Source of the DNA: Clostridium sp. 28_12 | GTDB taxonomy: Bacteria; Bacillota; Clostridia; TANB77; CAG-508 | Assembly (NCBI GenBank): GCA_001916055.1 | Contig: MNRR01000025.1 | Span: 13,433 to 45,432 of the forward strand | Direction of reading: 5' to 3' | DNA: 32,000 nucleotides | Shown here: positions 1 through 32,000 of the stretch, piece after piece | Layout of the letters: each line of letters opens with the position of its first letter | Numbering within the stretch: position 1 is the stretch's first letter | Position numbers and translations under genes: made by a program | The notes under the pieces: generated by a model | Databases searched by the model: none | What the model was told of the DNA's origin: nothing | Seen by the model: only the letters and a program-made list of their open reading frames with translations

Positions 1-3000
1 CTACTTTTGCATTTGCGACTTTATTTTCTTTGTCTTGGAATATACCGTCACCAATTCTTTCTTTACCTGTATTTGTCTTATCTCCATTTATGCTACTATC
101 CTCAAATACTGTTCCTGATAATCCTCTTGTTGGTTCTGCTTCTTGAATACCAAGTACTAATGATGGTGCTGAATCTGTATCATCTTCAAATGTTGTCATA
201 TCTAGTGTTTTATTTTCTATTTCGTAATTTCTTCCATTTAATTTTGTTGCTGTTGTTGTTCCATCATTTTGTAATTTTATTTCTACACTTCCTGGGTTTG
301 AGTCATCATCAATTGCTGCATACGCTTTTCCACTTGATATTGATGAGAATGCATTTATTTCTGAAACATTATTTAGTGTTGTTTGTTTTTGTATTAATGC
401 TTTTACTGCATCATTATTTAGTTTGAACTTGATGTAAACATCTACATATTCTCCTGGTAATATTTCTGTATTTGCAAGTGCTGTTGTATATGCTGCTTTA
501 TAAACATCACTTACTTTTGCCCTTCCATATTTGCTATCTCCCCATGTTGCATTTCCTGTTTTATTACCTTTACTATCAGCTATCCATGAATCTGCAACTT
601 CATATCTTGCATCATAGTAGTTAGCTAATTCTTTTACTTTTGCATTTAATACTGTTGATTGGTTTTTAACTATCATTTTATATGTTACATATAATTGCAT
701 TGAACCTGGTTTTAAATTTTCTAGTGCTAAGTCTGATTCATATATTCTTCTTGTATATATGTTCAATCCTCTGCTACTATAACTTCCTATTCCTGTTCCG
801 AATTTTACTTCTACACCGAAATTATCTGTATTTTCTTCACTTGTTCTCTTTGCATATGTATATGTATTATTATAAACATTTTGACCATTATTTACTGCAA
901 TGTTCATTTCTGTTAAGTCAGAGCTTATTGCTAAGTCTGCTTGATTTCTTCTATGGACTCCTAGGTTAATTCCTGTTAATGTATCAGAACCTTTGTCTTT
1001 ACATCTAGCATTCCAAGCTTCATCTAATTTGAATCCTGTTTGACTTGTTGATGCAATTACTGCATATTCTGATTTAGCTGCTGGTGTTACTTTTAATTTT
1101 GTCTTATTATCATTGTAACTATATCCCCATTTATCTTTGTATGTTGAAACATGGTCTGCAAAGTCATAACTTAAGTCATATGTTTTTTGATCACTACTAT
1201 TTCTTGCAGTATCTCTTGATACAGTTGTGAAATCTTCATTTACACTTGCTCTGTCTTTTCTATCGTTTCTTCCACTTGGAACTTCTGTTGCTTTTGATGT
1301 ATTGTCATAATTATTAGCTAAATAATCTTTTATTGCTTTTATTGATGTAAATCTTAATCCATCATATTCAAATTCAACATGATATTTGCTTAAGTCATCA
1401 ATCTTTAAGTCCCCATTAGAAACTGTTAGATAATCCTTACTTGTATATGCTTCACCGTCTTTCTTTCTTGTTCCAAATCCATACCATCCGTCTGAATTTG
1501 TTGTTGTTTGTGCCACAACTTGGTCATCTTTGTATAGATATACTTTTAATCCTTCAATTAATGCATCTAAATCTTTGTCATATACATTATTTATTGAATT
1601 ATCTTTTGAATTTGTCATTTCTTCCCATACATATCCTTCTATACGTATGTATTCTTGATGGTTTTTAATTGTTATTGTTGTTCCTGATTTTTTATCAATT
1701 GTTATCCATCCATCATTTGAAACTCCATTTCCTGAATATGTTACTTTATAGTTTTTGTAATTACCTGTATCTGCTAAATATCCATAATTTGGATTTGCAA
1801 CTTCTTCTAGTTTGTATTTTATTACATCTTTTCCGTTGCTACTTATTAACAAGTTTTTGATTTTTAGTTCTGCCTTAATATCTGTTTCGAATCTTGTTGC
1901 CTCATCTATTTTTGATGTATATTCTATAACTGGATTATTTGTCATATCTGAAGTATCATCTATTGTTACTGTTCCTACTGCTTTTGTTGCCCAGCCATTA
2001 GAATCTTTTGTTACGTTATCTCCTGTTGCTTTTACTCTTAAATATTGTTTTTTATCTGATGAGCTTAATACGAATTCTACTCCTGGTAATACTTTGCTAT
2101 CTACTCTATCATCTATTTTCTTAATATTTAATTCTCCTACTTGTGGTTCATTTACGATTTTTACTGGTGTTGTTTCTGATGGTTTTACTTCACTTTTTGT
2201 TGGAGAAGCTATTTTTGTATAACCATAGTTATTGTTATTAGCCTCTGTTACAGTGTATTTTCCACATAAAATATTTTTAATTAATATTTTACCTTCTGAA
2301 TTTGTTACAATTGCTGTTCCTTTATCTAATGTAGAATTAAATTGTACTGTATAACCTGTAACACCATCTATTGTTGCTTTTACAACATTATCTTTGCTGT
2401 ATGAACCAGCACCTTCTTCAAATGTTATATCTTTTTCTACAGTTATTTTATCAATTGTTTTTCCGTCTTTTGATATTACCATACTCTTATTTGTATCTGT
2501 TCCAACTGATATTTTAAATTCTACATTTTTCATTGCAGTTGAATTAGTGTTTACTTTTTCAATCTCTAAATCACCTGTTGTTGTCCAAGGTCCAGTAATA
2601 TCTACTTTATCTATTCTAGTTATTTTTTCCTCATAAGGTATTTTACCTGGTTCAACTATACTCATATGTTGTAATTGATTTTTATATACCATACAATAAG
2701 AGTCTGTACTCATTGGATGTGTACTATATATTTTTGTAGTTAATATCTCATCTGTTTTTGTTCTTTTTAATTGATAACTTCCACTAATAGTTACTTTTAC
2801 AACTTGCTCTACGGTATTTGGAATTTTAATATAAAAGTCATTTCCCCATCCAAAGTTCATAAGTTCACCATTAGTTGTTGCATTTTTGCCATCTGAACCT
2901 TTATATGTTACAACTACAGAATGTGATGCTTTAGCATAACTAGATTCTACATTAAATGGTCCTATCTTATTTGTTTTGTCATCTACTTTAGTAATTGTAA

Positions 3001-6000
3001 CATTATCTTTGTCTGTTTTATCTGTTAATTTTAATGTTGCATTTTTAAATTCTTCATCACTTATACTCCATGTACCTTTTCTTTTTATTTCTGTAGTTTC
3101 ACTTTCTAATGTTGCTTCATGCCAATGTTGACTACAGAATCTGTCTAGACGATTTGTACAATTATATCTTTTTCCATCTGAGCCATATGCTCCTATACCA
3201 ATCTCACTATGATTAGAACTACCAGTACCAATTATATATAATTTTCCTGGTTGTCTTAATCCTGGTTCAATCGTAAGTTGTTCTTCATAAGTTCTATTTG
3301 CTTGTACTGGGTTCATAGTTCCTACTAAACATACTGCAAGTACAGATACAAATAATGCTGCCTTTAATATTTTTCTATTTCTCCATATTAATATTGCTAA
3401 TCCTACTAATACTGCTAGTGTTCCTATTGTTATTCCTATTTTTCCTGCTAAACCTGTTGATACTCCTATTAATACTTGAGCTTGTGATGTATTATTATCG
3501 CTATTTTCGTCTTCAATTGCTTTATCATTACTGCTTATTCCTATTGTTGCTACATTTGTTGTTGTTCCTACATTATTAGCATTCATTGTTTTAGTTAATA
3601 CTAATGTTACTTCTTTACTTTCTCCTGCTTGTATGTTTTGTCCTGATAAACTATTTGTATATAAGCTTCCATCCTTTTCATACCAATCACTATTTAATTC
3701 TGATTTAAATGTCATTCCATCTGGTAATTTGTCTACTATTTGTGCTGCTTTTCCTGCTAATTCTCCATTGTTTGTTACTAACATCTTGTATTCTACTATT
3801 ACTGTTGCTCCATTCATTTGTTTTGAACGAATTTCTACTTTTGCAAATTGTTTATTATCATAGTCATATGTTTTTGTTTTTCCATCTTTTGTTTGCACTG
3901 TTATCTTGCTTATATATTTTTGGATTTCTAAATCAAATTTCTTATTTTCTACTAATCCAATATCTATATTTTCTAAATTTTCATTTGCTGTTAATGTATT
4001 TGTTAATCCTGCTGTCATTTTTTCTCCATTTATTGCTACATTCTTTGTTACAGCATCTGAATTCTTTGTTTCTATTACTCCCTCTTTTTGATATGCTGTT
4101 AATGAGTAATTATTTGTGTCATATAAGAATAATACTATATATTGTCCTTTTTCTACATTTTCGAAACTATATTTCCCTTCTGAATCTGTTTGTATTTTCT
4201 TTATTTGATTGTTTTCTTTTACAAATTCATTTTTCTTTGCATTATATAACATTACTGTTATTCCACTTAATGTCTTTTCATCTGTTGTTCTTTTTCCATC
4301 TTCATTTTCATCTATCCATGCAGTTCCTGATATTGTTACTTTTTCTTCGGTTGGTGTACTTGGATTATTTGGATTACTTGGGTTATCTGGATTGCTTGGA
4401 TTATCTGGATTACTTGGTTTATCTGGATTGCTTGGATTATCTGGATCTGTATTATTATCCTCATAATCATATTTCAATATTTTAGTTACTGCACTGGCAT
4501 CTTTTTCTTTTATCCAATCACCTTTTGCTGTTAATGTATTAGTAATTTGTTTTGTATCTGTTATCATTCTAGCTTTTGCTTTTATTATCATTGTAACAGT
4601 CTTACCTTCTGGTATTTGTAATTGTAAATCAATATTTGGAGCATCTTCTTCATCATATCCTTCTGGTATGTCCAAATTTGATAAATCAATTGTTTCTTGA
4701 GATTCTGTATATGTCTGAGAATCAAATTTGAATCCATACTCATCTGTAATTGTTTCAAATTTCATATTAAATTTGTTATATGTTGCACTTATTGGCTCTA
4801 ATTCTCTAGGGATAACATCTTGTATATCTACATTTGTATATGTTGCAAATCCTCCCCAAGTTTTTCCTATGTTTTTAATATTTACAGTATATGTTACCTC
4901 ATCATCCATTTTTAATTCAGTTTTGTCTACTGACATATCTACATTTACTGCCTCTACATAACCTTTCATTCTTGCTTCATTTGAACCATATGTAGCTATA
5001 CTATCTCCATATACTGTTGCAACACCATTCATTTCATATTCACGGCTCTTGCTCTCATCATAGTCCTTAAGCTCTCCCATAAGAACATAGTATTCTTCAC
5101 CTTGAATGTACTTACCTTCATCATTTAGTTTTGTAACCGGTAATGATTCTATTGTGTGTGTCCAAATATTTCCACTTACATTTGTTTCTTCGTCATCATT
5201 AACAGTTACTTCATTTAAGTTGAAATATTCTGATGCTTCGAAAGCAACATTTATATTTTTTAATTCTTTGTCTGTTAAATTTACAATTGTTACTCCGAAA
5301 ACCCATTCTCTTCTTGTTTTTCCTACTGCTGGTTGTACAAATACACTTATTTCTGCTTTTTTAACTGTATTATTAATAGTAAATTGATTTGCAGTTTGTC
5401 CATTTACTTGTACCGTATAATTTATCGCTGTTTGCTTTTCTTGTTCTCCATCTGCTAAATCTTTTACTTTTAACTCAATAAAATCTGTTTTTGTTTCTCC
5501 TGCTTTAACATCAAACTCTACTGTTACTTGTTTTTCTTTTTGTTCTACAAATTCATATCTCTTGCTGAATTCATAATAATTTTTATCTTCATGGTAAGTG
5601 AATCCATCATCATCTACTTTTTTTACATATACCATTTCATCTGGTACATTAACAATAACCTTTACTTTTTTATCAACATCTTCTGTATTTGAAACTTTAA
5701 TATTTTGTTTTACAATTTGTTTTTCATAAACATTTCCATTATTTTGTATATTAACTTTTCCAACTGTTTCTGTAACATCAACTTTTACACCACTTTGTAC
5801 TTGTGTAGTTTCTTCATTCTTAGCTACTGCTTGTACATTAAATTCTGGAACTATATTTACAACTTTATTTAAAAGTGTAACTTCTATTTCATTACTTTCT
5901 GTTGTTCCTGTCATTTCATTTGAATATGTTGTTTTTAATTTTTCAACTTTGTTTTCAATATCTTTAGCTACAGTAACTTTTAATGAAATTCTTACATTTG

Positions 6001-7483
6001 TTCCTTCAACAACTGCTAAATCTTCATAAGATGTTTGCTCTCCATCAATTTGTACTCTAACAACTTTATTTCCATCTGCATTAGTTATTATTTTTGCTGA
6101 TTTTACAGCTAATTCTTGGTTACTATACATTACTTGTGCATTTTCAACTGTAACATCTTCTACTTCTGATGGCATTTCTATATTTATTATAGGATTCTTA
6201 AACAAACTATTTTGTGGTCCACTTGTTTTTAATGTTTCTGTTAAAACAACTTCATTTGTTGTATTATTTACCCAATTGTTATTACTTAATGTTGTTTCTA
6301 TTGTTGAAACTGCTTGTTTGATTTGTGCATTGCTTATTTCATTGCGTTCGTATTTTACTACATCTGATGAATTTTCTTCAATAGTATTTATTCCTTTTAT
6401 AGAAACTTGTGTTTCTACAACATTGTTATCTATTTGTGCAGTTGATAATATAACTCTTGAGTTTTCAATTTCTATTATTCCTTCTTTTTCTACATTATTA
6501 ATACGTAGATAAAATGTTGTTGTTCTATTTCTATATGTTATTTTAATTTTTCCGTTTTCATCTGCTTCTGTATCTTTATTTATTGTTAATACAGTTTTTC
6601 CTTCTTCATCAAGTATATCTATGCTTCCTTTTTCTCCTAGCATTTTTAATACTTCATTTTTATCTATTATTGAATCTGTATATAATGAATCTTCTGAAAC
6701 TTCTTTAACTTCAATTTTTTGAGCAACATCTTTGTTACTTATCATTATTTTTGCAGTTTCTTTATATGATGTTTCATATTTATTTTCTGAATTTAAAGTA
6801 TTTGCTTTTATGTAGCCATCATATAAATTATTTGCTTCATGTCCAATAGATATTACTCCATTAACATTCTCTTGTACTTCAAACTTTTGCTCAACTTTAG
6901 CACTAATTTTTGTTTCAGAATCATCTTTTAATGTTTCTTCTACATTAGCTTTTACATTGAGATTTCTTTTCTCATCTTTAGTATAGCATTCGCTTTTATA
7001 TATACAAATTATTTCGTATTCATCTCTTGCTTCTGAAACATTTTCTGTATAATCATTGTTTTCAGCTGTTATTTGAAGAATTCCTGTATTTGAATTATAC
7101 TCATATTTAGCATCTTTTCCACCATTTGTTGCTTTAGTAGATTTTGTTATAACTTCAACTCTTGTTGGATTATAATTTCCTATCTTTGGCACTTCAATAT
7201 TAACACTTGTTTTCTTAATAGGTGTATAATTTTCTCCTTCTTCAAAATTTATTCCTGTTTTTAAATTAAACTGTGCAAGTGTACCCTTGCTTCCTGTACT
7301 ACTATTTTCAGTAGTAGTATCATAATTTTCATACTTGGTTAAATTAACTTCTGCAAATACTTTTGTTTTGTCTTTATTTACAATGTTTTGTACTGCATCT
7401 ACAGCTTGAGATATAACCAACATGACTGAACTGTTTAATAATAATGTTATTAACATTAAAATACAACACACTTTTTTCCTCAT
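1..7483 (-). CDS. Giant secreted/cell-surface adhesin-like protein, 3' end cut by window edge (at least 2494 aa)
   Basis: Absent from the supplied ORF track, presumably because no stop occurs before the window edge. ATG at 7483-7481, preceded by GGGAGGA (7491-7497) with a 7-nt spacer. My translation starts MRKKVCCILMLITLLLNSSVMLVISQAVDA (signal peptide). Frame checked codon by codon over 3301-3481 and at the window start (...KVANAKV). No minus-strand ORF is listed in 1-7500, which fits one open frame. By-eye motifs: DUF11-like VDKTELKMDDEVTYTVNIKNIG; SdrD-B-like ISGTAWIDENEDGKRTTDEKTLSGITVMLY..TDSEGKYSFENVEKGQYIV; Cna-B/SpaA-like VGELNIKKIDDRVDSKVLPGVEFVL. Confidence 0.8.
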   Translation of the reverse strand, partial: MRKKVCCILMLITLLLNSSVMLVISQAVDAVQNIVNKDKTKVFAEVNLTKYENYDTTTENSSTGSKGTLAQFNLKTGINFEEGENYTPIKKTSVNIEVPKIGNYNPTRVEVITKSTKATNGGKDAKYEYNSNTGILQITAENNDYTENVSEARDEYEIICIYKSECYTKDEKRNLNVKANVEETLKDDSETKISAKVEQKFEVQENVNGVISIGHEANNLYDGYIKANTLNSENKYETSYKETAKIMISNKDVAQKIEVKEVSEDSLYTDSIIDKNEVLKMLGEKGSIDILDEEGKTVLTINKDTEADENGKIKITYRNRTTTFYLRINNVEKEGIIEIENSRVILSTAQIDNNVVETQVSIKGINTIEENSSDVVKYERNEISNAQIKQAVSTIETTLSNNNWVNNTTNEVVLTETLKTSGPQNSLFKNPIINIEMPSEVEDVTVENAQVMYSNQELAVKSAKIITNADGNKVVRVQIDGEQTSYEDLAVVEGTNVRISLKVTVAKDIENKVEKLKTTYSNEMTGTTESNEIEVTLLNKVVNIVPEFNVQAVAKNEETTQVQSGVKVDVTETVGKVNIQNNGNVYEKQIVKQNIKVSNTEDVDKKVKVIVNVPDEMVYVKKVDDDGFTYHEDKNYYEFSKRYEFVEQKEKQVTVEFDVKAGETKTDFIELKVKDLADGEQEKQTAINYTVQVNGQTANQFTINNTVKKAEISVFVQPAVGKTRREWVFGVTIVNLTDKELKNINVAFEASEYFNLNEVTVNDDEETNVSGNIWTHTIESLPVTKLNDEGKYIQGEEYYVLMGELKDYDESKSREYEMNGVATVYGDSIATYGSNEARMKGYVEAVNVDMSVDKTELKMDDEVTYTVNIKNIGKTWGGFATYTNVDIQDVIPRELEPISATYNKFNMKFETITDEYGFKFDSQTYTESQETIDLSNLDIPEGYDEEDAPNIDLQLQIPEGKTVTMIIKAKARMITDTKQITNTLTAKGDWIKEKDASAVTKILKYDYEDNNTDPDNPSNPDKPSNPDNPSNPDNPSNPNNPSTPTEEKVTISGTAWIDENEDGKRTTDEKTLSGITVMLYNAKKNEFVKENNQIKKIQTDSEGKYSFENVEKGQYIVLFLYDTNNYSLTAYQKEGVIETKNSDAVTKNVAINGEKMTAGLTNTLTANENLENIDIGLVENKKFDLEIQKYISKITVQTKDGKTKTYDYDNKQFAKVEIRSKQMNGATVIVEYKMLVTNNGELAGKAAQIVDKLPDGMTFKSELNSDWYEKDGSLYTNSLSGQNIQAGESKEVTLVLTKTMNANNVGTTTNVATIGISSNDKAIEDENSDNNTSQAQVLIGVSTGLAGKIGITIGTLAVLVGLAILIWRNRKILKAALFVSVLAVCLVGTMNPVQANRTYEEQLTIEPGLRQPGKLYIIGTGSSNHSEIGIGAYGSDGKRYNCTNRLDRFCSQHWHEATLESETTEIKRKGTWSISDEEFKNATLKLTDKTDKDNVTITKVDDKTNKIGPFNVESSYAKASHSVVVTYKGSDGKNATTNGELMNFGWGNDFYIKIPNTVEQVVKVTISGSYQLKRTKTDEILTTKIYSTHPMSTDSYCMVYKNQLQHMSIVEPGKIPYEEKITRIDKVDITGPWTTTGDLEIEKVNTNSTAMKNVEFKISVGTDTNKSMVISKDGKTIDKITVEKDITFEEGAGSYSKDNVVKATIDGVTGYTVQFNSTLDKGTAIVTNSEGKILIKNILCGKYTVTEANNNNYGYTKIASPTKSEVKPSETTPVKIVNEPQVGELNIKKIDDRVDSKVLPGVEFVLSSSDKKQYLRVKATGDNVTKDSNGWATKAVGTVTIDDTSDMTNNPVIEYTSKIDEATRFETDIKAELKIKNLLISSNGKDVIKYKLEEVANPNYGYLADTGNYKNYKVTYSGNGVSNDGWITIDKKSGTTITIKNHQEYIRIEGYVWEEMTNSKDNSINNVYDKDLDALIEGLKVYLYKDDQVVAQTTTNSDGWYGFGTRKKDGEAYTSKDYLTVSNGDLKIDDLSKYHVEFEYDGLRFTSIKAIKDYLANNYDNTSKATEVPSGRNDRKDRASVNEDFTTVSRDTARNSSDQKTYDLSYDFADHVSTYKDKWGYSYNDNKTKLKVTPAAKSEYAVIASTSQTGFKLDEAWNARCKDKGSDTLTGINLGVHRRNQADLAISSDLTEMNIAVNNGQNVYNNTYTYAKRTSEENTDNFGVEVKFGTGIGSYSSRGLNIYTRRIYESDLALENLKPGSMQLYVTYKMIVKNQSTVLNAKVKELANYYDARYEVADSWIADSKGNKTGNATWGDSKYGRAKVSDVYKAAYTTALANTEILPGEYVDVYIKFKLNNDAVKALIQKQTTLNNVSEINAFSSISSGKAYAAIDDDSNPGSVEIKLQNDGTTTATKLNGRNYEIENKTLDMTTFEDDTDSAPSLVLGIQEAEPTRGLSGTVFEDSSINGDKTNTGKERIGDGIFQDKENKVANAKV
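4361..4446. repeat. Tandem 18-bp repeat inside the giant ORF, encoding a (P-D/N-N/K-P-S-N)n proline-rich linker
   Basis: Plus strand reads tggattacttgggttatc / tggattgcttggattatc / tggattacttggtttatc / tggattgcttggattatc, plus partial flanking units. Units 2 and 4 are identical. Minus-strand translation: TDPDNPSNPDKPSNPDNPSNPDNPSNPNNPSTP. Confidence 0.9.
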
Positions 7484-7524
7484 TGTCTTTTCCTCCCATT
7501 TTTTCTTATATAATTATATATAAT

Positions 7525-7553
7525 ATAATAAATTTTTTTCCGTATTAAGTCAA
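7525..7553 (-). promoter_or_regulatory. Putative sigma-70-type promoter of the giant adhesin gene
   Basis: Minus strand: TTGACT (7553-7548), 17-nt spacer, TATTAT (7530-7525), about 40 nt upstream of the ATG. Confidence 0.4.
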
Positions 7554-7704
7554 TAAGTTTATTTTTTCTACACTTTTCGACTAACTCTATCTATTTACGG
7601 ATCTTCATCTTAAGGTAAAATATGTCATTTTCATTACATTTTTATTGCTTTATTACAACAAAATGTGATGTTTTTCTGTTTTGTACTAGGGAATACCGGT
7701 TTTT

Positions 7705-8874
7705 TTAATTCATTATTTTCCTTATTTTGCTTAATTCATTATTAAAATCTTTTTTCTCTAAATCTAAAATTTTGTATCTTTTTGTATTGCCTATTGTAGA
7801 TTTGTACATATATATTGGTATATAGTCTACTTTGCTTATTGTAGTTTTTCCAGTTTCTCCACTTTTCTTTATATCTAAATTCAGTATTATAGAATCTCTC
7901 GTTCCTTCTTTCACTTGTCCTGACATAAAGTTTCCTAATGAATATATTACAAAACATTCTTTTGTCATTCCATCTTCTAATGTTATCTCTTTTTTCTCCA
8001 TAGGCTGCAATACATGTGGGTGGCTTCCAAGAATAATATCTACTCCGTTTTCAAACAATAAATTTGCTAATCTCTTTTGCTCTGAATTTGGTTTTGTTTG
8101 ATATTCTTCTCCCCAATGCATACTTACACAAATCAAGTCTGGTTTTTGTTCTTTTGCAAGTTGTAATTGTTTTATAATAAGTTCGTCATCAATCAGGTTA
8201 ACTGCATATTTTTTATCACTTGGAATTGATATTCCATTTGTCCCATATGTAAATGATAAGAAAGCTATTTTTATTCCTTTCACATCTTGTATAAGTATTT
8301 TGTTTTGGCTTTCTTCCGATTCATTTGTACCAGTATGTGCTATTTCAGCTTCATCTAGATATTTGAGTGTACTTACTAATCCCGAATAATTTGTATCCAT
8401 GCAATGATTATTTGCTGTTGACACAACATCAATCCCTAATTTTTTCAAATTTGTTGCAAGTTGTTCAGGAGTATTAAACCTCGGATATGAACTATATCCT
8501 CTTTCTTTTCCTGCAAAAGTTGTTTCTAAATTTCCTACTGCAATATCAGCTGAATTTATATATTTTTCTATGTCAGTAAATACATACGAAAAATCATAAG
8601 TCTTTGAATCTGCTAAATATGCATCATTATATTGGGTATTATGACACATAATGTCACCTATTGCCGTCATTTTTATATCTATATCCTCTTTTTTCTCTTC
8701 TTTTGTTTCAATTAAATTATTATTTTCCTCTACTATTTCTTCTGTCTTTTCTATTAAATCGCTGCTATCTTGGGAAATTGTTATTTCGGAATTATTCCTT
8801 TTGTTTCTAAATAATTCGCATCCAACTAAAATGATTCCAAAAATCAATATAATTATAATTATTTTTTTCTTCAT
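7705..8874 (-). CDS. CapA/PGA_cap-family metallophosphatase-like lipoprotein
   Basis: Track ORF 7705..8889 begins at a GTG. The ATG at 8874 follows a GAGGGGGG SD and gives MKKKIIIIILIFGIILVGC (lipobox LVGC). By-eye CapA-type motifs: AIGDIMCH, NLETT, ANNHCMD, MHWGEEY, GSHPHVLQP. Confidence 0.75.
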   Translation of the reverse strand: MKKKIIIIILIFGIILVGCELFRNKRNNSEITISQDSSDLIEKTEEIVEENNNLIETKEEKKEDIDIKMTAIGDIMCHNTQYNDAYLADSKTYDFSYVFTDIEKYINSADIAVGNLETTFAGKERGYSSYPRFNTPEQLATNLKKLGIDVVSTANNHCMDTNYSGLVSTLKYLDEAEIAHTGTNESEESQNKILIQDVKGIKIAFLSFTYGTNGISIPSDKKYAVNLIDDELIIKQLQLAKEQKPDLICVSMHWGEEYQTKPNSEQKRLANLLFENGVDIILGSHPHVLQPMEKKEITLEDGMTKECFVIYSLGNFMSGQVKEGTRDSIILNLDIKKSGETGKTTISKVDYIPIYMYKSTIGNTKRYKILDLEKKDFNNELSKIRKIMN

Positions 8875-9052
8875 TTCATCCCCCCTCACCCCTTTATTTT
8901 ATCACATTTCGACAAATTTTACAATAGTTTACAGAATCTATTTTCTTTTATTTTTTTTTATTTATTCTCACCCAATTCGAGTTTTCAACCAAAATAAAAA
9001 ACCCATATAGTTTTTTCTATACAAGTTTTTTATTTTTTCTTTAAAATTTATT

Positions 9053-10831
9053 TTATTGACCTGTTCCAACATGCACTATTCTTTGCATTGCATTATATGT
9101 ATCTCTTGATAATAAGGTAGTTGAAATTACTTTACCATTAAGTTTAGTTACCTTATATGCTTCTACTTTTCTTCCATTGCTTCCAGCTTGAACTACTTTT
9201 TGTTGACCTGCTGGTAAACTTGAATTTTGAACATATTTAGTTGTAGGTTCAATTGTTGCTATTTTTTTAGTTTCAATCGATATATCATATTCAACTTCTT
9301 CTTTTACTCCCCATATTTGAACAGTTGCTACTCCACCTTGTACAGTTGCAGTTATTCTTATTGGATTTTTTCTTGAATTAACAAACTTAAAGTCTTGTGA
9401 CCCCCATACTACTGTTGCATCTTTCCCTGCTGGTACATATGATGTTACAAATTGATGGTTTCTTCTTGTTGTTACATTTAAATTTGCCATTACTACTGCA
9501 TCGTATAATGTAGAAGATATTTGACAGATTCCTCCACCAAGACCATCAACTACAGCTCCATTTGAATATGTAGCCGCCATTTTATATCCTGCACTTATTG
9601 TTCTTTCTCCAACAACTTTATTATAAGAAAATTCTTCATTTGGTAATAATACTGTTCCATTTATTTTATTTACTGCTAATTTTAAATTAGTTGTTCTATT
9701 TGTATTTCCTGCATTATAATTTGTTGAAAATGTAGCTAGTAAATCTGGAAATGCTTCAGTTCCTATATCTTTTACTGTTTTGGTTGGTTTTGTTATTTTT
9801 AAAGGAATTACATATTCTTCTTTTTCTTCTGCAATTATAGTTTTTGCTTCATTTACATCAAAATCTACACCATCTTCTTCCGGATATACTGTAAATGGAT
9901 CTTGTGTATAATATGCATCTTTTACTTCTTTATAAACTTCTTCATGTATTTTATCTATGTTTATTTCATCAGGTGTAGCCTCTACCATAGGTATTTCTAT
10001 TTTTTGTTCATCTTCTGTATTGGCATCTAGTACTTTATAAATTTCTTCTAATAATTTTTCTTCATCTACTTTTTGACCTTTTTTTCCTGCTGTTATCACT
10101 AATTCATTTTTATTTTCTTCTATATAATAACTTGGTTGAACAACCGTATCATCTATACTATTGTTAATATTTTGAGCAATTTGTTCTATCATATCATTAT
10201 CCATTGATACTTCAAGATTTACATTTTTTCCTTCGTTCCATGTTTTTAGTATTTCTATATTATCTTGGAATACATTTCCTTGTCTTCCTATTTCATATGC
10301 TTCTTTTACTGCTTTTTCTATATGATATTTTACCTCTAAAGCTTCATATGTAATTGATGTTTCATAACTTCCATGACTTAAATATATTTTTTTTTCTGCA
10401 TTATTATTTGAATATATTTCCTCAAGTTTTTTCTCTGCTTCTTCTTGTGTTAATTCAGATACATCTGTTTTTCCTATTGAAATTCCTTTTAGTATTTTTG
10501 TGTTTTTTAAATTTACTGCGGCAAATATTGTTGTTGTTAAAGCAATTATTACTACTATTATCGCAATTATTATAAGTATAATTCCTACTTTGCTTTTTCG
10601 TTCTTCTGTTTCTGGCAATTCCAAATTTTCTACTTTTTCTTCTACAATTTCTGTTTCTTCATTTTCTTCTGTCTTCTCTTCTTGTATTGCTGCCACTGTC
10701 TCTTCCTGTTTTTTCACTTTTCTTACTTTTTTTTCTGATACTTCAGACTCTTTTTCTTTTGTACTATCATTTTCTAATTCTTGAATAGCACGGTTTTCTT
10801 GTTCGTTTACATCTTTTTTAATTTTTTCCAT
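9053..10831 (-). CDS. VanW-family protein with N-terminal TM anchor and C-terminal G5 domain
   Basis: 592-aa ORF with SD AAAGGAG 6 nt upstream. Acidic/Lys-rich N-terminus, then TM helix GIILIIIAIIVVIIALTTTIFAAV. VanW-like core FSYNKVVGERT..GGGICQISSTLYDAV..RRNHQF. G5-like tail LPAGQQKVVQAGSNGRKVEAYKV. Confidence 0.8.
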   Translation of the reverse strand: MEKIKKDVNEQENRAIQELENDSTKEKESEVSEKKVRKVKKQEETVAAIQEEKTEENEETEIVEEKVENLELPETEERKSKVGIILIIIAIIVVIIALTTTIFAAVNLKNTKILKGISIGKTDVSELTQEEAEKKLEEIYSNNNAEKKIYLSHGSYETSITYEALEVKYHIEKAVKEAYEIGRQGNVFQDNIEILKTWNEGKNVNLEVSMDNDMIEQIAQNINNSIDDTVVQPSYYIEENKNELVITAGKKGQKVDEEKLLEEIYKVLDANTEDEQKIEIPMVEATPDEINIDKIHEEVYKEVKDAYYTQDPFTVYPEEDGVDFDVNEAKTIIAEEKEEYVIPLKITKPTKTVKDIGTEAFPDLLATFSTNYNAGNTNRTTNLKLAVNKINGTVLLPNEEFSYNKVVGERTISAGYKMAATYSNGAVVDGLGGGICQISSTLYDAVVMANLNVTTRRNHQFVTSYVPAGKDATVVWGSQDFKFVNSRKNPIRITATVQGGVATVQIWGVKEEVEYDISIETKKIATIEPTTKYVQNSSLPAGQQKVVQAGSNGRKVEAYKVTKLNGKVISTTLLSRDTYNAMQRIVHVGTGQ

Positions 10832-10977
10832 ACTTTACTCCTTTTACTTCTTAATCTATATTAACACAAAGTTCAAAATTTGACAATTTATTTAAACCAT
10901 TTTCTTTAATAATTTATATGTTTTTTTTAGAACATTATTCCCTTTCAGAAAAAACTGCATTTTTTTTGAAAAAACAC

Positions 10978-11006
10978 TTGAATATTGTAAAATTTAATAA
11001 TATAAT
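10978..11006 (+). promoter_or_regulatory. Putative promoter for the 11038 gene
   Basis: TTGAAT (10978-10983), 17-nt spacer, TATAAT (11001-11006). Confidence 0.45.
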
Positions 11007-11037
11007 ATACCCAACAAAAGATAAAGGAGTTTAAAAA

Positions 11038-11505
11038 ATGGAGTTGACAAAGAATATATTTTTTAATACAGATAAATTAGTTGAAAATAGTAAAGTTAAA
11101 ATTTCATATACAGGTAAGTTTTTCCAAGATAATTCTGAAAAAGTATTTTTTCATTATGGTTTTGGAGAAAATTGGGACAATGTAAAAGATATTGTAATGG
11201 AAAAAACCGAACTAGGATTTCAAACTGAAATAGAGCTTATCTCAAGTGAAACACTTAATTTTTGTTTCTTTAATGAAAATGGTGAATGGGATAACAATTA
11301 TAATAAAAATTATGTATTCCCTATCGAAAAGAAATCAGTAGAATTAATTGTTTTAGATGATGAACCTGTTTCTTTAGGTCATGCAAGAAAATTAAGAAAA
11401 TCTTATATCTGGAGCAAAAAAATTCGTTTAGCTATTTATAAAATAATTACATACTTGCCAAAAGTAATCTCTGGCAACTACAAGAAAAAAGCTTCAGAAC
11501 AATGA
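11038..11505 (+). CDS. Hypothetical protein with CBM25/CBM53-like carbohydrate-binding pattern
   Basis: 155-aa ORF with SD AAAGGAG. Pattern KISYTG..VFFHYGFGENW..LNFCFFNENGEWDNNYNKNY resembles starch-binding CBM25/53 modules (from memory, not searched). No signal peptide. Confidence 0.45.
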   Translation: MELTKNIFFNTDKLVENSKVKISYTGKFFQDNSEKVFFHYGFGENWDNVKDIVMEKTELGFQTEIELISSETLNFCFFNENGEWDNNYNKNYVFPIEKKSVELIVLDDEPVSLGHARKLRKSYIWSKKIRLAIYKIITYLPKVISGNYKKKASEQ

Positions 11506-11535
11506 TTTAGCTTACCAAAATTATATATTATTTTT

Positions 11536-11565
11536 AAAAAGAGGATTTATAAAAATCCTCTTTTT
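11536..11565. terminator. Bidirectional rho-independent terminator between convergent genes
   Basis: 13-bp perfect stem aaaaagaggattt / aaatcctcttttt with a 4-nt loop. A/T runs on both sides. Confidence 0.7.
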
Positions 11566-11570
11566 AGTTT

Positions 11571-12284
11571 CTATGTAATTATCCAACCACCATTAATCGA
11601 TATAACTTGCCCAGTAGTATATTCATCCTCTATAAGCCACTCTACACATTTTGCAATACTATCTGTTTTTCCAATTCTTTCTAATGGTATTTCATTTTTT
11701 ATCTCTTCCAATTCTTGTTTAGTCAAATTCTTATTCATATCAGTATCAATTATACCAGGAGCAATTGAATTAATTCTTATATTAGATGGTCCTAACTCTT
11801 TTGCCAATGATTTAGTAATTGCATCAATTCCTGCCTTACTAACAGCATATACACATTCACATGAAGCCCCAACAATCCCCCACACAGAAGAGATATTTAT
11901 AATACACCCCTGTTTTCTTGAAATCATATTAGGTAAAGCTTCTTGGATAGCACAAAAGACAGAATATAAATTTGTATTAATAACTTTATTCCAATCCTCA
12001 TCTGTAACATCAATAAACATTTTTTCTTCTGATATTCCGGCATTATTAATCATTACATCTATTTTACCATATTTTTTTAATATATTTTGTATCATTTCAT
12101 GTACTTCTGTCCTATTAGAAACATCAGCTTTATATATTTCAATATTATCATTCTCTTTTTGTAATTTTTCTGCTTCTTTTTCAGATTTATTATAATTCGC
12201 TATAACACTATTTCCTTTTTCAGCCATTTTTCTTGCTATTTCTTTTCCAATCCCTCTTGATGCTCCTGTAACAAGTATTACCAT
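11571..12284 (-). CDS. SDR-family oxidoreductase (FabG-like 3-oxoacyl reductase type)
   Basis: ATG at 12284 preceded by GGAGGG, giving MVILVTGASRGIGKEIA (TGxxxGIG). NNAG, catalytic YAVSKAG and PGIIDT motifs are present. The track's upstream extension MCKRREN has no SD. Confidence 0.8.
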   Translation of the reverse strand: MVILVTGASRGIGKEIARKMAEKGNSVIANYNKSEKEAEKLQKENDNIEIYKADVSNRTEVHEMIQNILKKYGKIDVMINNAGISEEKMFIDVTDEDWNKVINTNLYSVFCAIQEALPNMISRKQGCIINISSVWGIVGASCECVYAVSKAGIDAITKSLAKELGPSNIRINSIAPGIIDTDMNKNLTKQELEEIKNEIPLERIGKTDSIAKCVEWLIEDEYTTGQVISINGGWIIT

Positions 12285-12381
12285 GTTTTCCCTCCTTTTG
12301 CACACGTGAGATCGCTTTTTTTCCGTGCAATGTAAAATAAAAAAGCCAGTAATTAAGCTTTAAGCAAAACTACTGACAATT

Positions 12382-12458
12382 TGGAGCCACTTCTCAGATT
12401 CGAACTGAGGACCCCCGCATTACAAGTGCGGTGCTCTGGCCAACTGAGCTAAAGTGGC
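12382..12458 (-). tRNA. tRNA-Thr (anticodon UGU), CCA encoded
   Basis: Reverse complement gccactttagctcagttggccagagcaccgcacttgtaatgcgggggtcctcagttcgaatctgagaagtggctcca. 7-bp acceptor stem, anticodon loop CTTGTAA, T-loop TTCGAAT. Confidence 0.9.
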
Positions 12459-12462
12459 ATTC

Positions 12463-12537
12463 TGGTGACCCCGACGGGAATCGAACCCATGACTCCGCCG
12501 TGAAAGGGCGGTGTCTTAACCGCTTGACCACGGGGCC
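12463..12537 (-). tRNA. tRNA-Glu (anticodon UUC), CCA encoded
   Basis: Reverse complement ggccccgtggtcaagcggttaagacaccgccctttcacggcggagtcatgggttcgattcccgtcggggtcacca. Anticodon loop CTTTCAC. Confidence 0.9.
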
Positions 12538-12585
12538 ATAATATTTGGAATTCTAATTTTTTTCAAACTAGAATTCCTTTTAATT

Positions 12586-12661
12586 TGGTGAGCTATCCGC
12601 GACTCGAACGCGGGACAACTTGATTAAAAGTCAAGTGCTCTACCACCTGAGCTAATAGCCC
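12586..12661 (-). tRNA. tRNA-Lys (anticodon UUU), CCA encoded
   Basis: Reverse complement gggctattagctcaggtggtagagcacttgacttttaatcaagttgtcccgcgttcgagtcgcggatagctcacca. Anticodon loop CTTTTAA. Confidence 0.9.
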
Positions 12662-12689
12662 GTATGCATGTACTGCACAACGCTTTTAT

Positions 12690-12718
12690 ATAATACACGA
12701 TTTTTTTGCAGTTGTCAA
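12690..12718 (-). promoter_or_regulatory. Putative promoter of the tRNA-Lys/Glu/Thr cluster
   Basis: Minus strand: TTGACA (12718-12713), 17-nt spacer, TATTAT (12695-12690), about 28 nt upstream of the tRNA-Lys 5' end. An A/T tract lies upstream. Confidence 0.55.
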
Positions 12719-12803
12719 TACATTTTTAAAAAATTTTTAAAAAATTTTTATTTTTTTGTTTTTTATTATAAATTCATGTGTTTTTTGTCAGCATTTTTTA
12801 TTT

Positions 12804-12989
12804 TTAAGCATTTAATTTTTCTAAAACTTCTTTAACATCTATACCATGAACATCACAAGCTTCTTCTAAAGTCTCCATTTGAGAAGCAGGGCATCCTAAA
12901 CAATGCATTCCACATTCTATTAAAGTTTCTGCTTTTTCTGGAGCAACTTGTAAAATTTCGCCAATTTTTGTGTCTTTACTAAATTTCAT
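12804..12989 (-). CDS. Small DUF1858-like / hybrid-cluster-protein-associated redox disulfide protein
   Basis: Internal ATG at 12989 with SD AAGGATGG gives the 61-aa MKFSKDTKIGEILQVAPEKAETLIECGMHCLGCPASQMETLEEACDVHGID. The CxxC context is typical of this small family (from memory). Confidence 0.6.
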   Translation of the reverse strand: MKFSKDTKIGEILQVAPEKAETLIECGMHCLGCPASQMETLEEACDVHGIDVKEVLEKLNA

Positions 12990-13077
12990 TTTATAACCAT
13001 CCTTATAAAAATATTTGGATTTTTTAAGGTATATCCATAAACCTGAATTTATTTTATCACAAAATTTCAAAAAAGTA

Positions 13078-13106
13078 TAGACAAAATCAAAAATTTGTTG
13101 TATTAT
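13078..13106 (+). promoter_or_regulatory. Putative promoter of the plus-strand T4SS operon
   Basis: TAGACA (13078-13083), 17-nt spacer, TATTAT (13101-13106). Confidence 0.4.
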
Positions 13107-13139
13107 GTTTACGAAAAAGGCGGTGATTACTTTTTAATT

Positions 13140-13307
13140 ATGACTTTAAGTACTTTAATTAATATATTTTTTATCATTTATATTATTAGTTTGTTTATTA
13201 CTTTATATTCAATTTATACATTTTTTGATATTAAATTGTTTCATAATTTACAAGGTTCCAAATTAAAAATTAAACAAAAAAATGAAAACAGGAGTGATTT
13301 TTATTAA
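13140..13307 (+). CDS. Possible small membrane protein preceding the coupling protein
   Basis: ATG at 13140 within track ORF 13095..13307. MTLSTLINIFFIIYIISLFITLYSIYTFF is one TM helix followed by a basic tail. The SD-like GGCGGTGAT is rather far upstream. The stop overlaps the T4CP 5' end. Confidence 0.25.
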   Translation: MTLSTLINIFFIIYIISLFITLYSIYTFFDIKLFHNLQGSKLKIKQKNENRSDFY

Positions 13308-15003
13308 ACGTTTTATATTTACATGCATATTTGTATTATTACTTTCAATTTGTTCTTATCAATTTTTTTGTCCTATATATTTAGCTGATGAAATTATTGT
13401 TTCTTTTGGATTACATCCATCTGATATTTGTTATGATAACCCTATACTTTGGAAATATTTAAAAACAAGTTTCATATTTTTCTACCTATTCTCTAATGTA
13501 GTCATTTTAAACTCTTTAATTTCAAGATTTAATATTTTCAAAGGTTCTGAAAAACTTTCTAATAATTCAAGAATAAATTTAGAAAATAATTCAAATAGAA
13601 ATAACTCCTCCTTACAATTATTAATCGGTCAAAATATTTCTACAAATCAAAAAACTTACATTCCAGAATCTGGTTTGTATCAAAATTTTTTAATTACAGG
13701 GACAATTGGAACAGGAAAAACAAGTTCTGCTATGTATCCTTTTACGGAACAATTTTTTAAGTATAATTCTCTTAATCCAAACAATAAATTAGGTATTTTA
13801 ATATTAGATGTAAAAGGAAATTATTTCAAACAAGTCAAACAATTTGCTTCAAAATATCATTTAGAAAAAGATATACTAGAAATTGGCTTAGATTCAAAAA
13901 TCCGTTATAATCCATTGCATAAGCCAAATTTAACTCCTATAGTTTTAGCAAATCGTTTAAAAACTATTCTACTACTTTTTTCTGAAAATAATTCTGAATC
14001 ATTCTGGTTAGACAAAGCAGAACAAATTTTGGCAGAATGCATTAAATTGTGTAGATTATATAATAATGGTTATGTTACATTTATTGAACTTCACAAGCTT
14101 GTTATAGAACCAAATTATTATAAATCAAAAATTGAAGTGTTAAAAAAATTATTTTATGAATCAAAATTATCCCACAAACAAATATATGAATTAAACAGCG
14201 CCTTAGAATTTTTTGAAAAAGAATTTAATTCTCTTGACCCTAGAACTTTAGCAATTTTAAGGTCTGAAATTTCTCGAATAACAAATATTTTTGTCTCGGA
14301 TTATAAAATTTCTAAAATTTTTTGTCCAGAAAAAAAAGATTTAAATTTTAAGGGATTTTCTTCTATGATTAAAAATGGAAAAATTGTAGTTCTTAATATG
14401 AATATCGCTGAATATAAAAACCTCTCAAAAATAATTGCAGCATATTTAAAATTAGATTTTCAATCAGAAGTAATGTATAACTTATCACATTCGAAAATAA
14501 AAACTACAGTTTTTATATGTGATGAATATGCAGAATATGTTAATAAAACCGATGCTGACTTTTTTTCTCTTAGTCGTGAGGCAAAATGTATTAATATTGT
14601 TTCAACTCAAAGCTATTCTTCTTTGAAAAACTCTTTAAAAGATGAAAATGCCGTAAAAGTAATTATTCAAAATCTTATTAACAAAATCTGGTTTAGAACT
14701 GATGACATTTTCACAATTGAAGAAGCTCAAAAACAACTAGGAAAAGAAGAAAAAATTCACACATCTAGAGCAATTTCAGAAAATGCCAAAGAAACAAAAT
14801 TCAATTATATTACAAATTCTTTAAATTCTCAAAATTCGAGCATTACAGAAAGTTTTAATACATATACACAAAAAGATTTTATGTATGATACTAACTTTTT
14901 TACACAAGAATTGGAAACATTTTCAGCCCTTACTTTTTTATCTGATGGTTTTCATATAATAAGTCCGAGCAAATTGAAAATGCTTCCATATTTTAAAAAA
15001 TAG
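13282..15003 (+). CDS. Type IV coupling protein (VirD4/TraG-family T4CP)
   Basis: 573 aa with N-terminal TM segments. Walker A ITGTIGTGKTSS; LDVKGNY (VirD4-like DPKGE position); Walker B VFICDEYAEY. The first ATG (13282) has no SD. GGAGTG (13291-13296) sits 6 nt before an in-frame ATT at 13303, so the true start is uncertain. Confidence 0.75.
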   Translation: MKTGVIFIKRFIFTCIFVLLLSICSYQFFCPIYLADEIIVSFGLHPSDICYDNPILWKYLKTSFIFFYLFSNVVILNSLISRFNIFKGSEKLSNNSRINLENNSNRNNSSLQLLIGQNISTNQKTYIPESGLYQNFLITGTIGTGKTSSAMYPFTEQFFKYNSLNPNNKLGILILDVKGNYFKQVKQFASKYHLEKDILEIGLDSKIRYNPLHKPNLTPIVLANRLKTILLLFSENNSESFWLDKAEQILAECIKLCRLYNNGYVTFIELHKLVIEPNYYKSKIEVLKKLFYESKLSHKQIYELNSALEFFEKEFNSLDPRTLAILRSEISRITNIFVSDYKISKIFCPEKKDLNFKGFSSMIKNGKIVVLNMNIAEYKNLSKIIAAYLKLDFQSEVMYNLSHSKIKTTVFICDEYAEYVNKTDADFFSLSREAKCINIVSTQSYSSLKNSLKDENAVKVIIQNLINKIWFRTDDIFTIEEAQKQLGKEEKIHTSRAISENAKETKFNYITNSLNSQNSSITESFNTYTQKDFMYDTNFFTQELETFSALTFLSDGFHIISPSKLKMLPYFKK

Positions 15004-15055
15004 GTTTTATGAATTTCCAAAAAATTCAAATTTTATAAAAGGATGGTTTAAAAAA

Positions 15056-15373
15056 ATGAAAAAAATATTATGTATTGTTGTTTTAGCTACATATCTTATA
15101 CTTGCACTCTCTACCACTGTTTTTGGAGCCACACCAAAACTAGTTAATAAGTTAAATAGCGCTTTCGAAGACATAGAAAGTTGGATTATAAAAATATCTA
15201 CTCCTGCAGCTGCAGTCGCTGTTTGTACTGGGGCACTAATGAGAAAATTTAGCTTTGGTGATGAAGAAAAAATTAGAACAGGAAAAAAATTGATAACAGG
15301 TTCCTTATTTTCTTATGCTTTTATTTTAGCAATAGATTTAATATTATCTGCAATTCAGTCATTAATTGGTTAG
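15056..15373 (+). CDS. VirB2/TrbC-like pilin-type small membrane protein
   Basis: 105 aa with SD AAGGATGG. Signal peptide MKKILCIVVLATYLILALSTTVFGA, then two hydrophobic helices (AAAVAVCTGALM; GSLFSYAFILAIDLILSAI), the classic VirB2 layout. Confidence 0.6.
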   Translation: MKKILCIVVLATYLILALSTTVFGATPKLVNKLNSAFEDIESWIIKISTPAAAVAVCTGALMRKFSFGDEEKIRTGKKLITGSLFSYAFILAIDLILSAIQSLIG

Positions 15374-15381
15374 GTGATTAA

Positions 15382-16257
15382 ATGGAAAATAATTTTAATA
15401 TCACAGCTAACATCATCGAAGCAATTAATACAATTTTAAGCAATCTTTTTTCTTCAATTGATGAAAGTATCTATTCCATTCTTGATGATATAACCTTTGT
15501 TAATTCAGATATAATAAATGATTCATATTTTGAAAAAATCTTAGGAACTTCAACATCTAATGGAATTTTACTAATTGCAAATTCGTTATTATTTGGTGTT
15601 TTATTATATTATTCAATAAAATTATTATTTGCACATTTTACTTACCAACAAGTTGAAAACCCTAAACAATTTATATTTAAACTTATCATTTGGGGAATTT
15701 GCATTAATTCTTCTTATTTTTTTATAGAGCAATTTTTAAATATAATTTCAAATATTTCTTTAGCTATCAGAAGTATTGGCGAGGATTTATTCCATAAAAG
15801 TATTTGTTTTTCTGAATTAATTTCAGAACTAAATTCCAGCTTTAATACAGATTCTTCGCTTGACATTTTCTCCTTAGATGGCATAATAAAAGCTTCTCTT
15901 ACTACATCTTTATTAAATCTTGTATTTACATATTCTTTCAGATATGTAATGTTAAAAATATTTATATTACTTACTCCTTTTGCTATTTTGTCATTAGTTT
16001 TAGAAAGCACTTCTTGGTTCTTCAAGGCTTGGAGCAAAAATCTATTTTCATTGCTATTTATACAAATAATTGTTGCAATTGTATTATTAATACTATTTTC
16101 TATGGATTATTCTTCAAATAATTTATTAACCAAATTTATATATATAGGTGCAATGTATACTTTAATAAAATCAAATTCTTTTGTGCGTGATTTTATAGGT
16201 GGTGTTTCCACAACTTTTACTCAAAATGTGGAAAACATTTTCAAAAAAACACATTAA
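15382..16257 (+). CDS. VirB6/TrbL-like polytopic membrane protein
   Basis: 291 aa with several predicted TM helices (ILLIANSLLFGVLLYY, LIIWGICINSSYFFI, IFILLTPFAILSLVL, LFSLLFIQIIVAIVLLILF). Sits between the VirB2-like and VirB3-like genes. Confidence 0.6.
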   Translation: MENNFNITANIIEAINTILSNLFSSIDESIYSILDDITFVNSDIINDSYFEKILGTSTSNGILLIANSLLFGVLLYYSIKLLFAHFTYQQVENPKQFIFKLIIWGICINSSYFFIEQFLNIISNISLAIRSIGEDLFHKSICFSELISELNSSFNTDSSLDIFSLDGIIKASLTTSLLNLVFTYSFRYVMLKIFILLTPFAILSLVLESTSWFFKAWSKNLFSLLFIQIIVAIVLLILFSMDYSSNNLLTKFIYIGAMYTLIKSNSFVRDFIGGVSTTFTQNVENIFKKTH

Positions 16258-16282
16258 TTATATTTTAGAAAGGAGTTTTTAA

Positions 16283-16567
16283 ATGAAATTTATATTTCCG
16301 CAAAATTATAATTTTAAAAATAAACTTTTAGGAATAATTGATTATTCTACAGCTTTTTTTAATATCTTTTGGTATGTAATTATTTTTATACTATTACATT
16401 TTTTTATTAAAAACTGGAATATTAAAATTTTTATTTTTATATCCTTATGTTTTCCTCTAACTATTTTTAGCATTGTTGGTTTTAATGGTGAACCTATTTT
16501 ATATGTATTTAATTATATTTTAAAATATATTTTTCGTCCTAAATTATATTTATTTAAAAAATATTAA
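16283..16567 (+). CDS. VirB3-like TcpE/PrgI-family membrane protein
   Basis: 94 aa with SD AAAGGAG. N-terminal FPQNYNFKNKLLGIIDYS, then two TM helices: the layout of TcpE/PrgI proteins, which normally directly precede VirB4. Confidence 0.6.
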   Translation: MKFIFPQNYNFKNKLLGIIDYSTAFFNIFWYVIIFILLHFFIKNWNIKIFIFISLCFPLTIFSIVGFNGEPILYVFNYILKYIFRPKLYLFKKY

Positions 16568-16574
16568 AACTTCT

Positions 16575-16627
16575 GAAAATACTACTTACTTAAATTAGTA
16601 AGTAGTGTTTTCGGAAATTTTTTTATT
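16575..16627 (+). terminator. Rho-independent terminator ending the T4SS plus-strand operon
   Basis: 16-bp stem GAAAATACTACTTACT / AGTAAGTAGTGTTTTC (one G-T pair), followed by a TTTTTTT run. Confidence 0.7.
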
Positions 16628-16647
16628 ATTTTTATTTCATTTTTCAC

Positions 16648-16676
16648 TTGATTTTTCTTCTTAAATTATATATAAT
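16648..16676 (+). promoter_or_regulatory. Putative promoter of the DnaD-like/DnaI-like operon
   Basis: TTGATT (16648-16653), 17-nt spacer, TATAAT (16671-16676). Confidence 0.45.
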
Positions 16677-16753
16677 TCTTCTTAGTTTATTATAGGGGGT
16701 TTAGTTTAAAAATGTTTTAAACTATTTATTCCTTAAGGGGGAGGAATGATACA

Positions 16754-17809
16754 ATGAAATTAGAACAACCGGAATTGCCATTATTATTCTCAGAAACTGT
16801 CGTTCCTGACATCTTTTTTGCAGAACACTTATCACAAATGCCTTCAAGTAGTGTTAAAGTTTATTTATATATAATATTTTTATCTAAATATAAAAAAGAT
16901 ATAAAATTAAATGATTTATCAAAAAAATTAGCATTACCTTTAAAAGATATAAATGATTCTATTACATATTTGGAATCAAATGATTTAATTATAAGAAAAA
17001 CAACTGGATATGTAGTAGCAAACCTACAAGAACAAGTTTTAAACAAATTATATAAGCCAAACTTAACAATTTCGGCGGAAAAAGTAGCTGATGTTGCTAA
17101 AAATAAAGAGCGTGCAAAAGTAATTGAGCATATAAATAATGCATATTTCCAAGGTATAATGGGACCATCTTGGTATAACGATATTGATTTGTGGTTTACA
17201 AAGTATAATTTCGATGACCAGGTTATGATTGCTCTTTTTGATTACTGTTTTAAACGTTCTGCCCTTCACAAAAAATATGTGCAAACAGTAGCAGAAGCAT
17301 GGGGAAATAACAAGATTCAAACTTGGAATGACCTGGATTTATATTATCAAAAACAAGAAAAATTAGTAAAAATTAAAAAATCAATTGCAAAAAAACTTGG
17401 AAAACAGTCGCTTACACAATACGAAGAGGCATATATAGAAAAATGGGTTATTGACTTCGGTTATGACTTAAATATTATTGAAATAGCCTTAAAAAGAAGT
17501 GTATTCAAGTCAAACCCAACATTCGAATATTTCAATAATATAATAACAAATTGGCATGATAGAAATCTAAAAACACCAGATGAAATTCTTGCATTTATAG
17601 AGCAAAGAAATAAACAAAATAAAGAAACTAAAAAGTTAGAAAAACAAGTTGCAAAAGCATCTTTTGACCAAAGACAATATGATAACTTAGCATTTTTATA
17701 TGCAAACCAAGGAAATTCTCCAATGGGATTTCCAGATAATTCAAATTATACTGAGTCAAAAATATCTGCATCACTATATTCTAACATAGAAGGAGATATA
17801 AATGTCTAA
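16754..17809 (+). CDS. DnaD-domain replication initiation protein (Bacillus DnaB/DnaD-like, two DnaB_2-type repeats)
   Basis: 351 aa with SD GGGGGAGGAA. Two related segments (..NNAYFQGIMGPSWYNDIDLWFTKYNFDDQVMIALFDYCFK.. and ..YEEAYIEKWVIDFGYDLNIIEIALKRSV..FEYFNNIITNWHD) resemble DnaD/DnaB C-terminal repeats. Confidence 0.7.
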   Translation: MKLEQPELPLLFSETVVPDIFFAEHLSQMPSSSVKVYLYIIFLSKYKKDIKLNDLSKKLALPLKDINDSITYLESNDLIIRKTTGYVVANLQEQVLNKLYKPNLTISAEKVADVAKNKERAKVIEHINNAYFQGIMGPSWYNDIDLWFTKYNFDDQVMIALFDYCFKRSALHKKYVQTVAEAWGNNKIQTWNDLDLYYQKQEKLVKIKKSIAKKLGKQSLTQYEEAYIEKWVIDFGYDLNIIEIALKRSVFKSNPTFEYFNNIITNWHDRNLKTPDEILAFIEQRNKQNKETKKLEKQVAKASFDQRQYDNLAFLYANQGNSPMGFPDNSNYTESKISASLYSNIEGDINV

Positions 17810-18812
17810 CGAAATTTTATCAGATTTATTATTAGAATATGACCAAAAAAAACGCAAAGCAGAACTTGATTTAGAAAAACGTAAACAAGAACTTTATGAA
17901 AAAGTTCCTCGACTCCAAGAAATTGAAGATTCTCTAAATACCTTTGCAATTACAACAACTAAAAATATCTTAAATGGAAATACAACTTCATTTAATGAAT
18001 TAACTTCAAAAGTTGAAAACCTAAAAAAAGAAAAAGAAAAAATTTTACAAAATAACGATATCCCAAAAGAATTTTTGGAACCTTATTATGAATGTAAAAT
18101 TTGTAAAGATACCGGATATATTCAAACACAAAATTCAGCATCTGCAATGTGTCCATGTTTAAAGCAAAAATTATTAGATATATCTTATAATAAATCTAAT
18201 ATATCAAATTTAAGCAAGGAAAATTTCGAAACATTTAATATTAATATTTTTTCAGATTCAATAAACTCTGAAAAATATAGATTAAATATTTCACCTCGTA
18301 ATAATATTATTAATATAAAATCAAAATGTATTGAATTTGTTAATAATTTTGATAATCCTGATACTAAAAACTTATTATTCACAGGTAATACAGGACTTGG
18401 AAAAACTTTTATGAGTAACTGCATTGCAAATGAATTAATTAAAAAAGGAAAAAACGTACTTTATCAAACGGCTCCTGTTTTATTAGAAACCGTAATTGAT
18501 AATAAAATGAATAAATATAAAAATTCCAAACAAGATAATTTTTATAAAAACGTTTTAGAAGCTGATTTATTAATCATTGATGATCTTGGAACCGAATGTT
18601 TAAATAGTATGAAATTAAGTGAATTATTTACAATTTTAAATACGCGTTTACTTAATTTAAATAATAAAGTAACTAAAACAATTATTTCTACTAATTTAGG
18701 TATAAATAATATTTTTAGAAATTATGAAGAACGTATTGGGTCTCGTATTGCTGGATTCTATGATATTTATTATTTTTTCGGTGATGACTTAAGACTTAGT
18801 ACAAAACATTAA
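17802..18812 (+). CDS. DnaI/DnaC-type AAA+ helicase loader
   Basis: 336 aa; overlaps the upstream gene by 8 nt. Zn-ribbon-like CKICKDTGY..CPC; Walker A FTGNTGLGKTF; Walker B LLIIDDLGTE. Confidence 0.75.
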   Translation: MSNEILSDLLLEYDQKKRKAELDLEKRKQELYEKVPRLQEIEDSLNTFAITTTKNILNGNTTSFNELTSKVENLKKEKEKILQNNDIPKEFLEPYYECKICKDTGYIQTQNSASAMCPCLKQKLLDISYNKSNISNLSKENFETFNINIFSDSINSEKYRLNISPRNNIINIKSKCIEFVNNFDNPDTKNLLFTGNTGLGKTFMSNCIANELIKKGKNVLYQTAPVLLETVIDNKMNKYKNSKQDNFYKNVLEADLLIIDDLGTECLNSMKLSELFTILNTRLLNLNNKVTKTIISTNLGINNIFRNYEERIGSRIAGFYDIYYFFGDDLRLSTKH

Positions 18813-18875
18813 ATTAGCCAAAAAGCATAAAAATAAAATATTATTTTATCTTGCTTTTTATATAAAATTTTCTAC

Positions 18876-18908
18876 AAAAAAGATTGTCAGATAAAGACAA
18901 TCTTTTTT
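18876..18908. terminator. Bidirectional terminator between the loader gene and gyrA
   Basis: 13-bp perfect stem aaaaaagattgtc / gacaatctttttt with a 7-nt loop. Confidence 0.7.
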
Positions 18909-18944
18909 ATATTTTTATATATAAAGAAAATTTTTCATGTTTTC

Positions 18945-21401
18945 TTATTTTTCATCTTCTTCAACCTCTGCTATTTCTGGAGTCAATGTTTCCATACTAA
19001 CCACTTTTCCTCCATCTGTTGTTCTCATTAAAGTAACACCTTGCGTTGAACGTCCTAAAACACTTATATCTTTAACTTTAAGTCTTATTATTGTACCTTT
19101 ATCTGTTATAAGCATTACATCTTCATCATCTGTTGCAATCCTTGCACCAACTAGTTTTCCTGTTTTTTGAGTTACTTTATATGTTATTACTCCTTTACCT
19201 CCACGAATTTGTACTCTATATTCATCAAGTTCTGTTCTCTTACCAAATCCATTTTCAGTAATTGCAAGCAATGTTGCTTTTCCTCCTGATATTATTGATT
19301 CCATTCCAATTACTTCATCATCCTCATCAATTCTAATTCCTATAACACCTTGAGAAACTCTACCAATTGGACGTACGTCTTTTTCATCAAAAGTAATACA
19401 CATACCATTTCTTGTAACAAGTACAACATTGTCTTCCCCATCTGTTAGTCTTACAGCAATAAGTTCATCATCTTCTTTTAATGTTATTCCTTGTAAACCT
19501 GTTTTACGAGCAGAATTATATTCAGCAAGTGCAGTTTTCTTTATTAAACCATTCTTTGTTGCCATTAATAAATATTTACCTTCTGCAAAATTTTGAATTG
19601 GTATAACTGCAGAAACTTTTTCTCCTGCGTCTAAACTTAATAAGTTTACAATTGCTGTTCCCCTAGCAGTTCTACCAGCTTCTGGAACTTCGTATCCTCT
19701 TAATTTGTATAATTTACCTTTATTTGTAAAGAATAATATTGTATCATGAGTTGAAGCTGTAAATATTTGTTTTACAAAATCTTCTTCTCTTGTTGCAATT
19801 CCTGTTATTCCTTTTCCTCCACGTTTTTGGCTTCTATATGTGTCAATTGGCATCCTCTTAATATATCCAAAATGTGTTAAGGCAATAACTGTTTGTTCCT
19901 CTTTTATTAAGTCATCTATATCTATTTCACCTTCAGCAGCAACAATTTTTGTTTTTCTATCATCTCCAAATTTATCTCTTATTTCAATAAGTTCTTCTTT
20001 TATGATATCAAATACTAATTTTTCACTATTTAAAATAGCTCTTAAATGTTCGATTAATTCCATTAATTGTTTATATTCTTCTTCAATTTTTTCACGTTGC
20101 AAACCAGATAATGTTTTTAATCTCATATCCAATATTGCTTGTGCTTGAATATCTGTTAAACCAAATCTTTCAATTAATCTTTCCTTAGCATCATCATAAG
20201 AGCTACGGATTATTGCTATTACTTCATCAATATTATCAATTGCGATTCTTAGTCCTTCTAATATATGTGCTCTTGCAAGCGCTTTGTCTAAATCAAATTG
20301 TGTTCTTCTTAAAATTACAGTTTTTCTATGTTCTATATAACAATCTAAACATTGTCTTAATGTTAAAACTTTTGGTTCTCCATCAACAAGTGCTAACATG
20401 ATAACCCCAAATGTATCTTGCATTTGAGTATTTTTGTATAATTGATTTAATACAACTTGAGGATTAGCATCTCTTTTTAATTCCATAACAATTCTTACTT
20501 TTTCTTTTCTGTCAGATTCGTCACGCATTTCAGAGATACCCTCTATTCTCTTTTCTCTTGCAAGTCTTGCAATATTTTCAATTAAACGAGCTTTATTTAC
20601 TTGATATGGTAATGATGAAACAATTATTCTTTGTCTGTTTCCACTCATTTCTTCAATTTCAGCTTCAGCTCTCATTATTATTTTTCCTCTTCCTGTTTTA
20701 TAGGCTTCTTTAATTCCTTCTAATCCTAGAATTAATCCACCTGTTGGAAAATCTGGTCCTTTAATTATTTGTATTAATTCATCATCTGTTACATTATCAT
20801 CATCAATTATTTTTATAATACCATTTATTACTTCTGTTAAATTGTGTGGTGGTATATTTGTTGCCATACCTACGGCAATCCCTGATGAACCATTAACTAA
20901 TAATGCTGGTATTTTTGCTGGTAAAACAGTTGGTTCTTGCAATCTGTCATCATAGTTTGGCATAAAATCTACTGTATTTTTTTCAATATCTACTAACATT
21001 TGCTCTGCTATTTTTGACATTCTTGCTTCAGTATACCTCATTGCGGCAGCTCCATCACCATCTATTGAACCGAAATTACCATGTCCATCAATCAACATAT
21101 ATCTCATTGAAAAATCTTGTGCCATTCTTACCATTGCATCATATACAGAAGCATCACCATGTGGATGATATCTTCCTAATACAGACCCAACTGTATTAGC
21201 ACATTTCCTGTATGGCTTGTCTGATGTAATTCCATCTTCATGCATTGCATACAATATTCTTCTATGTACAGGTTTTAAACCATCTCTTACATCTGGCAAT
21301 GCTCTTGATACAATTACACTCATTGCATAATCAATGTAGGCAGTTCTCATTTCTTCTTCAATGTCTCTTTTTATTACATTTCCGTCTTGTCTTTCTTCCA
21401 T
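18945..21401 (-). CDS. gyrA: DNA gyrase subunit A
   Basis: 818 aa. YAMSVIVSRALPDVRDGLKPVHRRILYAM, HPHGD and AAAMRYTEARM (catalytic Tyr). C-terminal beta-pinwheel repeats and an acidic tail. Confidence 0.97.
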   Translation of the reverse strand: MEERQDGNVIKRDIEEEMRTAYIDYAMSVIVSRALPDVRDGLKPVHRRILYAMHEDGITSDKPYRKCANTVGSVLGRYHPHGDASVYDAMVRMAQDFSMRYMLIDGHGNFGSIDGDGAAAMRYTEARMSKIAEQMLVDIEKNTVDFMPNYDDRLQEPTVLPAKIPALLVNGSSGIAVGMATNIPPHNLTEVINGIIKIIDDDNVTDDELIQIIKGPDFPTGGLILGLEGIKEAYKTGRGKIIMRAEAEIEEMSGNRQRIIVSSLPYQVNKARLIENIARLAREKRIEGISEMRDESDRKEKVRIVMELKRDANPQVVLNQLYKNTQMQDTFGVIMLALVDGEPKVLTLRQCLDCYIEHRKTVILRRTQFDLDKALARAHILEGLRIAIDNIDEVIAIIRSSYDDAKERLIERFGLTDIQAQAILDMRLKTLSGLQREKIEEEYKQLMELIEHLRAILNSEKLVFDIIKEELIEIRDKFGDDRKTKIVAAEGEIDIDDLIKEEQTVIALTHFGYIKRMPIDTYRSQKRGGKGITGIATREEDFVKQIFTASTHDTILFFTNKGKLYKLRGYEVPEAGRTARGTAIVNLLSLDAGEKVSAVIPIQNFAEGKYLLMATKNGLIKKTALAEYNSARKTGLQGITLKEDDELIAVRLTDGEDNVVLVTRNGMCITFDEKDVRPIGRVSQGVIGIRIDEDDEVIGMESIISGGKATLLAITENGFGKRTELDEYRVQIRGGKGVITYKVTQKTGKLVGARIATDDEDVMLITDKGTIIRLKVKDISVLGRSTQGVTLMRTTDGGKVVSMETLTPEIAEVEEDEK

Positions 21402-21437
21402 AGTTTTCTACCTCTTTCTTTTTTCTTTTACTATTGT

Positions 21438-21466
21438 ATTATATTACACTAACGCTTATTTTGCAA
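21438..21466 (-). promoter_or_regulatory. Putative dedicated gyrA promoter
   Basis: Minus strand: TTGCAA (21466-21461), 17-nt spacer, TATAAT (21443-21438), about 35 nt upstream of the gyrA ATG. Confidence 0.55.
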
Positions 21467-21567
21467 GGATTTTAGCAACTTTCTTTAAAATATTTAATTA
21501 AAATTTCCAATTGAATCCAGTATATTTTTTATATTTATGTATATCTTAAATATATGCTTTTTGCTTA

Positions 21568-21596
21568 TTATCTGTTAGCAAATTTCGCTATATAAT
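21568..21596 (+). promoter_or_regulatory. Putative XRE-gene promoter with a near-palindromic operator in the spacer
   Basis: TTATCT, 17-nt spacer, TATAAT (21591-21596). The spacer contains TAGCAAATTTCGCTA (21576-21590), a 15-nt palindrome with one mismatch. Confidence 0.3.
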
Positions 21597-21622
21597 TGTT
21601 AAAAAATTTGTGAGGTGAACAT

Positions 21623-21973
21623 ATGCAATTTAATCAAGAAGACATTGATATTGGAGAAAGATTACGCGGAATAAGAGAAAATATGCACATGACAAGAGAA
21701 CAATTTTCTGAAAAAATTGATATTACTGATTCTTTCTTAGGACAAATTGAAAGAGGTGAACGTTCATTAAGTGTAAAAACATTAAAGAAAGTTGTAAAAT
21801 ATGCTGGCGTTTCTGCGGACTATTTATTATTTGGCAATCAAAATAATAATGAAGTAATTCAAAAGATAAATAATATTTTAACAGTAAATTCTGATATAAC
21901 ATCTGATTTTATTTATCATATTGTTATGTGTTCAAATGATTTTTGTAAAAAAATATTAGATGAAAATAAATAA
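21623..21973 (+). CDS. XRE-family helix-turn-helix transcriptional regulator
   Basis: 116 aa with SD GAGGTGA. IGERLRGIRENMHMTREQFSEKIDITDSFLGQIERGERSLSVKTLKKV is a typical HTH_3/Cro-CI motif. Confidence 0.8.
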   Translation: MQFNQEDIDIGERLRGIRENMHMTREQFSEKIDITDSFLGQIERGERSLSVKTLKKVVKYAGVSADYLLFGNQNNNEVIQKINNILTVNSDITSDFIYHIVMCSNDFCKKILDENK

Positions 21974-21980
21974 TTATATG

Positions 21981-22022
21981 AAAATTTAAGAATTTTTTAT
22001 TATTTAGAAATTCTTAAATTTT
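21981..22022. terminator. Bidirectional terminator between the XRE gene and the 230-aa ORF
   Basis: 15-bp stem aaaatttaagaattt / aaattcttaaatttt with a 12-nt loop. Confidence 0.55.
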
Positions 22023-22715
22023 TTATGCCAAATTTTTCGCTAATCTTTTTTCATCTTCTGCAATATTAAAATTTTTTCCATTATTTTTAATTAATTCATG
22101 AAGTGCTTTTACTTGTTTGGTTTCGTTTATTAAATTTTCTATCGGAACTATTTTTTCATATTGTTTTTCTATCTTTTTATATGCTTTCTCCATTCCATCA
22201 AAATCTTTGTTATTATAGCACTTTTTCCATTCACTCACTTCGCTTTCCATCTTTTTTACATATTCAACTTGTTCATCTAATTCTTTTTTTATATTATTTG
22301 ATACATTATTTAATAATACATTTTTTCCATTTTTTATTACATTTTTTATATCTCTATTTATATATCCTTTTTTGTATGCACTATTTATTACATTATCTAA
22401 TACATCAGAAATGCTATCAACAATCCCACCATTTCCTATTGCAATCTTTACTTGTTCAATATTTTCAAAATTTCCTGTAAATATTCCAGCCGTACTCTTT
22501 CCAAAATTTACAGCTGAATTTATTGCAGTATCTATTCCTGTTTTTAATCCATTATTTAATAAAGAATTTTTTATATCAATAACTTGATTTTCTATTAGAT
22601 CTGGTAATATTGCTCTTAGTCCAATATCAATTGCATAATTAATTGTTTTTCCAAAAGTATTATTAAAAAAATTATTTTTTTCATTTTCTATATTTAATCT
22701 ATTATTTATTTCCAT
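22023..22715 (-). CDS. Hypothetical protein, translationally coupled to VirB4
   Basis: 230-aa ORF overlapping the VirB4 stop by 14 nt. Gly/Asn/Ile-rich N-terminal half (GLKTGIDTAINSAVNFGKSTAGIFTG..GNGGIVDSISDVLDNVINS) and a Lys/Glu-rich, probably coiled-coil C-terminal half. I recognise no family. Confidence 0.55.
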   Translation of the reverse strand: MEINNRLNIENEKNNFFNNTFGKTINYAIDIGLRAILPDLIENQVIDIKNSLLNNGLKTGIDTAINSAVNFGKSTAGIFTGNFENIEQVKIAIGNGGIVDSISDVLDNVINSAYKKGYINRDIKNVIKNGKNVLLNNVSNNIKKELDEQVEYVKKMESEVSEWKKCYNNKDFDGMEKAYKKIEKQYEKIVPIENLINETKQVKALHELIKNNGKNFNIAEDEKRLAKNLA

Positions 22716-24492
22716 TAATATTTTTCCTTTCTATAATTTTTCTTTCAAAATCACTAGCTTCTATACTTATTAGAACATGTTCATCTCCAACAAAAGTCAA
22801 ACATTCTCCTCTTCTTAAGGATTTTATTTCCATTTTTTCTTTTTCTGATAAATTAGAATATTGTGCTAATAATTTTATATTTTCTTCTTCCAGAGAAAAA
22901 AATGTTTTTATACTAGAATTATTTAAAATACTTTTTCCATAAGTTCCATTTTCTAAGCTAAATAAATCCGAAATATCTTGTGTTATTGCTACACTACTTC
23001 CTCCATATTTTCTTATTGTTTTAAATATTTTATAAATAAATTTTGCTACTTCTTTATTAGAAGTTACTCCTATTAATCTCCAAATTTCATCTAAATAAAT
23101 TGCCTTTTTTATTTTTCTATTTATTTTTATTTTATCCCAAAATAATTCAGTAAATAAATACATTCCATATTTCATATTTTCTTCACCTAGTTCATAAACA
23201 TCTGCAATAATTAATTTTTTATTTAATTCAATATTTGTATAATTATTGAAAAATTTTAATGATCCCTTTATAAATGGTATTAATTTAACTTTAAATTTTC
23301 TTGTTCTTTCATCATCGAAATTATTATATAAATCTTCCAAAATCGGCATATCTTTTGTAGTTTTAAATTTTCCTTTTTTATATAATGTTTTGTCATTAAA
23401 TGTAATATTTTTCTTTTTATATGTTTGAATTAATTTTTCTTCTAATATTGCTTTTTCCTCTTCATTTAATTCTCCAAAAATCAAATTAAAAAAACCAATT
23501 AATTTTCCTATTTTAGTTGCTAAATATCCATGTTCATTTTCTTCTATACTTTCTTTTCTAATATCAAAAATATTTATATAATTTTCAGAAGTAGGTCCTA
23601 TTTTAATAATAGTTCCTCCTAAATTTTGTGCAATATTGTTATATTCTCTTTCTGGATCTATTACGTATTGTTCAATTCCTAATAAAGTATTTCTTAAAAT
23701 TAACAATTTAGTATAAAACGATTTTCCTGCTCCACTTGTTCCGAAAATACACATATTAGCATTTTTATATCTATTTGTATTGTATCTATCTATTAATATA
23801 AGTGAATTATTATACATATTATTTCCTACATAAATCCCCTCTTCTTCAACGATTGAAGAGGAAATAAATGGATATGTACTTATTAATCCAGATGTAAGAA
23901 TATTCCTCTTTCCTATTATTTTTAACTCCTCTTTATTTTCCATCAATGGTAAACATGAAATAAATAATTGTTCTTGCCTAAAGTTCGTCCTTCTTGTTTG
24001 TAGCCCTTTACTCTGTAAAATACCTTCGATTTTATCTAAATTATATTCTAGTTCTTTTTTATTAGTAGAAAATAATGTTAAATAAATATAAAGAAAATAC
24101 ATATCTTCATTATTTATCTGAAGTTCTTTTCTTATATATTTAGCATCATTATATGTAAATGCTGCAATATCTATATCTTGCCTACTTTCATTTGATTGTT
24201 TTAATTCAACTCCTACATTTCCAATATTATAGGTTAATTCTTTTATAACTTTTGAAGTTTCTTTTTTTTCATAAAAAACAGAAATATTCATATTAATACT
24301 AGTTTCTATTAATGACTTTAAAATTAAATCATTATATTCTCTATAATAATTTACAATTGTTATTCCTGAATAAAAATAATCGTCTATTTCTAAAAATCTT
24401 GGATTATTTAAATTTATATATGATGGTGATATAAAATCTTTTTCGTCAAAAAAACCTTCTTTTATTTCATTTTTTTCTTTTTTATTTATCAT
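22702..24492 (-). CDS. VirB4-family conjugation ATPase, C-terminal (ATPase) portion of a split gene
   Basis: 596 aa. RNILTSGLISTYPF, Walker A IFGTSGAGKSFYTK, Walker B AIYLDEIWRLIG, GGSSVAITQD. Resembles Gram-positive VirB4 proteins (Tn916 Orf16 / TcpF / CD1110 type) from memory. The ATG at 24492 has no SD. AGGAGGTG (24523-24530) sits 6 nt before an in-frame ATA at 24516. Confidence 0.85.
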   Translation of the reverse strand: MINKKEKNEIKEGFFDEKDFISPSYINLNNPRFLEIDDYFYSGITIVNYYREYNDLILKSLIETSINMNISVFYEKKETSKVIKELTYNIGNVGVELKQSNESRQDIDIAAFTYNDAKYIRKELQINNEDMYFLYIYLTLFSTNKKELEYNLDKIEGILQSKGLQTRRTNFRQEQLFISCLPLMENKEELKIIGKRNILTSGLISTYPFISSSIVEEEGIYVGNNMYNNSLILIDRYNTNRYKNANMCIFGTSGAGKSFYTKLLILRNTLLGIEQYVIDPEREYNNIAQNLGGTIIKIGPTSENYINIFDIRKESIEENEHGYLATKIGKLIGFFNLIFGELNEEEKAILEEKLIQTYKKKNITFNDKTLYKKGKFKTTKDMPILEDLYNNFDDERTRKFKVKLIPFIKGSLKFFNNYTNIELNKKLIIADVYELGEENMKYGMYLFTELFWDKIKINRKIKKAIYLDEIWRLIGVTSNKEVAKFIYKIFKTIRKYGGSSVAITQDISDLFSLENGTYGKSILNNSSIKTFFSLEEENIKLLAQYSNLSEKEKMEIKSLRRGECLTFVGDEHVLISIEASDFERKIIERKNINGNK

Positions 24493-24528
24493 TAATTTTC
24501 TTATTTTGTTTTCTATTTATTACACCTC

Positions 24529-25065
24529 CTATTCTAAAAATTTTTTTAAATTGAAAAATGAAAACAAAATATTTTTAGTTTCCTCTTTCTTACATTCTAA
24601 TACAATATTTCCACATCTACTTAAACAATCTTTAATTTTAAAATATTTTTCATTTAAATCTTGAATTATATTTTCTTCTAAATTTTCTGAATTGTTCATT
24701 ATAATTAAATAAATATTTTTTGATGCAGATTTGTTTCTATCATTTTTCTCTTTAATAAATTTTATATATTCTTCTGAATACTTTTTTAAAATATTATTTT
24801 TTGTTATTTGTGAAATTTTTTGAATATTTTCCATATGATTACTTAAATCTTCTTTTTTACTTTGAATTAAAATTTGTATATCAAAATTACATGTTTTTAA
24901 AAAAACTTTATAAGAATTTAAAATTGACTCTTTTTCTAATTGAGTTTTAAGATTATAATTTATAGGAATTACTCTTAGTATTTTTATATACTTATTCTTT
25001 TTTAATTTAATGATTCCTTTATCTAAAATTTTTTCTATCGAAATCCATTTTTGTATTGATTTTAT
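24529..25065 (-). CDS. VirB4-family N-terminal domain fragment (separate ORF, apparently non-ATG start)
   Basis: The track lists only 24529..24834, from the first ATG. The frame stays open up to a TGA at 25072-25074. The extra region reads KRIKSIQKWISIEKILDKGIIKLKKNKYIKILRVIPINYNLKTQLEKESILNSYKVFLKTCNFDIQILIQSKKEDL, which looks like the conserved VirB4 N-terminus. AGGAGGTG (25073-25080) lies 7 nt before an in-frame ATA at 25065. There is no in-frame ATG/GTG/TTG upstream of 24834. Confidence 0.6.
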   Translation of the reverse strand: MKSIQKWISIEKILDKGIIKLKKNKYIKILRVIPINYNLKTQLEKESILNSYKVFLKTCNFDIQILIQSKKEDLSNHMENIQKISQITKNNILKKYSEEYIKFIKEKNDRNKSASKNIYLIIMNNSENLEENIIQDLNEKYFKIKDCLSRCGNIVLECKKEETKNILFSFFNLKKFLE

Positions 25066-25111
25066 TCTTTTTCACCTCCTAATTTTTTCCTTTATGATCC
25101 ATTGCTTACTT

Positions 25112-25140
25112 ATTATACACTGTTTTGCTTTGATTTGCAA
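25112..25140 (-). promoter_or_regulatory. Putative strong promoter of the VirB4 operon
   Basis: Minus strand: TTGCAA (25140-25135), 17-nt spacer, TATAAT (25117-25112), about 30 nt upstream of the AGGAGGTG SD. Confidence 0.55.
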
Positions 25141-25671
25141 GAAAAATCGTTCGACACGATTCGACAAAAAATTTTTTCAAAAAATTTTTATTTTTTTGAA
25201 TATAAAAAAACTTTTTGCACATAATAAGTGTGTAAGGTTAATATCAGTTGAGTAAAGAGTATTAATAGATTAAAAATTAGTTTATTAATATTCGAGCAAA
25301 GATGTATATTGGTTTATTTTTATGGATTAATATATGTCGGCGATAAGAATATATTATGTATATGCAAGCTATATTTTTATTTAAATTTTCAAGGATTATT
25401 TTTATATTTTATATATGGTTAAATTATATGTAATATATTTGAACTAAGATTATTCTTGTATTATATGGGATTATTAGTATGTCCCTCTGGGATGAATATA
25501 GTTTCTACTAGTGCATTTGTAGTCGAACGACTGATTAATATATGTGGTATATAGTTTATTTGTATAGCAATATACATTAGATTAAACTACTACATATATT
25601 AGTCTGAGTTAAGATTGATATTGGCTTTATAGATAATAGGATTCCACAAGTTTTGGAATCCTATTAAATTT

Positions 25672-25710
25672 GAAAAAACTGTCAATAGAGTTTCTTCTCT
25701 GTTGACAGTT
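25672..25710 (-). terminator. gyrB rho-independent terminator
   Basis: 14-bp stem (25677-25690 with 25697-25710, one G-T pair), 6-nt loop, followed on the minus strand by TTTTTT. Starts 6 nt after the gyrB stop. Confidence 0.75.
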
Positions 25711-25715
25711 TAATT

Positions 25716-28746
<3,031 letters not shown>

Positions 28747-29157
28747 ATTATTCTCCATTTGTGTATGATTTTTATTTTAATTTTTAAAATTTTTATTATT
28801 TTTCATATATAAAATTATATTAATAAAAAATAAAAACGTCTTATTTTTGATTTTCGTGCGTCGATTTTTTTGCTATTTTTTATTTTTTTTTATTTTTTAA
28901 TATTATTTTATATTATTTCAAATTATTTTTTTAATTATTATTTTATTTATTTAATTTTATATTTTTTATTTTAAGTAAACATTAGTAAACTTTTAACTTT
29001 ACAATATTCAATATTAAATATCTCTTTTATTCTATTTTTTTCTATTTTATTCTTTTTATTTTGATTTTAATCGATTATTTTATTTTTTAATTATTTTATA
29101 ATAAATAATTTATTTTTATTTTATTTCTCAATTTTATGTTTATTTACATTTTGCATA

Positions 29158-29192
29158 AATAACAAATTTGGTCAGAAGCAAGTCTGACCAAA
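29158..29192 (-). terminator. dnaN terminator
   Basis: 10-bp stem tttggtcaga / tctgaccaaa (29167-29192), followed on the minus strand by TTTGTTATT. Confidence 0.6.
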
Positions 29193-29195
29193 TAA

Positions 29196-30311
29196 CTATT
29201 CTTTTAATCTAATTGGTAAAATCATGTAAACATATTCACTGTTTTCCACAGATTTTACTAAACATGGGGATATACTTGTTCCAAATTCAACAAAAACTTC
29301 CTCATCATCTATTGCTTTTAAACTATCAAGAAAATATTTTGGATTAAAGCCTGCTTCTATATTTTTTCCTTCTGTTGAAACATATATTTCTTCTTTAGCT
29401 TCTCCTGTCTGGTTTGTACAAGATATTGTTAATTTTCCAATATCAACAGAAACTCTTACAGGATATTTTTTCTCTTTTTCTATGGAAGAAGCTGATATTA
29501 AACTAATTCTTTCAAAACTATTTTGTAAATTATTTTTATTTACTCTAATCCTTGTTTCCCAATTGTTTGGAATTACAGATTTGTAATTTAAAAATTCTCC
29601 ATCTAGTATACGAGTAACAATTTTACAATTTTCCATCTCGAATAATGCTTGATTTTTAGCTATTCCTATCTTAATATGGTCAAAAGAATCTTGTAAAATT
29701 TTATTAACTTCACTTAAAGTTTTTCCTGGAATAACAGCTTTAAAGTCATTTACTTTAGTTTGTAAATAAATACTTCTTAATGCTAATCTAAATCCGTCAA
29801 CTGCAACAACATTTAGCTTATTGTTTTCCACTTCGAATAAACAACCTGTGAATATTGGTCTGTTTTCCTCGTTGCTAACTGCAAATATTGTTTTTCTTAT
29901 CATATTTTTTAACATATTCTGCTCTAAATCAATTGAATTTTCCACTTCTATCTTAGGTAATTCAGGAAATTCTTCAGGATTCATTGTTGTTAATTTATAT
30001 AAAGCTCCTTCACATTCAATTTCCAATAAATTATTTTCATTAAGTGTTATATAAATCTCTGTATCAGGTAATTTTCTAATAATTTCACTAAACATTATAG
30101 CATTAACTACTGTACTACCTTGTTCTTTAACTTCACATTCCATCACATATTCTATACCGATTTCTAAGTCATAAGTTGTTAATTTAATTTCATTATCATT
30201 AGTTTGAATAAGTATTCCTTCTAGTATAGGCATTGTTGTTTTACTAGCAACACCTTTTACTACGGAATTTAATGCTTTAAGGATATTATCCTTGTAACAA
30301 ACAATTTTCAT
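29196..30311 (-). CDS. dnaN: DNA polymerase III beta sliding clamp
   Basis: ATG at 30311 with SD AAAGGAGAGAG gives MKIVCYKDNILKALNSVVKGVASKTTMPILEGILI (371 aa). The track's 33-aa upstream extension runs through the DnaA boxes and has no SD. Confidence 0.95.
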   Translation of the reverse strand: MKIVCYKDNILKALNSVVKGVASKTTMPILEGILIQTNDNEIKLTTYDLEIGIEYVMECEVKEQGSTVVNAIMFSEIIRKLPDTEIYITLNENNLLEIECEGALYKLTTMNPEEFPELPKIEVENSIDLEQNMLKNMIRKTIFAVSNEENRPIFTGCLFEVENNKLNVVAVDGFRLALRSIYLQTKVNDFKAVIPGKTLSEVNKILQDSFDHIKIGIAKNQALFEMENCKIVTRILDGEFLNYKSVIPNNWETRIRVNKNNLQNSFERISLISASSIEKEKKYPVRVSVDIGKLTISCTNQTGEAKEEIYVSTEGKNIEAGFNPKYFLDSLKAIDDEEVFVEFGTSISPCLVKSVENSEYVYMILPIRLKE

Positions 30312-30328
30312 TTTGCTCTCTCCTTTAT

Positions 30329-30545
30329 TAATTATTAAATATAATATAAATATTATTAGTAGTAATAGTATTAGGTCCTGTGGATAATGTGGAAAACTAT
30401 GTGGAAACATTTAATCCCTAAGAAAAATCTGTGTGTATAACTTAGTGGATAAGCTTTAACTTTTTCCACACTATTCTTTTCACATTGTGGATTTCTTAGT
30501 TATTAACAGTTTATCAACACACTTTCAACAATTGGGTGTGGATAT
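30329..30545. other. oriC-type region in the dnaA-dnaN spacer: DnaA-box cluster, DnaA-trio-like array and AT-rich unwinding element
   Basis: Matches to TTATCCACA or its complement TGTGGATAA: TGTGGATAA 30379-30387 (perfect), TGTGGAAAA 30388-30396, TGTGGAAAC 30400-30408, AGTGGATAA 30444-30452, TTTTCCACA 30462-30470, TGTGGATTT 30486-30494, TTATCAACA 30511-30519, TGTGGATAT 30537-30545. Abutting the tandem boxes are GTCC and then TAT TAT TAG TAG TAA TAG TAT TAG (30351-30374). A pure A/T stretch runs from 30329 to 30350. Confidence 0.8.
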
Positions 30546-30644
30546 CTCATGTATTGATTCCGTAAGTAAAGATAACTTTTTTGCAACCAAACACTTGTCC
30601 TTATGAACAAATTTTTCAAAACAGTACCTAAACTATTTAAATTT

Positions 30645-32000
30645 CTATTGTTCACCATTTATGATTATGTTTTTCACACTTTCCACAATTAACTTGGTGT
30701 TGTTTTTTTCTTTTATTTCTTTTTCAATTTTCTTACATGCATGCATTACTGTTGAGTGATCTCTATTGCCAAAATCCTCTCCTATCTTAGGATAAGACAT
30801 ATTTGCAACATCTCTACATAGAAACATGGCAATTTGTCTTGGAAATGCAATTTCATTTGAACGTTTATTGCTAGATAAATCGTCTTTGTTAATATTAAAA
30901 TATTTAGCAACAGTTTCTTTAACAAAATCTGATGAAAGTACTTTTTCATTTGCTGCTTTAAATTCATTTATTGTATTTTCAGCTAATTCTATAGTTATTG
31001 GTGTATGTGTAAGTGAAGCAGTAGCAATTATTTTGTTAAATACGCCTTCTAATTCTCTAATATTTGAATCAATTTTATTTGCTATATTAGATAAAATTGT
31101 ATCATCTACTATAATTTTTTCTTCTTGTGCTTTTTTTCTTAAAATTGCTAAACGGGTTTCGTAATCAGGACACGAAATGTCTGCTAATAATCCCCACTCA
31201 AATCTTGATTTTAGCCTATCCTCAAGAAATTGAATCTCTCTTGGAGGTTTATCACTAGAAATGATAATTTGTTTTTTATCTTCATATAAGGCATTAAACG
31301 TATGGAAGAATTCTTCTTGTACACGTTCTTTTCCTGCAATGAATTGAATATCGTCAATTAATAAAACATCAATAGTTCTATATCTATTTCTAAATACTTC
31401 ATTTTTGTTGTCTTTTATAGCATTTATCATTTGGTTAGTGAACTTTTCTGAGGTTACATATAGAATTTTTGCTGACCTATTATTTTGCAAAATTCTATTT
31501 CCTATAGCTTGCATTAAGTGAGTTTTGCCTAAACCTACTCCACCATATAAAAATAATGGATTATATGATTCCCCGGGTTTATCAGCAACTGCTATTGCTG
31601 CAGCATGCGCAAAACGGTTATTGTTACCGACAACAAATGTTTCAAAAGTATATTTTGGGTTAAGAGTTCTGTTTGAAGTTTCAATTTCAGTATCCTGTGG
31701 ATCTGAATTATTTGAAGCAATTACTCCCCCACTTTCTCCGTCTTGTTTGTCTTCATCTGCAAATACAGAAATAGTCCAATCTCTATTTGTGATATATTTG
31801 AAAGTATTAAGAATTAAATCTGCGTATCGAGTTTCTAACATCTCTCTCGCATATTTAGAACTAGCTTTTAGGACGATAGTTGTATCAGTCATTTCAGTAA
31901 TTTCTACAGGACCAAACCAAGTTTCATAAGCAATTTCTGTCATTTCTACTTTTAGTAATTCTTTTGCTTTGTTCAATAGTTCGTCTTTGTCCATTTGCAT
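30645..32000 (-). CDS. dnaA: Chromosomal replication initiator protein DnaA
   Basis: 451 aa, with the ATG exactly at the window end. Walker A GGVGLGKTHLMQAIGN, LLIDDIQFIAGKE, and domain IV RQIAMFLCRD..GNRDHSTVMHACKKIE. Confidence 0.97.
   Translation of the reverse strand: MQMDKDELLNKAKELLKVEMTEIAYETWFGPVEITEMTDTTIVLKASSKYAREMLETRYADLILNTFKYITNRDWTISVFADEDKQDGESGGVIASNNSDPQDTEIETSNRTLNPKYTFETFVVGNNNRFAHAAAIAVADKPGESYNPLFLYGGVGLGKTHLMQAIGNRILQNNRSAKILYVTSEKFTNQMINAIKDNKNEVFRNRYRTIDVLLIDDIQFIAGKERVQEEFFHTFNALYEDKKQIIISSDKPPREIQFLEDRLKSRFEWGLLADISCPDYETRLAILRKKAQEEKIIVDDTILSNIANKIDSNIRELEGVFNKIIATASLTHTPITIELAENTINEFKAANEKVLSSDFVKETVAKYFNINKDDLSSNKRSNEIAFPRQIAMFLCRDVANMSYPKIGEDFGNRDHSTVMHACKKIEKEIKEKNNTKLIVESVKNIIINGEQ

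Follow-up and report, generated by a model that had tools for sequence, protein, structure and literature searches.

Two type IV secretion gene modules around gyrA in uncultured gut Clostridia, probably co-opted by the cell

Gene content of the locus

The window, i.e., the whole 32-kb stretch of DNA analyzed here, carries genes of a type IV secretion system (T4SS) in two modules that flank gyrA at a distance of about 5-19 kb from dnaA/oriC. Module 1 (13140-16567, plus strand) holds a small ORF and the genes for a VirD4-type coupling protein (T4CP), a VirB2-like pilin, and the VirB6-like and PrgI/VirB3-like proteins. Module 2 (25065-22023, minus strand) holds a VirB4 N-domain protein (B4N), the VirB4 ATPase (B4C), and the orphan protein p230. 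The features are as follows:

13078-13106, plus: module 1 promoter (-35 TAGACA, 17-nt spacer, -10 TATTAT; 10/12 consensus match)
13140-13307, plus: conserved small ORF of 55 aa, directly 5' of the T4CP gene in at least 15 species
13282-15003, plus: VirD4-type T4CP (Pfam TrwB_AAD_bind 3e-9, TraG-D_C 2e-7)
15056-15373, plus: VirB2/TrbC-like pilin, 105 aa (T4SS_pilin in 36/36 orthologs, best 3e-6; TrbC in 16/36)
15382-16257, plus: VirB6/TrbL-like polytopic membrane protein, 291 aa (TrbL the sole recurring Pfam family, 6/38 orthologs, best 2e-3)
16283-16567, plus: PrgI/VirB3-like small membrane protein, 94 aa (PrgI the sole recurring family, 6/44 orthologs)
16571-16616, plus: intrinsic terminator ending module 1 (20-bp stem and T run)
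16754-18812, plus: dnaD-like (DnaB_2 domains) and dnaI/dnaC-like helicase-loader genes (Pfam DnaB_2 3e-25; NCBIfam PRK06835 337 bits, cutoff 215)
18945-21401, minus: gyrA, housekeeping gene between the modules (80-98% identity over 80 loci)
21623-21973, plus: XRE-family HTH regulator, convergent with p230 (Pfam HTH_3 4.5e-13)
22023-22715, minus: p230, orphan all-helical soluble protein; its start overlaps the 3' end of the B4C gene
22702-24516, minus: B4C, the VirB4 ATPase proper, C-terminal three quarters of a canonical VirB4 (NCBIfam conju_CD1110 1e-88, model positions 184-732)
24529-25065, minus: B4N, TrsD-like VirB4 N-terminal-domain protein, 178 aa (conju_CD1110 model positions 2-168, E=6e-11)
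25112-25166, minus: module 2 promoter and repeat (-35 TTGCAA 25140-25135, -10 TATAAT 25117-25112; block conserved in 12 species)

The T4CP exceeded the Pfam cutoffs for both domains (TrwB_AAD_bind 36.6 bits against 20.5, TraG-D_C 31.1 bits against 22). Two N-terminal TM helices, a Walker A (GTIGTGKT), and a Walker B motif (FICDEY) complete its identification as a VirD4-type coupling protein. The pilin has a signal peptide followed by two hydrophobic helices with a charged loop between them, and its mature part is invariant in the alignment. At least four TM helices were found in the VirB6-like protein by TM scan and two in the PrgI/VirB3-like protein. The Pfam matches of these last two, PrgI in 6/44 and TrbL in 6/38 orthologs, have E values of about 1e-3, lie under the gathering cutoffs, and come from a minority of orthologs. 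Both assignments are remote but consistent, and they are supported by significant homologs in a relaxase-bearing T4SS module. Searches of the B6-like, B2-like, p230, and B4N profiles against PDB sequences returned nothing meaningful, and tblastn of the B6-like protein against 72,556 plasmids gave no match.

The 55-aa ORF encodes a single TM helix, the invariant motif FHNLQGSKLK, and a basic tail, and its stop overlaps the ATT start of the T4CP gene. It may be a small T4SS subunit or a leader peptide; a longer 70-aa reading of the same ORF gave no match in a family search. A reading of the window made from sequence only had named the other genes of module 1 and missed this one. Its D4, B4, B2, B3, and B6 assignments and its layout of both halves were otherwise borne out by Pfam/NCBIfam and ortholog profiles, with B3 and B6 remote as described. 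The VirB4-like ATPase does lie on the opposite strand, 6.1-8.5 kb off, past the dnaD-like and dnaI-like genes and gyrA, and the terminator noted after module 1 is present with its 20-bp stem. Terminator-like sites numbered 6 against 1.9 expected.

The dnaD-like and dnaI-like genes have their own promoter-like site and terminator and are interleaved housekeeping genes, not T4SS parts. The XRE-family HTH gene is confined to closer relatives (about 19-22 loci). The 6.7 kb past the right end of the window hold rpmH, rnpA, yidC, jag, mnmE, mnmG, and rsmG. Genetic code 4 (TGA = Trp), considered on account of the 27% GC, was rejected, since table 11 yields long ORFs and table 4 merges no main gene.

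Split VirB4 and p230

The VirB4 gene had been read as one intact ORF at 22702-25065. It is in fact two genes, parted by TAG..TAA TAA, so that in the window VirB4 is broken by stop codons within the same frame. A recent nonsense mutation is ruled out, as B4N and B4C are separate in 75/75 species and lie in different frames in 53 of these, often with overlaps typical of translational coupling. An artificial B4N+B4C fusion scored 340 bits against conju_CD1110, above the curated cutoff of 325, which places the pair in the VirB4 ATPase family. B4C further matched Pfam P-loop_TraG and AAA_10, and its Walker A (GTSGAGKS) and Walker B (IYLDEIW) motifs are present in 80/80 and 77/80 orthologs, respectively.

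The p230 gene was found between VirB4 and gyrA in all of 59 loci. Homologs occur in L093 (2e-54) and L094 (1e-22), and none was found in mobile relatives. Comparison with Pfam, PDB, and known folds gave no recurring or significant match; the AlphaFold2 model is of low confidence (pLDDT 60), and Foldseek returned no PDB match at E<=0.001.

Start codons and promoters

The genes for T4CP, B4N, and B4C systematically start with AUU or AUA behind strong Shine-Dalgarno sites (SDs), which is almost never the case for control genes. In the window, the true T4CP start is probably the ATT at 13303, 8 nt past GGAG, and not the ATG at 13282. B4N starts with ATA at 25065, 9 nt past AGGAGG (full site AGGAGGTG at 25080-25073), and B4C either with ATG at 24492, which has no SD, or with ATA at 24516, 8 nt past AGGAGG. 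The strong SDs attributed to both halves of the system are present at the B3-like, B6-like, B4N, and B4C genes and missing at the ATG 13282 of the T4CP. This systematic use of AUU/AUA on the T4CP and both VirB4 parts is new here, as is the conservation of the two promoters described below. Such starts make gene callers miss or truncate these genes, B4N being returned as a 101-aa protein or not called, so that gut MAG catalogues likely under-annotate the system.

Near-consensus promoters had also been noted in the window. As a class they occur at chance frequency (106 found, 102 expected), and cross-species conservation was therefore used in place of hexamer counts. By this measure the promoters at 13078-13106 and 25140-25112 stand out: both hexamers of the former are kept in the five sister species with aligned sequence over the region, and the latter lies in the block shared by 12 species. 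Upstream of the module 2 promoter, TGTCGAA occurs twice as a direct repeat (25166-25160 and 25156-25150) with a 10-bp period, and nowhere else in the window. It is a probable operator-like regulator site. Because AUU/AUA starts sit on three ATPase-family genes and module 2 has this operator-like repeat, expression of the T4SS appears deliberately throttled or regulated. The non-AUG starts could also mean very low expression.

Relatives of the T4SS genes

The best VirB4 models were those of CD1110 (Tn1549/CTn-type) and of the Mycoplasma ICE families, which we take to be MPF_FATA (CONJScan prototypes). The MPF_FA class proposed earlier is thus probably not right. The nearest VirB4 matches carrying names are Clostridia, and the best plasmid VirB4 match reached 33% identity.

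The closest mobile relative is an uncharacterised metagenomic element (L092) with a fused VirB4, MobC, a PF03432 relaxase, and an M23 hydrolase, and without p230. It holds homologs of B3, B4, B2, T4CP, and B6 (E 1e-13 to 1e-143) in canonical order, the B3 homolog directly before the fused VirB4. Identity between the two T4CPs is 42.5%, and about 31-43% for the window proteins overall. The VirB2-like pilin matched the T4SS_pilin gene of this element at E=1e-13. The B6-like profile matched its 316-aa protein (6e-16) and a protein of a Vescimonas T4SS cluster (3e-9), and the B3-like profile matched the gene directly upstream of its fused VirB4 (3e-17) and the PrgI part of a Vescimonas PrgI-VirB4 fusion (1e-6).

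In a chromosomal, ancestor-like locus (L093), the same gene set flanks gyrA though the GyrA proteins are just 68% identical; the block is inverted, with dnaD/dnaI still linked to module 1. In many more-distant species, a ParA/TadZ-like ATPase adjoins VirB4. The conserved pilus cluster that Kim et al. (2024) described for TANB77 was considered as a possible match to this locus and rejected, that cluster being a Tad system.

Conservation and selection

The order dnaA-dnaN-recF-gyrB-B4N-B4C-(0-5 kb)-p230-gyrA-dnaI-dnaD-B3-B6-B2-T4CP recurs in essentially every one of 80 GTDB species-representative genomes, with VirB4 70-91% identical and synteny counts of 55/55, 54/55, 59/59, and 21/22. These representatives stem from human, rabbit, chicken, sheep, goat, and mouse. 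Within the species, identical T4CP was found in 476 blocks of the collection and the same gene order in the 8 contigs listed. The modules are neither sporadic nor degraded and occupy constant positions in essentially every species examined, as the comparison of relatives called for in the sequence-only reading would have it for a retained system. Contamination of MAGs is an unlikely source of this conservation because contigs of up to 1.3-1.7 Mb carry these genes contiguously with dnaA, gyrB, and gyrA.

Ratios of dN/dS were 0.12 for T4CP, 0.08 for B2, 0.10 for B6, 0.115 for B3, 0.14 for B4N, and 0.11 for B4C. This range of 0.08-0.14 compares with 0.07 for dnaD and 0.16 for dnaI; p230 reached 0.32. 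By these ratios, the T4SS genes are under purifying selection, like dnaD and dnaI.

The values bear on the earlier suggestion that the locus holds the scattered remains of an ICE. A decaying, functionless remnant would account for a gene set in two pieces, for the in-frame VirB4 stops in the window, for several genes without a canonical start, and for the lack of relaxase, integrase, and hydrolase. However, the VirB4 split is conserved in all 75 species, mostly in different frames with overlaps of the coupled type, dN/dS is low throughout, about 80 species have intact ORFs and motifs, the promoters are conserved, and the same layout recurs in the lineage with 68% GyrA identity. The remnant reading is rejected as exceedingly improbable.

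Absence of mobility genes

The window and the 6.7 kb to its right yielded no relaxase, integrase, hydrolase, or VirB8-like gene, which upholds the absence first noted for the window. Nor did a relaxase recur near the modules across the 80 syntenic loci. Among the window proteins, none qualified as a VirB1-like peptidoglycan hydrolase or a VirB8-like (PrgL/TcpC/TraM) protein, nothing corresponds to the M23 peptidase of L092, and no cell-wall-crossing component was identified at the locus. MobC, a further gene of the mobile relatives, is locally absent too. A relaxase, a VirB1-like hydrolase, or a VirB8-like protein could be encoded in other parts of the genome. Over the stretch covered, the locus shows none of three marks of an ICE, namely a relaxase with the T4SS, an integrase, and variable presence.

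The machinery could still serve conjugative DNA transfer in trans, with a relaxase and oriT elsewhere or on mobilisable elements using this T4SS and T4CP; the outcome would be mobilisation of the chromosome or of IMEs, and with it gene exchange within the clade. Docking of relaxase-DNA complexes is the classical role of T4CPs, and the VirD4-type T4CP is kept here under purifying selection; the mobile element L092 combines the same T4SS parts with a relaxase and MobC. ParA-like proteins aid DNA substrate recruitment in some T4SSs (VirC1, gonococcal ParA), and a ParA/TadZ-like ATPase stands beside VirB4 in the more-distant species. Against this reading, no relaxase came to light in the window, its flank, or around the modules of the 80 loci, the hydrolase of the mobile relative is missing, and vertical fixation at oriC on the level of an order is unusual when the benefit goes to mobile DNA. 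We regard transfer in trans as unlikely.

Uptake of DNA (competence) has a precedent in Helicobacter pylori ComB, a chromosomal, relaxase-less T4SS in two operons that imports DNA and has no coupling protein. The layout of the present locus is similar, and a host with a reduced genome might scavenge DNA or nucleotides. Archaeal Ced/Ted importers are a further model (mentioned in PMC12102498). ComB, however, works without a T4CP; the present locus has one, and it is conserved and constrained. The locus thereby departs from the ComB type, defined by ComB2-4 and ComB6-10 homologs and no coupling protein, and has no sequence affinity to ComB or Ced, its best models being conjugative VirB4 families. 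An uptake function is accordingly very doubtful.

Function of the system

The locus likely encodes a functional, vertically inherited, co-opted T4SS. The earlier proposal of a domesticated T4SS in place of a self-transmissible ICE is sustained by the homology of the parts, the lack of local mobility genes, the fixed position, and purifying selection. The system probably serves its host cell, not a mobile element, because the DNA-processing genes are lost from the locus, inheritance is vertical, selection is purifying, and the Patescibacteria T4SS is similar.

In the scheme proposed here, a conjugation-derived, MPF_FATA-like T4SS would have become fixed in the chromosome of uncultured, low-GC, small-genome gut Clostridia and would now be passed down vertically as a host function from two transcription units flanking gyrA. 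VirB3, VirB4, VirB6, and T4CP would assemble a translocon in the cytoplasmic membrane with a VirB2-type surface filament, and this translocon may export a T4CP-recognised substrate into neighbouring cells on contact. The substrate and the direction of such T4CP-dependent export are put forward tentatively, by analogy. A protein or other non-relaxase cargo is favoured, on the model of the Patescibacteria T4SS and the Rickettsiales rvh system.

A broader conjecture, rather improbable as a whole, is that an entire order-level lineage (possibly TANB77) depends on a Patescibacteria-like, oriC-proximal T4SS for obligate cell contact, post-transcriptionally gated and Tad-linked in relatives. If true, contact would mean uptake from a partner bacterium or delivery to one, and dependence on it would help explain the absence of cultured members. 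Gating would act through AUU/AUA initiation on all three genes of the ATPase family and through a leader peptide, inserted into the membrane, whose ORF overlaps the T4CP start, and the T4SS would be physically linked to Tad-pilus genes in related lineages. TANB77 abundance has been linked to immunotherapy response.

Conjugation machinery co-opted for host functions is already well known from diderm pathogens and, from 2025 on, from Patescibacteria. The locus would be a clear case in monoderm Firmicutes that are common in human and animal guts, have reduced genomes, and include no cultured member, and it gives a concrete, testable entry point to the interactions of these bacteria with their neighbours. 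As both the chromosomal L093 and the mobile L092 are available, the path of domestication can be retraced step by step, with the loss of relaxase, MobC, and hydrolase, the split into two modules around gyrA, and the gain of p230. The AUU/AUA starts on exactly the ATPase genes are an unusual regulatory signature.

Comparison with known systems

Tn1549/CTn-type Clostridial elements (VirB4 of the CD1110 family, T4CP of the CD1115 family) supply the best-scoring VirB4 models. Unlike the locus, they and L092 have a fused VirB4, a relaxase, MobC, and a peptidoglycan hydrolase, lack p230, and are mobile and sporadic. ComB differs as a diderm-type system without T4CP that is unrelated by sequence. The Rickettsiales rvh system is inherited vertically across an order of reduced-genome bacteria, keeps VirD4, has no relaxase, and was co-opted for non-conjugative secretion. 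Its genes are spread over several chromosomal islands (PMC12102498), but it is of the diderm MPF_T type with VirB7-B11 and duplicated components, and has no sequence affinity to the locus. In the pGO1/pSK41-type staphylococcal T4SS (TrsD and TrsE), the VirB4 N-region is likewise encoded on its own, as a small protein upstream of the ATPase (PMC12102498). That system differs as a plasmid conjugation system with a relaxase, and B4N is likened to it via its match to the N-terminus of the CD1110-family model.

The Patescibacteria T4SS comprises VirB4, TrsD, PrgI, VirB6, and a VirB2-like pilin, mostly lacks a relaxase, and often lies near dnaA (PMC12102498). The present locus matches this description in its parts, its local lack of a relaxase, and its chromosomal position near the origin. 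That system derives from monoderm MPF_FATA-type conjugation machinery, as the locus probably does, and both have a separate TrsD-like VirB4 N-domain protein; in Patescibacteria, VirB1 is mostly absent as well and the T4CP gene is often located apart from virB4, and the genes are likewise often close to dnaA/dnaN and vertically inherited in reduced-genome hosts (PMC12102498). The locus differs in phylum (the records here are Clostridia / Clostridium sp. CAG), in its single pilin gene in place of arrays, in its fixed place around gyrA beside dnaD/dnaI, and in the orphan p230; for AUU/AUA starts on the ATPase genes there is no report from the CPR. T4SS genes are required by Ca. Southlakia epibionticum for epibiotic growth, while its T4CP itself was reported not essential (PMC12102498), and the analogy therefore leaves the role of the coupling protein unfixed. 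Functional resemblance rather than membership of the same clade is what we claim, and by this analogy the Patescibacteria T4SS would be the closest counterpart of the system around gyrA.

Composition and setting of the secretion genes

The genes of a type IV secretion system (T4SS) were divided between two modules, module 1 on the plus strand and module 2 on the minus strand. Their main features are listed by window position.

13140-13307, plus strand: unannotated 55-aa ORF, 3' of the promoter TAGACA-17-TATTAT and immediately 5' of the coupling protein gene
13282-15003, plus strand: VirD4-type coupling protein (T4CP), reaching Pfam gathering scores for TrwB_AAD_bind and TraG-D_C
Module 1, plus strand: VirB2/TrbC-like 105-aa protein (B2-like) with a signal peptide, then two hydrophobic helices with a charged loop between them
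16571-16616, 3' of module 1: terminator with a 20-bp stem
22702-25065, minus strand, opposite module 1 and beyond the dnaD-like, dnaI-like and gyrA genes: VirB4-like ATPase region

The T4CP has two transmembrane helices at its N-terminus and Walker A and B motifs. Orthologs of the 105-aa protein matched T4SS_pilin in 36 of 36 cases and TrbC in 16 of 36. The 291-aa polytopic protein (B6-like) and the 94-aa protein with two transmembrane helices (B3-like) had no Pfam match as single sequences, and the only families recurring among their orthologs were TrbL/VirB6 (6/38) and PrgI (6/44), respectively. The dnaI-like protein matched PRK06835 with 337 bits. The T4SS assignments of the sequence-only reading were thereby upheld, directly or across orthologs, and the terminator that it had placed after module 1 is present. 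As it had also noticed, neither a relaxase nor an integrase, peptidoglycan hydrolase or VirB8-like protein was found in the window; the adjoining 6.7 kb on the right side gave none either.

Genes in the window, which is 27% GC, are read with the standard genetic code. The origin region makes up the right end, with dnaA, dnaN, recF and gyrB all on the minus strand, followed past the edge and divergent from dnaA by rpmH, rnpA, yidD, yidC, jag, mnmE, mnmG, and rsmG. An exact copy of the VirB4-like protein is named "Clostridium sp. CAG:356" at NCBI, and the contigs that carry it reach 1.68 Mb. The identical T4CP was listed in 476 blocks of a metagenome collection; gene order was the same in 8 of 8 contigs shown, and the samples were from human gut wherever the record name states a source.

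At the opposite end, a giant surface protein of ~2990 aa (1-7513, minus strand) runs past the left edge. In the precomputed Pfam annotation of a sister contig it has SdrD_B/CLIPPER-type repeats, and PGA_cap and VanW/G5/PG_binding_4 genes come after it. It could be an adhesin.

Conservation of the locus across species

One genome per GTDB species was scanned and relatives were found in 296 genomes, the best 80 of which (70-91% identical, with human, rabbit, chicken, sheep, goat, and mouse among their hosts) were used for synteny. When all window proteins were mapped onto these 80 loci, both modules stood in the same positions nearly everywhere, in the order dnaA-dnaN-recF-gyrB-B4N-B4C-(0-5 kb)-p230-(HTH)-gyrA, with dnaI-dnaD-B3-B6-B2-T4CP on the other strand beyond gyrA. 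Here B4N and B4C are the two VirB4 genes, p230 is the third gene of module 2 (22023-22715), and HTH is an XRE-family regulator gene. B4N adjoined gyrB in 55 of 55 loci, with recF, dnaN, and dnaA in 54 of 55; p230 lay between B4C and gyrA in all 59, and dnaI, dnaD, B3, and B6 came after gyrA in 21 of 22. In the sole exception, L053, an insertion was present and the T4CP block lay inverted on its far side. In a much more distant lineage, L093 (24% GC, 332-kb contig; GyrA 68% and VirB4 48% identical), the complete set also surrounded gyrA, and the T4CP-B2-B6-B3-dnaD block was inverted relative to gyrA.

In comparison with eight sister species (dS 0.4-1.5), Nei-Gojobori dN/dS was 0.12 for T4CP, 0.08 for B2, 0.10 for B6, 0.115 for B3, 0.11 for B4C, and 0.14 for B4N, next to 0.07 for dnaD, 0.16 for dnaI, and 0.03 for gyrA. 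With 0.32, p230 was looser than the T4SS genes. Walker motifs were kept across orthologs. Shared order, low dN/dS and intact Walker motifs argue for a vertically inherited, functional gene set, in line with the domesticated system that the sequence-only reading had preferred; they rule out an integrative conjugative element (ICE) and contradict its alternative of scattered ICE remains.

In one sister species, an IS-type DDE transposase (rve-like) was inserted between dnaD and the B3-like gene (L010:18140-19075), and the locus tolerates insertions between transcription units without gene loss. In one species (L049), the dnaD-dnaI pair alone (plus strand, 16309-18300) was flipped with respect to the B3/B6 genes beside it; the helicase-loader pair is a unit of its own that neighbours module 1.

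A VirB4 encoded by two genes

The single VirB4 gene previously read at 22702-25065 proved to be two genes, as indicated by model coverage, stop codons and comparison across species. The 596-aa ORF of B4C spans positions 184-732 of the 752-position CD1110-family VirB4 model. Upstream and in the same frame in the window, separated by TAG..TAA TAA, lies the 178-codon frame of B4N, which has no ATG, GTG or TTG ahead of residue 78 and an ATA start 9 nt past a perfect AGGAGG. B4N aligned to model positions 2-168 (E=6e-11), and an artificial fusion of both scored 340 bits, above the curated cutoff of 325, while B4C alone scored 298 bits and fell below it. All 75 species had them as separate ORFs, and in 53 the frames differed, which rules out a recent lesion; a 7-nt overlap was frequent, and in three species they were ~1.1 kb apart. 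Systems of the pGO1 type also encode a separate VirB4 N-terminus homolog, TrsD, which occurs widely among Patescibacteria (PMC12102498).

In orthologs (e.g., L011, L012, L019, and L024), the N-terminus of B4C (window 24492-24430) carried a hypervariable, low-complexity tail rich in Lys, Asn, and Ile, with lengths that differ by tens of residues among sister species.

Non-AUG start codons

The stop of the 55-aa ORF overlaps an ATT at 13303-13305, which comparison with relatives suggests to be the real T4CP start. The ATG of the window's T4CP lacks a Shine-Dalgarno sequence (SD), and L009, for example, has a stop codon at that position. In a start-codon survey anchored on the SD among orthologs in L009-L088, ATT, ATA or ATC starts behind strong SDs were found in 9/10 T4CP, 53/71 B4N, and 34/59 B4C genes; among the non-canonical cases, 34 B4N and 28 B4C frames had no ATG, GTG or TTG anywhere. 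Controls gave 0/15 for B2, 0/32 for B6, 2/44 for B3, 2/55 for p230, 1/47 for dnaD, 0/51 for dnaI, 0/59 for gyrA, 1/60 for gyrB, 0/58 for recF, and 0/22 for HTH. In the window, the B4N and B4C codons are ATA (25065-25063 and 24516-24514). Because of such starts, B4N was cut to 101 aa by gene callers or missed (L094). They may, speculatively, be a means of deliberately limiting how much ATPase is made, or of coupling its synthesis to initiation-factor status.

Promoters and the small ORF

Promoter-like hexamers occurred at chance frequency over the window, but both module sites were conserved. The module 1 promoter (13078-13106, plus strand) was kept in the five sister species whose sequence extends there. 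The module 2 promoter TTGCAA-17-TATAAT (25140-25112, minus strand; -35 at 25140-25135) was aligned in 12 species. Just upstream of its -35 hexamer, these 12 species also kept the direct repeat TGTCGAA-N3-TGTCGAA (25166-25150, minus strand; 10-bp period), which as a repeat is unique to this site in the window and was not found at the T4CP promoter. It is probably the binding site of a putative dedicated regulator.

The product of the 55-aa ORF has a single transmembrane helix, the invariant motif FHNLQGSKLK, and a tail of basic residues. The ORF was present in at least 15 species, overlapping the T4CP start, and in several species it had no ATG of its own. One speculative role for the product is that of a small T4SS subunit, another that of a MifM/SecM-like leader peptide.

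Mobile relatives and linked Tad genes

VirB4 relatives were searched exhaustively among 50%-identity representatives. Short forms (~600 aa) persisted down to ~45-51% identity, the first fused form (849 aa) appeared at 45% in the relaxase-bearing relative L092, and relatives at or below 36% were mostly 770-1100 aa with some short forms remaining. Around its fused VirB4, L092 (35% GC) has a canonical conjugation module of MobC/NikA, a 1121-aa PF03432 relaxase, a 106-aa gene, VirB4, a T4SS_pilin protein, T4CP, an M23 peptidase, a 316-aa protein, and ParA. Profiles built from orthologs of the window proteins were searched against these genes.

Matches of window-protein profiles in L092 (E-value)
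B3-like: 106-aa gene directly 5' of VirB4, 3e-17
B4N: fused VirB4, 1e-42
B4C: fused VirB4, 1e-143
B2-like: T4SS_pilin protein, 1e-13
T4CP: T4CP, 1e-107
B6-like: 316-aa protein, 6e-16

The B3 counterpart adjoins VirB4 in L092, the order earlier described as canonical. The B3-like profile also matched the PrgI portion of a PrgI-VirB4 fusion from a Vescimonas plasmid, and together these matches strengthen the remote, predicted B3 and B6 assignments. The best plasmid VirB4 was only 33% identical, and B6-like had no match among plasmids. No counterpart of p230 was found in mobile relatives; chromosomal relatives had one (L093, 2e-54; L094, 1e-22).

In 41 more distant species, a TadZ/CpaE-like protein that combines a receiver-like N-terminus with a ParA/MinD-like ATPase domain is encoded between B4C and p230 (e.g., L078:12050-13150), and the gene has been lost at this site in the window's subclade. 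In the distant relatives L094 (11839-15360) and L095 (5066-9795), genes for TadZ-like and CpaF-like (T2SSE) ATPases lie downstream of VirB4, the CpaF-like gene being adjacent in L094 and ~3 kb more distant in L095. Related lineages thus show physical linkage of the T4SS with Tad-pilus genes. For the uncultured order TANB77, a published study reported a conserved Tad cluster (PMC11680825).

Possible function and comparison with known systems

Beyond the parts list, conservation, constraint and separate transcription units observed for the locus, its working can be sketched from established T4SS biology. The VirB3-like protein, two-piece VirB4, VirB6-like protein, and T4CP would form a cytoplasmic-membrane translocon, the Sec-exported VirB2-like protein would form a surface filament or conduit, and the T4CP would choose the cargo. 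A relaxase linked to the locus was found in none of ~80 species and the T4CP is under constraint, which together favour T4CP-dependent export to neighbouring cells of a cargo other than a relaxase. A serious though fairly unlikely rival is conjugation in trans that draws on a relaxase gene located elsewhere. The presence of a T4CP makes DNA uptake less likely. The position near oriC may simply provide higher gene dosage, a gain from origin proximity that was proposed for Patescibacteria (PMC12102498).

The literature searched contained no account of a T4SS from this lineage. A chromosomally co-opted, relaxase-less T4SS is an already known kind of system; unusual here are the fixed placement of its two modules on either side of gyrA, the orphan p230, and the use of AUU/AUA to initiate the ATPase genes. 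For the favoured non-relaxase export through the T4CP, the rvh system of Rickettsiales offers a parallel, as does the T4SS of Patescibacteria. The latter, mostly without relaxase, often near dnaA/dnaN and essential for epibiotic growth (PMC12102498), shares with the locus the same repertoire, the proximity to dnaA/dnaN and the absence, or near absence, of a relaxase.

Follow-up and report, generated by a model that had tools for sequence, protein, structure and literature searches.

The 4.3 kb between gyrB and gyrA in a gut Clostridium: very probably an ancestral block with half of a type IV secretion gene set and a predicted structured RNA gene

The two DNA gyrase genes of Clostridium sp. 28_12 lie 4.3 kb apart, and this raises the question of how the intervening DNA came to be there and what it does. 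A first-pass annotation had described it as an unusual insertion that splits a normally contiguous gene pair. We analysed the surrounding window, a stretch of 32,000 nucleotides. The gap is confirmed, as is the report that genes of conjugative-element ancestry separate gyrB from gyrA. The features of the interval, from gyrB to gyrA, are as follows.

25716..27671, minus strand: gyrB (Pfam DNA_gyraseB, Toprim, HATPase_c, DNA_gyraseB_C)
25676..25711, strand not assigned: first hairpin after gyrB, specific to the window species, a 15-bp stem then a T-run
25637..25663, plus strand: predicted intrinsic terminator of the RNA gene, bidirectional and also facing gyrB (stem covariation; T-rich tail)
25231..25629, plus strand: RNA body, closing stem P1 and five long hairpins (MFE, RNAalifold, pair counts)
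25196..25225, plus strand: predicted RNA-gene promoter, TTGAAT, 18-nt spacer, CATAAT (conservation in 52 sequences)
25150..25166, minus strand: two tandem TGTCGAA boxes at 10-bp spacing, putatively of the Spo0A '0A box' type, abutting the trsD promoter -35 (motif match)
25112..25140, minus strand: predicted promoter of the trsD-virB4-orf230 operon, TTGCAA-17-TATAAT (sequence; conservation)
24529..25065, minus strand: trsD-like gene, 178 aa, homologue of the VirB4 N-terminal domain (NCBIfam conju_CD1110 positions 2-168)
22702..24492, minus strand: VirB4-type ATPase (TrsE-like), 596-aa ORF from the ATG at 24492 (P-loop_TraG, AAA_10, DUF87)
22023..22715, minus strand: orf230, all-helical, clade-restricted, always the last operon gene (cluster and structure-model evidence)
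21981..22022, strand not assigned: perfect 15-nt inverted repeat between the convergent orf230 and XRE genes (inverted-repeat search)
21623..21973, plus strand: XRE-family HTH regulator (HTH_3, E = 4.5e-13)
21438..21466, minus strand: predicted promoter of gyrA, TTGCAA-17-TATAAT (sequence; cross-species conservation)
18945..21401, minus strand: gyrA (DNA_topoisoIV and six DNA_gyraseA_C repeats)

Translation of gyrB probably begins a few codons into the open reading frame, at the ATG of MEKYNHKY, and the gene is called as 643 aa in ten assemblies. The identical promoters described earlier for gyrA and for the VirB4 pieces were both recovered. In that of gyrA, CTTGCAAAA and TATAAT are invariant across four species, and that of the operon, beside the TGTCGAA boxes, is conserved in the window and in lineages L091, L001, L003 and L017. 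Promoter-like hexamer pairs are not enriched as a class (64 found versus 68 expected from shuffled sequence), and both of these are conserved across species despite the lack of any class-wide excess. The hairpin and T-run credited with terminating gyrB are present at 25676-25711, but there are two hairpins here and the conserved one is the second, at 25637-25663; the first was not found in other species of the multi-species alignment. The inverted repeat at 21981..22022 is AT-only and thus a weak terminator at most.

The block is not confined to this genome. In dozens of species-level lineages, with gyrB 81-95% identical to that of the window at the amino acid level, gyrB and gyrA are separated by the same genes. 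GTDB species representatives L003, L004 and L017 (gyrB 83-86% identical) have trsD, virB4 and orf230 at this position, and the entire layout is found in the sister species L091/L092. Of 120 metagenome loci, almost every one that extends far enough has the order recF-gyrB-RNA-trsD-virB4-parA-orf230-gyrA, followed after gyrA on the opposite strand by dnaI, dnaD, o94, o291, o105 and T4CP, and 446 blocks of the sequence collection contain a VirB4 protein identical to that of the window. An assembly error is excluded, since ten independent assemblies, contigs of 1.62-1.66 Mb among them, share 19.3 kb with the window in colinear order and with 99.3-99.9% identity; the locus is fixed in all ten, with no presence/absence variation. 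The earlier premise that gyrB and gyrA are commonly adjacent holds (a gap below 250 bp in 35 of the 46 fetched loci holding both genes), but adjacency is already lost in the nearest outgroups, where infC-rplT-efp lies downstream of gyrB, and a separated gyrA is therefore unremarkable in this part of the tree. The 4.3 kb are thus very probably a fixed, vertically inherited part of the chromosome throughout a clade of uncultured, low-GC, small-genome gut Clostridia, a degree of confidence that covers the whole explanation jointly (ancestral block, secretion-system half, RNA gene and regulation).

The annotation had also reported a split VirB4 gene. Two pieces are indeed present, but the gene is not broken: they correspond to TrsD and VirB4, which are naturally separate genes in monoderm type IV secretion systems (T4SS) of the pGO1 type, and the pair is intact in about 47 distinct lineages. 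The trsD frame ends at 24529, which corrects the earlier description; its orthologue in L004 matches NF041427 TrsD/TraD, and that in L091 is called as 182 aa and matches PF26593 TraC-like. Translation appears to start at an AUA 9 nt after a GGAGG Shine-Dalgarno core, and about half of the lineages would use a weak AUA or AUU codon. VirB4 scores 298 bits over positions 184-732 of conju_CD1110, below the cut-off of 325, and matches the VirB4 structure PDB 4AG5 at E = 1.5e-42. virB4 may instead start further upstream, at an in-frame AUA (24516) that follows a GGAGG core by 8 nt. The 230-aa frame and the XRE gene are present as described. For orf230, no family was found in Pfam, NCBIfam or PHROG and no fold match to its AF2 model (pLDDT 90.2) in the PDB; its 370 representative clusters are nearly all stand-alone proteins of 230-250 aa. 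The XRE gene occurs outside the window species only in L091, L144, L122 and L204, is absent where a ParA-like gene is kept, and is a lineage-specific addition restricted to the window species and near relatives.

This block makes up only one half of a larger set of T4SS genes, the rest of which lies on the other side of gyrA among the following features.

16754..18812, plus strand: DnaD-domain protein and DnaI/DnaC-type helicase loader, between the second T4SS operon and gyrA (DnaB_2, DnaD_dom)
13282..16567, plus strand: second half of the T4SS gene set (profile matches; conserved order), made up of the next four
13282-15003, plus strand: coupling protein (TrwB_AAD_bind, TraG-D_C, SXT_TraD)
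15056-15373, plus strand: VirB2-like pilin candidate (T4SS_pilin E = 2.9e-4, TrbC E = 1.7e-3, below curated cut-offs)
15382-16257, plus strand: candidate VirB6-like polytopic membrane protein (TrbL/VirB6 E = 0.059, below the curated cut-off)
16283-16567, plus strand: 94-aa two-TM protein in the VirB3/PrgI position (position)

The order of the second half is conserved in L091, L102, L142, L160 and L178. Its VirB2-, VirB6- and VirB3-like proteins are candidates, named from sub-threshold matches or from position. The helicase loader scores 336 bits against NF005304 (cut-off 215), and its position is conserved. No relaxase, cell-wall hydrolase or VirB8-like protein was found within the 32-kb window; genes for them may lie elsewhere on the chromosome or in other parts of the genome.

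The stretch of about 450 bp next to gyrB is real, but the earlier reading of it as noncoding does not hold, as its opposite strand appears to carry a highly structured and previously undescribed RNA gene. The transcript with its terminator would span about 25231-25670 (~435 nt). In 52 sequences the TG-ATA of the promoter -35 and the ATAATA of the -10 are 96-100% conserved while the spacer is variable, and the -10 element ends about 6-8 nt before P1. The terminator stem differs in sequence between species with its pairing kept, showing compensatory changes in 11 of 13 pairs (52 sequences). The RNA has a GC content of 23% and a minimum free energy of -138.1 kcal/mol versus -89.7 +/- 5.2 for shuffles (z = -9.3); the opposite strand reaches only -65.7 kcal/mol (z = -3.1), and the SCI in a strand-specific stability comparison is 1.01 versus 0.34. 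The structure was derived by RNAalifold and pair counts on 7 and on 52 non-redundant sequences. In the 52 sequences 97.2% of 6301 pair cells are paired, compared with 84.3% in shuffles and 35-44% with slid partners, and double (compensatory) changes are seen in 82 of 122 pairs, a value reached by none of 500 shuffles (48.4 +/- 3.1). Many G-U pairs are invariant in all 52. Five of the six helices are entered through copies of a purine-rich linker with the approximate sequence GAGYWAAGA, and our best guess is that the RNA would act as a scaffold or sponge, binding several copies of one protein through this linker. Among 4227 Rfam models there was no match to the window copy even at E up to 10, nor any at gathering score among eight diverged copies. 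Some lineages carry the RNA beside a znuABC operon, with neither gyrB nor T4SS genes close by, which suggests that it is autonomous.

Tandem 0A boxes at 10-bp spacing are a known arrangement. Of the three TGTCGAA copies in the 32 kb, two form the tandem boxes, and the tandem pattern occurs once per locus, always at the trsD promoter. A perfect box is present in 24 of 47 gyrB-linked lineages, and about half are without one. TGTCGAA is the Spo0A core motif (PMC3485338).

The favored explanation is that the interval comprises three independent units. The RNA gene on the plus strand would be transcribed towards gyrB from its own sigma-A-type promoter and end at a hairpin that terminates both genes, isolating gyrB transcription from everything downstream. 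The second unit, the trsD-virB4-(parA-like, lost here)-orf230 operon, would supply the ATPase module of a monoderm MPF-FATA, pGO1-like T4SS, with the membrane module (coupling, VirB2-, VirB6- and VirB3-like proteins) coming from the convergent operon on the far side of gyrA. Spo0A~P may activate this operon through the two tandem boxes at the -35, i.e. at entry into stationary phase or sporulation. The third would be the XRE regulator, specific to this lineage, beyond which lies the conserved promoter of gyrA itself. The T4SS set presumably derives from a conjugative element that entered the origin-proximal region before the clade radiated; its descendant would have lost integration and relaxase functions and been co-opted as a chromosomal translocon with a role other than self-transfer, similar to the proposal for Patescibacteria.

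The first-pass annotation had favored the view that accessory or mobile DNA (an ICE remnant) was inserted fairly recently, in this lineage specifically, into a conserved gyrB-gyrA operon of this genome. The conjugative type of the genes, the XRE regulator and the low total GC of the block (0.18-0.23 versus about 0.31 in the gyrase genes) are consistent with this, and the space just after gyrB is a hot spot with different cargo in other species: L001 has an Rpn-like nuclease there, and L002 a pilin-like protein. We nonetheless regard it as highly improbable. The annotation would itself have given it up if relatives carried the same intervening genes, and they do so, in identical order, in dozens of lineages. 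Nor does composition point to foreign DNA: the intervening genes have a GC3 of 0.09-0.12, against 0.10-0.12 for gyrB and gyrA, and the low total GC stems from codon positions 1 and 2, as in recF (GC 0.21). Synonymous sites of the intervening genes have diverged about as far as those of gyrB and gyrA (window versus L091: dS 0.71 for virB4, 0.51 for trsD, 0.63 for gyrB and 0.58 for gyrA). The ten assemblies show no variation in presence; the block has, as noted before, neither a recombinase nor boundary repeats, and no integrase, att site or target duplication was found at it. The nearest mobile VirB4 is about 33% identical.

Two older fates for a conjugative element must also be weighed. The block could be a dead remnant, pseudogenes lodged at a harmless site with no present function; the window species has no canonical start codon for trsD or for the SD-proximal virB4 start, the ParA-like gene has disappeared from this lineage and evolves almost neutrally in others (dN/dS 0.81; no P-loop hit in the L004 copy), orf230 evolves fast (dN/dS 0.42), and relaxase, hydrolase and VirB8-like genes are missing from the window. 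This is unlikely to be the case, given that virB4 has a dN/dS of 0.08-0.27, intact Walker motifs (A, GTSGAGKS; B, YLDE) and a within-species density of 3.9 variable sites per kb, one of the lowest values in the region; trsD (dN/dS 0.20, versus 0.08 for virB4, 0.05 for gyrB and 0.11 for recF) keeps a frame of ~180 codons open in 16% GC DNA in 47 distinct lineages, which is not expected without selection; and T4CP, o105, o291 and o94 are conserved in order and sequence. The genes of the block have stayed intact under purifying selection and have diverged in step with gyrB and gyrA, although with a decaying ParA-like gene and a weakly constrained orf230, part of the block may be eroding. Distributive chromosomal transfer driven by a Mycoplasma ICE has been described, and single-strand origins are strand-specific hairpin clusters. 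The T4SS could still move chromosomal DNA, Hfr-like or distributively, with a relaxase encoded elsewhere and the structured element serving as oriT or single-strand origin. The coupling protein is retained beside the T4SS, VirB4 scores 243 bits against NF045975, an ATPase family of Mycoplasma ICEs, and the element lies directly upstream of trsD. We consider this improbable too: the window has no relaxase, and the element has a conserved promoter positioned for transcription to begin with the first stem, an intrinsic terminator that follows the last stem and many invariant G-U pairs, is missing from the gyrB site of L017, which keeps its T4SS, stands at znuABC in lineages without T4SS genes nearby, and gave no match in the plasmids and phages searched.

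The preferred reading, an ancestral block with a co-opted T4SS, can be set beside several known systems. The staphylococcal trsD-trsE genes of pGO1/pSK41 likewise encode a VirB4-N-terminal homologue of ~180-200 aa and then a VirB4 ATPase (NF041427; PMC12102498), but are plasmid-borne with relaxase and oriT, whereas those here are fixed in the chromosome and have diverged strongly, with plasmid matches to VirB4 reaching 33.5% identity at best. The best-scoring named family is the CD1110-family VirB4 of Clostridioides difficile CTn2-type conjugative transposons (NF045971), matched by the N piece (positions 2-168, 41 bits) and the C piece (184-732), each alone below the 325-bit cut-off; there a single VirB4 of ~750 aa sits in a mobile element with an integrase, and here there are two genes and no integrase. 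The RNA resembles OLE, ROOL, GOLLD and the raiA motif in being a multi-helix RNA of several hundred nucleotides with strong covariation, its own (here predicted) promoter and terminator and a Bacillota host, but differs in its lack of an Rfam match, 23% GC, six similar long G-U-rich helices and repeated linker motif. ROOL, GOLLD and OLE form RNA-only assemblies (PMC12286853), and raiA is linked to sporulation in Clostridium (PMC10861870). The trsD promoter is similar to Spo0A-activated sigma-A promoters (spoIIG, spoIIE) and to the tandem 0A boxes of abrB in its perfect TGTCGAA, 10-bp repeat and position at or upstream of the -35 (motif: PMC3485338), although the boxes here are putative and the genes downstream are T4SS rather than sporulation genes.

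The closest parallel appears to be the chromosomal, mostly relaxase-less MPF-FATA-type T4SS found near dnaA in Patescibacteria, for which a role other than self-transfer has been proposed (Microb Genom 2025, PMC12102498); the same paper describes TrsD as a gene of its own in the pGO1 subclass. Both have VirB4 with a separate TrsD and PrgI/VirB3-like, VirB6-like and VirB2-like proteins (candidates here), and both are chromosomal and vertically kept in small genomes, beside the dnaA-dnaN-rpmH-rnpA origin region with no relaxase nearby. The system described here differs in its Clostridia (Bacillota) host, in its adjacent coupling protein, which is usually distant in Patescibacteria, in its putative 0A-box promoter, and in the two convergent operons that flank gyrA.

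The window covers the replication-origin region of a bacterium with a low GC content (about 27%), and dnaA, dnaN, recF, gyrB and gyrA all lie on its minus strand; just past dnaA, related assemblies carry rpmH-rnpA-yidD-yidC-jag. The first-pass annotation had described about 4.3 kb of accessory DNA between gyrB and gyrA, and its account of the individual parts was reproduced, including the lack of any recombinase or terminal repeats at the block and the noncoding interval after gyrB, which comprises about 500 bp without ORFs. The parts are:

27671-25716, minus strand: gyrB
25676-25711: hairpin with a T-run, 3' of gyrB
25140-25112: TTGCAA-17-TATAAT promoter ahead of the two VirB4 pieces
25065-24529, minus strand: trsD, the upstream VirB4 piece
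24492-22702, minus strand: virB4, the second VirB4 piece
22715-22023, minus strand: orf230, a 230-aa orphan ORF without a family
21623-21973: convergent XRE gene (HTH_3)
21466-21438: TTGCAA-17-TATAAT promoter in front of gyrA
21401-18945, minus strand: gyrA

Hexamer pairs of such quality are not enriched (64 observed versus 68 expected in shuffled sequence), and what makes the two promoters credible is solely their conservation between species. gyrA thus has a conserved predicted promoter of its own, which bears out the suggestion that it is independent of gyrB, and the proposed mobile-element ancestry of the intervening genes also stands; what does not stand is the description of the block as an unusual insertion. 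The premise that gyrA normally adjoins gyrB is broadly right: among the 46 fetched loci holding both genes, 35 have a gap of less than 250 bp and 11 one of 0.5–5.8 kb. The two nearest outgroups have infC, rplT and efp after gyrB, with gyrA more than 10 kb off. Assembly error is excluded as an explanation, as a 19.3-kb stretch of the window is colinear with ten independent assemblies (99.3–99.9% identity); two of these have the locus on contigs of 1.62–1.66 Mb. An identical VirB4 protein is listed in the index for 446 blocks of the collection searched.

The gap between dnaN and recF (28759-29195; 437 bp, 17% GC) has no ORFs, and it is missing in two related loci (L003 and L005), about 260 bp long in a third (L017) and about 560 bp in the sister species locus L091. 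The mechanically called dnaN ORF has a 33-codon N-terminal extension (30312-30410), and gene calls begin at MKIVCYK. In one strain of the window species (locus L085, 1100-2074) an IS-type transposase with an rve domain lies between rpmH and dnaA.

The gyrB-gyrA interval is ancestral synteny and not an unusual insertion. Using a gyrB scan of one genome per GTDB species, the nearest relatives were found to be uncultured Clostridia MAGs with gyrB 83–90% identical, and trsD, virB4 and orf230 lie between gyrB and gyrA in every relative with sufficient contig reach (L003, L004 and L017). The sister species (L091/L092) shares the full layout, including the XRE gene, with a VirB4 that is 89% identical. 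A metagenome scan, run for the diversity of the RNA gene described below, added 120 further loci from about 50 lineages. Nearly all of those extending far enough have the order recF-gyrB-RNA-trsD-virB4-parA-like-orf230-gyrA, and beyond gyrA, on the opposite strand, the same loci carry dnaI, dnaD, o94, o291, o105 and the coupling protein gene (T4CP). The same intervening genes across related lineages is the result that the first-pass annotation had itself named as refuting an insertion.

Synonymous divergence does not differ between the block and its flanks: dS between the window and L091 is 0.71 for virB4 and 0.51 for trsD, and 0.63 and 0.58 for the flanking gyrB and gyrA. Selection on the block genes is purifying (dN/dS 0.08 for virB4, 0.20 for trsD and 0.42 for orf230, versus 0.05 for gyrB and 0.11 for recF). 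A foreign composition was not borne out by comparison with the flanks, as GC3 is 0.09–0.12 in the block and 0.10–0.12 in the gyrase genes; the lower total GC of the block sits in codon positions 1 and 2, and recF is likewise low. The nearest plasmid-borne VirB4 shares only 33.5% identity. Neither an integrase or recombinase nor a relaxase domain was found in the ORFs of the 32-kb window or among the called genes of related-assembly loci, and the window has no integrase, cell-wall hydrolase or VirB8-like gene. The block boundaries show only low-complexity imperfect repeats when searched for att or target-site repeats, and there is no presence/absence polymorphism, the layout being identical in the ten assemblies and across species.

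The 596-aa product of virB4 is a VirB4-type ATPase with P-loop_TraG, AAA_10 and DUF87 domains, and both Walker A (GTSGAGKS) and Walker B (YLDE) are intact. It matches the NCBIfam model conju_CD1110 with 298 bits over model positions 184–732, and with 339 bits when the N-terminal piece is included (cut-off 325); the match to the solved C-terminal domain of Thermoanaerobacter VirB4 (PDB 4AG5) has E = 1.5e-42. The trsD piece aligns to conju_CD1110 positions 2–168. That trsD is a broken-off VirB4 fragment was considered and rejected, as its L004 orthologue is a clean 191-aa ORF. This orthologue matches the TrsD/TraD family NF041427 (E = 4.7e-7, below the family cut-off), the L091 orthologue is called as a 182-aa TraC-like protein (PF26593), and the two-gene split is kept in all lineages. 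A separate TrsD homologous to the VirB4 N-terminus defines the pGO1 subclass of the monoderm (MPF-FATA) systems (PMC12102498). At L017 (12708-13826), trsD and virB4 are separated by 1.1 kb in which the sole ORF of at least 50 aa is one of 53 aa on the minus strand.

Between virB4 and orf230 most lineages carry a parA-like gene of 370–400 aa with a ParA/MinD-like P-loop (L004, 7097-8209; L017, 15686-16882). It is near-neutral (dN/dS 0.81), and in the window lineage it has been deleted and the XRE gene is present instead. The orf230 family comprises 370 representative clusters, nearly all of them stand-alone proteins of 230–250 aa. Pfam, NCBIfam, PHROG and PADLOC-type searches gave no lead to function, and two homologous-protein searches returned only close, unnamed clade orthologues, adding to prevalence and not to function. 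A model of orf230 from a shallow alignment was poor (pLDDT 50), and an AlphaFold model from a 59-sequence alignment is confident and all-alpha (pLDDT 90.2, pTM 0.83). A Foldseek search of the PDB with the latter gave no structural neighbour (best E = 0.59, TM at most 0.30), and orf230 may therefore represent a new fold, or an elongated helical bundle of a kind poorly handled by Foldseek.

To judge from profile matches and gene position, the other half of the T4SS gene set lies across gyrA, its VirB2-, VirB6- and VirB3-like members being candidates. It occupies 13282-16567 on the plus strand:

13282-15003: T4CP, coupling protein of 573 aa; TrwB_AAD_bind E = 3.3e-9 and TraG-D_C E = 2.4e-7, both above cut-offs
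o105: secreted two-TM protein of 105 aa; weak T4SS_pilin and TrbC/VirB2 matches
o291: polytopic protein of 291 aa; weak TrbL/VirB6 match, E = 0.059, below the curated cut-off
o94: protein of 94 aa with two hydrophobic (TM) segments, in the VirB3/PrgI position; no profile match

The coupling protein has Walker A GTGKT and Walker B ICDE. The T4SS_pilin match of o105 has E = 2.9e-4 and 21.3 bits, against a cut-off of 26.6. After o94 come a gene for a DnaD-domain protein and then one for a DnaI-type loader (NF005304, 336 bits).

About 600 bp before the T4CP operon, by a DUF1858 gene, there is a cluster of tRNA-Lys(ttt), tRNA-Glu(ttc) and tRNA-Thr(tgt) genes (12382-12661, minus strand), where no integrase or repeat points to an integrated element. 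The window start cuts off a giant ORF (1-7483, minus strand; more than 2,494 aa) whose product has a signal peptide at its N-terminus and looks like a repetitive surface protein or adhesin. The genes between it and the tRNA cluster look like a cell-envelope neighbourhood:

7705-8889, minus strand: PGA_cap (CapA-like) protein
9053-10831, minus strand: VanW / PG_binding_4 / G5 protein
11038-11505, plus strand: small CBM53/CBM25 carbohydrate-binding protein

The start of trsD has an apparent frameshift that is identical in the ten assemblies and disappears on cross-lineage comparison. Reading VirB4 as a pseudogene, with a GTG start shifted out of frame by one extra A, was rejected after comparison of 47 lineages, because the GTG lies inside the ribosome-binding (Shine-Dalgarno) site GGAGGTGA in the lineages read, and 8–9 nt past the GGAGG comes an in-frame ATA or ATT, with AAA as the usual next codon. 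In 22 of the 47 distinct lineages trsD has no in-frame ATG, GTG or TTG, and gene callers consequently report only a truncated 101-aa product. The window virB4 repeats the pattern, with GGAGG, 8 nt and ATA at 24516; the ATG at 24492 has no ribosome-binding site. The two putative starts, neither with a canonical codon behind the ribosome-binding site, are:

25065-25063, minus strand: non-canonical start of trsD
24516-24514, minus strand: non-canonical start of virB4

We infer that trsD, and in the window also virB4, would be initiated at AUA or AUU, and trsD appears to start at one of these codons in about half of the lineages. For annotation, neither the 'split' VirB4 nor the apparent trsD frameshift is a defect.

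When the region after gyrB was aligned from eight species, about 450 nt were found to be conserved at 70–91% in seven of them, equalling the conservation of gyrB coding DNA, and this was so even where the next gene differs, being that of an Rpn-like nuclease in L001 or a pilin-like protein in L002. The plus strand of the window folds to −138.1 kcal/mol, compared with −89.7 ± 5.2 for dinucleotide shuffles (z = −9.3) and only −65.7 for its complement. RNAalifold on the seven species gives a consensus of −116.4 kcal/mol with 135 pairs, 35 of them compensatory, and 97.1% of the pair cells in this alignment are paired. An RNA on the gyrB-sense strand was rejected, the consensus there reaching only −14.6 kcal/mol with an SCI of 0.34. 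Metagenome contigs were scanned with a pattern built from the invariant blocks and designed to exclude the window's own group, and the copies were compared by nhmmer and MAFFT/RNAalifold. The scan yielded 131 full-length copies, which are 67–91% identical to the window and group into 53 clusters at a threshold of 96% identity. Among 52 representatives, 97.2% of 6301 pair cells are paired, as opposed to 84.3 ± 0.3% when partners are shuffled and 35–44% when they are slid by 1–3 columns. Changes on both sides occur in 82 of the 122 pairs (48.4 ± 3.1 in shuffles, none of 500 reaching the observed value). Several G-U pairs do not vary in any of the 52 sequences, and this fixes the RNA strand.

Other sources of the conservation were weighed. 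The only ORFs of at least 40 aa in the conserved stretch are two overlapping ones on the plus strand (25010-25255 and 25102-25224), at its promoter-proximal edge, and protein coding was therefore rejected. A DnaA-box cluster, iterons or an oriT are unsupported, as base pairing is preserved through the variation and copies of the element are also found apart from gyrB and the T4SS genes. As to known RNAs, Rfam 15, whose families include OLE, ROOL, GOLLD, HEARO, raiA, RNase P, tmRNA, 6S and SRP, yields only tRNAs in the window at the gathering score. With E up to 10, nothing credible was found across 24900-25800 (the best were miRNA and snoRNA models at 11–20 bits), and eight loci with diverged copies gave no Rfam match. 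Plasmid and phage collections hold nothing similar, and a literature search turned up only the known large RNAs OLE, ROOL, GOLLD and raiA, each of them represented in Rfam. The RNA thus seems to belong to a family not yet described.

Its promoter and transcript are:

promoter: TTGAAT or TTGTAT, about 18 nt, (C)ATAATA; hexamers nearly invariant, spacer free
about 25231-25670, plus strand: predicted RNA transcript

The RNA is predicted to start about 7 nt past the promoter, at the foot of a closing stem of 14–19 bp, and its body consists of five hairpins of 16–33 bp. Five of the six helix entries carry a purine-rich linker near GAGYWAAGA, and hairpin 4 bears at its tip a nearly invariant element, UUAGUCC-loop-GGAUGAAU. 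The predicted terminator hairpin varies freely in sequence, keeps its pairing and is followed by a T-rich tail; it also ends gyrB. From closing stem to terminator the median length is 430 nt and the GC content 23%.

There is one copy per locus, and L017 has none. The most diverged copies have no gyrB or T4SS genes in their vicinity and instead face, in convergent orientation, a zinc-transporter operon (znuA / ABC ATPase / znuB), which indicates an autonomous gene. These comprise the L126 cluster and the following copies in three other comparison loci:

L175, 6795-7201, plus strand
L211, 6298-6758, plus strand
L130, 5245-5712, plus strand

The interval between the RNA and trsD is also a hot spot for other cargo, and many MAG contigs break there. 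Two examples are:

L001, 3131-4021: Rpn-like (PD-(D/E)XK) putative nuclease or transposase, 296 aa
L002, 4798-6252: protein of 484 aa with a prepilin-type N-terminus

At a further locus, L114, trsD is kept, with no virB4, orf230 or gyrA within 9.6 kb.

Between the divergent promoters of the RNA and trsD lie two perfect TGTCGAA heptamers (25150-25156 and 25160-25166), 10 bp apart and ending 9 bp short of the trsD −35 element (25135-25140). This heptamer is known from Bacillus and Clostridioides as the core of the Spo0A box (PMC3485338). Only three copies occur in the 32 kb, two of them at the trsD promoter, and each locus has a single instance of the tandem pattern, invariably in this position. 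Of 47 gyrB-linked lineages, 24 have a perfect box, in every case on the trsD strand, and the znu-linked lineages have none; by our own estimate from base composition, about 0.004 perfect boxes per locus are expected by chance. The regions upstream of the T4CP operon and, at the znu locus, of the RNA gene contain no 0A boxes. The position of these putative 0A boxes suggests that the T4SS operon would be activated by Spo0A~P.

The clade thus carries an MPF-FATA-type gene set that is clade-wide, vertically inherited and under selection, arranged as two convergent operons around gyrA beside the origin. A probable explanation is that the radiation of the clade was preceded by the capture of an ancient conjugative element, which would later have lost its mobility functions and taken on another use. 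For the RNA, we lean slightly towards the view that it founds an undescribed class of large structured RNAs, with a closing stem, five G-U-rich hairpins and a multi-way junction, present in single copy in more than 50 gut-Clostridia lineages at two loci, beside a co-opted T4SS that may be controlled by Spo0A and would be the first equivalent in Bacillota of the Patescibacteria system. The RNA resembles OLE, ROOL, GOLLD and raiA only in kind. If the view is correct, it would matter, as new large structured RNAs with such covariation support are rare and each of these four opened a line of work; this one comes from abundant, uncultured human-gut Clostridia. With its promoter, ends and structure model defined, it is directly testable by synthesis, probing and cryo-EM.

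The closest known system to the protein gene set is the chromosomal, mostly relaxase-less T4SS of Patescibacteria, which has a TrsD, VirB4, VirB3, VirB6 and VirB2-like set, often near dnaA, dnaN, rpmH and rnpA; one strain requires it for epibiotic growth (PMC12102498). The set described here adjoins rpmH-rnpA-yidC-jag, dnaA, dnaN and recF and includes TrsD and VirB4, with a weak pilin match. It differs in that its host belongs to another phylum, and in having an adjacent coupling protein, a split around gyrA and a promoter with 0A boxes. If this reading is correct, a relaxase-less T4SS fixed beside the origin in a small-genome Bacillota lineage mirrors the Patescibacteria system. The latter has been proposed to derive from MPF-FATA systems of monoderms, so that the clade could represent either an independent co-option or something near the donor stock; either way, there would be another setting for asking what relaxase-less chromosomal T4SSs transport.
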